A stretch of 64,000 nucleotides of DNA from a virus: the IMG/VR virus record IMGVR_UViG_3300037755_000305, positions 96,001-160,000 of that record; one strand, given 5' to 3'. Shown here one piece after another: positions 1 through 64,000 of this stretch. The notes below the pieces were generated by a model. That model saw only the letters and a list, made by a program, of their open reading frames with translations. It ran no database searches and was not told the origin of the DNA. Each line of letters starts with the position of its first letter. Positions within the stretch are counted from its first letter, which is position 1. The position numbers were made by a program, and so were the translations under genes.

Positions 1-68
1 TTTCCATATCATACTTTCGATTGAAATCGGGTTCGTAAGATCCATGTTTACCGCATCGGTATTCGTAG

Positions 69-329
69 TCACTCATCTTTGCAGTCCTCGGATTGTAGGA
101 TTTCATTGGCTTTCTTTAGTGCAACACGCTTCAACTTCTCAGAGGAAATGAATTTTTGTCCCAAGTATAGCTCCCATTCTTCCCCAACGAGGTCGATTCG
201 TACCCTTTTACCTGTTTTTCTACAGACGCCCTCATAGCGCCCAGCACGCAGTCGTCTCATAAGGCGCTGGGGTGCATCTGCTTCGATTTTCCAATTTAGT
301 TCTGCTGCTAGCATTCTATTGTATCCCAA
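69..329 (-). CDS. hypothetical protein (N-terminal LAAELNWK motif)
   Basis: 86-aa ORF co-oriented and closely packed with neighbours; no family motif recognised. Confidence 0.65.
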   Translation of the reverse strand: MGYNRMLAAELNWKIEADAPQRLMRRLRAGRYEGVCRKTGKRVRIDLVGEEWELYLGQKFISSEKLKRVALKKANEILQSEDCKDE

Positions 330-339
330 TTAGAGATAA

Positions 340-588
340 TTACTCGCCGCAGAAGTCTATACCTTGCTGGAGAGCCAGATCTACATAGCTCAGTAGAGCC
401 TTGCCTTCACAACAGCATACTGCTGCGTTGTCTGACATCATAGATCTCAGATTCTCTGACATCCAGCGAATATCTCTACGCCGCGCCGCCGGTACTTTGA
501 CCGCTTCCGCCAGCTTTTCAATCTCTGCCATAAGAGTGTTTCCAGCAGGTCGTGTTTTCCAGTTAATGTCCCTAATGTCCACTTTCAT
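340..588 (-). CDS. hypothetical protein
   Basis: 82-aa ORF with GGAAAGG RBS-like sequence before the ATG; INWK motif. Confidence 0.65.
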   Translation of the reverse strand: MKVDIRDINWKTRPAGNTLMAEIEKLAEAVKVPAARRRDIRWMSENLRSMMSDNAAVCCCEGKALLSYVDLALQQGIDFCGE

Positions 589-598
589 TTCCTTTCCG

Positions 599-635
599 TC
601 TCTGCTACCAAACCGTAGAGCAGTGATTATTACGT
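599..635 (-). promoter_or_regulatory. conserved 37-nt intergenic element, copy 1 (TAATAAT box plus hairpin)
   Basis: minus-strand acgtaataatcactgctctacggtttggtagcagaga; 31/37 identical to 9540-9576. Confidence 0.6.
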
Positions 636-756
636 GGTGTCACAGAAGAGATAAGGTAAGAACCTCAGAATTGTCGATCTTACTCCTGTTCATACAGTCC
701 AGTCTATTCAATAAGTTCTGCTCATACAGTAGATCAGCACTAATCCGATATTTAGT

Positions 757-1314
757 TTAGACTGTCCAGTTTAGTCTAGCTGCAATACCTATATCCAAGG
801 GAATGTTTGTTTTTTCCTCGTCACTGGAAGAGAAAACAACAGTGTCGAAAGTTATCTCTGTTCCCTCAAAATCATCAGCACCAGAATAAGAACTGCCGCA
901 ACCAGGATTCACGTAAGCAATGGTCACATGAGGCTTGTATTCTGGATAGTCAGATTCGTGGTCTACCTCATCCCATAGAAGTTTTTGTAGATCGCCCAAA
1001 TCTTCAGACTCTACAGATATTTTGACGACATCGTAATCATCGTTTTCGAAAATAGACACTTTCCCAAGAGTAGCCCTAATCTGTGGCTTTCCCTGCAACA
1101 AGTCAATTACTTGTTGTGGTGCGTCATCTACAATGCCGTACAAAATGGTTATGTGGGGGTTGTCTTCGCGACCTTGATTTCCATCCTTATCGAAAATTTC
1201 TTCGTCAGGGATGTTCGTTTTTCCCCAATCCATTATCCGCTTAGCTATGTTTTTAGGAATGTTGACCTGCGTAGAGGCGTAATCATAATCCGCCGTTATC
1301 CACCGGAGTTTCAT
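757..1314 (-). CDS. 2H phosphoesterase, Acb1/T4 57B-like
   Basis: two HxT motifs (PHITILYG, YKPHVTIAY); DYPEYKPHVTIAY resembles the Acb1 C-terminal HxT block. Confidence 0.8.
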   Translation of the reverse strand: MKLRWITADYDYASTQVNIPKNIAKRIMDWGKTNIPDEEIFDKDGNQGREDNPHITILYGIVDDAPQQVIDLLQGKPQIRATLGKVSIFENDDYDVVKISVESEDLGDLQKLLWDEVDHESDYPEYKPHVTIAYVNPGCGSSYSGADDFEGTEITFDTVVFSSSDEEKTNIPLDIGIAARLNWTV

Positions 1315-1679
1315 TTTTGTCTCCTACGATCGTGCGGAAAGACATACCGCATCTCAGTTTTCTTTGTAGATACACCTAGAGCTTTCAATATCTTTCGTTT
1401 GGTTCTCAAGTGTGGCGCTCTCCTGCCTTGGGAAATTAAACGTACAGTCCTCCACTCAAGGTTTGCTTCGCGTGCAAGCATTCTAAGAGAGTAACCATTC
1501 TTTACTGTAAGATATCGTACTCGATTAGGGTATGGAGGAACACCTTGTCTCTTGCAATGCGGACAAGGGTCATTCTTGGTGAATACTGGAACATGCCACC
1601 GTAAACAATCGGAGCACTCGATTCCGTGCTCAATTGTTGCGCGGTCCATATAAATCCGTCTTGAACGGTTAAAGGTCAT
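1311..1679 (-). CDS. zinc-ribbon plus XRE/Cro-type HTH DNA-binding protein
   Basis: CSDC...CPHC followed by YSLRMLAREANLEWRTVRLISQG...KILKALGV. Confidence 0.7.
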   Translation of the reverse strand: MTFNRSRRIYMDRATIEHGIECSDCLRWHVPVFTKNDPCPHCKRQGVPPYPNRVRYLTVKNGYSLRMLAREANLEWRTVRLISQGRRAPHLRTKRKILKALGVSTKKTEMRYVFPHDRRRQK

Positions 1680-1749
1680 TTCAATGTCCTACCCTGGGTA
1701 AACTACAGTCCTGAGTAGGAAATAATACCGGATTCTCTATTGGGGTCTT

Positions 1750-2835
1750 TTAGAACCCTGCGGCACGAGGAGCAGCAGGAACGCCAGAAACAGCAAGAGC
1801 GGCTGCGCCTGCTGCTGCGCTGGCCGCGCGAGTCACAACTCTTTGGCTTGCTGCATTTATTGTCGCTCTGGCGGCGGCAGGTACATCTCTGGGAAAGACT
1901 TGCCCGGTTACAACAGCCTGTGTAGAAATCGCAGCGTCCTGAAGAAGTCCAAAAGTTTCACTTCTTTTGTTGGAATAAGTGAAACCTGAGCGATGGTTGT
2001 ACTGCTGTCGAAGAGAAGATCCAGCCAAACTACCGTCCGTTATAGCATCATTGGTAGTTGCAATATTACGTCCAAGTTCGGGAAAAGATTTGTAAACAGT
2101 AAACGAAGCTGTCCATTCATTTACCTGAGCATGGTTTGACGCAGAATCCGTGAACGAAATGCCCGCAGGTTGCCAGAATCCCCATAGAGTAATCTGAGGG
2201 AAAATGAGACTGTTGTAGTTAATGTAGCATAGATTGGCTCTTCCGTCATCGAGGACTTTGATCTCGTCTACCAGACTCATGAACTCGTAGAAGTTGTTAA
2301 GTCCATCAGGCACAACACCACGAGGATTAAGGATACTTCGGGTGGGAAGAATGTTACCGCTTTGAAGTTTGAACGTAAGAACAGGCTCATCAAAATACGT
2401 CTTGCGCACATTGTCGTTCCACGCATGTAGAACTGTACCAGCTTTGGTCTTTTGCTCAACAGAACGCTGTGGCATTGTCCAGCTTACGTCGGAAGGATTA
2501 CACCTAAATTTTATTGACTTAGGTTCACTAATTCGTTCTGCTGGGAACGGATTCACAAAGTCAGACAAATCAGATCCAGCAGCAGCCAAAGTATCCTGGA
2601 AAGGATACTCGGCTTTTGCTGGAGGTTGGGCGATTTGCTGCCAAGAAAGGCAACCCATTTCCCACTCGAAATCAGTTCGATTCTCGGTAAGTCCTGCATT
2701 GGGGAAAAGACCCCCTCCGAGACCTGTGCTGCCAGCCAGGGCAAACACAGGATTCCCGGAGGTTTTGGGGCTTCGAAGGAGACCTGGGCCGTTTTTCGGA
2801 TCAACTACGTTAGAAATGTATTCGAATCCGGCCAT
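1750..2835 (-). CDS. putative baseplate/tail-tube-associated structural protein
   Basis: 361 aa; FRCNPSDVSWT...EQKTKAG segment resembles contractile-tail tube/baseplate initiator-type proteins (recollection, not searched). Confidence 0.45.
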   Translation of the reverse strand: MAGFEYISNVVDPKNGPGLLRSPKTSGNPVFALAGSTGLGGGLFPNAGLTENRTDFEWEMGCLSWQQIAQPPAKAEYPFQDTLAAAGSDLSDFVNPFPAERISEPKSIKFRCNPSDVSWTMPQRSVEQKTKAGTVLHAWNDNVRKTYFDEPVLTFKLQSGNILPTRSILNPRGVVPDGLNNFYEFMSLVDEIKVLDDGRANLCYINYNSLIFPQITLWGFWQPAGISFTDSASNHAQVNEWTASFTVYKSFPELGRNIATTNDAITDGSLAGSSLRQQYNHRSGFTYSNKRSETFGLLQDAAISTQAVVTGQVFPRDVPAAARATINAASQRVVTRAASAAAGAAALAVSGVPAAPRAAGF

Positions 2836-2852
2836 ATTGTTCTCCGTCCCTG

Positions 2853-3554
2853 TTAGACTTCCTGTTGTGCCCTCGCTGCCTCAATCTGGGCGGGATCTTC
2901 GGGCGGTTCGAAACCGTCTTCTACCACGTCAGATTCCACCTTGGCGGAAATTTCTGACAAACACGCGAGAGCGAACCGCTTTAGCGGTCCATCACTATCT
3001 GTCTGAGAGATAATATAGGTAAGATCGTGACTGGAAAGCTCACCCTGCATGATGCGGAATTCCGCTACTGCGTCTCGCTCCGTGATATCTTTAGATTCGA
3101 CTCGAAGAATGGTAGACTTAACGCGATTGTTCACAGGATCGGACATGCCTTCGGGACCCTGCGGGTTCAAGGGGTTTGCTGCGGGGGTGTACTGATTTTC
3201 CAACGTAAGAGTTCGCTGGGTGGCTTCCGCCTTGTTGGAGAAATCCGAAAGATTCAGGCGTCTGGCCTCTTCAGCGGCGTCCGTAGTCTTCAGTTCCGCG
3301 AGAGCCTCGTTTGGGTCAACGAGAGCCAGAATTCCCTTGTTAAGGAACTGGCGAAGTTCATTGCTCTGTGTGATGATATCAGGAGACAGGGTGTCCGTCA
3401 AGCAAATGGGAATCCACGTTCGGGGAATGTTACGCGGCACAGCCTTACCGTGAGCAGTAACGAACGTCAGCACGATGTGGCCCATCGGGCGGGACGTATT
3501 CTTGACGTAGATTTTCTTTCCGTCATTAAGTAGTGAGTCAAGATCGAGCGACAT
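2853..3554 (-). CDS. hypothetical protein, probably virion-associated
   Basis: 233-aa ORF in the late operon with an AGGAG RBS. Confidence 0.7.
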   Translation of the reverse strand: MSLDLDSLLNDGKKIYVKNTSRPMGHIVLTFVTAHGKAVPRNIPRTWIPICLTDTLSPDIITQSNELRQFLNKGILALVDPNEALAELKTTDAAEEARRLNLSDFSNKAEATQRTLTLENQYTPAANPLNPQGPEGMSDPVNNRVKSTILRVESKDITERDAVAEFRIMQGELSSHDLTYIISQTDSDGPLKRFALACLSEISAKVESDVVEDGFEPPEDPAQIEAARAQQEV

Positions 3555-4193
3555 TTAGTTCTCCTGAGGTGTGAAGTCTTGGTGCAACAATTTGAACGTA
3601 AACTCCAACACAGCCTTGTTTGTTAGTGAGACCGCAACTCCGGTCTGTTTGTTTCGTCGTGTAAGAGACTGTAGTCCCTTTAGCAAAGTTACTTTTGTGA
3701 GCTGATTCCACATCCACAAAAGTTCAGCTTCAGCGTGCGCCATCCCAAGTTCTCCCGGTACCTCCGGGACTTGTAGGGATTTGAGTGTTTCTTCGGCCCT
3801 GAAGATTGGCGCACCGTAGATCTCTATTTCGAAATCTGCGGACTCTCCTGGGATTGTCTTCGCGATTGTCGTCTTGGGCAAGAAAGGGAGAGACTCCATC
3901 CATGCTGCACTCACCGGCTCCAGATTCGTGATGAGAAAATTCTGTGGATTTCCATCCACAATGTTTACCCCCTCTGCTGGTGCTCCAGTATAGACGCATG
4001 TTTTTTCTCCATGGAAATGATCCACAATGGTAGCCACATCAATCGGCTGCGGCTTTCCATCCCCACCAACAAGTCGGGGGTAGCTCGGGCTCATGACGCC
4101 AGCAGGCAAACCGTTGATTGTAAACCCGCCGCCTTCAATCCCCTGCGGATCGAATATAAGAGATTTGTAGTTCATAGGTATTGTGCTAATCAT
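3555..4193 (-). CDS. hypothetical protein
   Basis: start placed at the ATG overlapping the upstream TGA (ATGA coupling at 4190-4193). Confidence 0.65.
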   Translation of the reverse strand: MISTIPMNYKSLIFDPQGIEGGGFTINGLPAGVMSPSYPRLVGGDGKPQPIDVATIVDHFHGEKTCVYTGAPAEGVNIVDGNPQNFLITNLEPVSAAWMESLPFLPKTTIAKTIPGESADFEIEIYGAPIFRAEETLKSLQVPEVPGELGMAHAEAELLWMWNQLTKVTLLKGLQSLTRRNKQTGVAVSLTNKAVLEFTFKLLHQDFTPQEN

Positions 4194-7006
4194 AAAAGAA
4201 TCTCCTTGACGTATTTCCATACCAATTCCGGGGTGTTAGCAACTACGCAGCTATTTATAGTATTCTTCGGATACTCCTCTTCCGGTAGCGTAGTTATTGG
4301 GTGTGATACTAAGTTAGAACACGGGGGCTTCGGGTGGGCGCTCATGTGGTTGTATTCTCTGTAACATGGCTGACAGGACTTTGTGGGTCCGCCATTGCCC
4401 ATATCTCTAGTCCAAAGCCCTCCGTTCACCAGATTGATGTTCTGATCGTAACCAGAGCCGCAAGGATGCGTGGAGCCCCAGAGAATCACAGATTTCTTAG
4501 CAACTGCCTGAGAGGTGTGGTTGAAAATAGAGTCTCCACCAATGAAGAGTACAGAAAACCGCTGTACGGCAGCGGCGTGCTTGATCGAGGGCGTATCCAA
4601 GCGCTCGGCACCCGGAACAAGAGGTTCACTTGGAGTACCGATCTGTACTACTTCATAGCCAGCTTCCTTGATGCGACCCACAAGATCTTCCCATGCGTCG
4701 ATAGGCCAATTCTTTAGAGGAGACCAGCCAGCCCGAGTGTGGATTACGACTTTACCTGTACCATGTATAGCACCGTAATCAAGGTGTTCCTGCCTGAACC
4801 CGATAGATAGATCCGTAGATACGGGAACCCCAGCGTCTTCACAGAAGAAGTGCGCCAAATGCTGTCTCATAGGCTTCTCAGGATACTGCTCTTTTAGGGG
4901 ATACTGGAAAGCCACAACCTTGTCTGCCTTAGGTAGGTCTTCCGTCCGCTTCAAAATCTCTTGCCAGTTGTTCTCCTCTACTGTAACTATCTCGTCAACG
5001 TAGGGATTATCTTCGATAGCGGAAATTGAACTAGGGTGGCACACATATCGAACATGGTACCCCTGTTGCTTTAGACCTTTGCACGCTGCCGTGGACATTA
5101 GGATGTCGCCCAAAGCACCTGGACGCATGACTTGTGCAACTTTCTGTGTAGGGGACCCGGAGCGTTCCTGTCCGCGTCCGGAACGCAAAGCGGTAAGGCG
5201 CGCCTCCCAATCTTTGTCTGGTCCACCAATTCTTTGGGCCGCAGCTTCACCAAACTGGATAGCCTTGTCAATTTCCCCAAGATGCTCCCAGCACCAGCTA
5301 ATCAATCGGAACGGTTGGTCCTTGTAAGCTCCCGTATTCAAGAACATCAATGTGTTTGGCATTGTCTGAGAAGCCGCCTGTACCGCCCAAGATATACAAG
5401 CTTTGTAGTCTTTCTGTATATATTTCAGCCTAGCAATGGCCAAATAGGGTTCAGCCCAGTGGGAATTGGTAGCCAAAGCGTTGCAGTATGAACGTAGAGC
5501 TTCCGGCAATTTTCCTAGATTTTGATTACAGTACCCCTGATACATCCAGGCCCAAAATCGTTCATCGTGCCAACCAAGATTCTCGTCTAGATACACTTGG
5601 TAACGCTCCAAAGCCTCTTCGTTGCGCCCTCCCTCACGAAGACCGTTACCCAAGTAAAATAGGGTGCGTCCCTTATCGTCGTGGGTTCCAGGGCAATACG
5701 AACAAGGTTGAGGACCTGCGGCCTCGGCTTCCAACAAAATGCGAATATTTCGCCCTGCGGCGTCCTTAGGTTTAGGCAAATGTCGAAGAGTTATATCGTC
5801 ACACTTCAACTTCATGCCCTGGTAGCCACCCAGTGAAACATACTCGTGACATTTATCGTGAAAATGCGGCTTGAAAATTTCGCCCTTGTGGTTTGGACGG
5901 GCTTCGTTTCGCCAAAGTCGAAGATGGAAGAAAGTATCGCCTCCGTATATTAGCCTCCAATCCTGGGGATGGTCCGGTTTCTCGTCTAAAAGAGCTAAGA
6001 TCTTGGCGGGGGCGTCCCCAGATAGAACATCATCACAATCCATCCAAGCTACGTGAGTTCCTGTACATGCCATGACAGCTTCGTTCTTGGCTCGGGCGAA
6101 GTTATCGTCCCAAAACCCTTCGATGATTTTTGTCTTGATACCTGTACGATCTCCGAACGCTTTGATGATATCGGGGGTAGAGTCGTCGCAGTTGTTTAGA
6201 TAAACGACAATCTCCCAAGCTAGTGGCTCGATACTATCGAGCATTCTTCCAATGACCTCTTCCTCGTTGCAGGATACAACGGCAAAACTGATGCGAACAT
6301 CTTCTGCAATACGGCATTGCCAGTCTATTTGTCCTACCTCCGGCTGTTCCCATTCGTCAAAAATGCGAAGCCCCTCCTGCTTCGCTAGTCTGTGGAAAGA
6401 TGCTTTGGAGAGAAGAATTGGATGAACTTGGTAGTGCTCATCCGTGAGGTGAATGTCGATCCCCTCTGTATTGACTTCCGGTGTTCTAATGTATAGGACA
6501 CCTTTGTCCGACAACAATGTGCGAATCTTATGCAACGCAGCGGCAGGATCAGCAAAGTGCTCAATACAGTGAACGAGGGTGATAAGGTCAAACTTCTTGT
6601 CGCCAAAATCGTGCTCAAGAAAGTTGTCGATAATCATCGGGACGCCCAGCTCGTGCCCAAACTCAATAGCCTCTGGAAAACCGTCAATCCCTACAACTTC
6701 ATCGACACCCAAATCTTTGAAACACTTCAAAAGATAGGGGTACTTGGAGCCAACGTCCAGCACAGATTTAGGCTTATGGGCGCGAGTTAGCCTTGCGGCC
6801 AAGTCCTGATTCAGGAGACAGGCAACCTCAGTCATAGCCTCCCGTCCCGTTTGGGGCTGGAGATCAGATTCATACCTGAAAACAGGCGGCGGATACTGTG
6901 CCCATAGGCCACAGGTATTGCAGGATAGGTAGGGGGTCAGGCCAGCCGTGGAGCTTTCAGTGCTGGAGAATTCCCCGCCACCGCAAACGGGGCAGATACT
7001 TGGCAT
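4190..7006 (-). CDS. multidomain Zn-ribbon/SAM methyltransferase + GT2 glycosyltransferase + TPR + GT9-like glycosyltransferase
   Basis: CPVC..CNTC; VLDVGS..FDLITLVHCIEH (class I MTase); CNEEEVIGRMLDSI..NFARAKN..WMDCDD (GT2 DxD); TPR helices; RPGALGDIL..KNWP..FIGGDS..H..AV..ILWGST (GT9). Confidence 0.85.
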   Translation of the reverse strand: MPSICPVCGGGEFSSTESSTAGLTPYLSCNTCGLWAQYPPPVFRYESDLQPQTGREAMTEVACLLNQDLAARLTRAHKPKSVLDVGSKYPYLLKCFKDLGVDEVVGIDGFPEAIEFGHELGVPMIIDNFLEHDFGDKKFDLITLVHCIEHFADPAAALHKIRTLLSDKGVLYIRTPEVNTEGIDIHLTDEHYQVHPILLSKASFHRLAKQEGLRIFDEWEQPEVGQIDWQCRIAEDVRISFAVVSCNEEEVIGRMLDSIEPLAWEIVVYLNNCDDSTPDIIKAFGDRTGIKTKIIEGFWDDNFARAKNEAVMACTGTHVAWMDCDDVLSGDAPAKILALLDEKPDHPQDWRLIYGGDTFFHLRLWRNEARPNHKGEIFKPHFHDKCHEYVSLGGYQGMKLKCDDITLRHLPKPKDAAGRNIRILLEAEAAGPQPCSYCPGTHDDKGRTLFYLGNGLREGGRNEEALERYQVYLDENLGWHDERFWAWMYQGYCNQNLGKLPEALRSYCNALATNSHWAEPYLAIARLKYIQKDYKACISWAVQAASQTMPNTLMFLNTGAYKDQPFRLISWCWEHLGEIDKAIQFGEAAAQRIGGPDKDWEARLTALRSGRGQERSGSPTQKVAQVMRPGALGDILMSTAACKGLKQQGYHVRYVCHPSSISAIEDNPYVDEIVTVEENNWQEILKRTEDLPKADKVVAFQYPLKEQYPEKPMRQHLAHFFCEDAGVPVSTDLSIGFRQEHLDYGAIHGTGKVVIHTRAGWSPLKNWPIDAWEDLVGRIKEAGYEVVQIGTPSEPLVPGAERLDTPSIKHAAAVQRFSVLFIGGDSIFNHTSQAVAKKSVILWGSTHPCGSGYDQNINLVNGGLWTRDMGNGGPTKSCQPCYREYNHMSAHPKPPCSNLVSHPITTLPEEEYPKNTINSCVVANTPELVWKYVKEILL

Positions 7007-7031
7007 GAAAGTTCTTTAGTGTAGTTGGGCT

Positions 7032-7571
7032 TTATGGGGCGGTGTAATCCGCAATATCTGAGGGCGTCATCGGTGGTCCTGTGGGTCCCTCGGTTACGAT
7101 GAGAATTCCACGCGAGATGTAATCCTGTAAATTAGCCCGGAATTGCATCCCAACAGGCTCCTTTAGAGCCGTCTCAAATACGTCGCTTTGAAGCGAAATT
7201 CCCGCCACCCCAACATCAAGACCGTAAGAAGGATCAAATTCCGCCTGAGCGGGGTCCCAGGCGCTACCTCCACGAACAATCGAAGATCCGCTCGTGGGGG
7301 ACACATGTACAACAAGATCTCTAACAGTAGATGTGGGCTCTGGCGGCTCAAAAGCGCCCGTGGCCCCTTCTGCCAGTGGAAAAGTACCATTCTCTAGTAT
7401 ATTTGAGGACCCAGAAAGTCGCGGAGCGCTGGCTATATAGCCTGGACCGGCACTAGAAAGGCGCGTCTCGTGGTTCTTAGGATAAATGTTTGGCGTTTCC
7501 TTGGATGCGAATTTAGCCAACGGTCCGTTTGGTTCATAAGCCGCAGGATCAATCACGATTTCGATTGCCAT
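7032..7571 (-). CDS. hypothetical structural protein, paralog of 58025-58534
   Basis: C-terminus FETAL...QFRANLQDYISRGIL...MTPSDIADYTAP aligns with the 58 kb gene. Confidence 0.7.
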   Translation of the reverse strand: MAIEIVIDPAAYEPNGPLAKFASKETPNIYPKNHETRLSSAGPGYIASAPRLSGSSNILENGTFPLAEGATGAFEPPEPTSTVRDLVVHVSPTSGSSIVRGGSAWDPAQAEFDPSYGLDVGVAGISLQSDVFETALKEPVGMQFRANLQDYISRGILIVTEGPTGPPMTPSDIADYTAP

Positions 7572-7587
7572 TTAAGTCCCCTTGTCG

Positions 7588-9486
7588 CTAGATTGCCAGC
7601 GATTCACCGATATCTGTATAGATAATCATGGCCTGTGTCCAACTGGCACTCGGGCTAACCTCTCGTGCCTGTATATTGACGACGCAATTGGCTGCCGGTA
7701 CATTCAGCCAAAAGAAGTTCCAGCACGAGAACGGTTCGTCGCCTCCGCGACGGGTAGAATTGAAAGAGCTAAGACCGAAAGTGTTGAAACCGCCACCAGA
7801 ATCTAGTTGCATTTGTTGTTCAATACTCACACTATCATCTCCATCAGCAACATAATTACCTTGCCCGATGATTAGAACACGGGACGAAGAAGAGCGCCCA
7901 GCGAAATTCAAATTGATTGTGTGCATGGTCTGGAACGTATTTACCAACGCAGTGCTTCCAGAGGCACTACTAGAGTTTCCTCCAAGCTGTACAGTGTTTG
8001 GAAAACCGTTCAAAGCTGGCATAAACAGAGAAGGGTTAGCAGCTTGCAGGTTTGCTGCCCAGTCTATAGCGTCTTCTCCGCCAATACTGTGTCGAGCGGA
8101 ATGCGCATGAATATCCATCGGGTCAGCATTATTTTTCTCAAAACGAGTAGCTGCACTTAGATCTACAACATGATTTGGACGAAATGTAACATGCGGAGTA
8201 CCATCTGGAACATATTGCAAGAACAAAGTATTATCGGGCGGCTTACATAGTAACCACTGTTCGTTGCCACGATCTGCGAACACAAAATGAGAATGTTGAG
8301 CAGCGGCCTGACCAGAGTCGATTGTGACTGTAGTGTCCGCGTCTGCATTATTATCAATACGCAGATCATTACCTTGGATTCTCGCACTCCCCAAAACATG
8401 CAATTTGTTTGCAGGAGTTGCAGTGCCTATACCAACACGACCCGAAGCGTCGATTACTAGAGAAGACGCTGTAGCAGTCTTGTTCATCGACATTACTGTA
8501 TTTCCAGTAGCGTTAGACTGCCAATACAAGTTGTTGCTGGTGTTCTTTCCTGCGGTCCATGCTGGATTTCCGCGATCAAGATACACAAGATTTGTTATCT
8601 GGGCGGAGGCAAGTCCAGAATCCATGACGATGTTCAAAGTAGCATCGGCATTGTTCTCAATAAAGCGAGATCCGTCTGCCAAGAAGTAGATTGTGTGGTC
8701 GTCAGACAGCAGCCCAGTCAACCCACTATGTACTGTGACTGCTCCGGTCGGTCCTTGAACGCCTGTGCTTCCAGTATTACCCGTTCCGCCGGTATTTCCG
8801 GTAGGAGCACCAGCCGGACCCACAGGTCCAGTGGGCCCGACAACACCATTGAAACCTGTTGGACCTATAGCGCCAGGGTGTCCTGTCTCTCCCTGAATAC
8901 CTTGAGTTCCGGGAGCACCTTGTATTCCTGTGGGACCTGTTGCACCAGGAATACCCAAAGAGCCTGTGGGACCCGTTGCACCAGTAGACCCAGAAGTTGC
9001 CCCCGTGGGACCTACTAGTCCAACGCCCGTGGGACCTGTGGAGCCCGTTTTTCCTACAATACCCTGTATGCCCGTGGGTCCCTGAGACCCCGTAGGTCCG
9101 GACGGCCCAGTGGTACCGGTGAGTCCAGTCTTACCCTGTACACCAATTCCTTGAGGGCCAGGGACGCCTGTAAGACCAGTGGGCCCCGTAATTGAGTAAC
9201 CCTGGACTCCAATGGGACCTGTTTTTCCTTGGATGCCTTGAGGTCCTGTAGAGCCTATATTACCAGCAGGACCAGTGCTACCAGATGGGCCTGTGGTACC
9301 GGTCGGTCCTGTAATGGACGCGCCCGGAGCGCCAGTTACACCGGCAGCACCCGTGGCACCAGTAGTACCTGTCTGTCCGGCTCCAGACGCACCTTGGAGT
9401 CCAGCACCAGTTAAGCCAGTGGCCCCAGTGCCGCCTGTTGCGCCTGTGGGTCCTGTTTCGCCTGTGGGTCCTGTAATATCGGCCAT
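7588..9486 (-). CDS. collagen-like (G-X-T) fibre protein 5
   Basis: ~250 aa of GXT triplets, DDHxxY junction motif, VGIGT..P..KLHV repeat; start placed at ATG 9486 after GAAGG. Confidence 0.85.
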
Positions 9487-9539
9487 TTGTACCTTCGTCT
9501 GCCAGTGGTGGTGCAACTTTGCACTGTATTCGTATATAA

Positions 9540-9576
9540 TCTCTGCTACTAGCCCGCAGAGCAGGGATTATCACGT
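9540..9576 (-). promoter_or_regulatory. conserved 37-nt intergenic element, copy 2
   Basis: minus-strand acgtgataatccctgctctgcgggctagtagcagaga; matches 599-635. Confidence 0.6.
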
Positions 9577-9594
9577 CATGTTGTCTAATGACAT

Positions 9595-11888
<2,294 letters not shown>

Positions 11889-11889
<1 letters not shown>

Positions 11890-12215
11890 TATTCTCCTGC
11901 CTTTGCCTTTTTGATGTCCCAGTTTGAGGCGTTCTGAATCACTTCGACATTGAAGTCAAATAGAGCGGCAACAGCAAACACATGAGACAAAAATGCCTTA
12001 GTGTCCAGCCAAAGCTGGGGCGGCACGCGAAGGGCTTCAGTTGCGTGCCGAAGCATATTTGTTGGTCCTGATAAGATCACACTTGGCCTCTTAGGGTAAA
12101 CGTCAGCAGTCCTTAGAGCCTGCCCTAGATTACCAACCACTTCGCTGGGACGAGTCCCGTGTACTGGCAAATGAACTACTACTAGGTATCGCTTTTCCAT
12201 TAGAACACCGACCAT
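11889..12215 (-). CDS. hypothetical protein (possible fibre chaperone)
   Basis: small ORF between fibre genes, overlapping the next start; chaperone role inferred from position only. Confidence 0.55.
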
Positions 12216-12255
12216 TTATCGCCAAAGTAATAAGACATTAGACACCTGTAAATCC

Positions 12256-20075
<7,820 letters not shown>

Positions 20076-20083
20076 CTATTGTT

Positions 20084-21019
<936 letters not shown>

Positions 21020-21048
21020 TGTAGTCTCCCTTTAGGGTGGCAGACCTA

Positions 21049-21369
21049 TTACTTGGCTGCGTTGGCAATGGCTGCTGCGATCTTGGGAAGGCCGTTCTTG
21101 TGGGCCTTCTCCGCGATTGAGAGTAGCTGCTCGCTTCCCTTACTACTAAAGATACTACCCTTGGTAGTGGCTTCAGCAGCCCGGAGCGTAGCTTCAGCAC
21201 GCTCAACCTCGGTAAGTTTCCCAGAGGCTTTCTCAGCATTGATTTTCTCGAAAAGTTGTGCTGAATCAGGCTCCGCAAAAGCGAAAGCAGTGATGCGAGA
21301 TGCAATTGCCTCTTCGCCGCGCTGGTGGGCCTTGTAGGCCAGTGTAAGAAGTCTTTGTGCCCGTGTCAT
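21049..21369 (-). CDS. hypothetical helical protein
   Basis: 106-aa ORF with GGAG RBS; internal repeat LL.LAYKAH / LL.IAEKAH. Confidence 0.65.
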   Translation of the reverse strand: MTRAQRLLTLAYKAHQRGEEAIASRITAFAFAEPDSAQLFEKINAEKASGKLTEVERAEATLRAAEATTKGSIFSSKGSEQLLSIAEKAHKNGLPKIAAAIANAAK

Positions 21370-21379
21370 TCTGGGTCTC

Positions 21380-21622
21380 CTATACCATGGATTTCATGTT
21401 GGTGCGTAGTGTGCGAAGCTTGTCCAAAGTGGAACTTAATTCTGTTTTTATCTGTTCGATTTGTTCCGAAATGTTATCAGGTGTCTTTATTTTCTTGACA
21501 GCTTTAAGAAGTTGAACGGCGTCTGAAAGTTTGTCTTCCGATTCTTCAATTCGAACTTTCCACGAGTCGCTTTTGCGTTCAAACTGATTGAAAGCTTCTA
21601 TTGACCAGTCAAATTTTTGCAT
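21380..21622 (-). CDS. hypothetical coiled-coil protein
   Basis: 80 aa with heptad pattern; begins MQKFDWSIEA. Confidence 0.6.
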   Translation of the reverse strand: MQKFDWSIEAFNQFERKSDSWKVRIEESEDKLSDAVQLLKAVKKIKTPDNISEQIEQIKTELSSTLDKLRTLRTNMKSMV

Positions 21623-22282
21623 CGTACTGTAACTTCCCGGGCGCTTTTCTTTAAGTGTTCTTCTACACTAAGAGGCTGCAAATTCGTGTAGTGGCATGCC
21701 TCTAAAAATTGTTTCCTGTCTGTAAGATCAAAATTTGCCAAGGGCTGAATATGATCTATTTCCCAATATGTTCCGTGATTCTCCCAGCTCATTTCCGGGG
21801 TGAATTGCACCTCTAAACAAGAGATAAGATGCTCTACAGAACAACCCAGGTCTGTTACTGCTGAGCCAGCTTTCTGCCCTTTCTTGTCTTGTCTTAGGTC
21901 TAAGGCTGTGTATATTCGGTTTCTAAGCAGTTTTCGGAGACGATAATTAGGATCGCTTTGGTATCTCTCTAATTCGTATTTTCTCTGGTTGTCTCTGGTT
22001 CTTTCTTTGTTGTCTTCGTACCAACGCTTTTGTTGCTTAGCTGTTTTTTCTGGATTTCTTTTAGCCCATCTTAAATTCTTTGCGCTATGCTTTTCCGGAT
22101 TGTCTTTGGCCCATTTTAGGGATCTGTCTCTATCTTTTGCAGCAAATTCAGGATCTTGGTACTTCTGCCTTAGATCGGAATTCATACATTTCCGACATCT
22201 GCTTTTCAGTCCACTAGGTCTGTCAGAACGTTTGCCGAAATCAGATTTTGGCAAATCCTTTACAAAACTTAAGCGTTTTCAT
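21598..22282 (-). pseudogene. HNH homing endonuclease, apparently frameshifted near the N-terminus
   Basis: EIDHIQPL..FDL..ACHYTNLQPL core; ATG at 22282 reads MKTLKFCKG then shifts frame into DLPKSDFGKR; paralog of 42569-43183. Confidence 0.6.
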
Positions 22283-22305
22283 ACAATTGCTTTAGTCTTT
22301 TGCAA

Positions 22306-22338
22306 CAAAAAGAGGCCGGAGGCACTGCCTCCGGCCTC
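22306..22338 (-). terminator. rho-independent terminator after the major capsid gene
   Basis: gaggccggaggc-agt-gcctccggcctc followed by ttttt on the minus strand. Confidence 0.85.
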
Positions 22339-22417
22339 CTCTTTTCGAGATGTTCAACTATCGCCGTAACTAAAATTGAACTAATGCGCAATTTTTAGCT
22401 ACAAGTTAGCAGAATCC

Positions 22418-23551
22418 TTAGACTCTGTTACCTCGTGTAACGGCGCGAGAGTTAACAATACTCATTCCTTCGATCGTTTCCATAAACCAACCGCGTTCCG
22501 GCTTGCCCTGGTTGTACTTGTTGATCGACTCGGTAGCAAGTTCCTTACGCTGTGTGATACCACCAAGGGTCTGCGGAGCACCTACGAAGTAAACTTCGCC
22601 GGGCTGTAGAACCTGCAAGGTATCGTGGCGGAAGGCGTCCGTGATGAGGTTAACACCAAGGATGCTGCCGAGACTACCTTCAAGAACGATCTCGTGCTTC
22701 GATACCGGATCGAACCAAGTGCTGAACTCGGTGTCAGCAATGATGTCGTCCCAGAGGTCGAACGCGATGACCGCACCAGTTACCGGGATACCCCACCGAG
22801 CGATCTGCGTTCGCATGGTGGAGAACACCGTAGGCGTGAAGGTGTTGAACAGGAACAGGTCGTTGGAGGCACCGGCTGCGGCGTTAACTAGGTTACGCCA
22901 CACGTTATCCTCGTTGACCATGATCTGCTCAAGACCGTCCTGGTACTTGTCGTCCAGAAGATCGCCAGAAGCCTGCTCGATCTCCTTGTCCTCGATCGTG
23001 ATGTGCGCGATCATGTAGAACTCGGGCGGGTAGATGTAGTATTGGCGAACCGAGGAAGCAATGACGTTCGGATCGCTTGTAGCGAAGAACGAAATTACAT
23101 CCTTGCGTCGGACGCGCAATCGACCAGTCTCACCCTTACCAAGGGGCTTGATGAGAAGGGTCTTACGGGCGAAGCCTTCACGACCCAGGGTTTCCCAGAT
23201 CTCTTCACCGATTACCTCGCCGAGAACCTGCCAACCTTCACCGTTCTTGTCGGCGTAGGCAGCCTCGACCAGCTCACGACGAGCAGAAACGACATCGCCG
23301 TACTGCTCCTGAGCTGAAGCCTGTCGGACATCACCGACGGCTACTGCGCGCTGAAGCGAGCTAATTGCCTGCATCAGTTCACGCTTACTTCCTGCGTTGA
23401 TCTCGCCATTACCTGCAACGGCAGACTCAGTGTTTGACTGAATCACGGTGCCTGCTCGGGTCGTTCGGCCAGCCTTGTGGCCACCGTCCGTGAGCGCGTC
23501 CCCGTTGCGACCGACATAAGCCGGGCGAGCAAGATAGGGATTCTTAGACAT
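22418..23551 (-). CDS. major capsid protein
   Basis: 377 aa from ATG 23551 (TAGGAG RBS); last gene of a portal-protease-scaffold-decoration run, followed by a strong terminator; REGFARK..YPPEF..IMVNED pattern. Confidence 0.8.
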   Translation of the reverse strand: MSKNPYLARPAYVGRNGDALTDGGHKAGRTTRAGTVIQSNTESAVAGNGEINAGSKRELMQAISSLQRAVAVGDVRQASAQEQYGDVVSARRELVEAAYADKNGEGWQVLGEVIGEEIWETLGREGFARKTLLIKPLGKGETGRLRVRRKDVISFFATSDPNVIASSVRQYYIYPPEFYMIAHITIEDKEIEQASGDLLDDKYQDGLEQIMVNEDNVWRNLVNAAAGASNDLFLFNTFTPTVFSTMRTQIARWGIPVTGAVIAFDLWDDIIADTEFSTWFDPVSKHEIVLEGSLGSILGVNLITDAFRHDTLQVLQPGEVYFVGAPQTLGGITQRKELATESINKYNQGKPERGWFMETIEGMSIVNSRAVTRGNRV

Positions 23552-23710
23552 TTGTTTTCTCCTATTGTAGTCCAAGAGTGAATAATAACTGGAGTTCTTT
23601 ACACCGTGAGCGTTCAGGTAATCCGAGATAAATCAGCCTCCCCCGCTCAGGGGAGGTAAAGGTGTATCAAGCGGGACGGCCTTCCGACCGTCCCGCTGTC
23701 ATGCTACTTC

Positions 23711-24451
23711 TTAGTTGCCGCCGATATTGAAGGCGACACCCAGAAGCGGGTTGTTCACGTTCGGAACACTGACGACGCGAGCGTCAAGAGCAGTACCACC
23801 AGAACCCGTAAGGATACCGGCGTCACCCGAGTGGATGGTTCCCGGAGCAGCACTCCAGTCTACAGCAGCGTCAAACTGGTCGGTGAAGATTTCACCGACG
23901 CCGTGACCGACGCCAACCTGACTGAACAGAGTGGAAGCTTCGTTGTTGATGTTGCGCTGGTAGAACTTGAGTCGAGCCTCAGCAACCGTGAGGTTGTACC
24001 GATAGATTACGACAATCGTCTTACCAGCTTCGTCCGAGTGGAAGGCCAGAAGACCAGTAGAAACATTTACGTTTACGTCACCGGATACGGCAGCGCCTAC
24101 GTCAATGTTGTCCATCTTGGTCGAGCCGTCCATGGCAGTTAGCTGTGCCGTGGAACCGGTACCGTCACCCGAAACAAGGTTGTTGTTACGGAGCTGTACC
24201 TCGTAGGGAGCCGTGGACGGAACCGTCACACTCTCTACTTCGGACGTGGTGGCGTTGTCAGCGTTATCGCGAATTGCGAAACCGGCAATCAACAGAGAGG
24301 CGTCGTTAGTGGCAGGAATTACTGCCTCGGCGCCGGTTGCTGCGTCAAGAACCGACTGAAGAAGAACACCTTCTTCGGTGATGACAGAACCAGCCTGGAC
24401 TGGCTTCTCCAGCACGATGCTGAAGTGGGATCGCTTTAGGTCGAAAGACAT
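23711..24451 (-). CDS. head decoration/cement-like structural protein
   Basis: 246 aa, beta-rich, immediately upstream of MCP. Confidence 0.55.
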   Translation of the reverse strand: MSFDLKRSHFSIVLEKPVQAGSVITEEGVLLQSVLDAATGAEAVIPATNDASLLIAGFAIRDNADNATTSEVESVTVPSTAPYEVQLRNNNLVSGDGTGSTAQLTAMDGSTKMDNIDVGAAVSGDVNVNVSTGLLAFHSDEAGKTIVVIYRYNLTVAEARLKFYQRNINNEASTLFSQVGVGHGVGEIFTDQFDAAVDWSAAPGTIHSGDAGILTGSGGTALDARVVSVPNVNNPLLGVAFNIGGN

Positions 24452-24482
24452 TGTTTAGTTTCCTTTTGTCTTGTGGTCTAGC

Positions 24483-26777
24483 TTAGCTGGACCGGAAGGT
24501 TGACAATCGAACCCGCTGTCGAAGAGATGCTGTCACATCGTCGCGGGAAGCCTTCACCGGCGAAGCCGGGTTCGTGAAAGGCATGTTCCCCGCTTCGAGC
24601 TGCGAAGCAAAGTCTTCGTGCATGGGAAGTCGGTTCCCGGTAGAGGCACTCGCCTCAACTAGGGAGTTGCTCTCAGGGATTGCCTTGGCGATTGCGTCAC
24701 GCGCTTCGTCAGGCAGGTCCATGAGTTCTTCAGCCTTGGCAAGAACAGCAGCGAAGAACGGTACGGAACCCTCTTCGAAACTGGCCTCAATGAGCCCAGC
24801 AGCGTCTCGGACGCCGATGCGTCCAAGTTCACTCCAGAGCGCAGCCTTGAGCTGATGATCCTCGCCACGGAAGAAGTTGTTGTTGTAACCGGCTAGAGCA
24901 ATTCGTGTTGCGGCCATGAAGCGGTCACGGAGATTGCCGACTGCTTCAGCCAACTTCTCGTCCATTTCTGCTTCTACCTTAGCGCGAATCTTCTCAGCCA
25001 ACTTACCAGCTTCGATCTTTGCGGCGTAGGGCTTTGCGTTGATGGCACTCAGAACGTCAACAACTCCGACCTTTGCCATTGCCTGAGCGATGTTCTCAGC
25101 GTAAGGACCGGAAAGGAACGTCGAGCGTACCTCTTCGGGCTTCGGCTGAGAAGCAAGCTCGACTCGGGCGACGGGGCGGCCGTTGATGTCGATGTTCCAG
25201 TGCGGATTGTCTTGATCGGCGTTGTAGAGGGACATTACTACGTCCTCTGCTGCGACGATACCGATGTCCTCGAAATTCGAGAGCATTTCTACATGAGCGG
25301 ATTCTGCTGGGTCCATACCGTGCTGAGGCTCCATAAGCTCCTGCTGGAGCCACTCTTCGAGTGATTGTTCCATACCTGCATCGGGACCGGCAGCCGGAGC
25401 CATCGGCGCCGGAGCGCCGCCGCCGAGATCGCCACCCGGCATACCCATGCCTTCAGACGGAATCTCGGGCTCGTTTTCCGGCAGAACCGGAGGAATCCCA
25501 GGTACCATCTCGTCACCCAGTGGCATTTCCTGTGGGGCTTCCATGCTTAGAGGATCGACTGGAGCCTCGGGAAGTCCAAGCGGATCGGCCGTCGGGTCTG
25601 GCATTCCAGGAACCGGAGGAGCCTCTACAGGAGCAGGGCCCCCCATCGGGTCCACTGGAGGCATTGCTGTAGCCTTCTTACGTGCAGCAGTAGGTGTGTT
25701 GCTCTCCTTGGCTCGATCGTCATCCTTGGCGGAAAAAGAATCAGAATCGACAGCGTTGCTATCTACCGAGGGAGAACCAGTCTGCTCGTCCGTCTCTGAA
25801 CCTGCCTGAGCAGGGTGACGCTCCGGGTCAAGGAAGGGAACGTCGTCCAGGCTTACAACCTTGGGCTCTTCAAAACCATCGTCAGAAGAGGCGGGCTTGT
25901 GGGACGGGGAACCGTTCTGGGGTCCATACAAGGTGATGTCGTCAATGCCTACCTCTTCCTTGTTTTCGTTCACCTGATCGACAGCCTGTACATACCACGC
26001 CTTGATCTGCTTGGCGAGCTTCGGGTTTGACTTGGCTTCAGCACTGTTCAGGAAGTTCTTAGCAATCGTCATCTTGCGGGCCGTGACGAATTTCTTGAGC
26101 CAAGAAAGAACTTTGGTCGTCTGCTCAGCCTTCTCGGGAGCAGCGGCCTCAGCCGTGTGAAGATAGGCAAACCCGTAACGGGCCTGGGCCTCACGAGCTG
26201 CCTCAGGGGTGGGCTTCCATGCGTCAAGACCGGCACGAACCTGCTTGCGCTGTGCGTGCTTGGGGTTTCGGTCGAGCCACTGAAGAACCTTGACTGCCTT
26301 CTCGATGTTGGCATCAGCGTCTTCCGCCATGATCTTTCGTAGGTCGGCAATGTCGTCGGTCGTAAGAGCGTGTACAGAAGCGTGCGGGTCCTTAGGGGCC
26401 ACAGAAAGCTCCTCCTCTAGTGTGTCGGGAAGCTGAACACTGGGGCCACCGCCGCCATTGTTCTTCTGCTGCTCACCGGCGTCATCGTCGGCAGCAGCCA
26501 GGGTCTCAGGAATCTCTGGGTTGCCTTCTACGGCGGGCTTACCGTCGTAAGGAGGACCAACTTCGCCAGCTTCCTCGTTAGAACCCTGCTCATAAGCTCG
26601 GGTTTCGAGATCAGGCGTGTCGGGGGAGTTGGTGTCAACCAGCTTTACCACGTCGTCTGCAATCTCGACATCAGTATCGTGCGTGCCGCCGCCGGGTCCG
26701 ACTGCGGGATCAAGAGCGCCAGGATCACCGGCTGTTGCCTTGTGGCCAAGAGCCTTACGTACTTTGTTCAAATCCAT
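24483..26777 (-). CDS. scaffold-like head assembly protein
   Basis: 764 aa, acidic and Pro-rich disordered N-terminal part with a helical C-terminus; located between protease and MCP. Confidence 0.55.
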   Translation of the reverse strand: MDLNKVRKALGHKATAGDPGALDPAVGPGGGTHDTDVEIADDVVKLVDTNSPDTPDLETRAYEQGSNEEAGEVGPPYDGKPAVEGNPEIPETLAAADDDAGEQQKNNGGGGPSVQLPDTLEEELSVAPKDPHASVHALTTDDIADLRKIMAEDADANIEKAVKVLQWLDRNPKHAQRKQVRAGLDAWKPTPEAAREAQARYGFAYLHTAEAAAPEKAEQTTKVLSWLKKFVTARKMTIAKNFLNSAEAKSNPKLAKQIKAWYVQAVDQVNENKEEVGIDDITLYGPQNGSPSHKPASSDDGFEEPKVVSLDDVPFLDPERHPAQAGSETDEQTGSPSVDSNAVDSDSFSAKDDDRAKESNTPTAARKKATAMPPVDPMGGPAPVEAPPVPGMPDPTADPLGLPEAPVDPLSMEAPQEMPLGDEMVPGIPPVLPENEPEIPSEGMGMPGGDLGGGAPAPMAPAAGPDAGMEQSLEEWLQQELMEPQHGMDPAESAHVEMLSNFEDIGIVAAEDVVMSLYNADQDNPHWNIDINGRPVARVELASQPKPEEVRSTFLSGPYAENIAQAMAKVGVVDVLSAINAKPYAAKIEAGKLAEKIRAKVEAEMDEKLAEAVGNLRDRFMAATRIALAGYNNNFFRGEDHQLKAALWSELGRIGVRDAAGLIEASFEEGSVPFFAAVLAKAEELMDLPDEARDAIAKAIPESNSLVEASASTGNRLPMHEDFASQLEAGNMPFTNPASPVKASRDDVTASLRQRVRLSTFRSS

Positions 26778-26926
26778 TTTGAATATCCTCTTTTTAGAAC
26801 TTTGGTTCTCTGGGCTCGGGATCGCTGTTTATTAGATGAGGAATCAATGGACCCACACCCGAGCCTTATTCATAGCAGGTGGATTTTGCTGCTGGTAACA
26901 TATATATAACCACTCAAAAGGATGAA

Positions 26927-27379
26927 TTATCCTCTGTTTTTTCTACCGCGCATCAAAGCGCTTCCATAATCACTTAGAGCACCGCAAGCAGGGCAATGAC
27001 AATTATTGGCGTGATCCGAAGACGTTATATAGGAAAAGGCACAAGAATCGCAAGAATGCAGCAATTTCGAGAACTTAGAGGTAGACAGAGCCTTCTGTAC
27101 ATCCTCGTAAGAGATAGGCCCTTGGTATTTCATGGGCTTACCGTTTAGCGGGCTGAAAATCTCGCTAGTCATGCGCGAAGAGATGGTATTTTCTCCGTCA
27201 GAGAACAATCCATAACTGAAGCCGCCATCCGGGGGCGGACCGAAATATGAATAACCACCTTCTTCACCGATAGGTTCGAGGGCAACGGGTTTTGAAACAT
27301 GTGGGTTATAGTGGTACCCTCCGTGACCGTAACCAACGACCTTCCAGTTAAGCGATTCTGCTAGCTTCTTAGTATACAT
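26927..27379 (-). CDS. zinc-binding head-module protein
   Basis: CDSC...CHCPACG; N-terminal LAESLNWK. Confidence 0.65.
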   Translation of the reverse strand: MYTKKLAESLNWKVVGYGHGGYHYNPHVSKPVALEPIGEEGGYSYFGPPPDGGFSYGLFSDGENTISSRMTSEIFSPLNGKPMKYQGPISYEDVQKALSTSKFSKLLHSCDSCAFSYITSSDHANNCHCPACGALSDYGSALMRGRKNRG

Positions 27380-28137
27380 TACCAGTTAAATTCTCCCACC
27401 ATAGAATAGGACTTGAAAGACTTACCGGGAATGCTGCGCTTCGTAACACTGTTTTCGGCGTCTTCAATGCGCTTAGCGCCCTTGGGTTTCTCGTGTGTCT
27501 TTACGCCCCTGTCTATGATTGACTTTAGACCCCAAGCCGGGTGCTCGCCGTGCTCGCCGTGCTCGCCGGTGTCGTCAAAAGTTTCAGACTTGTGCGTAGA
27601 CCAATTCAATTTTGCTGCTACACTTCCCATCATAGTTCTCTCGTAGTAGTCTCTGTCTCCGCCTCGTTGCCACTGTGGAGGAAGAGGTGCGGTATACTCG
27701 CTAGGGCTATCAATCAAATTTAACAACTGGTCATTAGGAACGTACTCATCGTCCAACATGATTTCGTTTTGGTCATCTTGCATCCAACCCTGGTTATCGG
27801 GTGTTGTGTTCGGGTTGCATTTGCCAATCTTGGGATCTTCTCCCTCTTCGCACGGTCGGGCCTCGGAAACGTCAGTACGCCAGCTCAATAGCTCAGCCAT
27901 AGGAAATCCTACACCTCGATAAGTTTCGTCTATTTGTGTAAGCTCTTCACTGACTGTGTGATCCGTCTTGTGCTTTTCCTTACGATTATAACCTTTTCCG
28001 CCTTTTTTACTGCTTTGTGGTCCGGCACTATTTTGGTTCACATCCTTATGCACTTCACGACTGGCTCGTCGAAGATCCTTAGAGATTTTCGGAGTCTTCT
28101 GTCCGCTGCCTTGTCTTCGTGTAGGTCCCTTTCCCAT
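27379..28137 (-). CDS. low-complexity head-module protein (RPC..CNPN and LNW motifs)
   Basis: 252 aa with a basic N-terminus; coupled to both neighbours. Confidence 0.65.
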   Translation of the reverse strand: MGKGPTRRQGSGQKTPKISKDLRRASREVHKDVNQNSAGPQSSKKGGKGYNRKEKHKTDHTVSEELTQIDETYRGVGFPMAELLSWRTDVSEARPCEEGEDPKIGKCNPNTTPDNQGWMQDDQNEIMLDDEYVPNDQLLNLIDSPSEYTAPLPPQWQRGGDRDYYERTMMGSVAAKLNWSTHKSETFDDTGEHGEHGEHPAWGLKSIIDRGVKTHEKPKGAKRIEDAENSVTKRSIPGKSFKSYSMVGEFNW

Positions 28138-28143
28138 AACATG

Positions 28144-28884
28144 CTACCGGATAGAATCTGACAAGGCTGTCGGATCTGCCGGGTCCTCTACGGAACTCTG
28201 CTCAAAGAACTGCACGCCAGCGCAAAGCTGATAGACAAGTCGACTATCCACGATAGATCCCTTACCCATTGCCATGCACCGACATGGCTTCTTGATGACT
28301 TCGACCTCGCCACAGTTGGAGCACACGAAGTTCTGCACCAAAGCACCCATAGAGTAGCCGTTTCGGCGACCCGACAGGATGTCTGCTACAAGTTTCTGGT
28401 CCTTTGTGCGGTCGAAACCAGCAAGAGTCCTAATCTTCCATACGTTGTACGCTGGCACAAACTGGAGGGTAGAGTCGAAATGAACGCCCTTAGCCTCCAG
28501 TGGGTCAGAGTTTTTGTGGTCGATGTGCGTCGGGCGTCCTGTGAAGGTCTGATAAACCAGCGAACCTTGCATGTTGTCGAAGAAAGAAACCTCTTCGTAG
28601 GGGAACGCCTGAAGATTCCGGTTCGGGATATCAATCGTCACAGACGGAATGTCAACAATTACGTAGTCGTTGATGTCTCCGCTGATCTTGTAAGTGTCCG
28701 CAGCAGCCTGAAGCCAAGAAACATCAATGTCTCGCTTGAAATTGCTGGAAATTTCCTTGCCTTCTAGAACACTGGCAGTTACGCCCCTACCTTTGTCGTA
28801 CTGGTAGGACTTATTACGTGCTTCGACCTTGTGCTCCGCCGAAACAACGGAGCCGTGTACAATATGGGGTGAATGTTCTGCCAT
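28144..28884 (-). CDS. prohead (capsid maturation) protease
   Basis: N..AFP.EE..F.GRPTHIDH.N (His) and GYSMG (Ser) followed by CSNCG; position between portal and scaffold. Confidence 0.7.
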   Translation of the reverse strand: MAEHSPHIVHGSVVSAEHKVEARNKSYQYDKGRGVTASVLEGKEISSNFKRDIDVSWLQAAADTYKISGDINDYVIVDIPSVTIDIPNRNLQAFPYEEVSFFDNMQGSLVYQTFTGRPTHIDHKNSDPLEAKGVHFDSTLQFVPAYNVWKIRTLAGFDRTKDQKLVADILSGRRNGYSMGALVQNFVCSNCGEVEVIKKPCRCMAMGKGSIVDSRLVYQLCAGVQFFEQSSVEDPADPTALSDSIR

Positions 28885-28918
28885 TTTCCCTCCTAACGGC
28901 CGGTACTTAGAATATAAG

Positions 28919-29869
28919 CTACGAATTCAGCCTTTCCCACAGAGAAGCTGTGCAGATCTTTTGATTAACTTGAGAACTTACCGCTTTGCGCAACACTTCT
29001 TCGTTCACAGGGATACTTGAAATAGTGCGCTCGTAAGACTGTTCTGTCAAAGGCAGAACCACATTCGGAAGTGTATTAGCTCCCAGGCGCATGAAAGCAT
29101 AACATTGTCCGTAATCGTCCCACTCACCAAGAAGCTCGCCATCGCGAGAAAGAGCTAGTTTTCCACCACGGGCTTCAAACTTAAGACTTCCAGTAGGGTC
29201 GGAGTCTCGAAAATTCTCTGTCTTACTGATTACTTGACCCCTCTTACTGTTGAGGAAATCCAGCCACTTTCCAATATGGGTCTGTGCTACTGTGTATTGT
29301 ATTTCGCAGTTGGTTCGAAGCTTCGAACGTAAACGATCGGCAACAGCCGCCGAAACCGGAGACGGCTTGGCGGGATTGGCAGGCATTTCTGGCATTGCTT
29401 GGTCAGCCTTAGCAAGGCGAGACAGTACCCCTCCTGCCTGTTGCAGGTAAGAATCTTCCATCATCTTAGCTCGATCTTTATGTGCCTGTTCTTGGGCCTC
29501 TTGTGGGTATAGCTGACTGAACAAGTCACACTTACGACAGAACTGCTTGATGAGACCAGCCTGCTCCTTGGCTTGCGTGGCAACGTTCTCCAGAGTAGAC
29601 ATGTATGCCTTCTCTTCGCCCAGAATCTTTCCTGCAATGTCTCCGCCTACGTGATAGCGCTTTCCATCCCGCTTAACTACCTCGAAATTGCATCCATTGA
29701 TAGGCACTTCAAGCATGTAGATAGCAGCTAGCTTGGGGTGACGTAGGTTAAAGCGCATGTCGAAAGCCAACACCTCGTTCAGCTTTACGATGTCTTCCGC
29801 AAAGCCGTGTACGATAGCCGATCCCGCCAACGCAGTAATTTTCTTGATGCTGTCAGATTGATTGCTCAT
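28919..29869 (-). CDS. hypothetical head-module protein
   Basis: 316-aa ORF coupled to the SOD-like gene. Confidence 0.7.
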   Translation of the reverse strand: MSNQSDSIKKITALAGSAIVHGFAEDIVKLNEVLAFDMRFNLRHPKLAAIYMLEVPINGCNFEVVKRDGKRYHVGGDIAGKILGEEKAYMSTLENVATQAKEQAGLIKQFCRKCDLFSQLYPQEAQEQAHKDRAKMMEDSYLQQAGGVLSRLAKADQAMPEMPANPAKPSPVSAAVADRLRSKLRTNCEIQYTVAQTHIGKWLDFLNSKRGQVISKTENFRDSDPTGSLKFEARGGKLALSRDGELLGEWDDYGQCYAFMRLGANTLPNVVLPLTEQSYERTISSIPVNEEVLRKAVSSQVNQKICTASLWERLNS

Positions 29870-30840
29870 TACTCGTCCTCTCGAAGCTTTTCCCAGAGAC
29901 TCTCTCGGAAACGCGCGTTCTTACCGCGCACTTCTTCGTCAAACATTTCGTCTTCAGACTTGAAAGTGATTTTGGCTAATGCTTTAATTCTATCTCGTGC
30001 AGCTTCCAGATCAGCTCTCGTTACTCCTCCCTCAACAGAGCTTTGTACTCTGGGATTGGGAGAAATAGACTTTTCATTTCTGGAATCTAACCCTTCAACA
30101 TGCGGTCCGCCATTTTCGTTATAGAAGTTTTCATCAGGGAAACCAAAATCATCTCTCTGCTCACTAAGCAGGTTTCTTACGTAATCTTCTGCCTGCTCGG
30201 GAATAGCTGTTCGCATAAGCTCAGAAGCATTTTGGATGACTCCAACTCTGTGCTCAATGATGCTCCAGTTGATGCTCTTGGCTATGTGTTCAAGATACGT
30301 ACCCTTATCAATTCCGTACTGCTGGGCGTATGCGTGCTCGTGACAGTCAATAACCAGAATAGGCCACAGACCTACCAAACACGGTCCAGCGTCGTTATCC
30401 ATCATAGTAACGTCTAGTTTGCCACCTACAGTGTCCCAACCAACAAGGCACCACCCGCGAGCCGCCTGTGCCGTAGGCTTGACAATATGCGACCAAAAAT
30501 CAGTAGCCTTTACGTGCGGGAACTGGGATTGTACCAAAGAAGTAAATTGCGAACCGGCAGGCATTGGAGCACTCTTAGGCGGCAATATAATGTTCTCGAA
30601 GAACAGCTCGTGTAGCATGACAGAGTTCGATAGGGATGTCTTATCGTTTTCTATGTCCCGCCATTCTCCAGAAGTGTTGGATGCTGACCTAAGTCTCTCG
30701 GGATCATACGGATTAGAGAGCTTGCCCATAGTGTCGTTCAATTTATTCACGGACATCTCGTAAAGTTTCCAATGGTCCTCGAACATCTTGGTAGACAACT
30801 CGGGAGCGAGATTAGCGAATCTGTAATGTTTCGGCTGCAT
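29869..30840 (-). CDS. Fe/Mn superoxide dismutase-like protein with acidic C-terminal extension
   Basis: metal ligands DHWKLY, LHELFF and IDCHEHAY; GW..V.WD; INW..I.HR at the end of the fold. Confidence 0.8.
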   Translation of the reverse strand: MQPKHYRFANLAPELSTKMFEDHWKLYEMSVNKLNDTMGKLSNPYDPERLRSASNTSGEWRDIENDKTSLSNSVMLHELFFENIILPPKSAPMPAGSQFTSLVQSQFPHVKATDFWSHIVKPTAQAARGWCLVGWDTVGGKLDVTMMDNDAGPCLVGLWPILVIDCHEHAYAQQYGIDKGTYLEHIAKSINWSIIEHRVGVIQNASELMRTAIPEQAEDYVRNLLSEQRDDFGFPDENFYNENGGPHVEGLDSRNEKSISPNPRVQSSVEGGVTRADLEAARDRIKALAKITFKSEDEMFDEEVRGKNARFRESLWEKLREDE

Positions 30841-30841
30841 G

Positions 30842-33800
30842 CTATATCCCCGTTATGGCTGAGGGGGAGAACGGGCTAACGTCCTTTCCTGCCTTCGATA
30901 GAAGACTCTCTTTTTCGTCAGTAGAGAACTCTGGTGACATCATCTTGGCCAACGTCTCAAATTCTGCGTGTACGGCCTTCTTTTTCTTGCTGCTTTCCGT
31001 TTCTGTTCCAATCTTGAACAGGTGCTCAGAGATGGACTCATAGGTGGATTCCTCCATTGGGAGGACAGTAGAAACGCCAAGCCGTCTTAGAAGATAAGCC
31101 ATAAGCTCTGTCTTCACTGGGTTTCCATCTACCATACCGCTGATAGTGCGTAAGGTTTCTCCGGGACTACTGAGTTTGGAAAGGTTGCGCTTGTTCTCAA
31201 CAAAATGCTCGATAATATCTAGAGCTTCGTCGGAAGAAAGGCTCAAGAACCTATTATTTCGATCCCAGACAGGGATTGCTCGAAGCCCCAAGCTGGACAT
31301 GACTTCCTGCTCTAGGGCTTGATCGCCTGTGAATTGCTTGCGCCACTCTGCTATACGGGTGCGATATCGAGAATCTTCTCCCAGCTCTTCCATCATCTCT
31401 TCGAGATTCAGACCGGCACCAGAGGCCCATTGCTTCAAGGTGACGGGAACGCCTGCTTCGTCAACGGATTGAAGCATCTCTAGGAAGTTCATGTCGCCTT
31501 CAGGTTGTAGCTTCTTATCCCATACGATCTTTGGCATCAAGAGATCTTCTCTGGGAATCTCGTGCGCTTGTTTCCAATTTACCGTGTTGCCTCTGCGAGG
31601 TCCTCTGCCGTGGCTCCTGGAACCGGGCTTGGTGAAACCGTGTACTCTGGCAATAGTGGCGAAGATCTTCTCGTAAAAAACTCTTCGGTCCATATAAGCT
31701 CTCAGGGTCCGCAAGGACTCCATGAACACTGAGAGCGCTGTTTCCATGTTGTTATACGTATTGGAAACCATGATGGAATTAGCCGCAAAAAGGTGCTCGG
31801 AGCCATCTTCCAAAGTCAAGCAATAAGTGTTTTTCTCTCCAACATCTTCGATACTTTCTACAGGGGTAAAGAAATACCGATTACTAATCAGGTCCGCGCA
31901 AAAAGCAGAACGATCTTCACAGATTTCCAAATCCTCATAAGAAACGGCAGAGTAATTGAACTTCTTTCGAGTAGTGGTTTTGTATATCCCAGAAACGTAT
32001 TCACAAGGCGCCCCAAAACCAGAAACCGCGCCAGAAGACATTTCAGATGCTATGGACACTTTAGGAAGCTCACGGAAGCGATCTGGAATCAACGATACCA
32101 GTTCGTTGGTGTCTCTCGGACCCAAAACAAGTCTGTAGCAATTCTCGCCATGGGGCTGAATAACGCCAAAAGCAATACCGTTAGAGGCGAGGATAGAGTT
32201 CATCTGTAACACGAGTTTATGGCTTGACGAGATAAACTGGACAGACTTTCTGGATAGGTTTACATTTCCATCCCCCTCCAAGAACCCAGCGACGAACGCC
32301 ATCTGTGAACTTGGGTCTGCTTGTAGCACAGACCACGGAACTATTTTGTGATAGGAGGCGCTCTTACCGTTCAGCTTCCCGCCTGAGTAGCAACCAAGCT
32401 CAGTTAGCCACTCTACGAGAGTTTTGCTGCACACTATAGAGTCGTAGCACTTCTTAGTAGGGGCAAAACATGTATCATACTTACCGGAGGTAAGATAAAT
32501 CTTAGTTCCCAAACCAAAAACACTATACATGAGGCTGTCATAGACCGATAGCAGTTCAGTATTACTATTGGAGAATCTTACTTGACTTGCCTTTGGGAGG
32601 ATAGAGCCCTCGCTAACAACAAGACCCAACAAGAACGCCAGCTCTGGGGTCATTGTCTCAGGCTTCTTTACAACTTTTCTTTGACCGCCGTGAGAAACAT
32701 TGACGGGGTTGGATAGCTTTAGGGTTAGTTCTACACTTCTTGTGTAAGGCTTAGTGGTAGAGCACAAGAGGTCGCCAACACTCAAAGAGTCAGCTCGAAC
32801 CATTTCAAAAGCCCCATCCCTAAGAACCCACATTGGATGATTACCAGTAACTTCTACACTATTTCCAATGGCGTTAGTCACTCTCAAAACAGGCTTTACA
32901 CCGTTATCAAGCCACTTAACGACCTTAGATGGCCCGTTGTGAGAACTTACACTAAGCCCGTCTATCTCCCTCCAGGTCCCCCAGCGATCTTCAGTTTCGT
33001 TTGTTCCAACATCGCCGATTTTCTCAATCTCGATTAGACCTTTGTCCGTCTGAACAAGCGTGTCTCCAGAAACACAGGCATCACCGGAAAGGAAGGCGTC
33101 TGAAATTCCAAGGGCCCTCATTTTTCCTTCCGTGAGGAAGGCCCATTCATCAGAAAGCTTCCAGAAATCTGCTCCCGCTTTTACTTCATTGGTCTCAACA
33201 CCAGTTCGAGTTGTAACAACAGCACCTACAGGATCTTCATCCGCCTGAATGAATAGACCTGAGATAGCTTCCAATTCGTCTTCTGTTGGCTCCCAAAGGT
33301 TGTCCAGACCGGCTGTGATGTGCAGAATAGAGCGAGTGCGCCTTCTCGCGTTGGTTACCGTACTTTCTATTAGAGACTTCTCCAGAGCCCAGAAGCTAAC
33401 AATGCGTGTAAGGAATGAAGTTCCAACGTAATCATAGGGGTTAGCCCGACGAGGTACGAACAGAGTGTTCAATGGATTCAGTTTATACGTTCCGGTCTTC
33501 TCAAACTCATCGAAGAACTCGGGAGGTAGGCTGTCTCGAACGTTAACGTCTCTCGGGTCCATAGAATGCAAGAAGTTCTTCAGAGCAGGAGACGCCACAA
33601 GGTCAATCTTAGGATCGAATCCACGAACCGGAATAGGCTCTATGCGCAGGAAGTCTGGATCGTGAGTTGTCCAGTCTGTGAAAACGCCAGAACGACGATC
33701 GAAAATCAAAGATGAGCAGAAACGCCCAATCATCAGGAACTCTCGAACCAACTCCGGCATCATCGTAACGATGTCGAGCCGCTCCATGGTATCCTTGTAT

Positions 33801-34216
33801 ACCTGCATGATGGCAGGGTCGTCAATACCCGTCAAACGGCATTCGGAATAAGGCAGATTGGAATATAGATCTACTGCCGGACCGACAATGGCGTCCCGTA
33901 GATAGATTAGACGCCACAATTGGTTGAGACCTGTTTGGTCTCTGGGCATCCAATCTTCAATTACCGATCCTATCTCAAGACTGTCATGAACAGGGTTAAA
34001 GCGAGAAATATCGTAGTTTCCGCCCCCGTGACCGAAAGAACTGCCACCCCCGCCGCCGCCAGAGCCGCCACCCCCGCCGCCGCCGCCGGGCGAGCCGAAG
34101 CTTCCGCCAATGTTGGCAGTTACCTTAGTTTTGGCAGTGGTCTTGGTCTTACCAATACGCCCCCCGGGGCTACCGTGAGGCGTTCTGGCTCGTCCTTGTC
34201 CAAAGTGAAATTTCAT
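30842..34216 (-). CDS. portal protein containing an intein
   Basis: follows TerL; IYLRDAIVGPAVDL..RRANPYD..GTS exteins, about 685 aa after splicing. Confidence 0.75.
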   Translation of the reverse strand: MKFHFGQGRARTPHGSPGGRIGKTKTTAKTKVTANIGGSFGSPGGGGGGGGSGGGGGGSSFGHGGGNYDISRFNPVHDSLEIGSVIEDWMPRDQTGLNQLWRLIYLRDAIVGPAVDLYSNLPYSECRLTGIDDPAIMQVYKDTMERLDIVTMMPELVREFLMIGRFCSSLIFDRRSGVFTDWTTHDPDFLRIEPIPVRGFDPKIDLVASPALKNFLHSMDPRDVNVRDSLPPEFFDEFEKTGTYKLNPLNTLFVPRRANPYDYVGTSFLTRIVSFWALEKSLIESTVTNARRRTRSILHITAGLDNLWEPTEDELEAISGLFIQADEDPVGAVVTTRTGVETNEVKAGADFWKLSDEWAFLTEGKMRALGISDAFLSGDACVSGDTLVQTDKGLIEIEKIGDVGTNETEDRWGTWREIDGLSVSSHNGPSKVVKWLDNGVKPVLRVTNAIGNSVEVTGNHPMWVLRDGAFEMVRADSLSVGDLLCSTTKPYTRSVELTLKLSNPVNVSHGGQRKVVKKPETMTPELAFLLGLVVSEGSILPKASQVRFSNSNTELLSVYDSLMYSVFGLGTKIYLTSGKYDTCFAPTKKCYDSIVCSKTLVEWLTELGCYSGGKLNGKSASYHKIVPWSVLQADPSSQMAFVAGFLEGDGNVNLSRKSVQFISSSHKLVLQMNSILASNGIAFGVIQPHGENCYRLVLGPRDTNELVSLIPDRFRELPKVSIASEMSSGAVSGFGAPCEYVSGIYKTTTRKKFNYSAVSYEDLEICEDRSAFCADLISNRYFFTPVESIEDVGEKNTYCLTLEDGSEHLFAANSIMVSNTYNNMETALSVFMESLRTLRAYMDRRVFYEKIFATIARVHGFTKPGSRSHGRGPRRGNTVNWKQAHEIPREDLLMPKIVWDKKLQPEGDMNFLEMLQSVDEAGVPVTLKQWASGAGLNLEEMMEELGEDSRYRTRIAEWRKQFTGDQALEQEVMSSLGLRAIPVWDRNNRFLSLSSDEALDIIEHFVENKRNLSKLSSPGETLRTISGMVDGNPVKTELMAYLLRRLGVSTVLPMEESTYESISEHLFKIGTETESSKKKKAVHAEFETLAKMMSPEFSTDEKESLLSKAGKDVSPFSPSAITGI
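31760..33076 (-). mobile_element. intein with LAGLIDADG homing endonuclease (439 aa)
   Basis: A|CVSGDTLV...HLFAANSIMVSN|T splice junctions; LLGLVVSEG and VAGFLEGDG motifs. Confidence 0.9.
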
Positions 34217-34218
34217 GA

Positions 34219-34551
34219 TTACTCAACTGTCGGCATGCAGACGTTGTGGACTGGGCAAAAGAACGCGGGCCTTGCTCCAGCGATGGTTACAGGGGTCATA
34301 TGGGCGTAGCAGATAGGACATTCATCCACGCGAGACGGATACTCTACTGGGCGAATGAGAGCGTTGTTTGCCTTTACCACATTAGCTTCTCCTCGCCGAA
34401 TTCCCGCCAAAACAGCCTCTACTTTCTTCTCGGAATCAGCACCAGCAACCTGCGCAGTGGTGCGCAATTTTCGAGTCTGCTCCAAAGAAAGCTTTAGTCT
34501 TTGCGCCACTCTGGATACGATATCGTCCATGGAAAGCCCCCTAACGGCCAC
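34219..34551 (-). CDS. small zinc-finger protein
   Basis: CPIC...CPVH..C. Confidence 0.65.
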   Translation of the reverse strand: MAVRGLSMDDIVSRVAQRLKLSLEQTRKLRTTAQVAGADSEKKVEAVLAGIRRGEANVVKANNALIRPVEYPSRVDECPICYAHMTPVTIAGARPAFFCPVHNVCMPTVE

Positions 34552-36535
34552 GAAAGCCGCGCTTAGTCGCTAAATTAGCGCCAGATGTTTTTTTTCTCGG
34601 GTCAATTCCGCTAGACCCTCTGCTCTTACTAGAGATAACCCCCAGGTTGCCGCCTGCGCCGCCCGCTGCCTCTATAGAATAGATCCTTTTCAGCTCTGGT
34701 CTGGCGATATGGTACATTCCCAAAGCCAGTGCGCGGAACATGTCATCTTCGCCATTTAGCGGTTTTGTCACTCTTCGTCCAACCTGTCGTACAGTCAGCA
34801 TTTGTAAGATCAGTCCAAGAATTGGCTTGCCGTCCACAAATTCTATAGGGTTCTCGTAAGTCATTCGCAAATCTTCTACGGGTAACTCTGGCTTTGGCAG
34901 AATAAGTTCGCCAGAACTCAAACGTGCAGCGATCTCTACCAAATCCATAAATTTCAGTGTATACTGCTCAGACATGACTTTGTATTGTCGAAGCTTTTGA
35001 ACCAAGTCTGTACTATTCCATGTGTCCGAGAACATGTGCTTTATTAATAATCCGCTAACCAGTGGCTTGAAACAATGCTCCCACATTAGAGCGAAGTTAA
35101 TTGGTATACCTTCCTCGGGCGGAACGTCAAATACGTAATCAACTCTCGGGCGATCCATCTTTGCATCCCAGGTCATCAACATAACAGCAAAATGGTTGCG
35201 TTTCTCGCCAGCGTCTACTAACAGCATTCTAGGCTTGCGTTTGTCGATGTGTGGAATCTCTACCTTAGCATACTTAGTCTTGTTTCCAAAATCGTCGATG
35301 TTATATTCCATCTTGACTCTAATCAGGTTGTGCTTGTGTTCTGGGTTAATCATTAGATCAACACAGTTAGGATTGTCAATGAACGGGTCATTTGCCAAAG
35401 GAGGTACAGCGCCAAAGTCTCTTTCGGCTACCATTTTGCTTTTGTCATACTCTGGTTGTAAGCTTTCACGAGAAATGAAGGGATTAGCTTCCCAGGTAGG
35501 ATAGTGGTAGGCGTAGATCTTCCTGTTGGTTCGTGCAGCTCGCACAGATCGCATAATGCGGTCGTTCTTATCTGAAGGGCTGGATATGTTGCAGGCGTAA
35601 CCATCAGGCAGATTGAATAGACTCCTCTTAGCTCTAAGCGTTTCAACCATGGAACGAACAGTTCGCAAAGAGTTATCCAGAGAAGCGGAAATTTCATCAG
35701 CAGACATAGTTACCGATTGTTTAGCGGCATCTGCCTCCATCCATCCGATCTCGTCAATTGCGGTAAAAAACCTAGTCTTACCACGAAGGCGACGCTTGTT
35801 GGGAGCCTCGTACATGCACGCGATGCGTTTGTGTTTGTACACGAGGAACGTTCTTGGTCTGTGAAGCAGTTCCGTACCAAGACGTTCTCCAGTGTCAGCC
35901 AGTAGCTTGTGGTATTCTACAAACCAGGGTGCCTGATCGACATACTCTTTGAAAGGCGTCCACAAAGAGGCTTCAGCCTGACCGGCAGAAATAGCGGTCA
36001 TGGACATGTATAGCTGGGAAGATGACAATAGACCTAGAGTACGAATAGGATCAGGTATACAAAGATATCGGTGCAGAATGTAGGCTGCAACCATTGCCAC
36101 AACGGCAGACTTTCCAGAGCGCTGTCCGGCGCAGCCTGCCAATTCGTAAGGGTTGTGGAAATATCCCTGTTTAACGAAATCGTTTCGGTTCTTGCCACAC
36201 TTAGGGCACAAGCCAAATTTCAGCAGCTTGACATTCTCTAGGATCTCGCCCATAGGCTGATCGAACAGGTCTAGGTCGCGCTCTTCTCCGTGAACCCAAT
36301 CAGGATTAGAACACTCCGGGCAATACTCCTCGAAGAACGAAAGACCTACTTCGATCTGTCTGGGATACGGCAACACGTTTAGGAACTTCTTGTTGATGCA
36401 GAAATCTAAAAAGTTAGGGGATTTGGCTACGTCACCCTCGTCAATGGTGGAGAAAATACCGGGATCGAGATCGGAAGCCAAAGCTTCTTCAATCATGCTC
36501 GACGGGGACCACTGTTCTGAGACAGCCCTTGCCAT
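34541..36535 (-). CDS. terL: terminase large subunit
   Basis: Walker A GQRSGKS, Walker B AIDEIG, nuclease LLVDAG...DDMF; Zn-finger insert CPEC..CPKC; start placed at ATG 36535. Confidence 0.88.
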   Translation of the reverse strand: MARAVSEQWSPSSMIEEALASDLDPGIFSTIDEGDVAKSPNFLDFCINKKFLNVLPYPRQIEVGLSFFEEYCPECSNPDWVHGEERDLDLFDQPMGEILENVKLLKFGLCPKCGKNRNDFVKQGYFHNPYELAGCAGQRSGKSAVVAMVAAYILHRYLCIPDPIRTLGLLSSSQLYMSMTAISAGQAEASLWTPFKEYVDQAPWFVEYHKLLADTGERLGTELLHRPRTFLVYKHKRIACMYEAPNKRRLRGKTRFFTAIDEIGWMEADAAKQSVTMSADEISASLDNSLRTVRSMVETLRAKRSLFNLPDGYACNISSPSDKNDRIMRSVRAARTNRKIYAYHYPTWEANPFISRESLQPEYDKSKMVAERDFGAVPPLANDPFIDNPNCVDLMINPEHKHNLIRVKMEYNIDDFGNKTKYAKVEIPHIDKRKPRMLLVDAGEKRNHFAVMLMTWDAKMDRPRVDYVFDVPPEEGIPINFALMWEHCFKPLVSGLLIKHMFSDTWNSTDLVQKLRQYKVMSEQYTLKFMDLVEIAARLSSGELILPKPELPVEDLRMTYENPIEFVDGKPILGLILQMLTVRQVGRRVTKPLNGEDDMFRALALGMYHIARPELKRIYSIEAAGGAGGNLGVISSKSRGSSGIDPRKKTSGANLATKRGFRGR

Positions 36536-36536
36536 A

Positions 36537-37166
36537 TTATTTGCTCTTCTTAATCTTGGAGCACAGAAGGTCTTCGAGGCGTCGGCGACCATCGTCGTAA
36601 GCTTCGTCCATTCCGCCTCGAATACCAGACAGCAAGTCGCGCATCTCGTGTGTGACTACACCAGCATTCTCTGCTGGTGTAATTGCCATAAGAGCAGATC
36701 TCTTTCTTTCGGCCTCCGACGTTAGGATCTTGATGAATTCCGCAATCATGGGACGAATTACAGCTTCTTCAACTTCACTCGCCAAATCCATTGGGTCCTG
36801 TCGTTCCTCGATAGACTTCACCAGTTCTCTAGTCATATTCTGCATCTGTGTCAGAGCTGTGGCTGTTCCCTGGCGCGGATTAGCGTGATAGGCTATCTCC
36901 GCCATCTCCGTCGCCCTAAGTGTAATCTGAAGATTTCGCCGAAGGACTTCTTTGAACGGCAAGGAGTTGATAGAAGCATCGTCCGAAACCAGAGATGACA
37001 AATCTACCATTGTAGGAACGACTCGAAGATCCCCGTCAGCGTCTAGAAACGGGTCATCATTACGTTCGTCCCTGTCTTCCTTTTCTCGTCCAGCTTTGGT
37101 AAGATCGTCTAAAAGGGCTTCCGAAGCAGCGTCCTCCGATTTGGACATTCTTTTGGGTCTGGGCAT
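36537..37166 (-). CDS. possible terminase small subunit
   Basis: 209-aa helical protein immediately upstream of TerL (positional evidence only). Confidence 0.4.
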   Translation of the reverse strand: MPRPKRMSKSEDAASEALLDDLTKAGREKEDRDERNDDPFLDADGDLRVVPTMVDLSSLVSDDASINSLPFKEVLRRNLQITLRATEMAEIAYHANPRQGTATALTQMQNMTRELVKSIEERQDPMDLASEVEEAVIRPMIAEFIKILTSEAERKRSALMAITPAENAGVVTHEMRDLLSGIRGGMDEAYDDGRRRLEDLLCSKIKKSK

Positions 37167-37514
37167 TTACAGTATCCTTTGGCCGTCGGAATCTATTACG
37201 TACAGCTCTAGGTTTTCCCCTGACGTAAGAGTGAGACCAACTCGTGTATTGTCGTTCAAAACGAACTCCACACCCTTACCTTTAGCCTTCATGGTAGAAA
37301 TGCTTTTACCCTCAACCAAAATAGACATGTCCGCAATAAGTTCGTTGCGAAGTTGGTCTTCTGTAAGCGGCCTTAGATTTATGTGGGGATGCCATTTACC
37401 ATCTTCCGCCAATTTTACGTCGCGTCCGCCAAGTTCAATAGGCGTTACAATTTTGCCATTAAGGATGGCTTTGCGCCCATTCTTAACGTCCTCAGTCGTC
37501 AAGAAGTAACTCAT
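37167..37514 (-). CDS. hypothetical protein
   Basis: start MSYFLTT after a GAGGAGGAG RBS. Confidence 0.65.
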   Translation of the reverse strand: MSYFLTTEDVKNGRKAILNGKIVTPIELGGRDVKLAEDGKWHPHINLRPLTEDQLRNELIADMSILVEGKSISTMKAKGKGVEFVLNDNTRVGLTLTSGENLELYVIDSDGQRIL

Positions 37515-38064
37515 TTTCGGGCTCCTCCTCTTCAGACACACTGAATTGGTCGTTGAAAAGAGTATGCAACGGGGAATATCCTCGCTGCGTGCTAAGCTGA
37601 CCACTCCAGGGAGACTGTTCCATATTTCGCAAGTCAGCAATGATGGATTTTACAGTTTCTCTTACATGAGAATTCACATTGTACGGATTGATACGAGTAT
37701 CTCGATTACGAATCTCGTTGATCTGGTCGTCGATAGCGCGACGTTGCTCGCTTAGTTTGCGAAACTGCTCGTCCAAATCACGCTTATGTTGCGTCAAGTC
37801 ACCCAGCTCATCCTTCTGCTCTGTGTCTTCTCTACGTTGGCGAGACGGGTCCATGCGTCCACGGTGCATATATGGGGAAATGAACTCACCGCCGGGCTGT
37901 CCTCGCAAAGAGTCATCCTTTTTAGGACGATCTCCTATGCGCTGGTCGCCACGATCTATTCTATCAATTGGAGTCACTTCGTCGGGAGAGTCCAGTTGGG
38001 GAACCCGTTCGATAGGGGTGATCTTTTCCATTCTGGGAGGCTGGGGCAGAGCACGTTTAGGCAT
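37492..38064 (-). CDS. hypothetical charged, disordered protein
   Basis: AGGAG RBS before ATG 38064; central coiled coil. Confidence 0.6.
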   Translation of the reverse strand: MPKRALPQPPRMEKITPIERVPQLDSPDEVTPIDRIDRGDQRIGDRPKKDDSLRGQPGGEFISPYMHRGRMDPSRQRREDTEQKDELGDLTQHKRDLDEQFRKLSEQRRAIDDQINEIRNRDTRINPYNVNSHVRETVKSIIADLRNMEQSPWSGQLSTQRGYSPLHTLFNDQFSVSEEEEPENELLLDD

Positions 38065-38163
38065 TGTCACTCCTAGGCTGCTTGTTTGTCGCACCTGTAC
38101 ACGAACAGGGCGGGACAAGCAGTGTTCTCCCAGGGATGTTGCCCATCTCGTTTATTGTGCTGA

Positions 38164-38964
38164 TTACCTGAATTTTCCGTTCAGGTCTCTTGCTATCTGC
38201 TGACCGTAGTCCTTGAATCCGTAAGCTTCCTCGAAGTAGTCTCCAAGCTTCTCCTTCAAATTGCTCTCGGTCTGGCTACTCCAGCGAAGAACTTCAGTCA
38301 CCGCCTCGCGAGGTACCGTGAAGGTGCCTCCGTCCTCGGCATTGATCTTGATGCCCTTCTCCTGGATCTGGGTCACCTCGCCCTGTAGGACTGAGCTATT
38401 CCAATAGAAGCGTACCAACGCCCCCTTCTCTACCTGATTAATACCAGCAGAAAGAGCGTTGGCAAGACATACCTTACCGGAATACTGTGAAGTCATTCGG
38501 TTTCGGCGCTCCTGAAGAATCGCTCCTATGTCATCACGCATGACACGAGCAAGATACTTAGTCTGCTCGTCACCCATCACTTCCCAGGTCTCTCCCATGT
38601 CGGAATCAACGTACTGGGTACTCGCGATGGCTGTCATTGAGCCGCTGTCTTCCAGTCGGCGCGTGGGGCGGTAGATCTCAGCTACGAGAGAAACTGCTTC
38701 GATGTCCGCGTGGACCTTGGCAGTTGCCATCTGCGGGACAATTTGTCCTGCAAAGCTCTTGACCATGTACTCCGAAATGTCATTTCCCGTGGGAATGCCA
38801 AATCGTTCTCCAAAGCCAATGAGAATCTGAGCTGTGGTTTGGTTGATGGTTCGGTAATCTCCAAGGTAAAGATCAGCACGGTGGCCTACCTTGCTTTGCA
38901 TCTTACCGCGAAGGCGAGCCAGCATTCGCTGTTCCCGCTGACCCGAGTCGTCGTTGTTAGACAT
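38164..38964 (-). CDS. hypothetical protein, probably virion structural
   Basis: GGGGAG RBS before ATG 38964; C-terminal SH3-like beta segment. Confidence 0.65.
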   Translation of the reverse strand: MSNNDDSGQREQRMLARLRGKMQSKVGHRADLYLGDYRTINQTTAQILIGFGERFGIPTGNDISEYMVKSFAGQIVPQMATAKVHADIEAVSLVAEIYRPTRRLEDSGSMTAIASTQYVDSDMGETWEVMGDEQTKYLARVMRDDIGAILQERRNRMTSQYSGKVCLANALSAGINQVEKGALVRFYWNSSVLQGEVTQIQEKGIKINAEDGGTFTVPREAVTEVLRWSSQTESNLKEKLGDYFEEAYGFKDYGQQIARDLNGKFR

Positions 38965-39023
38965 ACAGTTCTCTCCCCGCAAGTGTGCGTTGGACTCCTA
39001 CATGTAGATAATAAGGTCGTTTA

Positions 39024-39623
39024 TTACTCAAGTTCGCTAATAATTGTGTCGAGTACACCTAAAATTCTAATGGCTGGGTGGGCGAATACCAGTTCGGCTG
39101 GTGCTGAATTTTCTAGGACAGGATTGACCTTCGACAGAAAAGACGGTGCCAAAGTGCCAGCAGTGATTACAAAGTTGTCATCTTCGTTCACGTTTGCTCG
39201 AATTTCGGGAATTTCGTACTTCTCAAAGCCTCCAGTGATACCGACAGTTTCCGTAGAGTTTTCGCGTAGTTGCAGCATTCCGTCCTCTATGACAGATTCC
39301 ACTTCTTCGGTAGGTGTATTGTACAAAAAAGCGATCTCTTCGACCGCTAAACTCTCACTCCCTTGCACGTCTAGATACTCCAGAAGGCAGTTTCGAGACC
39401 ACTCGTTATCAATGTGGTACTTGCATCGGCTTAGATTACAGGGACTTACGACCTGCATTTGCGTAAAAGGACATTCCACACCTGGGCGTCTAATTGTCCC
39501 AGGAGGCGTTTCAATGCCAAAATCAGACAACCGATTTACTGCCTCCTCTCTCTCGTCGGAAGACATTTGTGGCAAATTTCTCAGGATTTCCTCCAATTCA
39601 TAAACCGCTGATTTTCTTGACAT
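39024..39623 (-). CDS. Cys-rich/HTH-like hypothetical protein
   Basis: CPF..C..SRC..C cluster followed by LAVEEIAFLY helix; GGAGG RBS. Confidence 0.6.
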   Translation of the reverse strand: MSRKSAVYELEEILRNLPQMSSDEREEAVNRLSDFGIETPPGTIRRPGVECPFTQMQVVSPCNLSRCKYHIDNEWSRNCLLEYLDVQGSESLAVEEIAFLYNTPTEEVESVIEDGMLQLRENSTETVGITGGFEKYEIPEIRANVNEDDNFVITAGTLAPSFLSKVNPVLENSAPAELVFAHPAIRILGVLDTIISELE

Positions 39624-39755
39624 TATTCCTCCCACATGTGTAACCAAAGACTCCAGCCCTCTGGGGGTTATCTTTAGTATAGCGCCAAGCTTCCACACCG
39701 AGGACAAAATTCCCCGTATCGGTTATCGGCGCATAAATCTAAAACTTGAGACAAA

Positions 39756-40301
39756 ATGAAAATTCTCGCACTAGATCCTGGTAAGATCAACTTCGCATTC
39801 GCCGTAATGGAGGACATGAAAGTTCTCGAAGTTGGATATATCCCCTGCATCAAGGATCTGAAAAGGGCAGCTTTTGAGAAGGAGTCTCACGGTTTCAGGA
39901 ATCGCTACTTCGACCTGCTGGAGAAGCACCAGCCAGATATGGTCGTGGCGGAGAGGTTCATGGCCAGACCTGGAGGCACCGGAGGTGCTGTTGGTGAATA
40001 CATCAACATCATGCTGGGTATCTTGTGTACCGTGAATTCCAGTAGAGGAATTACGACCGAACTTGTCACATCGGCGTCATGGAAAAACTATCTGAACAGC
40101 CGCTACGGTCGGGTGGAGAACATGAAGGAGCACTTCACCCACCTGAGTATCCACGAGGCAGACGCCCTGGGTATTGCTGTGTATTCGATGGAGGGGTCTT
40201 TGGACGAAAAAGGAAAACTCCTCAAGCGAGTGAAACGCTTGAAGCGGTACCCGTTCGTCGGCAGGGAGCCTAAGAAGGCCAGGGTGCGAAAGAAAGACTA
40301 G
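39756..40301 (+). CDS. RuvC-like Holliday junction resolvase
   Basis: ILALDPG..VVAERF..HEADALGIA acidic catalytic residues. Confidence 0.8.
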   Translation: MKILALDPGKINFAFAVMEDMKVLEVGYIPCIKDLKRAAFEKESHGFRNRYFDLLEKHQPDMVVAERFMARPGGTGGAVGEYINIMLGILCTVNSSRGITTELVTSASWKNYLNSRYGRVENMKEHFTHLSIHEADALGIAVYSMEGSLDEKGKLLKRVKRLKRYPFVGREPKKARVRKKD

Positions 40302-40792
40302 AGAATTCCGTGGGAAGCGATGCTGATCGCCTTTGTAAGAGCGAAACGAGCCAGTACGGACATAGTGTGCAGCAGATCACCCAACATCTCTTTCTTGGCA
40401 TCTACGCGCTTTCTAATACCAGCCATGGCGTCTGCGTTGGCTTCCGCTTCGGCAATTAGGGATTCTTCGTCCAGCGAAGATACGAGGCTTTTGTACGCCT
40501 CTTCGTCAAACTCTCCACCTTTTCGGAATATTTTCTCGAAAACAAAGGAGAATTCGTTCTTCGTCATGCTGAAAAGTGTCTTGTGGTGCTGCTTCACGAA
40601 AGAAATAGCTTCGTTTATTGCAGCACCTCCAATCTCTGCACCAAAGCTGGCCAAAGCTCCCGTCACACCTCCCATATCAACAGCCTTGTCTCCCAGGAAG
40701 TCCGTGATTTCAGTCACCGGATTGTCAGCTTCCTTGGACTTCACCGAAAAATATGCGATAAGCGTTTTGATAAGCTCTAGAAACCACTTCAT
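40298..40792 (-). CDS. hypothetical helical protein with amphipathic N-terminus
   Basis: ATGA overlap with the upstream lipoprotein gene. Confidence 0.6.
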   Translation of the reverse strand: MKWFLELIKTLIAYFSVKSKEADNPVTEITDFLGDKAVDMGGVTGALASFGAEIGGAAINEAISFVKQHHKTLFSMTKNEFSFVFEKIFRKGGEFDEEAYKSLVSSLDEESLIAEAEANADAMAGIRKRVDAKKEMLGDLLHTMSVLARFALTKAISIASHGIL

Positions 40793-41145
40793 TTCGCCAC
40801 CCCTTCCGCTTCTCGCCACGTTCTCTTGAACGCCTCAAGAATTCTTGCTGCTGCCTTGTCTGACAGTTCTCGACTTTCTGCCGAGTAGCAAACTACCCCT
40901 TGCTTCCGCATGACGACATTCGCATCATCAATTTCTCGGGCTCTGCCAAACCACGGATAAGCCCTCTCAGGACCTTCGGCAAAAGCTCTAGCACCGGTGT
41001 AGAAATCTTCGCACATGTCCTCAGTGATTTCATCGGCATATTGTGTCTTGTTGGATAGCTGCTCAATTACGATAGGGTCGTAGTGGGCGCAACCTGAAAA
41101 CAGAAGCACAGTTACAAAAATTGCAAAAATTGCAACGGTTCTCAT
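40789..41145 (-). CDS. putative lipoprotein
   Basis: signal peptide MRTVAIFAIFVTVLLFSG|C (lipobox). Confidence 0.7.
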   Translation of the reverse strand: MRTVAIFAIFVTVLLFSGCAHYDPIVIEQLSNKTQYADEITEDMCEDFYTGARAFAEGPERAYPWFGRAREIDDANVVMRKQGVVCYSAESRELSDKAAARILEAFKRTWREAEGVAK

Positions 41146-41540
41146 TATTCGTCCTCCAAGTAAGCCAATTCACAAAGCGTTTCGCATTCAGCAGCCAGAT
41201 CGTCATGCCCCGCTGATTCAAATATTTCAGCAGCATGTTCGAGCACATAGACCATTTTCTGCCTATCTGCTTCTCGGTCTCTAAATCGAATATCGTTGAT
41301 TTCTTCTTTAGTTTTTGGAGGAAGAAGGGGATTCCACAGAGGTTCCCTGGGGTGTCCTTGGAAGAAATCCCGCCAACCGTCTGTTCCGTGGGGATCGAGA
41401 CCTTCGTTCTCTTCGGAAAATGTAGGGGTTTTGGTTCGGAACTTTTGATCTGATGTACCAAACCAGTCGCCCGGGGCGGGTTTAGGTCGCTCGCCCGCTT
41501 CCTCGTCATCGTCGGCTCTGAAAAACTTTGGTTGGGACAC
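41145..41540 (-). CDS. acidic hypothetical protein
   Basis: 131-aa ORF coupled to the downstream gene. Confidence 0.55.
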   Translation of the reverse strand: MSQPKFFRADDDEEAGERPKPAPGDWFGTSDQKFRTKTPTFSEENEGLDPHGTDGWRDFFQGHPREPLWNPLLPPKTKEEINDIRFRDREADRQKMVYVLEHAAEIFESAGHDDLAAECETLCELAYLEDE

Positions 41541-41591
41541 AGATATTCCTCCATTCTAGATATAACTTATGTCTTGAATGGAGGGCTCGCA

Positions 41592-42569
41592 ATGCTAAGA
41601 AAAGCAGATAATATCCGCACAACCGACGCCCATCAGGTAAATCGGGACAACTGGGCTTTCGATAAAACCCAGGCAAAAGAAGACTTTCCACATGAAGTTG
41701 CTCTGAGAGATTTGGTTCCCCGAATTCAGTCCAGAGCCCGAGATGCTTTGGCTGTGGATCGTGTAGAGACTCTCTTTTTTCAGCGAAAGCTAACAGGTCG
41801 CCGGTGCTCTTGCTTCATCGTGGAATCCTCACCCGACGGACAGTGCCAAACCTGTTACGGCACAGGCATCGTTGGAGGCTATACCAAGTTCGGAACAACC
41901 GATCTCACAATCGACGTTACCAGCCCCAGTCTGCGCTGTGTTAATGTGCGACCGCTCTACGAACTTCAAGCGCGCCCTGTACTTATGGGACTGGACGACA
42001 GCGCCCTAGAGGGTTACATTGAGGTTGACGTGGAAATTCGCCAATCTATAGGGGTTACTGACACCTTCAAATTCGTTGCCAGAACGACATCCCTCACACA
42101 GAACAACAGCATCACACCTCTTGTCCGACGATCGGACGAGACAGACTTTGTTCCTATCACATACGCTAATCTTGATTCCAGACTCAAGTCCCAGAAGCTC
42201 ACGTTCAGGTTCGAGTTCTCTCGGGCGACTCTGAGCGATGCCAATCCAATCATGTCGCATTTCTTTCTCAGGGCCAAGCTCGTGAATGACCTGACAGTTC
42301 GTGTGGACCTTCCTAGGGACCGAGAGAGCATTACTTTGGCAGAGTTCGGAATATACGACTCGTGGACCGTGATTACTGGATACTTCGACAACACTGTACC
42401 AAGAGTTGGCGTAGAAGATTTCGTTTTCCGTTGCAGAGATCAGGAATTATGGAAAGTGGTGGATTCAAGCCCCAATCGACCGCTCAACATCCTTACTAGC
42501 CACGATGTTAGCTTACGTCTAGTGCAGACATTCGAGCCTTACGTGAATGTTCCTATAGGTAAGACCTAA
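41592..42569 (+). CDS. putative neck/head-tail adaptor protein
   Basis: GRRCSC...CQTCYGTG..GGY motif; GGAGG RBS before ATG 41592. Confidence 0.55.
   Translation: MLRKADNIRTTDAHQVNRDNWAFDKTQAKEDFPHEVALRDLVPRIQSRARDALAVDRVETLFFQRKLTGRRCSCFIVESSPDGQCQTCYGTGIVGGYTKFGTTDLTIDVTSPSLRCVNVRPLYELQARPVLMGLDDSALEGYIEVDVEIRQSIGVTDTFKFVARTTSLTQNNSITPLVRRSDETDFVPITYANLDSRLKSQKLTFRFEFSRATLSDANPIMSHFFLRAKLVNDLTVRVDLPRDRESITLAEFGIYDSWTVITGYFDNTVPRVGVEDFVFRCRDQELWKVVDSSPNRPLNILTSHDVSLRLVQTFEPYVNVPIGKT
42513..42569 (+). repeat. 57-nt repeat copy 1 (3' end of the adaptor gene)
   Basis: encodes LRLVQTFEPYVNVPIGKT*; 26-nt core identical to copy 2. Confidence 0.85.
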
Positions 42570-43183
42570 TGAAATTTTGTAGAGGTTGTGAAACAGAGAA
42601 ACCTATTCACGCTTTTTCTAAACGTTCAGATAGTCCCAGTGGGGTACAAGCTAGATGCAAAGCATGCTCTAAAGCGTACATGGATAGGAACAGAGAAAAA
42701 CAAAGAGAAAGGGTTACCAAAAGGCACCATGAAAGAAAAGCTGATGTAGCCTACGTAAAATCCAGAAGAGCCACGTCTGCTGCCTGGAAGAAAAACAACA
42801 AAAACAGGGTGAACGAGGCGTGGCGAATCCGGGACCAAGATAGGCGCAATTCTGACCTTAACTACAGACTTAGGCGCAATATGCGCTCTAGGTTAAAGCG
42901 ATATTTCTCAAACAAAGCTGGTTCCGTGATAACAGATCTTGGGTGCTCCGTTCCCCACCTTATCACCTATTTGGAGGACCAGTGGGAATCCGGCATGTCT
43001 TGGCAGAACTACGGAACAGAGTGGGAAATCGACCACATTGAGCCCTTGGCTATTTTTGACCTAGCTGATAGAAAGCAGTTCTTAAAAGCTTGCCATTACA
43101 GTAACTTACAACCTCTATGGTGTAAAGAACATAGACGTAAGACTGCGAAAGACTTGACAAAAATGCGCAAAATGCGCAAATGA
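42569..43183 (+). CDS. free-standing HNH homing endonuclease
   Basis: CRGC..CKAC N-terminus; WEIDHIEPL..ACHYSNLQPL; visibly AT-richer than flanks. Confidence 0.85.
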   Translation: MKFCRGCETEKPIHAFSKRSDSPSGVQARCKACSKAYMDRNREKQRERVTKRHHERKADVAYVKSRRATSAAWKKNNKNRVNEAWRIRDQDRRNSDLNYRLRRNMRSRLKRYFSNKAGSVITDLGCSVPHLITYLEDQWESGMSWQNYGTEWEIDHIEPLAIFDLADRKQFLKACHYSNLQPLWCKEHRRKTAKDLTKMRKMRK

Positions 43184-43185
43184 CC

Positions 43186-43242
43186 CTAAGACTGGTCCAG
43201 AGCTTCGAGCCTTACGTGAATGTTCCTATCGGGAAGACATAG
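43186..43242 (+). repeat. 57-nt repeat copy 2 (orphan duplicate of the adaptor 3' end)
   Basis: encodes LRLVQSFEPYVNVPIGKT* with alternative codons. Confidence 0.85.
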
Positions 43243-43344
43243 CTTATCTATTCCCTATAAGGCCAAATTGCCCTGTATGCTGATCGGCCTATAGAATGAC
43301 GTTGCCGGCGACAGTCCGGATGCGTTCTAAGGAGAATAGATACA

Positions 43345-44439
43345 ATGGCAACCCGTACACTCAATGCAAAGACAGATCTCACGTATGAAGAGATCTTCGA
43401 GGGATATGCAAACGGCAAGTCCCGGCTACCCAAGGTTCTGAAAGATATCGCAGCAGGCACCGGAACTTTTTCCACACTAGCAAACGATGCTGGTGTGGAC
43501 ATTCTGAGGCGCCGAACAGGCGGAGGTAACTCAGAAAACTCCAGCAATGTTGGTGTTTCTATTTCTTCCCCTGTAGCCAAGCTAATCAGCGCAGCTAGAT
43601 ACAACACGCTTCTAGCAGGTTACGATCCCGTAGGCGGGCAGCCTAGCCAGAACTACATTGATGCAGACGTTCGTGGTGTCACCAAGGACACTTTTGATCT
43701 TCTGGACTTTGTGTCTGGGGTAAACAACAGCGAACAGTCCAAAGGTTCCGGCAACAAACTGTCAACCCGAGCGGCTAAGCTGAAAGCTCAGGGCTCTAAT
43801 GTTGTCACGCGCGATTTCACAGAACTGGTTGCTCTATCTGACCAGGGCTACAATGTTCGAACCAAGTTCGGTGATCGTGTTGGCGGCGGTGGTGCTACGG
43901 GCGAGGTTCACGGCGTTGACCAGGGAATTCCTGGTCTTATCGCTACAGACTCCCAGGCAATTCTCATCGGCGCAACCGGTGAGACCTTCGATATGTCAGG
44001 GGACACTGATATGGATGTCGAGGTTGACAACGCAGGCGTTGATGCCGTAATCTACCCGGCATCTACACTGTCCAGAAGTGCTGTTGTTGCTCTAACCAAC
44101 GGTCAGCTTTCTTCTGGTGAAGCCGTAAGCATCGGCGAGCAAATTGCTCTTCGATCCAGTGGCCTCGGTTCTCAGGGAGAAATCAGTGTAACAGGAGAAA
44201 ACACGGTTCTGGACTTCCCGTTCGGTACTGTGGTAGGGGCTACGGTTGGTGCCTCTTCTTTGTCTACCAACGATACGGTAGTTTCTCTTGGTGCCGCAGC
44301 AGTCAACACTAGGACCAACATCCGATACGGGACCTACCAGTTCGGCGTTCTTCGAATATACACCTCGATCAATGACGCCGCCCCGGTAGCCTACATTCTT
44401 CACCCTGATTTGTTGGACGATCTGGTAGCCAACCAGTAA
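43345..44439 (+). CDS. virion structural protein (unassigned)
   Basis: 364 aa, Gly/Ser/Thr/Val-rich, AAGGAG RBS. Confidence 0.65.
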   Translation: MATRTLNAKTDLTYEEIFEGYANGKSRLPKVLKDIAAGTGTFSTLANDAGVDILRRRTGGGNSENSSNVGVSISSPVAKLISAARYNTLLAGYDPVGGQPSQNYIDADVRGVTKDTFDLLDFVSGVNNSEQSKGSGNKLSTRAAKLKAQGSNVVTRDFTELVALSDQGYNVRTKFGDRVGGGGATGEVHGVDQGIPGLIATDSQAILIGATGETFDMSGDTDMDVEVDNAGVDAVIYPASTLSRSAVVALTNGQLSSGEAVSIGEQIALRSSGLGSQGEISVTGENTVLDFPFGTVVGATVGASSLSTNDTVVSLGAAAVNTRTNIRYGTYQFGVLRIYTSINDAAPVAYILHPDLLDDLVANQ

Positions 44440-44462
44440 GCCGTAGACAGGAGTCTCGGTTT

Positions 44463-45137
44463 ATGGAAGCTGCAAAGCTCGCACAGCGCATTGGCGTGAT
44501 TCTGGCACATACTTTGCTGTCAGAGGCTAGAAAGCCCATTAGCGTATCTTATGAGTCGGACCAGGGTGTAGACATGAGCTACACCCTGTGTTCTGCCTTC
44601 TACGTTCATATGTCTGATTTGCAGAACTTGATGAACATGCCGATTGATTTGTGGATCTCTGTAGTCTACAAACTGAACGAGGCGGGGGATCAAGATCTTG
44701 GGTTCGCAGTAGCACACGAAAAGGTGCCTGCCTGCGAACTCAAGGTCTACCCTCTGCCATCAATCAACTACGCCGCCGAAGCCATTAAGCGTTTCATGGC
44801 ATATAGCATGTTGCCTTACTTCGATATTGACGGTGTAGCAGCCAAGACTAATCTTGCATTTCTACAAGGAAAGTACGGAAAAGCCGATGGATGGGGTGAT
44901 ACAATCACCTTACATATCAAAGCCGAAGACTTTCCTTACGACGTCGATTATGCAGGCGGTGTGTTCAGGGGTTTTTCAGAAAGGCTAATGGAAGCCATGA
45001 AGAGAGACGTAGCCACGGCAATAGGTATCACCGATGATCTTCGTCACAGGGTATATTCAATGGGAAACGAAATTGGGATTGTATTCGTTCCAGAGTCTAC
45101 ATACCTAGCTTCTCGCGAAGTTCCAAAAGAGTTATAG
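44463..45137 (+). CDS. hypothetical protein
   Basis: 224-aa ORF with AGGAG RBS. Confidence 0.7.
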   Translation: MEAAKLAQRIGVILAHTLLSEARKPISVSYESDQGVDMSYTLCSAFYVHMSDLQNLMNMPIDLWISVVYKLNEAGDQDLGFAVAHEKVPACELKVYPLPSINYAAEAIKRFMAYSMLPYFDIDGVAAKTNLAFLQGKYGKADGWGDTITLHIKAEDFPYDVDYAGGVFRGFSERLMEAMKRDVATAIGITDDLRHRVYSMGNEIGIVFVPESTYLASREVPKEL

Positions 45138-45149
45138 GAGTAAATAATC

Positions 45150-46376
45150 GTGGCATTTCTTAGCGAATCTGACGATATCCCGCGAATTTTGACTCGTGGA
45201 ACTTCTCAAGTATTCCGTATTGGCTTCTTTACAGACGGATCTAAATCAACACCACTTATTCCCAAAGACCCGCTAAAGTACCCCTCTTACGAGATTCTTA
45301 GCCCCGATGGCGTCGCTGTCCAAACTGGTGTCCTACAGTCCGATGGCGGTGTTGGAGAATACGCTACCACATGGTTTGTGCCTGACGATGCTGACTTGTC
45401 AAACGCCAACAACCGTTACCAGTTCAAAGCCTTTATCGTTACTAACACTAACGAGCAAGCAGAAATCACGCACGAATTCGATGTTCAGGACGTTGTCGTA
45501 ACGGCGTCTGATGATAGAAGCCAAAGCATCCTAAGTCTGGTAAACAGAGAACTTAGGCTCCAAATTCAGCGCACTTCTAGAATTGATTTAGATGGTGGAG
45601 GTTCTTTGAGCCTGGAGATGATTCTTGGTAGCACTTCCGGAAAGTCTGTAGCTATCGGTCCTGGCGGTCTGTCCAACGTGGTTACACTTGAGAATGGTCA
45701 GATACAGGAAACTCAATATGGAGACAGCTATCTGTATCACTACACGATTCCCGCTGGTGTGCTAAGTATGCCTAACTGTCCTTACATTACACTATGGAGT
45801 ATTCGGGATAACGTTGCTTCGGCTGAAGAGACCCAGTTTCAACTAATTCGGTCGGTTGACGGACCTATTCTGAACATGACCGTGCAGCTACGCCAGATAA
45901 TCGACAAATTTCAAAAACAACGCGGCCGGGTACAAGCATATGAGGACTCAGATTTGGTCGAATATCTCGATCGTGGCTTGGAAATCATCAATGTAACTTA
46001 CCCTATTACAGCTTGGCAGATGTCTTTTATCGGTGGATCTCAGTTCAACTCCTTCATTCTGCTGGCAGCAGCGTGGTACGGTCTCAACGCTCAATACCTA
46101 ATGGAAGTGGATCTGGGGTTCGCTTTTTCTGGACAGACAGTAACACTGGATTATGACCATGCTCCCATGCTGGCTGAGGCCATAAATCGCTTCCGAGATT
46201 ACCTGAACGATGCTGTTAGCCCTGCCAAACTAGGGTTTATACGCGCTACAAGCTCTGTAGGCAGCTTTGCAGGAAAGCCTATGGGGTTCCGGTCCTTGAA
46301 CAGATTCACCTTCCCAATGGGGAACTTTAGTTCTGGCGATATCATGCAGACCCTCAGTAACATTGGTCTTCTCTAG
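45150..46376 (+). CDS. putative neck/connector structural protein
   Basis: Ig-like N-terminus; C-terminal helical domain YEDSDLVEYL..GLEIIN..FSGQTVTLDYD resembling head-completion proteins (recollection). Confidence 0.5.
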   Translation: MAFLSESDDIPRILTRGTSQVFRIGFFTDGSKSTPLIPKDPLKYPSYEILSPDGVAVQTGVLQSDGGVGEYATTWFVPDDADLSNANNRYQFKAFIVTNTNEQAEITHEFDVQDVVVTASDDRSQSILSLVNRELRLQIQRTSRIDLDGGGSLSLEMILGSTSGKSVAIGPGGLSNVVTLENGQIQETQYGDSYLYHYTIPAGVLSMPNCPYITLWSIRDNVASAEETQFQLIRSVDGPILNMTVQLRQIIDKFQKQRGRVQAYEDSDLVEYLDRGLEIINVTYPITAWQMSFIGGSQFNSFILLAAAWYGLNAQYLMEVDLGFAFSGQTVTLDYDHAPMLAEAINRFRDYLNDAVSPAKLGFIRATSSVGSFAGKPMGFRSLNRFTFPMGNFSSGDIMQTLSNIGLL

Positions 46377-46489
46377 TGGGAACCAGAACTCCTGAGCTTT
46401 CCAGAAAATGTCCCACAGAAATTCTGTAGCTTATCTCTAAACGGGGCCCACGGTTGGGCTCTTTTCCACCTTCGAAGGGAGAAATCAAT

Positions 46490-46693
46490 ATGTTGGAATG
46501 GATTGCCGCAAATGGCGAAACAATCGCTATGGTCTGGGCCGCTGTCGTGGCCGTGGCTGAGGTAGCCAAGCGACTTATTCCTGGTACCAAGGACGACACT
46601 ATTATCGTCAAGGTTCTGGATGTGGTTGCCCAGGTACTCACTCTCGGTGGCGTAAAGCTACTGCCCAAGCAGGACGGCGTACTCAAGGGCTAA
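46490..46693 (+). CDS. small holin-like membrane protein
   Basis: 67 aa; hydrophobic helix followed by IPGTKDD..and a second helix. Confidence 0.5.
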   Translation: MLEWIAANGETIAMVWAAVVAVAEVAKRLIPGTKDDTIIVKVLDVVAQVLTLGGVKLLPKQDGVLKG

Positions 46694-46715
46694 GTCCTAT
46701 TTAGGACTACCCACG

Positions 46716-46754
46716 GGGCCAGCCCGGGTTCCCGCCCAGGCTGGCTCTTTTTTT
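46716..46754 (+). terminator. rho-independent terminator
   Basis: gggccagcccggg...cccaggctggctc followed by a run of T. Confidence 0.75.
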
Positions 46755-46764
46755 GGCTGGGGTT

Positions 46765-48522
46765 ATGACATTACAAGCAAAAATCGCAGCGTATCACAAT
46801 GTTGATAGCAACGTAGTCACAATCCAGGTCTACGTAGTCAGCACTGATGATGAATACTATCACCCAGCGGAAGTGGTTTCTGGTGAGGTCCAGATTTTTA
46901 ATGTGTACAGCACACCACAAACGGGTCTTCAGGAAATTGCCTTAGAGAGGGTAACATTTACCAAATCCGCAGCCAATCAGGACGGTTACTTCTCAATATA
47001 CTTCATCAATCCTGCTGTTTCCACAAATCTGGAAGCCAGAGTATCTTTGGATTTGAATGGACAAGGAATCACGACAGGAGTTACCACCGTAAGGAAGGAA
47101 ACCGGTACGTTCTCTGACCAACCGAGCACTTCTGTGATTGGAAACGCGACTAATCGTTCTTGGCACTTGGACAAGAACAAACAGAGGGACGTCCCTTACG
47201 CCGACGAATCTCCGCATAACCCAATCGAATTAGGCGACAACCAAACCGTCACCATTGAACAAGATATCGTAAATACTGTATGGGTTGACATCAATTTTGA
47301 AAAACTCGCTGAGGTGAAATCTGATGCTCAGCTACCGGGACAACTTGTGTATATTGGTGGAGGTGGGAGGCTTCTTCCAAAGCCAGGGTCACTATCGTAT
47401 CAAGCTATAGACACACCTCCCTGGGAACTTGGCACATCTACGTTCACGGAGCAAGGTTCTATACAGCTTTTACCCAATAACACGTACACGGATTCCACCA
47501 CTATTCCGTGCGGCTCTGGTTTCTTTCCTGGGGGCTACACCATGGATTCTCCAGGAATCAATATTATCAAGAGTGGCGTGCAGCATCTACAGGGTGACGG
47601 ATTCGTAGCCAATGCGTGGAGTATTCAACTAAATGGTGCGAGCCCCGCTAGCATATCGCCCTACAGCAAAGCAAGCCTTGGCTTGCTCGAACCTGTTACG
47701 TTTGACGTGACAGAACCTATCGCTCTGTCTTTGCTGGCTGGTATGTCAAAGGTGGCACCAGACAGCGAAATCACGGAAGCCAACCTAGTTCTGAACTTCT
47801 ATGACACCACGGATATTCTATTGTCCTCTAAGACTGTAAGTGTGGCTCCAGCGGATCTATTCAATGCAAGACCCTTGAAGCCATTTAGCATTTCAGCTAA
47901 ACCTTCCGAATATCCAGCCACAACTGAAAAATTCACATGGCGCTTAGAGATCGCCAGTGTTAGCCAAGGGGATTACGTAACTGTGATTACTGCGTTACCT
48001 AGTGTGACGTACACGCCCTTCGCCACATCCCAGGTTCTTTCTGGAGAATCTCGCGCGATTGACAGTCTGTCATTTACTCCTGATGATCCTTTCACTCTGG
48101 AAGAAGGTGCTGTAGTGTTGAACAATGCCATAGGGTTCGAGGTTACACCTACAGAGACCAAATGGTTCTTTGACACCAGGGAATCTGCTGGTCTAACCAG
48201 CGGGGTTGCACTTAGGGTAAACGCTGACGGTACACTTACACTATTCGTTCAAAACTCTACTGAAACTGCTTATGTTTCAACTTCTACGGCTCCTTCGTGG
48301 GTTAGCGGTGAAGTTCACGAAGTTGTAGCTGAATGGAGAACAGATCCTTCCTTGTTGCGGGTTTCAGTAGACGGTGTTACATTGATAGAGAACACCACAA
48401 CAGCTCTCCCGGACATGACCGGAATCACGGCTACCAGTATCCAGATGGGATCAGATTCCCAGGTGGCGGGTAGTTTGGACTCAGAGTTTGTCAGGGCCGT
48501 ATTCCTAAAGAGACCCAGATGA
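46765..48522 (+). CDS. structural protein with C-terminal LamG/ConA-like domain
   Basis: beta-rich, S/T-rich; C-terminal W..GEVHEVVAEW..LRVSVDG. Confidence 0.55.
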   Translation: MTLQAKIAAYHNVDSNVVTIQVYVVSTDDEYYHPAEVVSGEVQIFNVYSTPQTGLQEIALERVTFTKSAANQDGYFSIYFINPAVSTNLEARVSLDLNGQGITTGVTTVRKETGTFSDQPSTSVIGNATNRSWHLDKNKQRDVPYADESPHNPIELGDNQTVTIEQDIVNTVWVDINFEKLAEVKSDAQLPGQLVYIGGGGRLLPKPGSLSYQAIDTPPWELGTSTFTEQGSIQLLPNNTYTDSTTIPCGSGFFPGGYTMDSPGINIIKSGVQHLQGDGFVANAWSIQLNGASPASISPYSKASLGLLEPVTFDVTEPIALSLLAGMSKVAPDSEITEANLVLNFYDTTDILLSSKTVSVAPADLFNARPLKPFSISAKPSEYPATTEKFTWRLEIASVSQGDYVTVITALPSVTYTPFATSQVLSGESRAIDSLSFTPDDPFTLEEGAVVLNNAIGFEVTPTETKWFFDTRESAGLTSGVALRVNADGTLTLFVQNSTETAYVSTSTAPSWVSGEVHEVVAEWRTDPSLLRVSVDGVTLIENTTTALPDMTGITATSIQMGSDSQVAGSLDSEFVRAVFLKRPR

Positions 48523-51500
48523 GAGTAGAAGCGACAAAAGACGCCATGGTCCAGGCATTCGCTCGGGCAATCGAAGCCCAGGGTGGCAAGGCGCTTTTGG
48601 TCGGGGGGCTCGTGCGTGATGAAATTTTGGGGCTGCCTTCGAAGGATTACGATTTCGAAGTTTTTGGGCTTCCAATGAAAAAAGTTCAGCAGATCCTTTC
48701 CCAGTTCGGGAACGTGAAGGAAGTAGGGCAGCAGTTTGGTGTTCTGAACATCCAAGAGCTTGATTGGGACGTTGCTCTTCCCCGCAGGGAGATGAAGACC
48801 GGAGAGGGGCACAAGGGATTCGATGTGGTCCCAGACCCCACCATGAGCATCGAAGATGCCGCCCGCAGGCGAGACCTAACTATCAACGCTTTGTCGAAAG
48901 ATCCGCTTACCGGCGAAATCATCGACCCGTTGAATGGTATAGCGGACCTTGAGGACGGAATTCTGCGTATGGCGGACCCAAATACCTTCGGCGATGACCC
49001 TCTACGAGCCCTCAGGGTGGCCCAGTTCGCCGCTCGTTTCGATTTCGATGTAGACCCAGCAACCCTTGCCGTTGTCGCAGCACAGCCTCTTGAGGAGCTT
49101 CCAGGGGAGCGAATTCTGCCGGAGTTCTCCAAGATGCTTCTGAAGGGCAAAAAACCGAGCCGAGGCATAGAGGTTATGCGACGTGCTAATCTGTTACGCT
49201 ATTTCCCGGAAATAGAGGCTCTACAGGGTGTTCCGCAGGACGCTATCCACCACCCCGAGGGGGACGTGTACGTCCATACGCTAATGGTGCTGGATGAGGC
49301 AGCAAAAGAACGCACAGGGGACCCAGCATTCGATCTTCCACTGATGTTTGGAGCACTGTGTCACGACTTTGGAAAGCCTGAGTTCACCCAGCACGTCGAG
49401 GACCGCATCAAGTCCCACGGACATGAAGAAGGCGGCGAAGCGCCCACTCGCGAGTTCTTACAGAGAATGAAGGCCCCGAATGAGCTGACCGAGCAGGTTG
49501 CCACGCTCGTAAGCACACATCTACGTCCGCAGCTAATGGCCGGAACCGGAGGCCGAAAAGGATACCGGAAGCTAAGCCGTCTGTTGTCGGACGCTAACGT
49601 GAGCCCTGAGTTGCTGGCCGCTGTTTCGAAGGCGGACAGTCTAGGACGTACCACGGAATCTGCGTTACGCCGAGATACTTCCCGGCAGGACCAGTTCCTT
49701 CAGGAGTACAATGAGCACGTTACTTCTCAGGCTCCTGCGGGCGGCAAGCTCGTGGACTCTGTTTCAGGTAAGCACCTAATCGCGAAAGGCTTCAAGCCCG
49801 GACCCGACATGGGTAAGTTCCTTGCTCTGACTCGTTCGATCGAAGACGAGACAGGAATCTCGAACCCCGACAAGCTAATCGAATTGGCTACCCGTTTTTT
49901 GAGTGATCGCTCGGAGGGGAGCGGTTCTCAAAAGAAGGAGAATCCTAACGATTGTGGGGATTCCCACATTCGTCCTGGCGAAGAGTGCTTCGACGGAGAT
50001 TATCGCGAAGAGCGCAAAAAAGGCAATACCAAAAGTACCCTAGCCGACGGTCTTGATTGGACTGTTAGTCGTCCTTGCGGTGACGATGAAAGTTATCCCG
50101 ATAAGTGTACAGGTCCGGGGTCCGAGCAGCAGTGGGAATTGCCTCCTGATCCGCCGCCATATCAAAAAGGAGACGAACTGGCACTTCCGCCTGAGCTTGA
50201 AGAAAAATCTCCTGTCCAGCCTAAATTGGGACCAGATGCTTGGGATCTTCCGTTTACCGACGAAGAGCTAAACAATCCTAAGCAGAAAGCTGCTGACGAG
50301 AAGATGCTAAAGAAGGTTGAAAAGGAACAGCAGAAGAAAGACCAGTCAGCAGACAGGGCAGGACAAGATCTTGAGAAGGCTGGGGATAAGGCTATAAGGG
50401 ATGCCAAAAAACTACAGGAGCAGGATGCCGCAAAGAAGGACAAAGAGCTGGAACAACGACGAAAAATTTCCGATCGAGATGCTCTAAAGAAAGAAAAAGA
50501 GTGGCAGAAGAATCGTAAACTTCAAGAGAAGGATACCGCACAGCAAGCTAAGAAGGCAGACATGGCTAAAAAAGCTGCTGAAAAAGAAGCGCAGAAAGAA
50601 GCTTTGAAACAGCAGAAGCTTGATGAGAAAGCTAAGAACGATGCTGCTAAGCAAGCTGCAAAGTTGACCAAAGAACAAGAACAGGGGCTCAAGAAAGCCG
50701 AGCAAGATTACAATAAGTGGCTAGCTACCACACCTAAGACACAAGTTCCTCAAGGCATGGATTTCCAAGCATGGTTGAAGTACGTCCTTTTGGGTCCGGA
50801 AGAGAACTCCAAGAGTGGAAGACAAATAAATAAGTTACACCAACCTAATAAAGGTACTCAGCCTTCCCTAAGTGCTTTGGCAGGAAAAGGTCCCAGCGGA
50901 TTCCGAACGAACCCTGACCCTACAGAGGACGATTTTTTGCTGTGGCACACATTCGAATGGCCTGCCGATCAGAAAGGCAAATCCCAACACCCTGGTCTGG
51001 CTGGGCTGGCGTTGGGAGATCCGCGCCCATGCTATCCTGAAGAAACCCCAGAAGAGGGGCACTGTAACCCAAACATTTCTCCCCAAACACCGGGAAGTGG
51101 CAATGAACTATCTGAGCACGACTTGACACTTATTCGAGACCAAGCCCGCCTTCAACACGCGGAAACTCCAGAGCAGATCCAAGGATTGACCGATGCCTGG
51201 AAAGCTGCGAAGTCTGTGGTACATACTAACCCAGAAATCTTATCCGACCCAGAAGCTACGGAAAATCTCGCTCTCCAGTTGGTTACCACAATGGAACCTA
51301 GAAACCAAGGGCGCTACAGGCACGTACCTGTGACGTTCGGTCCCGGAAAGCCTCCTGGATTGGACCCGGATCGTGTACCTCGCGCTATGGAATCTCTGTT
51401 CATGGCGTATTCAGAGCAATTATTGGAGCCGGATGAGTGGTATCACGAGTTCCAGAAGGTGCATCCATTCGAAGATGGAAACGGTCGTGTAGGTGATCTT

Positions 51501-52991
51501 CTATGGAAGATGGACAAAGTTCGACGCGGAGAGCCGTGGCCCAACACGCATCCGCCGGATTTCTTCGGAACAGACAAGAGTGACTATACGGCAGAGGTTA
51601 CTGCCGAGCCGCAACGACTACACAAGCGCACCACTAACTACCCTGGAGTAAAGGATTTCGATCGTGGTACTCGTTTTTCTAAACATCCCCTAGAGGGTCC
51701 GTTCGGACGTGACGGATTCGGCGGCTCTACGCCTCTTCCACAGAAAGAACTGGAATCTGGACCTAACGGTATGACGCCAGAAACAGGAATCTTCCCAGAT
51801 TGGACTGGATCGGGTATGCACGGGCACGGACAGCCGGATAAGGCACCCACACGACCTCATGAACATATGAATCCAGAAACCTCTCCAACTGATCCAAACG
51901 ATTATGAGAAAGGGATAGACTATTTGGATTGGGATGAATCTCCGACACACTCAGATGTTGGTCCGGATAATAGGGAACCGTTTCCCGGTGCTGACGAATT
52001 CCCGAAATCAGAGCCGCCGAACGACAAAGGTGCTGGCTTTCTAGCCACACAGTTGCCGTTCCCACAACTTTTGGACACGGACACACCACACCCATCCCCC
52101 GCACGAAGTGCTGAGGAGTCTCCGCCTTCCAGCTTCCCTGGACAAGTTGTACGGAAGCCGGGTGGTGGTGGATTGGACAGAGCGCCGATGCGCAGACCGG
52201 TTGGCAAGCCTTCTGGTACGGGCTTTTTGCCCGTACAGAATACTCCTGCTCCAGATCAGAACATGTTCAAAGCTGATCTTGATCCGTCTAAGGTCCCTGG
52301 TCCTGGAGGACAAAACCCGGGCGGCAAACACCTGGACCGGCAGCGAGGCGGGCGCGGCGGTGGAACGAAGATTCGTCCGCATTTCGATTACGACTACACA
52401 GGCAAGAAACCCGGGTTCCAGTCTATCGACTTGCCTACAGAGCACGTTTATCCTGCCGACGTCGAAGCCGCCAGAACCATGGAAGATCTAATGGATATAG
52501 ACTCTGTTTTCCCCAAGGATTACAATCCTGAATGGGGTCCGACGAAGCCAGAAATGGGCGGAACACCAAGACATCGTAACGAAAGACACGTTGCGCCCGA
52601 TCCCATCAAAGAGCCTTTCGTGCCCGAAGAGCTTATCGCAGACGACGACGCCAACATAGAACAAAAACAGGTTCAACCTCTGGTCCCGAACCAGAAGATG
52701 GCGATTGCTGTAGACCCTAACGGTCCTATGGGCGAGCGCATCGTAATCATGTCGCCGCTATTCGAGGAAGCCAGCCCAGCTATTATGGCGCTTAGATCCC
52801 ACAGATTTGAGCGTCATGGCGGTGTCGTCATTGACGGTCCTCCTCAATGGCTTCTGGGGATTACGCCACGCCTGGAAGCTCTTGACCGCTCTTCTGGTCA
52901 CGAAGGAGCAGACGATCTGTTCGCCCGCGTGATGCAGCTCATTCAATCTGCTGGGATGCCTATCGAGTACGAACAAGAGCCCAGACCGTAA
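48519..52991 (+). CDS. cca: CCA-adding tRNA nucleotidyltransferase (with HD domain) fused to a coiled coil, a Fic domain and long Pro-rich regions
   Basis: GGLVRD, DYD, RRDLTINAL, DDPLR, HHPEGDV..H, CHDFGK in about aa 1-465; GRYRHVPV..HPFEDGNGR Fic motif near 51462. Confidence 0.88.
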   Translation: MRVEATKDAMVQAFARAIEAQGGKALLVGGLVRDEILGLPSKDYDFEVFGLPMKKVQQILSQFGNVKEVGQQFGVLNIQELDWDVALPRREMKTGEGHKGFDVVPDPTMSIEDAARRRDLTINALSKDPLTGEIIDPLNGIADLEDGILRMADPNTFGDDPLRALRVAQFAARFDFDVDPATLAVVAAQPLEELPGERILPEFSKMLLKGKKPSRGIEVMRRANLLRYFPEIEALQGVPQDAIHHPEGDVYVHTLMVLDEAAKERTGDPAFDLPLMFGALCHDFGKPEFTQHVEDRIKSHGHEEGGEAPTREFLQRMKAPNELTEQVATLVSTHLRPQLMAGTGGRKGYRKLSRLLSDANVSPELLAAVSKADSLGRTTESALRRDTSRQDQFLQEYNEHVTSQAPAGGKLVDSVSGKHLIAKGFKPGPDMGKFLALTRSIEDETGISNPDKLIELATRFLSDRSEGSGSQKKENPNDCGDSHIRPGEECFDGDYREERKKGNTKSTLADGLDWTVSRPCGDDESYPDKCTGPGSEQQWELPPDPPPYQKGDELALPPELEEKSPVQPKLGPDAWDLPFTDEELNNPKQKAADEKMLKKVEKEQQKKDQSADRAGQDLEKAGDKAIRDAKKLQEQDAAKKDKELEQRRKISDRDALKKEKEWQKNRKLQEKDTAQQAKKADMAKKAAEKEAQKEALKQQKLDEKAKNDAAKQAAKLTKEQEQGLKKAEQDYNKWLATTPKTQVPQGMDFQAWLKYVLLGPEENSKSGRQINKLHQPNKGTQPSLSALAGKGPSGFRTNPDPTEDDFLLWHTFEWPADQKGKSQHPGLAGLALGDPRPCYPEETPEEGHCNPNISPQTPGSGNELSEHDLTLIRDQARLQHAETPEQIQGLTDAWKAAKSVVHTNPEILSDPEATENLALQLVTTMEPRNQGRYRHVPVTFGPGKPPGLDPDRVPRAMESLFMAYSEQLLEPDEWYHEFQKVHPFEDGNGRVGDLLWKMDKVRRGEPWPNTHPPDFFGTDKSDYTAEVTAEPQRLHKRTTNYPGVKDFDRGTRFSKHPLEGPFGRDGFGGSTPLPQKELESGPNGMTPETGIFPDWTGSGMHGHGQPDKAPTRPHEHMNPETSPTDPNDYEKGIDYLDWDESPTHSDVGPDNREPFPGADEFPKSEPPNDKGAGFLATQLPFPQLLDTDTPHPSPARSAEESPPSSFPGQVVRKPGGGGLDRAPMRRPVGKPSGTGFLPVQNTPAPDQNMFKADLDPSKVPGPGGQNPGGKHLDRQRGGRGGGTKIRPHFDYDYTGKKPGFQSIDLPTEHVYPADVEAARTMEDLMDIDSVFPKDYNPEWGPTKPEMGGTPRHRNERHVAPDPIKEPFVPEELIADDDANIEQKQVQPLVPNQKMAIAVDPNGPMGERIVIMSPLFEEASPAIMALRSHRFERHGGVVIDGPPQWLLGITPRLEALDRSSGHEGADDLFARVMQLIQSAGMPIEYEQEPRP

Positions 52992-53011
52992 GTTCTCGTT
53001 ATCTTTCCAGT

Positions 53012-53632
53012 ATGGGATTTTTCAATTGGATTCTAGAGTTGTTTGGTGCTGTACAGGCTGAAAAGCCTGCTGTGCAAACCCCTGTGTCTCCGACCAATTT
53101 ATCACCAAGCGTAACACAGGAGGAGCCCAAAATGGACAAATTCGATATAGCTATGAAATTCACCCTAAAATGGGAAGGTGGTTACAACGATATTCCAGAA
53201 GATCCTGGTGGCGAGACCAATTTCGGTATAGCAAAAAGATCTCACCCAGAAGTAGACATCAAAAATCTAACAGAAGAAAAAGCAAAGGAAATTTACCGAA
53301 AGGATTACTGGAACAAAATTAGCGGCGACAATCTTCCACCTTCCGTGGCATTGGCTGTGATGGACTACGCCGTAAACTCAGGCGTTAGCCGTTCCGCCAA
53401 AACCTTACAAAAAATAGTGGGAGCCGTAGCCGATGGAGCTATAGGTCCTGCAACATTGAAGAAGGTAGTTGCAGCAGTAGAGAAGAAAGGAGAGCTTGGC
53501 GTAGCTCAAGATGTAGTAATGGAAAGAGTAGGTTTCCTTTGTAAACTGGTGAAAAGCAAACCAGAAATGTCTGTATTTTTGCACGGATGGATGAAAAGGA
53601 CTCATCAGTGCATGGCTGAGGTTTCGAAATAA
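53012..53632 (+). CDS. endolysin, glycoside hydrolase family 108 with peptidoglycan-binding domain
   Basis: WEGGY...EDPGGETNFGI; D.AVNSG; F..GW..R. Confidence 0.88.
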   Translation: MGFFNWILELFGAVQAEKPAVQTPVSPTNLSPSVTQEEPKMDKFDIAMKFTLKWEGGYNDIPEDPGGETNFGIAKRSHPEVDIKNLTEEKAKEIYRKDYWNKISGDNLPPSVALAVMDYAVNSGVSRSAKTLQKIVGAVADGAIGPATLKKVVAAVEKKGELGVAQDVVMERVGFLCKLVKSKPEMSVFLHGWMKRTHQCMAEVSK

Positions 53633-53937
53633 TGTCCCATTCTTCTGTAGTTGTAAATCGTAGGGGTAGGCTTATTGTTAGACGCAATTTAGTATTGTGG
53701 CTGGATGCTTCAGACGAAAGTACCATTAGCTCTTCAGGAGACAAAGTTGATTCGTGGTCTGACAAAAGTGGCGTAAACTTAACAGGCTTGTTTGAACCGT
53801 TCGACTCTATGTTTAGACCTGATTACGCATTGGTAGGTAATAGAATCAATGGCTTGAACACAGTTACTTTTGTGCAAGAATCTGGGCCCGCTTCTCCGGC
53901 ACAAGCTCTTCAAAGCCAACCTGGAAAAATCTATTAG
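53632..53937 (+). CDS. N-terminal fragment of a LamG-like protein
   Basis: LVLWLDASDESTI...VDSWSDKSG; continues in the -1 frame. Confidence 0.65.
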   Translation: MSHSSVVVNRRGRLIVRRNLVLWLDASDESTISSSGDKVDSWSDKSGVNLTGLFEPFDSMFRPDYALVGNRINGLNTVTFVQESGPASPAQALQSQPGKIY

Positions 53938-53963
53938 GGGCGGACGGAGGAACCATATTTTGT

Positions 53964-55922
53964 GTGATAGAGAGTGATCTTTCTCAAAACTCTTTTACCA
54001 CTACGACGACTACGCCAACAACAACAACCAGCACTTATACTACAACATCTCCAGACAACGGCTATTTTTTTTGGAAGGGTAACCTATCAGACTTTTCCCC
54101 AGATTACACGTTAGATCCAACTAATTTTGAATGGGAAATTGAAGGTGAAGAAGATTATGGACAGACTCCGTTGGGTTTGCTTCCTGGCCCTGAACTAACA
54201 CCTAGCATTTTAATGGCGCGCATAGACGGAATAGAGGATAGTTCTATAGGTTCTGAGAACGGTGTGGTGGGTTCCCTCGGGACTGGACTATGGTCCGAAA
54301 AAGCTGCATCTGATGTGAATTCTCCTCATTTCTTGGGTTCCGCTTTTGACCAAGACGTAGAAGAGGTGTACGCGGGCTTTTTTGGGTCTATTGCAGAAAT
54401 TTTAGTTTATGACAGCCCACTTACTAGTAGCGAAATAAATAAAATTGAAACATACCTTTCTATAAAATGGGGAATTCCTTTACTTAATTTATTTGAACGC
54501 TCTATTTTACCCGCTGATACTAGTTTCCAAATGAGTACGGGAGATGAAATAAATGTAGGTATATTTAACGAATGGTCTATAATGTTCAGATCTAAGAGGG
54601 GAGAATCCTCTGCCGAAGAGTTGGACGAAGCTATTTGGATAGACATTTTGGACTTTGACGATAATAGCTCTAGAATAACAGTAACAAATGATGATTCAAC
54701 GTCAGGTGACGGTGTTAGGTACATGGAAGTTAGAGCATACGATACGGACAGCGAGAGCAACGGACTATTACAAGCATATAGATTTCCTCCAGACATTTCT
54801 TTCGGTCCTTGGGAATTGTTTATCATTACGTACGATGGGACTAGGGCAGCCAACAACAGAATTAAATTGTATAAGCCTAGAACAGAAGACACTACTGCCA
54901 TAGAGCAGTCTTTAGGGGGCTCAAATACTGGAGCCCCTGTTGGCGAAGCCTTTGTAGACGATTCTATAACTATGACTAATACAACAAGGGCGATAACTTT
55001 TAGAAGTAACCAAACTAAAAATCAACACGCTATTTGGAACAGAGTTCTAACAGATGAGGAAATAGTTTATATTGGTCGAAACATTGGAATGGACTTAAAT
55101 CGGGATTCCGACCCCGGTCAAGTAGTTATACAAGAAACAGGAACACTAACAAGCCCTTCAACAGGAGCGGCTTTAAACACATCGGAATTTCTTCCGCCTC
55201 CTACAACATCAGACACAGTAAATATGGTGGGATACACGTTAAGTGTAACAAGCGGTACCGGTTCGGGCAACAGTTTTGTAGTAGGAGCACAAGAACCTAC
55301 GGGATCAAATTCTGGACCTATGATACTTGGAGAAACTAATCAACTCATGGGTATCATTGCAGCAGATCAAAGCGGTATGAGTAGTTCACAAATTCGTATA
55401 GATTCTGCTATTTTTGGATCATTTCCCATGACTGTAGATGAACACGTTGGAAGAGTTTTGGTTTTCAAAAAAGTTAATGAAGATCCATTTTATGTGGAAA
55501 GCGGAGTAATCATAAGCAATACAGACACTACTGTAACTGTGTCGGCTCCGTGGACAGTTACGCCAAGCGGTGCTCCTGATCCATTTGAGGAGAGTGCTCC
55601 TATAGTCTCAATATGGGACCCTTTGGGATTCTCTTTAGATGATACATCCGTATACAATCTATCAAACGAAGTTATAGGTTCTTACGGGGCTGCCGGAAAT
55701 TTGACACACTGGTACAGACCAGGTTTTGATGAAAATAACATAGGTAAGGATTACAGCCAGCTTGCTTTTGATGCAGGGGAAACTGCTGACATGTCTACGC
55801 CTCCAGGACCTCCTGGTGTTATTACGAATAGCGGATTCGCCAATCAAGAAGATTTGGTAGTAGAAGACATACCAGAACCTACGATAGATGGGGTTCCTAA
55901 CAACGGGCAGGGCGGATTTTGA
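53964..55922 (+). CDS. LamG/ConA-like multidomain protein (C-terminal part)
   Basis: GSIAEILVYD..LT.SEI.KIE.YLS.KWG closes the first LamG fold; second LamG-like domain; Thr-rich linker. Confidence 0.7.
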   Translation: MIESDLSQNSFTTTTTTPTTTTSTYTTTSPDNGYFFWKGNLSDFSPDYTLDPTNFEWEIEGEEDYGQTPLGLLPGPELTPSILMARIDGIEDSSIGSENGVVGSLGTGLWSEKAASDVNSPHFLGSAFDQDVEEVYAGFFGSIAEILVYDSPLTSSEINKIETYLSIKWGIPLLNLFERSILPADTSFQMSTGDEINVGIFNEWSIMFRSKRGESSAEELDEAIWIDILDFDDNSSRITVTNDDSTSGDGVRYMEVRAYDTDSESNGLLQAYRFPPDISFGPWELFIITYDGTRAANNRIKLYKPRTEDTTAIEQSLGGSNTGAPVGEAFVDDSITMTNTTRAITFRSNQTKNQHAIWNRVLTDEEIVYIGRNIGMDLNRDSDPGQVVIQETGTLTSPSTGAALNTSEFLPPPTTSDTVNMVGYTLSVTSGTGSGNSFVVGAQEPTGSNSGPMILGETNQLMGIIAADQSGMSSSQIRIDSAIFGSFPMTVDEHVGRVLVFKKVNEDPFYVESGVIISNTDTTVTVSAPWTVTPSGAPDPFEESAPIVSIWDPLGFSLDDTSVYNLSNEVIGSYGAAGNLTHWYRPGFDENNIGKDYSQLAFDAGETADMSTPPGPPGVITNSGFANQEDLVVEDIPEPTIDGVPNNGQGGF

Positions 55923-56518
55923 ATAACATAGAGGTGGGGCATAAATCTAATTCTGATACTACGTACATTGTAAGTGGGCACCCTAGGTCTGGCACATCAA
56001 TGATGATGAAGGCTTTAATAGCTGGTGGTCTTGAGGGCGAGTTTAGCCGAGAAAGAAATAGACAAAAAACACAACGAAAAAAACCAGAGTATGAAGCAAA
56101 TCCAGGCGGTTTTTATGAACTTGCAAAAAGAGTTCAAATGCAGCCTAGGTTTCCAGAGCTTTTCGAAGGTAAGCTAATAAAAGTGTTATTCAGGGGTCTA
56201 GGGAACCTATACCCAGGAAATTACAAGGTTGTGTATATGTTAAGAAACCCTGAAGAGATTTCTGCGTCTATGGAAAAGGTAGGAATGAGACCAAGACGAC
56301 TTGGGTGGAGTAGACCTGAAGACTATTTTGATGTAATGCAACATTACCTTACTGTTGCAGATAATAGAAAAGACATGGAAATTATTCAAATGTGGTATTC
56401 AGACGTTATAGACGACCCTATAAAAGCTTTCGGTAAAGTAAAAGCTTTCGGAATTCCTGTAGACGTGAGGCTGGCCTCTAAAGTTGTTACTTCGAATTTG
56501 TACAGAAATAGAGCATAG
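55919..56518 (+). CDS. sulfotransferase (P-loop, PAPS-dependent)
   Basis: IVSGHPRSGTSMMM (5'-PSB) and YMLRNPEEISAS (3'-PB). Confidence 0.8.
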   Translation: MNNIEVGHKSNSDTTYIVSGHPRSGTSMMMKALIAGGLEGEFSRERNRQKTQRKKPEYEANPGGFYELAKRVQMQPRFPELFEGKLIKVLFRGLGNLYPGNYKVVYMLRNPEEISASMEKVGMRPRRLGWSRPEDYFDVMQHYLTVADNRKDMEIIQMWYSDVIDDPIKAFGKVKAFGIPVDVRLASKVVTSNLYRNRA

Positions 56519-56519
56519 A

Positions 56520-56936
56520 CTAACCAGAGGGACAGAATACTTGTCTAATCTTATCAATGATATCGCTCGTGTGTGTCTGCGAGCCAACCTCCAGACAAAA
56601 GGTCTGTTTAGCGTACTCTCGGCCGAGTACCTCGTCTGGGGAATAGTCTGGACCCTTCACTAAGACATCCGGACAAATCTCTGATAGCAAGCGCTCCGGC
56701 GTATCTTCGCTGAAGATGCGTACTTCGTCAACACACTCCAAAGCATCCAGAACTTCGTATCGTGACTGTTCATCGTTGATGGGGTTGCGGCCCTTATGGC
56801 GTCGGAAGCTTTCATCCGAATTAAGACCTACAATGAGCCAATCTCCGTAGTTCTTGGCAGCAACCAAATACCTAACGTGACCTACATGGAGTAGGTCGAA
56901 ACAACCGTTTGTGAATACTACTTTTTTATTGCTCAT
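56520..56936 (-). CDS. RfaE domain II-like sugar-phosphate nucleotidyltransferase (heptose-1-P adenylyltransferase family)
   Basis: VFTNGCFDLLHVGHVRYL..A..GD.LIVGLNSD.S..KG..PI...LVKG.DY. Confidence 0.85.
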   Translation of the reverse strand: MSNKKVVFTNGCFDLLHVGHVRYLVAAKNYGDWLIVGLNSDESFRRHKGRNPINDEQSRYEVLDALECVDEVRIFSEDTPERLLSEICPDVLVKGPDYSPDEVLGREYAKQTFCLEVGSQTHTSDIIDKIRQVFCPSG

Positions 56937-57945
56937 GGTGTACTACCATATTCCTAATGACTAAGAGAAGCATAATACCGAATACCAGACCAAGAGGTAT
57001 AGAAGGCTCTGGCACCGGTACTATAGGACCAACTCCAGAAACAGCCGCCACACGGAATCCAGTACCAGAAGCCTCTTGCATAGGACCTTCCGCGAACCTA
57101 TGGGAAGAGGCTAATGTGTATACCCCTGTGTTGAGACTGCCACCACGAATAATTCTCCGATCCTCACTGATCTCCTCTGTCCATTCCCAGACGTTTCCGC
57201 CTTGGTCAAATGTTCCATAAGGACCAGATGTTGTAGAATAGGAGCCTACTGGCGTCTTTTCTCCCGGGTAGCTTCCCACAATATTGTTACAATTGGCTTG
57301 GTTTTCAGTCGAAGAAGGAGCGGCACATACTGGGGCAGTATTAGAAAAAGGATACTTGGTATAGCTATCAGTATCATTGTGATAATACGCTGCCTTGTAC
57401 CATTCATTCTCATTAGGCAGAAACACTAGTGCTCCAGGGTTTCTAGTTACGCTGTTATTAGCAATCTTTTCTGGTGTGAGTGTGTACGCTCCGTCTTCTG
57501 TAGTGTTCTCATCTTGAGCACCAGAAAGTGCCCCGTTATGTAACCAATTCACGTATCGAACAGCGTCATAAAAAGATACGAACGTAACGGGACGTATTTT
57601 TAGTTCTTCCACAACAGAGTAAGTGTAGTTTCCTGAAGCGCCTTTTCTACGTATTGAAGGAAATTTTCTCAACGGAGGAAAGCTTTTGGACATTTCTGGG
57701 TTGTAGAGACCAAACGTATCAACAGCAGCCACAGCGTTCAAAAACATTACATACTGTTGATTCGTAACCTCGAATATGGATAACCTGAACTCGTAAGGGA
57801 CCACACCGCATGCGGCTGAACAATTTCCCGAAGCATCGAAGGAAGCTTCTGTGTCTGCTATGTTTACCGCCTCATGGTATTCTTCGGCTGCGCTAGTGCT
57901 GGAAAGCAATAAAACTAGAAATAAAACATGGAGCCAGAAACGCAT
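56926..57945 (-). CDS. secreted FGE/SUMF1-domain protein with PEP-CTERM sorting signal
   Basis: signal peptide MRFWLHVLFLVLLLSSTSA; FEVTNQQY..FLN, YGTFDQGGNVWEW, RGGS; C-terminal VPEP followed by a TM helix. Confidence 0.8.
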   Translation of the reverse strand: MRFWLHVLFLVLLLSSTSAAEEYHEAVNIADTEASFDASGNCSAACGVVPYEFRLSIFEVTNQQYVMFLNAVAAVDTFGLYNPEMSKSFPPLRKFPSIRRKGASGNYTYSVVEELKIRPVTFVSFYDAVRYVNWLHNGALSGAQDENTTEDGAYTLTPEKIANNSVTRNPGALVFLPNENEWYKAAYYHNDTDSYTKYPFSNTAPVCAAPSSTENQANCNNIVGSYPGEKTPVGSYSTTSGPYGTFDQGGNVWEWTEEISEDRRIIRGGSLNTGVYTLASSHRFAEGPMQEASGTGFRVAAVSGVGPIVPVPEPSIPLGLVFGIMLLLVIRNMVVHHEQ

Positions 57946-58024
57946 ATGCTGTGTAGATCCTTTCGAATTATGTCTTATACAAGCCCAGCGTCTCCCTTTA
58001 GTGTTCATTCGCACAAGGTGTACA

Positions 58025-58534
58025 ATGCCTATCAGATTTCGCATATCCCCTCTAGCGCTTGCCCCTGGGGGAGCATTAGTTAGCTACACAGGTACGGATT
58101 TACCTCTAGCACAGACATTGCAATATCCAAGAATTCCAACATTGAACTCGGGGTCTAGCTTAATCGCTACAGTTTCTCCATTGACTTTTCGGTCAAACAT
58201 AAACGAGGACGGAACGTTCCCTATTAGACCTGCCAATTCCGTTAGCCAAACTAGCAAGTTGTTGGTGCATGTTTCTACTTCTGGGTCCGCTACAGTTCAT
58301 CATGCGGAAGACAACACCTACCAAACAGGGTTCAGCCTCGCTTACGGGTTGTACGTATCAATACAGGGAACTTCCATGCATGAAGACATATTCGAAAGGG
58401 CACTTAACGATACACGTGGGTCTCAGTTCAAGGCAAACCTACAAGAACTAATAGCGCGAAGCATACTTGAAGTTCGAAACCAATCCGGTGCTCCTATGAG
58501 CCCGTCAGAAATAGGCTCCTACATAGCGCCCTGA
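58025..58534 (+). CDS. paralog of 7032-7571
   Basis: FERAL...QFKANLQELIARSIL...MSPSEIGSYIAP; start placed at ATG 58025. Confidence 0.7.
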   Translation: MPIRFRISPLALAPGGALVSYTGTDLPLAQTLQYPRIPTLNSGSSLIATVSPLTFRSNINEDGTFPIRPANSVSQTSKLLVHVSTSGSATVHHAEDNTYQTGFSLAYGLYVSIQGTSMHEDIFERALNDTRGSQFKANLQELIARSILEVRNQSGAPMSPSEIGSYIAP

Positions 58535-58896
58535 TCTGCACTGACTTTCTCCCGTATCGCTTTTAGAGTACGGGATTCTTCTACGGCAGCCTTACGTCCC
58601 TCGGTAAGCGCTTTGACCGCTGCTTCAAGATCGCAATATCGAGCGTCGTGCTCAAGGCGATACTGTTCCATATAGCGTATCTGTTCCTTTAGGTGAAAGA
58701 TACACGCGGATTGGTCTTTGTGGACCGTCTCCCCGGAGTTAGCAGTGTGCAATTCTCCCATGTTTCCGCCACATGCGTCACAAAACCCGTACTGGGTATT
58801 GGAGCAGACCCTAGTCTCGTGATCTGCTGATTGCCACGAATCCTCGCTATCGTAGGTCTTGCCACAGTGCGAGCATAGAATGTAGTGGCTCGTCAT
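58519..58896 (-). CDS. zinc-finger plus coiled-coil hypothetical protein
   Basis: CSHC...C...CDAC...C..H. Confidence 0.65.
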   Translation of the reverse strand: MTSHYILCSHCGKTYDSEDSWQSADHETRVCSNTQYGFCDACGGNMGELHTANSGETVHKDQSACIFHLKEQIRYMEQYRLEHDARYCDLEAAVKALTEGRKAAVEESRTLKAIREKVSADQGAM

Positions 58897-59120
58897 GCCT
58901 GGATGTACTCCTTGGTAGGGTCCCCGTCCGGGCGACGCCTACCAGTCTCGCAGTGGCGGAACCAACCTTCCGGTTCTTTGCCTTCCTCAATATCCTCTAA
59001 GGCCGCGACCGCAGCCTCCTTGGAATCGTATCACCAGTTGTCGAAGACATTGAATCCGTCGGTTTTAATGATGCGGTACTTTCCCAGCAGCATTCCGCAA
59101 ATCTCATACCAAATCTTCAT
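58893..59120 (-). CDS. 75-codon gene with in-frame TGA at codon 30 (candidate selenoprotein, or nonsense pseudogene)
   Basis: MKIWYEICGMLLGKYRIIKTDGFNVFDNW*YDSKEAAVAALEDIEEGKEPEGWFRHCETGRRRPDGDPTKEYIQA; GGAG RBS; terminal TGA overlaps the next ATG; fills a gap in a tightly packed operon. Confidence 0.7.
58993..59024 (-). promoter_or_regulatory. candidate bacterial SECIS hairpin
   Basis: GAGGCUGC-GGUC-GCGGCCUU stem-loop with the loop starting 20 nt after the UGA. Confidence 0.5.
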
Positions 59121-59301
59121 CTATGTTCTCCATGTTATCGCGAATAGAAGCAGCCTTGTTCCTGGCGTGTCCTAGATCATCAGCCTCAATGCGGATCCAG
59201 CTCTGTCCCCACTCTTCAGTAAGCCCGCCCTGCCCTTCGAAAAAGTCTCCCTCTTTTACGAAGACATTTGGGTACTTCAAAAGTGCGTAGTATTTACCCA
59301 T
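59104..59301 (-). CDS. hypothetical protein
   Basis: small ORF overlapping both neighbours. Confidence 0.6.
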   Translation of the reverse strand: MGKYYALLKYPNVFVKEGDFFEGQGGLTEEWGQSWIRIEADDLGHARNKAASIRDNMENIDEDLV

Positions 59302-59497
59302 TGACCGGGCCATACATCTCATTCATGTAGTCTATGACATCGAGAACCGACGCGCTAGAAGCCACATTGGTTCCACGCGCTACCAATTCTTCGTAAATGT
59401 CTCCACCTGACACACCATAAGGAAACTTGGAATGGAATTCCTTGTCACTCATGATCTCTCGAACAACAGGTCCCCAAGGACGGTTTTCGTCAGACAT
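59294..59497 (-). CDS. hypothetical protein
   Basis: small ORF overlapping both neighbours. Confidence 0.55.
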   Translation of the reverse strand: MSDENRPWGPVVREIMSDKEFHSKFPYGVSGGDIYEELVARGTNVASSASVLDVIDYMNEMYGPVNG

Positions 59498-59885
59498 TCT
59501 TCTTCTTCGCCTTCTGTGCCGCAATGGCCCCGCGCCGGTTAGTAGTAGGTAGGAGCCTTAGCTCAGTTGCAACCTTGTCCAGATGCTCGATGAAGATCCC
59601 CAGTGGGAAAATATTGTCCTGCTCTTCGTGATCCCAGCGAACCTCTACCTGCAAGACGACACGCTCTCCGTTCGTATCGTTCACAGGCCATGCAGAAACT
59701 CGGCGAAGAGTGCCCACGTCCCCAATGCGGACGCGGCAGTCATCGCGAATGTCTTTAGGGCACGAACTGTTGAGCTTCACTTTATCACCAACTGCGAAAC
59801 CACAGTTCTTCAAAGACTCATCGTTCAGGCGATCGTATTCTTCCCATTCTGTTGTCATTTGCCACCGCAGATTGTCCACGTTCAC
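59490..59885 (-). CDS. hypothetical protein, SH3-like
   Basis: FAVGDKVKL..IGDVGT..VEVRWD. Confidence 0.6.
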   Translation of the reverse strand: MNVDNLRWQMTTEWEEYDRLNDESLKNCGFAVGDKVKLNSSCPKDIRDDCRVRIGDVGTLRRVSAWPVNDTNGERVVLQVEVRWDHEEQDNIFPLGIFIEHLDKVATELRLLPTTNRRGAIAAQKAKKKNV

Positions 59886-59893
59886 CCCCTACC

Positions 59894-60193
59894 CTACTTT
59901 CCTCGTTGATAGCATCCATACAGCCATACTGGACCCAGAACAACTAGAATCATAGATGCACCTACAAGAGGTCCGCTAATAGGGTTTTCCTTAGACATGC
60001 CTGCTACGGCCCCCAAGCATACGAAGCAAATAAACAAAAGAGTGCCTGGATGGTTGCCGTACTTATCCGAGTATGCAGCTCCTCTACGGATTCGTGTTAT
60101 GAACTCCCTCACTTTGTACTCCCAAAACATCGAGAAAAAACAGAAGGTAAGTGTAAACCAAAACCAAACCAGGGAGTAACATGTACCATCCAT
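59894..60193 (-). CDS. small membrane protein
   Basis: two to three hydrophobic segments. Confidence 0.5.
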   Translation of the reverse strand: MDGTCYSLVWFWFTLTFCFFSMFWEYKVREFITRIRRGAAYSDKYGNHPGTLLFICFVCLGAVAGMSKENPISGPLVGASMILVVLGPVWLYGCYQRGK

Positions 60194-60288
60194 ATGGTGT
60201 ACGTGTTACCGTCCTCGTTGATAACAAGACTTATTTTAGTCAAGCCCATCCAAGGTTTTCCCCAGGCGCTCGCTTGAAACTCCATCAG

Positions 60289-61521
60289 TTACCCCTTCAC
60301 GCACAAGACTTGTTTAAGCGTATGCTTGATTTCCACCAAAGACTCTTGAGCCTTCATCACACTGTCAATAGACTTATACGCACCAGGGGTTTCATCCAAA
60401 ACTCCAATGTCTTTTCTACATTCCACGCCCTCGGTAGCAGCAATGTGGTCGTCCAGCGTAAATTGTTTCTTGGCCGCAGAACGACTCATCACTCTCCCAG
60501 CACCATGCGAACACGAGTCGAAGCTTTCCGGGTTGCCCTTGCCCTCTACAATGAACGACTTAGCGCCCATCGAACCCGGGATGATTCCCATGACACCCTT
60601 GCGAGCGCACACAGCTCCCTTGCGGGTCAACCACACGTTGTCTCCGTAGTGGTTCTCGCGAGTAGTGTAGTTGTGGTGACAGTTGACGGCAACATCGTGC
60701 GTCAATAGCTTCTTCTGCGGAACTCCGCCCTCACGCTTCAGCGCGTCGAAAACCTGAACCACCATGAGATCACGATTGATGCGAGCAAAGTCCTGCCCCC
60801 ACTCCATAGCCTCGATGTAGTCATCGAAATACTGAGTGCCTTCCGGCAAGTACGCCAAGTCACGGTCCGGGAGGTGAATGAAATGCTTCGACATCTCTTC
60901 CTTCGCCAAATCCGTGAAGTATCGGCCGATAATGTTACCCGGACCACGGCTTCCCGAGTGTAGCATCAGCCACACGCGATCAGCCTCGTCCAAGCAAATC
61001 TCGATGAAGTGATTCCCGCTGCCCAGCGTACCTAGCTGCAAGGAAGCCGCCTTGTGGAAGATAGACTTGTGCTTCGCCAAAATGTTCTGGTAGCGAGCGT
61101 CCAACTTGTTGGCCCATGCTAGAGCATGCGTCTTCGGAACATCGCCCGAAGCGTATCCACCCTTGTTGTGGGAAGCCCCCTTGACAGCGCCAGTCGGAAC
61201 AGCGTGCTCGATAGCCGAACGCCAGCCCTTCAAGTTTGTCGGAAGGTCAGTGGACTCCATGCCCGTCCGTACGGCGACCATGCCGCAGCCAATATCGACC
61301 CCGACCGCAGACGGTATAATAGCCCCTTTCGTTGGAATGACTGAGCCTACAGTGGCCCCAAAACCAAAGTGGCAATCAGGCATGACGGCGACGTGCTTGT
61401 GGATGAACGGCAGAGATGCAACATTACGCAACTGTCCCAGAGCGGCTTCTTCGACCGGAACGCCCTTCGTGAATGCCTTGATCGGCACAAGGCCACCCTG
61501 ATAAACGTCAAAATCACTCAT
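60289..61521 (-). CDS. rtcB: RNA-splicing/repair ligase RtcB
   Basis: MPDCH.G.GATVG, AVGVDIGCGM, LGTLGSGNHFIE, MLHSGSRG, CHHNY, SCSHGAGR, DETPGAYK. Confidence 0.95.
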   Translation of the reverse strand: MSDFDVYQGGLVPIKAFTKGVPVEEAALGQLRNVASLPFIHKHVAVMPDCHFGFGATVGSVIPTKGAIIPSAVGVDIGCGMVAVRTGMESTDLPTNLKGWRSAIEHAVPTGAVKGASHNKGGYASGDVPKTHALAWANKLDARYQNILAKHKSIFHKAASLQLGTLGSGNHFIEICLDEADRVWLMLHSGSRGPGNIIGRYFTDLAKEEMSKHFIHLPDRDLAYLPEGTQYFDDYIEAMEWGQDFARINRDLMVVQVFDALKREGGVPQKKLLTHDVAVNCHHNYTTRENHYGDNVWLTRKGAVCARKGVMGIIPGSMGAKSFIVEGKGNPESFDSCSHGAGRVMSRSAAKKQFTLDDHIAATEGVECRKDIGVLDETPGAYKSIDSVMKAQESLVEIKHTLKQVLCVKG

Positions 61522-61865
61522 TTCGTTCTCCTCTGCTCCCGTGCTCTGTCTCTGCGGTTCATTTCACAATCTGCCGATTCGGGGATTCTACAGTCCCCGT
61601 AAAGTCTTCCGTTATCGAAAATACAGCCAAACGGACAGGTCTGTCCCACATTTGCAGCGATGTACGCACTAATCTGGTGCGGTGTCACACTGAGACCGCC
61701 CTTGTGCCGTCTTCGTTCTATCTCGTCCCAACTGAGGCCGGTGATCTCATGAAAATCTGGCGTCATTCTCGCGCCGTCAGGAGGTCGAATATCGACGTGA
61801 GAGCGCCCTACCTTGTATTCGTAGTCCTTTTCATCGACAGTGATGTTTCGATACCCATTGCTCAT
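61518..61865 (-). CDS. hypothetical protein
   Basis: overlapping, co-oriented ORF. Confidence 0.6.
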   Translation of the reverse strand: MSNGYRNITVDEKDYEYKVGRSHVDIRPPDGARMTPDFHEITGLSWDEIERRRHKGGLSVTPHQISAYIAANVGQTCPFGCIFDNGRLYGDCRIPESADCEMNRRDRAREQRRTK

Positions 61866-62077
61866 CTTGGATCTTCTCCAAGTTTTCCAGTAAGCTTGAA
61901 ATTCTCCTGAATCTCTGTTACATCACCGTGCCTGGGACAGATTATCCTACCATCAGCGTTATTTGTGATGAACCACCACTTGCGCGAATTTCTCCTGCCC
62001 AACCGAAACCAACAACGGCCCACGGAAACTCCGTCCCCAGTTCTCTCTCTTACTGCGCAATTACTTTCAAAAGACAT
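61862..62077 (-). CDS. hypothetical protein
   Basis: ATGA-coupled small ORF. Confidence 0.55.
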   Translation of the reverse strand: MSFESNCAVRERTGDGVSVGRCWFRLGRRNSRKWWFITNNADGRIICPRHGDVTEIQENFKLTGKLGEDPR

Positions 62078-62108
62078 GGTTACCTCATCGGCGACGGAGC
62101 CGAGAACT

Positions 62109-62411
62109 TTAGTCCAAATGCTCAGAAAACTGTTCCGGCGGCAATAGAGTAGTAACTAATGCGCGACGAGCGTCGAATACCGTCACTATCTTTCTTCCCC
62201 GGAGGGGAACAATGAAAGTGTATTGTTCTCCCTCTTGATTTACTTTCGTGAGAGTGTGCTTGAGAAAACAGGTACCCACAAGCTCCTCGCGAACCAGATT
62301 ACACAAAGTATCGTAGTCGTTGTCAAGCAACTCGAAACCGTAGCGCTCGCGCGCCCGTTCTTTGCAGTGCTGAAGGCTATACTCTCTCGGACTCTGATTC
62401 TTCCTCTTCAT
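62109..62411 (-). CDS. hypothetical protein
   Basis: HCKERARERYG motif; start placed at MKRKNQ. Confidence 0.6.
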   Translation of the reverse strand: MKRKNQSPREYSLQHCKERARERYGFELLDNDYDTLCNLVREELVGTCFLKHTLTKVNQEGEQYTFIVPLRGRKIVTVFDARRALVTTLLPPEQFSEHLD

Positions 62412-62709
62412 CTTCGTTCTCCGCGAATCGCATAAAAATGACTCGGCTTCCATCCCAGACCTTCAGCTCCCAGCCTTCAGCTCCCAATTCGTTCAGCCTG
62501 TCTTCCAGCCTGTCGTCGGCAGACAGACTGTGGGTTGTAACTACCTTGTACTCTACAGAATCATTGATAGTTTCATCGACAGGTGTGGTGTACGTGGTCG
62601 TGGTGCGGGACTCGAAGAAACCATCCTTGTGAATAGGCTCATCAGGAAAAATTCTATCGAATCCAAACACGTTATCGAAAAGGCTTTTAAATCTAGGGTG
62701 GGCGCTCAT
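62377..62709 (-). CDS. DUF4177-like protein
   Basis: EYKVV...LEDRLNELGAEGWEL. Confidence 0.65.
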   Translation of the reverse strand: MSAHPRFKSLFDNVFGFDRIFPDEPIHKDGFFESRTTTTYTTPVDETINDSVEYKVVTTHSLSADDRLEDRLNELGAEGWELKVWDGSRVIFMRFAENEDEEEESESERV

Positions 62710-63479
62710 ACCTCTACTCTCCAGTTAGGGTCAAAATTCTTGTTCTCATCCCCGGGCTCACCGTATCCGCACGGATTCATTCGGACTTTGGTTCCTGCAA
62801 TTTCATATTCCAAGCTTTGATGCGTGTGCCCATGGAACCAATACGCGATATCGTAGGCGTGCATGATGCCGTCGAGATCCGAATAGAACCCTGGGTTGAT
62901 AGCAGCCGCAGGATTCCGGTGAAACATAGGATGAACGCTCTTGAAGCTTGGAAGGTGGTGAGTCACAACAATCGTGGGCCCGTCATGCTCCTCATTCAGG
63001 GTTTCCATAATGAATTCTACAGCTTCTTTGTGCAGAGCAACCGTATCAGAAGCGCGAAGTAGCTTACCTGCATTCTTTATGTATCCGTAGTCTGCCATGC
63101 CCTGCTCTATCAGAACCATAGATGTTGGATTCTCGTGATTGATGTTCGTCCACAGAGTGGTTCCGACAAATCGCACGTCTCCAAGAACCTTCACATCCAT
63201 ATCTAGAAGAGTCACTTTATCGAAATATTCCAACTCCTCGCGAACGTCGTTTGCCAGAGTCGTGATATCGTTATGATAGAACTCGTGATTGCCCATTACG
63301 TACAGGACGTGGGCGAAGCGACTGGAAACCTGTTGAAGGAAGTCACAGGCGTCAACACCGGTAGCAATGTCTCCAGCCGCCACAAGGATGGTATCACCAT
63401 CCTCGGGCAGCTCAGGAACTACAGACTCCCAGTCCTTGCCGAATTCAAGGTGCATGTCCGATACGAGCCTAACCAGCAT
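62706..63479 (-). CDS. calcineurin-like metallophosphoesterase
   Basis: SDMH, AGDI, GNHE, THH, HGHTH motifs; start placed at MLVRLVSD. Confidence 0.88.
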   Translation of the reverse strand: MLVRLVSDMHLEFGKDWESVVPELPEDGDTILVAAGDIATGVDACDFLQQVSSRFAHVLYVMGNHEFYHNDITTLANDVREELEYFDKVTLLDMDVKVLGDVRFVGTTLWTNINHENPTSMVLIEQGMADYGYIKNAGKLLRASDTVALHKEAVEFIMETLNEEHDGPTIVVTHHLPSFKSVHPMFHRNPAAAINPGFYSDLDGIMHAYDIAYWFHGHTHQSLEYEIAGTKVRMNPCGYGEPGDENKNFDPNWRVEV

Positions 63480-63819
63480 TGACTTCTCTGCGTGCTCTCT
63501 GCGCTTGAATTGCCTGTCGGCGAGAATTGCCCTTGTCGATGGCATTCTCAACAGGCTGAACAACTTGCGACTTGATTGCGCAAGCGACGTGGTATCGGCT
63601 GACTTCAGCGAAGACGGCTACACCGACACTGTGCTCGACGTAAACCTCATCTACGTCGATGGCGAAGCCGATACTGCACTTCTCTCCGGCAGCGCAATCC
63701 CACTCCTTGCGGGAGCGGCGTCCTACAATCGTGACATCCGCTCGTGTACTGCCCTCAGCAGTCTTGGTCCTATCTGGGTGGGGCTTTACTCCCAGGATCT
63801 TCGTTACTCGCTGTCTCAT
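63469..63819 (-). CDS. hypothetical protein
   Basis: 116-aa ORF whose stop overlaps the phosphoesterase start. Confidence 0.5.
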   Translation of the reverse strand: MRQRVTKILGVKPHPDRTKTAEGSTRADVTIVGRRSRKEWDCAAGEKCSIGFAIDVDEVYVEHSVGVAVFAEVSRYHVACAIKSQVVQPVENAIDKGNSRRQAIQAQRARREVNAG

Positions 63820-63901
63820 TGGTGGTTCTCCCGTAATTGTGAGGGCAGTATACCATACCTATCGGTTCCTGCCAGGAGAACTTTAGAGAAAGGTGGGAGA
63901 T

Positions 63902-63971
<70 letters not shown>

Positions 63972-64000
63972 GCCAATCTCCCATCTGTGTGCAAGCCAGT

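Follow-up and report, generated by a model that had tools for sequence, protein, structure and literature searches.

A giant-phage CCA-adding enzyme joined to a conserved disordered extension that carries an inserted Fic domain

The 1490-aa protein P0001 comes from an uncultured giant phage. In it, a class II CCA-adding enzyme is followed by a long disordered extension and a C-terminal domain, with a Fic domain inserted into the extension. Taken singly, phage CCA-adding enzymes and Fic enzymes are familiar. With moderate confidence, we read this as one real gene for a modular tRNA- or translation-protection protein, composed of the CCA enzyme, a tether formed by the extension and the C-terminal domain, and the inserted Fic module. 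The window analysed is a stretch of 64,000 nucleotides (positions 96,001 to 160,000 of the virus record IMGVR_UViG_3300037755_000305), to which positions refer unless a genome is named. The gene and its parts are as follows.

48519..52991, + strand: whole gene of the 1490-aa protein, an open reading frame without internal stop
48519..49913, + strand: class II CCA-adding enzyme with HD domain, aa 1-465
49953..49988, + strand: aa 479-490, a conserved Cys...Cys motif, CGDSHIRPGEEC, that follows the enzyme directly
50073..50888, + strand: insertion 1, aa 519-790, an RPC-x9-C hairpin and then a Lys/Ala/Gln/Glu-rich helix-like stretch
50889..51008, + strand: conserved island of the extension, aa 791-830, GPSxFRTxPD...HPGLA, identity 0.56
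51009..51602, + strand: insertion 2, aa 831-1028, an RPC-x10-C hairpin and a minimal Fic domain
51462..51497, + strand: Fic signature HPFEDGNGRVGD, aa 982-993, with the core HxFx(D/E)GNGR intact
51603..52649, + strand: disordered Pro/Gly-rich extension, aa 1029-1377, conserved in the family alignment
52650..52988, + strand: C-terminal alpha/beta domain, aa 1378-1490, about 110 aa

The fusion is a single genuine gene, with no stop across 1490 codons and with three independent contigs in agreement. Contig L011, which comes from another JGI sample and assembly, spans 42519-54109 of the window with five SNPs and no gaps, and its DNA is 99.957% identical to the 1490-aa gene (0 gaps); a third contig fragment crosses the junction from Fic to the extension. 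The only amino-acid change in the sister contig is G992D, which affects the invariant Gly of the Fic motif. A missed stop or an assembly chimera, the danger named in the earlier note, is ruled out by the three agreeing contigs. No support was found for a chimera, or for a hidden stop or frameshift dividing the parts into separate genes. Such an artefact has a negligible probability, being contradicted by the contigs, by the uninterrupted frame and by the relatives, which hold the in-frame order of CCA enzyme, extension and C-terminal domain despite many indels.

The claim of an intact class II CCA/HD enzyme at the N-terminus is borne out by Pfam, PHROG and motif matches. The Pfam domains are PolyA_pol (PF01743; aa 26-150, 5e-18), PolyA_pol_RNAbd (aa 175-234) and HD (PF01966; aa 251-375, 27.9 bits against a cut-off of 22), and PHROG 2244 (tRNA nucleotidyltransferase) matches at 1e-81. 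The metal motif GGxVRD...DxD of the head domain is present as LVGGLVRDEILG...DYDFEV and is nearly invariant among homologs. In class II CCA enzymes, motif B is RRD and motif D, which selects nucleotides, is (E/D)DxxR; the corresponding segments here are ARRRDLTINAL and GDDPLRALR. Residues R117, R118, D119, D160 and R163 are kept in at least 90% of the aligned homologs, while H245, D249, H253, H282 and D283 of the HD domain are invariant. The neck and body RNA-binding domains and the overall class II CCA fold were found as well. Genomes G000 (this phage) and G001 each hold only one PolyA_pol gene, in both cases the CCA-extension fusion gene. Judged from its sequence, aa 1-465 is the phage's only CCA-adding enzyme, with catalytic activity predicted. 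In its head, neck and body domains and in its GGxVRD/DxD, RRD, (E/D)DxxR and HD motifs it resembles the E. coli Cca type and the PHROG 2244 enzymes of Vi01-like, rhizobial and vibrio phages, with which it shares a presumed role in 3'-end repair in tRNA-rich phages. The similarity ends with the enzyme itself: the 483 phage-collection matches cover only aa ~10-450, and all lack the 500-1000-aa extension, the C-terminal domain and the Fic insert.

The phage carries 29 tRNA genes, and 28 of them already encode CCA, which suggests that the enzyme would serve 3'-end repair rather than tRNA maturation. A role in tRNA repair has been described for the CCA enzymes of jumbo phages (PMC7824862). An RtcB RNA ligase gene lies about 7 kb downstream of the CCA/Fic gene, and in the relative L003 both RtcB and an RNA ligase are close to a homolog of the CCA fusion.

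60289..61521, - strand: RtcB RNA ligase

The phage shows further tRNA-related oddities, and the virus appears to run much of its own tRNA economy.

The earlier note had asked whether relatives share the architecture, and they do so in part. The order of CCA/HD enzyme, disordered Pro/Gly-rich extension of 400-500 aa and C-terminal domain is common to about 20 jumbo-phage proteins, including 17 homologs of 854-1359 aa with the CCA-plus-extension architecture; neither the charged helix nor the Fic domain belongs to this common plan. The word fusion therefore holds for one polypeptide made of two layers, a shared CCA-extension fusion and lineage-specific insertions. In this PaBG-distant clade of jumbo phages, the CCA enzyme is always joined via the extension to the alpha/beta C-terminal domain. 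There are 32 carriers of this domain, and every long one is a CCA fusion; an exhaustive phmmer search with the domain returned only 11 representatives, all of the CCA-fusion family, and no other cargo attached to it. The fold search for the C-terminal domain used the full-length model and was dominated by the CCA part. In AF2 models, the folded CCA part is followed by about 414 aa of disorder and then by the folded C-terminal domain, and the equivalent region of homolog P0005 is predicted to be disordered (pLDDT about 30-40). The extension at aa 1029-1377 contains 15% Pro, 12% Gly and 9% Asp, and bears the motifs AEPQRxHxR, RDGFGGS, PGGGGLDRAPM, TGKKxGFxSI, ARTMED and HRNER. Directly after the enzyme, 18 sequences all share ten residues of CGDSHIRPGEEC (C479, G480, D481, S482, H483, I484, R485, G487, E488 and C490), and stand-alone phage Fic proteins carry a similar motif, PCGDHFISKDMEC, close to their N-terminus.

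On the family alignment, the charged helix and the Fic domain are lineage-specific insertions into the extension. Insertion 1 has a gap fraction of 0.92, with shorter forms in P0003 and P0004 only, and insertion 2 has a gap fraction of 0.98, which confines the Fic domain to this phage lineage. The linkers of relatives accept different inserts, namely DUF5661 and charged helices. The coiled coil proposed earlier is a helix-like stretch rich in Lys, Ala, Gln and Glu (K24/A15/Q13/E10/D9 %); its few hydrophobic positions make a lone charged helix the likelier form. The Cys-hairpin of the insertions is also carried by the stand-alone Fic relatives and, in the form RPC-x10-C-NPN (at 27781-27867, E 9e-5), by a charged protein encoded beside the prohead protease, where it falls in an indel and is absent from the G001 homolog.

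27379..28137, - strand: 252-aa charged protein adjoining the prohead protease

The Fic domain itself is genuine. Its Pfam match (PF02661, aa 927-993) stands at 25.1 bits against a cut-off of 24, and the nine-residue catalytic motif HPFEDGNGR lies at aa 982-990, in agreement with the defined motif HxFx(D/E)GNGR (PMC4177925). An AF2 model of the insert has seven helices, in keeping with the 6-8 helices of the Fic core, and a pLDDT of 88.3. All top Foldseek matches of this model are Fic proteins, of which FICD is the best (E 2.6e-5, TMq 0.50), and the PDB profile search also retrieved FICD (6e-11). The observation that Asp replaces the second Arg of HPFxDGNGRxxR was correct, the residue being Asp993 in HPFEDGNGRVGD. 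It is not a local substitution, since 60 of the 69 subfamily members have Asp at this position and none has Arg; judged from these homologs, the Asp is the state of the whole subfamily and no sign of decay. This minimal subfamily is distributed over jumbo phages and Patescibacteria, and 68 stand-alone homologs are 60-76% identical to the insert. According to the AF2 model, the domain stops one helix past the catalytic motif, with the helices after alpha5 lost. Inspection by eye of the insert and of the A2/A4 consensus showed no (S/T)xxxE(G/N) motif of the inhibitory helix (classes I-III). In its helical core, flap and HxFx(D/E)GNGR loop, the domain is like FICD/HYPE (6i7j, the closest solved structure) and the class II bacterial Fic proteins. 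It differs from FICD in the family-wide change of the second Arg to Asp and in ending one helix after the motif, and the TM score is only about 0.5; compared with canonical AMPylating Fic proteins, Asp993 occupies the position of the Arg in HPFx(D/E)GNGRxxR that contacts the gamma-phosphate. Deviations of the motif in Doc and AnkX are known to alter Fic chemistry (PMC4177925).

The origin of the insert can be traced. Stand-alone Fic genes lie within tRNA-gene islands at five loci of relatives, the genes flanking them are syntenic with the tRNA island of G000, and a decayed stand-alone copy remains at the same site (G000:179170-179944), leaving the inserted Fic as the sole functional copy within the part of the genome examined. 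The islands of the relatives and the decayed copy here indicate that Fic moved onto the single CCA enzyme, and this relocation would link Fic to tRNA or translation biology. In Patescibacteria, by contrast, the neighbours of the subfamily (GlmM, bactofilin, HtpX/HtrA and ClpB) suggest a function in the envelope or proteostasis rather than in tRNA biology.

The CCA/Fic gene lies in a late block, running from a connector-like gene to the endolysin, that is conserved around the CCA-fusion gene of relatives.

45150..46376, + strand: connector-like 408-aa gene (PHROG 17327, 6e-18; 37% identity to PaBG gp291)
46753..48522, + strand: 589-aa gene, possibly for a LamG/ConA-like virion protein (Laminin_G_3 lead), ATGA-coupled to the CCA/Fic gene
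53012..53632, + strand: endolysin (GH108 + PG_binding_3), directly after the CCA/Fic gene

The gene precedes the endolysin, as had been noted, and its start codon shares the ATGA at 48519-22 with the stop of the gene before it. The coupling is real, but the upstream gene is structural by the Laminin_G_3 lead alone; it has no PHROG, Pfam, phage-collection or PDB match. The structural operon of the earlier note also needs correcting: terminase, portal, protease, major capsid protein and fibres, which make up the main structural module, occupy 7.5-36.6 kb on the opposite strand, with the portal at 30842-34216 and a Fe/Mn-SOD-like protein encoded between portal and protease. For an enzyme that does its repair work solely in the cytoplasm, a place between connector and endolysin is unexpected.

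In the preferred reading of a protection protein, the CCA enzyme would repair damaged tRNA 3' ends, by re-adding CCA and by HD end healing, alongside RtcB. The Fic module retains the flap and the catalytic core HxFxDGNGR. Its probable reaction is the transfer of a group containing a nucleotide or phosphate to a putative target protein linked to translation or tRNA, and the family-wide Asp together with the lost post-alpha5 helices suggests a donor or chemistry unlike classical ATP-dependent AMPylation. The extension and the C-terminal domain would form a flexible tether through which the enzymes dock onto some partner. Provided that the protein is made, it certainly acts in the infected cytoplasm; additional incorporation into virions is possible, though rather unlikely.

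Such incorporation is central to the model of the earlier note, an alternative that we consider possible but tentative, in which the C-terminal domain docks the protein in the neck, the portal or the capsid interior, and the protein is ejected with the DNA to act before phage genes are expressed; the prohead protease may cut at the Cys-hairpin junctions. The ATGA coupling in the conserved late block, a long disordered tether that could pass through the tail channel and the recurrence of the RPC-x10-C-NPN hairpin, which flanks both insertions, in the 252-aa protein beside the prohead protease are consistent with this, as are the SOD-like enzyme already encoded in the head module and the proteolytic processing of PaBG-group virion proteins (PMC7412058). 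However, no homolog occurs in any cultured phage or phage with a virion proteome in the phage collection, the C-terminal domain carries no other cargo and so is no generic delivery module, and the portal and MuF genes are not adjacent. In comparison with encapsidated proteins of the T4 and phiKZ types, the protein opens directly with the conserved N-terminal part of the CCA enzyme, and a targeting leader in common with other proteins was not found. The non-structural endolysin belongs to the same block, the hairpin-bearing stand-alone Fic relatives are encoded in tRNA islands and not in structural modules, and the hairpin of the 252-aa protein is an indel. The specific form in which a virion-borne repair enzyme with an Asp-type Fic pre-empts the tRNA nucleases of abortive infection and modifies a host translation factor before expression is somewhat less probable still. 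If it were true, a phage would for the first time be known to inject an RNA-repair activity, and the recurring Cys-hairpin would mark processing or packaging junctions.

Two further explanations concern the linker. The extension, with its RDGFGGS, PGGGG and GRGGG elements, may be an RNA-binding or condensate scaffold that gathers tRNAs, CCA enzyme, Fic and partners like RtcB in a tRNA-repair hub of the cytoplasm, the C-terminal domain mediating oligomerisation. Short motifs conserved amid disorder, a C-terminal domain nearly exclusive to the CCA enzyme, the heavy investment in 29 tRNA genes and RtcB, and the recruitment of Fic out of a tRNA island fit this idea, which we nevertheless hold to be unlikely, since its support is compositional, Pfam and PHROG detect no RNA-binding domain in the extension, and the late-block position is left unexplained. 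Less probable again is that the Fic insert is a recent irrelevant or decaying passenger in a tolerant linker and that the CCA enzyme alone matters. The insertion occurs in a single lineage, the linkers of relatives take other inserts, and the only non-synonymous SNP between two contigs strikes the motif, which could reflect relaxed constraint on the insert; yet the frame is intact, every residue of the catalytic core is kept, the identity to stand-alone homologs is high, the fold is confidently predicted, and with the stand-alone copy decayed no second functional one was found in the genome part examined.

The protection protein of the preferred reading is comparable to several known systems. 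Polyvalent proteins of phages and conjugative elements (Iyer et al., 2017; PMC5512222) share with it a giant size, more than one enzyme and a plausible role in host-virus conflict, but the text of that survey lists neither Fic nor CCA domains, no portal or MuF gene is adjacent here, and disordered tether, not a chain of catalytic domains, accounts for most of its length. The phage also recalls T4 Pnkp/Rnl and the RtcB/Rnl/CCA sets of jumbo phages (PMC7824862) in having a CCA enzyme and RtcB within 8 kb, but its repair enzyme is physically linked to a protein-modifying enzyme and to a putative docking domain.

What is new is the permanent attachment, in a clade of giant phages, of the sole enzyme for tRNA-end repair to a disordered extension and a putative docking domain, and the partner of the C-terminal domain would reveal where phage tRNA repair occurs. 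The compact Asp-type Fic subfamily of jumbo phages and Patescibacteria is a candidate for a new Fic chemistry. Fic has left a clear evolutionary trace of its shift from a tRNA island to the CCA enzyme, which hints that the subfamily acts on the translation or tRNA system.

The open reading frame at 48519-52991 on the plus strand translates into 1490 aa with zero stops (protein P0001), and the following Pfam domains were recognized in it:

aa 26-150, PolyA_pol (5e-18)
aa 175-234, PolyA_pol_RNAbd
aa 251-375, HD
aa 927-993, Fic (marginal, 25.1 bits against a cut-off of 24)

The stretch aa 24-436 also matches PHROG 2244 (tRNA nucleotidyltransferase) at 1e-81. The near-identical contig L011 (12.5 kb, from a different JGI sample) reproduces window positions 42519-54109 without gaps and with five SNPs (99.957% identity), and P0100, a fragment from a third contig, crosses the junction between Fic and the extension with identical sequence. 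Together with the open frame, this agreement rules out an assembly chimera or a missed stop, and the fusion proposed in the earlier note is one gene.

The window covers bases 96001-160000 of a 184-kb IMG/VR viral contig (G000), 69% complete by the CheckV estimate, whose terminase has ~32% identity to the terminases of the jumbo myoviruses PaBG, NCTB, Y3 and phiRSL1. No near-identical DNA was found among cultured phages. Landmarks of the window are as follows:

7588-21019 (-), collagen-like fibres
22418-23575 (-), major capsid protein
28144-28884 (-), prohead protease
30842-34216 (-), portal
34541-36592 (-), terminase
from 53012, directly after the CCA-Fic gene, endolysin (GH108 + PG_binding_3)

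The CCA-Fic gene belongs to another block, on the plus strand (41.5-56.5 kb), which runs from a 345-aa gene through an inserted endonuclease VII/HNH-like gene, 364-aa and 224-aa genes and a 408-aa connector-like gene (PHROG 17327; 37% identity to PaBG gp291) to a 589-aa gene whose only lead is Laminin_G_3, the CCA-Fic gene, the endolysin, two LamG-like genes and a sulfotransferase-like gene. Its ATG overlaps the stop of the 589-aa ORF as ATGA; both the coupling and the neighbouring endolysin described earlier are present. The 589-aa, 408-aa and 345-aa proteins had no match in the PDB, and in a scan of 41-57 kb promoter-like sites did not exceed background and no internal terminator was convincing. 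The block order is identical in the relatives L002, L003 and L011. In PaBG the endolysin directly follows the connector gene; therefore, this clade has added both the 589-aa gene and the CCA fusion to a late neck/lysis block.

The late blocks contain two inserted endonuclease VII/HNH-like genes (PHROG 1035), one at 42569-43183 (+) between the 345-aa and 364-aa genes and the other at 21598-22254 (-). Between portal and prohead protease, 29869-30840 (-) encodes a 323-aa protein with an Fe/Mn superoxide dismutase C-terminal domain (PF02777, 6.8e-15), an unusual enzyme gene within a head module. The 764-aa head-module protein at 24483-26777 (-) has a PHROG 'ATPase' match and a sub-threshold EncFtn-like (encapsulated ferritin) match (E 0.0024, 18 bits against a cut-off of 27), which is a lead only.

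A search with aa 470-1490 of P0001 retrieved 17 homologs of 854-1359 aa, all of which start with the CCA enzyme except the N-terminally truncated P0011. In the family alignment, the CCA/HD part has a mean identity of 0.74 and is immediately followed by the invariant CGDSHIRPGEEC motif, and then by a Pro/Gly/Asp-rich extension with conserved short motifs (GPSxFRTxPD, HPGLA, AEPQRxHxR, RDGFGGS, PGGGGLDRAPM, TGKKxGFxSI, ARTMED and HRNER) and a C-terminal domain of ~110 aa at 0.69 identity. An exhaustive phmmer search with aa 1029-1490 against 1.84 billion representatives returned the same family only, and the C-terminal domain had no match in the ESM Atlas. Rare stand-alone forms of this domain exist. 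P0097, on the small contig L027 (450-1107), is a stand-alone 120-aa copy directly upstream of a GH108-type lysin, and therefore the adjacency of domain and lysin is retained there without the CCA enzyme.

Homologs thus share the enzyme, the extension and the C-terminal domain, while the charged stretch (aa 519-790) and Fic (aa 831-1028) have been inserted (gap fractions in the alignment, 0.92 and 0.98, respectively). The former, which the earlier note took for a coiled coil, is charged and helix-like (24% K, 15% A, 13% Q, 10% E), and a coiled coil is not demonstrated; the CCA and Fic assignments stand. Shorter forms of the charged insert occur only in the homologs P0003 and P0004, and the Fic insert was found in this lineage only. 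Elsewhere in the linker, DUF5661 inserts occur in other homologs. A literature search for DUF5661 or a CCA-Fic fusion found no papers.

With its own alignment, the Fic insert was modelled by AF2 at pLDDT 88.3 and pTM 0.80. Every top Foldseek match is a Fic enzyme, the best being FICD (6i7j, E 2.6e-5, TMq 0.50), and the insert profile matches FICD at 6e-11 with the flap segment included. The insert as query found 68 proteins. Those from jumbo phages are stand-alone (216-271 aa) or Fic-cupin fusions (331-359 aa) at 55-76% identity; the others are Fic proteins of 143-243 aa at 27-50% identity, and all source-named ones belong to Patescibacteria. There the gene is chromosomal with GlmM, bactofilin/DUF8173, LemA, HtpX or HtrA, and ClpB as recurrent neighbours, and no antitoxin was evident at these loci. 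The nine-residue HxFx(D/E)GNGR catalytic motif is intact in the insert, and the predicted fold stops one helix after it. After GNGR, xGD replaces xxR in 60 of 69 members and Arg occurs in none; thus, the Asp seen in place of the last Arg characterises a minimal Fic subfamily as a whole and is not a local lesion. Motif changes in Doc and AnkX are known to redirect Fic chemistry (PMC4177925). Three of the five SNPs of L011 (in 11.6 kb) fall in the CCA-Fic gene; two are synonymous and the third (L011:8975, window 51493) gives G992D, the only amino-acid difference between the contigs. This change affects a Gly of the Fic signature (HPFEDGNGRV[G>D]D) that all 69 family members share.

Stand-alone Fic genes lie within dense tRNA islands at five relative loci (two pairs near-identical). 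The islands of the related jumbo-phage contigs L004, L022 and L024 hold 17-28 tRNA genes in 6-20 kb, L004 being the largest with 28 tRNA genes and a tmRNA gene in 20 kb. This tmRNA gene (L004:18634-18993) has the tag GEEYAQAA, and among its tRNA genes L004 also has a tubulin homolog and DDAH-like, RNaseH-like and Macro-like genes. No tubulin gene was found in G000 or in the relative's genome G001. The L004 genes on either side of Fic have homologs in the phage's own tRNA island, at 169-183 kb of G000. At the syntenic site, beyond the window, a 103-aa ORF (G000:179633-179944, -) starts with MLRKSNKPYTDRTTRKRW, which is also the leader of the stand-alone Fic proteins, and the resemblance to stand-alone phage Fic (tblastn, E 1e-7) extends past two stop codons into flap-region remnants:

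G000:C1:179170-179944 (-), decayed stand-alone Fic, ~19-20 kb past the window end

The phage therefore has a decayed stand-alone Fic and an intact one inside the CCA gene; G001 has neither form.

Immediately to the right of the window, the contig has 29 tRNA genes, 28 of which encode CCA, suggesting that the phage CCA enzyme would serve repair and not tRNA maturation. The CCA enzyme gene is the sole member of the PolyA_pol family in both G000 and G001. CCA enzymes and RtcB belong to the recognised RNA-repair repertoire of jumbo phages (PMC7824862); the present phage has both, with RtcB 7 kb downstream, and L003 has RtcB and an RNA ligase near its homolog.

The earlier note had proposed an effector packaged in the virion and processed. 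Its late, translationally coupled position and disordered tether speak for packaging, as does a short RPC-x10-C-NPN hairpin, which is found beside both insertions and again (27781-27867, -; E 9e-5) in a charged 252-aa protein (ORF 27379-28137) just downstream of the prohead protease. However, the latter copy sits in an indel, the G001 homolog being without it, and the same hairpin is found in stand-alone Fic proteins of the tRNA islands. All CCA fusions, as well as the stand-alone Fic proteins of phages, have related Cys...Cys motifs. A DNA-level repeat was rejected as the source of the copies, which differ in codon usage. Also against packaging, a tblastn search of 50,697 phage records with the whole protein matched only the CCA part and gave no cultured relative; the C-terminal-domain profile, run on longer proteins, met only CCA fusions and contig-end fragments and no other cargo; and the Fic leader MLRxSxxPY, considered as a common capsid-targeting signal, occurs only once in G000. 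On balance, packaging is rather doubtful. The term 'polyvalent protein' is a loose analogy, as Fic and CCA do not appear in the survey that defines such proteins and P0001 has no portal/MuF linkage. Overall, the observation of the earlier note is confirmed and its interpretation partly supported.

The best-supported reading is a tRNA/translation-protection protein, in which a repair enzyme would be carried on a conserved flexible tether with a terminal docking domain. Onto this tether the present lineage has loaded a Fic enzyme that its relatives keep among tRNA genes. The interest of the CCA-Fic gene would rise if virion delivery or a new Fic chemistry proved true.

Follow-up and report, generated by a model that had tools for sequence, protein, structure and literature searches.

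Cellular genes and two poxviruses are known to use the insertion of selenocysteine (Sec), and we found no report of it for a bacterial virus. The closest bacterial system to the locus described here is the fdhF gene of Escherichia coli (E. coli), in which an in-frame UGA at a Cys-homologous position is followed, within the open reading frame (ORF), by a stem-loop, the SECIS element. This element has a lower helix and an upper stem that carries a GGUC loop. In complexes of SelB with SECIS elements, the G and the U of the loop are the bases bound by SelB. The closest viral systems are the glutathione peroxidase (GPx) homologs of the molluscum contagiosum and fowlpox viruses, which are selenoproteins made from a viral gene by the Sec machinery of the host (PMC8310308). 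In that review of viral recoding, published in 2021, these two poxviruses are the only ones listed for selenoproteins. Bacterial SECIS elements are diverse and are poorly covered by models (PMC12013277). Phages are not mentioned in two recent surveys of bacterial selenoproteins, PMC12013277 among them, and a full-text search of the literature found no phage-encoded selenoprotein.

Here, we analysed a stretch of 64,000 nucleotides (hereafter the window), which covers positions 96,001 to 160,000 of the 184-kb IMG/VR virus record IMGVR_UViG_3300037755_000305. An earlier note, made from the letters of the window alone, had proposed that a small gene missing from the list of ORFs encodes a selenoprotein. 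We conclude that the phage most probably encodes a selenoprotein here, through a gene of bacterial type in which SelB of the host would insert Sec at the UGA of codon 30 to give a 75-residue product. The proposal is supported by a Cys column in the homologs, by relatives that carry TGA, by a covarying hairpin linked to this TGA, and by the use of TGA as a normal stop elsewhere.

The phage gene resembles fdhF in several respects. In both, the UGA occupies a Cys-homologous position, a stem-loop within the ORF starts about 11-12 nt after the UGA, and the peptide that follows the Sec is constrained by the RNA. Both have a GGUC loop, at a distance of 18 nt downstream of the UGA in fdhF and of 20 nt in the phage. 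However, the upper stem of the phage element has 8 bp, no bulged U is predicted in it, and the gene belongs to a bacterial virus and encodes a small protein from an uncharacterised family. The two elements have no sequence homology and the phage SECIS model R1 does not find fdhF; the likeness is architectural. The fdhF query consisted of 42 nt of the SECIS region. It matched fdhF at an identity of at least 99% in 5413 E. coli genomes and, when folded, gave the lower helix, the upper stem and the GGUC loop at 18 nt, so that the E. coli element cited in the earlier note is real. The poxvirus genes share with the phage gene a viral origin and the use of host Sec machinery. However, they belong to eukaryotic viruses, are captured host GPx genes and have a eukaryotic SECIS (PMC8310308), whereas the phage gene has a SECIS of the bacterial, in-ORF type and is a member of a phage-confined family.

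Results

The candidate gene is a single frame of 75 codons (stop included) on the minus strand, and it is translationally coupled within a tightly packed row of genes (Table 1). The TGA of codon 30, in the context D-N-W-(UGA)-Y-D, is its sole in-frame interruption. Direct reading of the frame downstream of this TGA found no in-frame ATG, GTG or TTG. The frame, its GGAG and ATG, the overlap of its stop with the next ATG, the absence of a restart and the hairpin had all been described in the earlier note, and each of them was found in the sequence. The downstream neighbour is a Cys-rich ORF of 125 amino acids (58519-58896, minus strand), which is also the next gene in the relatives L003 and L004. 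The upstream neighbour RtcB is found in the window and in L001, L003, L004 and L022; it is conserved within the clade of the window only, and a synteny comparison found no neighbour that is conserved across the whole protein family. The row of small genes is flanked by the RtcB gene and by a cytidylyltransferase-like gene (56520-56936, minus strand).

Table 1 Features of the candidate selenoprotein locus in the window.
Feature	Position	Strand	Basis
75-codon selenoprotein candidate gene	58893..59120	-	Frame reading, homologs, AlphaFold2 model
Shine-Dalgarno GGAG, 7 nt ahead of ATG (59118-59120)	59128..59131	-	Read directly
UGA in frame at codon 30, putative Sec codon	59031..59033	-	Same-column TGA in 24 other homologs, TGT/TGC in 18
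SECIS upper hairpin (predicted), 8-bp stem and GGUC loop	58999..59018	-	Covariation, invariant GU, folding
Whole predicted two-tier stem-loop, lower helix (59022-59028 with 58988-58995) and upper hairpin	58988..59028	-	Minimum free energy fold
ATGA overlap of the candidate gene's TGA (58895-58893) with the downstream ORF's ATG (58896-58894)	58893..58896	-	Sequence
Upstream 72-aa ORF, overlapping the start of the candidate gene by 17 nt	59104..59322	-	Tightly packed minus-strand gene row
RtcB RNA ligase gene, upstream neighbour	60289..61521	-	PF01139, E 3e-124

The record that contains the window is estimated to be 69% complete. This uncultured giant phage is clearly tailed, as it has genes for a major head protein, a portal and a large terminase. 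The identity of this terminase to its counterparts in jumbo phages of Proteobacteria does not exceed 34%, and the host is not assignable from it. A database search found no near-identical DNA in cultured phages. Several large genes with collagen repeats or of tail-fibre type occupy the segment 7588-20054 on the minus strand of the window. The antisense of these genes is open for hundreds of codons, which gives rise to spurious long ORFs and to one false match for a TGA followed by a hairpin.

A protein search with the read-through product returned four full-length homologs that are 71-78% identical to it, and all four have W-C-Y at the site. The earlier note had suggested W-C-Y in similar small phage proteins; this holds for these four, for a protein of Caulobacter phage CcrBL9 and, as regards the Cys, for most of the best full-length family members (see below). 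Taken alone, the TGT or TGC codons of the four homologs would be compatible with the window having acquired a plain nonsense mutation. This picture was changed by searches at the DNA level, in which the codons of the relatives were taken independently of gene calls. They gave 46 distinct homologous stretches, the window included, in which the codon at the Sec column is TGA in 25 (the window counted), TGT or TGC in 18, TTA (Leu) in two and GAC (Asp) in one. Apart from the TGA forms, homologs mostly have Cys, and not Trp, at this column. The 24 TGA homologs besides the window are distinct phage or metagenome sequences with protein identities of 35-78%. The nearest of them are L019, L021 and L022, which are 78%, 74% and 68% identical, and the set extends to sequences that are only 35-50% identical to that of the window. 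The contigs that carry TGA forms have G+C contents of 49-68%.

This distribution bears on the possibility that the gene of the window is a pseudogene, whose TGA would have arisen by nonsense mutation or through faulty assembly. A change from TGC or TGT to TGA involves a single base, and the close relatives L001-L003 have TGT or TGC at the column. However, the same TGA is shared by 24 further independent contigs over the identity range given above and with G+C contents of 50-68%, the frame is open and selected after the TGA, and the tree described below shows that the TGA forms are not one recently spread clone. We therefore regard a pseudogene as extremely improbable. A base-call error is excluded by the occurrence of the TGA in the 24 independent contigs. 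Close relatives with TGC or TGT and lacking the hairpin had been named beforehand as a sign of a simple nonsense mutation; as L019, L021 and L022 carry TGA, the codon in the window is not an isolated mutation of this kind.

A profile search against 1.8 billion representative proteins assigned to the family at least 1573 clusters (at 50% identity) with E ≤ 0.001. Among the best 150 full-length representatives out of the 1573 clusters, 120 (80%) have Cys at the column. The other 20% or so of these 150 lack it, and for this reason the residue is not indispensable; judged from these sequences, it would be important though neither universal nor required. The two close relatives with Leu (L004, codon at 3082-3084, and L025, codon at 1340-1342) have TTA, which is one base from TGA, and their hairpin is partly decayed; these two have therefore kept the gene and lost the residue. 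Members of the family also occur in cultured jumbo phages of Caulobacter, Brevundimonas and Sinorhizobium, where they are annotated only as hypothetical proteins. The proteins of Caulobacter phage CcrBL9 (gp257c), of Sinorhizobium phage Phosso (XYS97833.1) and of the Brevundimonas phages share with the candidate protein the pattern [WY]-C-[YF] and a C-terminal module with G-R-(R/T)-R, but Cys replaces the UGA of the window gene; the translated sequences read W-C-Y in CcrBL9 and Y-C-F in Phosso. A scan of 185,579 prokaryotic species genomes (one genome per species) gave a single marginal match, on a contig of 1.6 kb, from which we take the family to belong to phages.

Some Cys-form relatives in the clade of the window have an inserted FeoA domain. 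It was identified in L039 (PF04023, E 1.3e-12; 1156-1632, plus strand) and is also found in L035, L037, L043, L044 and L055. The insertion is located between the helix that follows the Cys and the C-terminal module EPEGWFRH..GRRRPDGD.

Comparisons among the TGA forms gave a median dN/dS of 0.25 for the part downstream of the UGA. For the window compared with L019, L021 and L022, the values after the UGA are 0.12-0.20, with dS above 1. The C-terminal segment of the candidate protein has the motif EPEGWFRH..GRRRPDGD..EY, in which G-R-R-R-P is invariant. The purifying selection and the invariant G-R-R-R-P indicate that the downstream half is translated in the same frame as the upstream half.

TGA is an ordinary stop elsewhere, as the earlier note had stated: it terminates 24 of the 100 ORFs of at least 200 amino acids in this genome, and also the candidate gene itself and several of its homologs. 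Stop codons are recoded in some phages, and TGA could accordingly be imagined as a sense codon throughout this genome (Trp or Gly, as in tables 4 and 25). The stops just listed contradict such a code, no suppressor tRNA was found, and the 184 kb hold a single site at which a TGA is joined to a hairpin; we give genome-wide recoding practically no weight. In a scan of our own for a second site of this type in the 184 kb, no convincing candidate was found, and the phage SECIS model R1 found none.

The predicted hairpin downstream of the UGA comprises the strand GAGGCUGC (59018-59011), the loop GGUC (59010-59007) and the strand GCGGCCUU (59006-58999). Its stem has eight pairs, of which two are G.U. 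The hairpin starts 12 nt after the UGA and its loop 20 nt after it. The minimum free energy of the 48-nt stretch is -18.7 kcal/mol (z = -3.2 against shuffled sequences). Below the hairpin, a lower helix completes a two-tier stem-loop, and similar lower pairings are predicted in several relatives; the covariation figures given below concern the upper helix. A scan of window positions 58850-59150 against Rfam returned no family up to E = 10.

The 48 nt from the UGA onwards align without a gap across all 25 TGA forms. In this alignment, G25 and U26, the second and third bases of the loop, are invariant (25/25). The loop is GGUC in 19 of the TGA forms and AGUU in four; in the remaining two it is shifted but still contains GU. 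By analogy with fdhF, these two invariant bases would correspond to the G and U that SelB binds. A stem of 5-8 bp with a GGUC or AGUU (NGUN) loop 20 nt past the UGA was present in 22 of 25 TGA forms versus two of 21 non-TGA forms (Fisher 1e-7, shared ancestry uncorrected), and the GU of the loop in 25 of 25 versus five of 21. The two non-TGA forms with an intact hairpin are the nearest Cys relatives of the window. In distant Cys forms, A-V is replaced by A-L, A-I, A-W or A-T and the hairpin is absent.

The eight-pair helix is paired in 83% of cells over the 25 TGA forms. Its covariation score is 0.483, compared with 0.188 ± 0.028 in shuffled alignments (none of 500 as high) and with at most 0.158 in controls with slid partners. 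The inner five pairs were recovered independently by RNAalifold. The hairpin overlies the codons of a conserved peptide, A-A-V-A-A. As the GCN codons in this stretch favour pairing, we examined the pairs formed by codon third positions. Columns 21 and 30, which are both third positions, have all four bases on each side and five pair types, and they are paired in 22 of 25 forms (permutation p < 1e-5). Columns 18 and 33, also both third positions, are paired in 22 of 25 forms (p = 3e-5). On this alignment, such a pattern at third positions could not come from selection at the protein level. A purely phylogenetic artefact is unlikely, since the stems are diverse, with statistics that are uncorrected for relatedness. 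In the covariance analysis that the earlier note had suggested, every TGA form has the hairpin, its stem covaries, and distant Cys forms have lost it. The refuting conditions of the note that were examined here all turned out in favour of its proposal.

With a hairpin that is a real and selected RNA structure, and with phage ORFs that can be as short as 29 codons, the UGA might also be taken as a true stop. The gene would then encode a 29-residue peptide, and the hairpin would regulate the downstream part or the next gene, through pausing, mRNA stability or termination-reinitiation. However, no in-frame start follows the UGA, purifying selection acts in the same frame on the next 45 codons of TGA forms (dN/dS 0.25), and this part aligns over its full length with uninterrupted Cys forms. 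Moreover, the hairpin is gone once the codon is that of Cys, as only two of the 21 non-TGA forms keep it. A true stop is, on these grounds, very unlikely.

The phage has 31 tRNA genes in a block at positions 160094-183849 of the record (G000), just past the end of the window (G000 160000). None of the 31 has a UCA anticodon and none scored above the tRNA-Sec threshold. No selA, selB or selD gene was found in the 184 kb, which represent 69% of the estimated genome. Furthermore, no tRNA-Sec was found in five related phage records. A complete 157-kb relative with the TGA form lacks it as well. With no phage-encoded Sec machinery in the 184 kb, decoding would depend on the host. During infection, SelB of the host with Sec-tRNA(Sec) would recognise the hairpin downstream of the UGA, by its G+C-rich 8-bp stem and its GGUC loop with the invariant G-U. 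SelB would then deliver selenocysteine to the ribosome at the UGA of codon 30, and the full 75-residue protein would be made. We infer that the decoding depends on SelB, that the residue is Sec rather than another one, and what its chemistry would be.

The same hairpin could instead help a standard near-cognate tRNA (for Trp or Cys), or a Cys-charged tRNA resembling tRNA-Sec, to read through the UGA; the full-length protein would then be made with no selenium involved. This explanation also predicts a hairpin tied to the UGA and a translated downstream part, and it agrees with the Sec machinery not being found in the 184 kb of phage sequence. We nevertheless consider it unlikely. In 80% of relatives, it is Cys and not Trp that aligns with the UGA. 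The GGUC loop has its invariant G-U, the contact of SelB, at a distance similar to that in fdhF. In addition, a tRNA with a UCA anticodon is missing from the 31 phage tRNAs.

Two tRNAs of the block, tRNA-Lys(ttt) and tRNA-Lys(ctt), have an unusual length of 87-88 nt. The RtcB gene adjoins this large block, which suggests a function in tRNA repair.

The product of the candidate gene was modelled with confidence by AlphaFold2 from an alignment of 41 sequences (mean pLDDT 85.6, pTM 0.73). The modelled protein can be described as a small beta-beta-beta-alpha fold, in which residues 4-9, 15-20 and 25-31 form strands, residues 34-42 form a helix and the tail is less ordered. Sec30 is located at the end of the third strand in this model, just ahead of the sole helix. 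In redox proteins, the catalytic Cys or Sec is often found at such a strand-to-helix position. This site, together with the Cys in about 80% of full-length relatives, suggests one residue that is redox-active, nucleophilic or metal-binding; tentatively, the most likely role of Sec30 would be that of a single redox-active or nucleophilic selenol.

Searches of Pfam and PHROGs gave no family for the candidate protein, and a profile search of the PDB gave no match. Foldseek found nothing at E ≤ 0.001 in the PDB and BFVD, and a feature search of a protein atlas returned only unnamed viral clusters. The best Z score obtained with VIA-align was 4.4. Structures of the UPF0339 / DUF1508 (YegP-like) family, which has the strand-strand-strand-helix order in common with the modelled phage protein, gave Z scores of 4.4 (3bid), 4.2 (2k7i), 4.2 (6q2z) and 2.8 (2k49); three of them are among the top four, at scores well below a meaningful Z. 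However, the two families have no sequence or profile match, and UPF0339 / DUF1508 has no known conserved Cys.

A maximum-likelihood tree of the family was computed with the Sec/Cys column masked; it is based on 77 columns and is partly resolved. The TGA label changes at least six times on this tree (5-7 times across bootstrap trees). The backbone of the tree consists of TGA forms, and the Cys forms are derived clades on long branches. The window belongs to a well-supported clade of 11 that comprises four Sec, five Cys and two Leu forms. This arrangement suggests that Sec may be old in the family and that it was replaced several times by Cys, after which the hairpin would decay and the SECIS-coded peptide would be free to change. 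The direction of the change between Sec and Cys is one that we infer from a short, partly resolved tree.

Discussion

Beyond this single gene, we think it likely that tailed phages encode selenoproteins of their own. They would belong to a phage-confined family of at least 1573 clusters (at 50% identity) in which Sec was present early and Sec and Cys were exchanged repeatedly, perhaps in step with the ability of the current host to make Sec, and whose Sec forms are systematically missed by gene callers. If this is true, phages draw on the SelB/tRNA-Sec pathway of their hosts in infection, and their genomes contain selenoprotein families that are split or dropped by annotation pipelines. In addition, the family would provide a short natural SECIS (about 20-40 nt), of which many variants occur in nature, and a test protein of 75 residues. 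As Cys-form relatives are present in cultured Caulobacter and Sinorhizobium phages, the function of the family is open to experiment. Moreover, the TGA form would predict a host that inserts Sec, which would be useful for assigning hosts to uncultured phages.

A separate gene of the window could also hint at the host. The segment 56926-58044 (minus strand) encodes an FGE-sulfatase domain (PF03781) and a PEP-CTERM-like C-terminus, in which VPEPS is followed by a hydrophobic stretch and an R. The G+C content of this region, 0.42-0.44, is lower than that of its surroundings, and the gene may therefore have been acquired recently.
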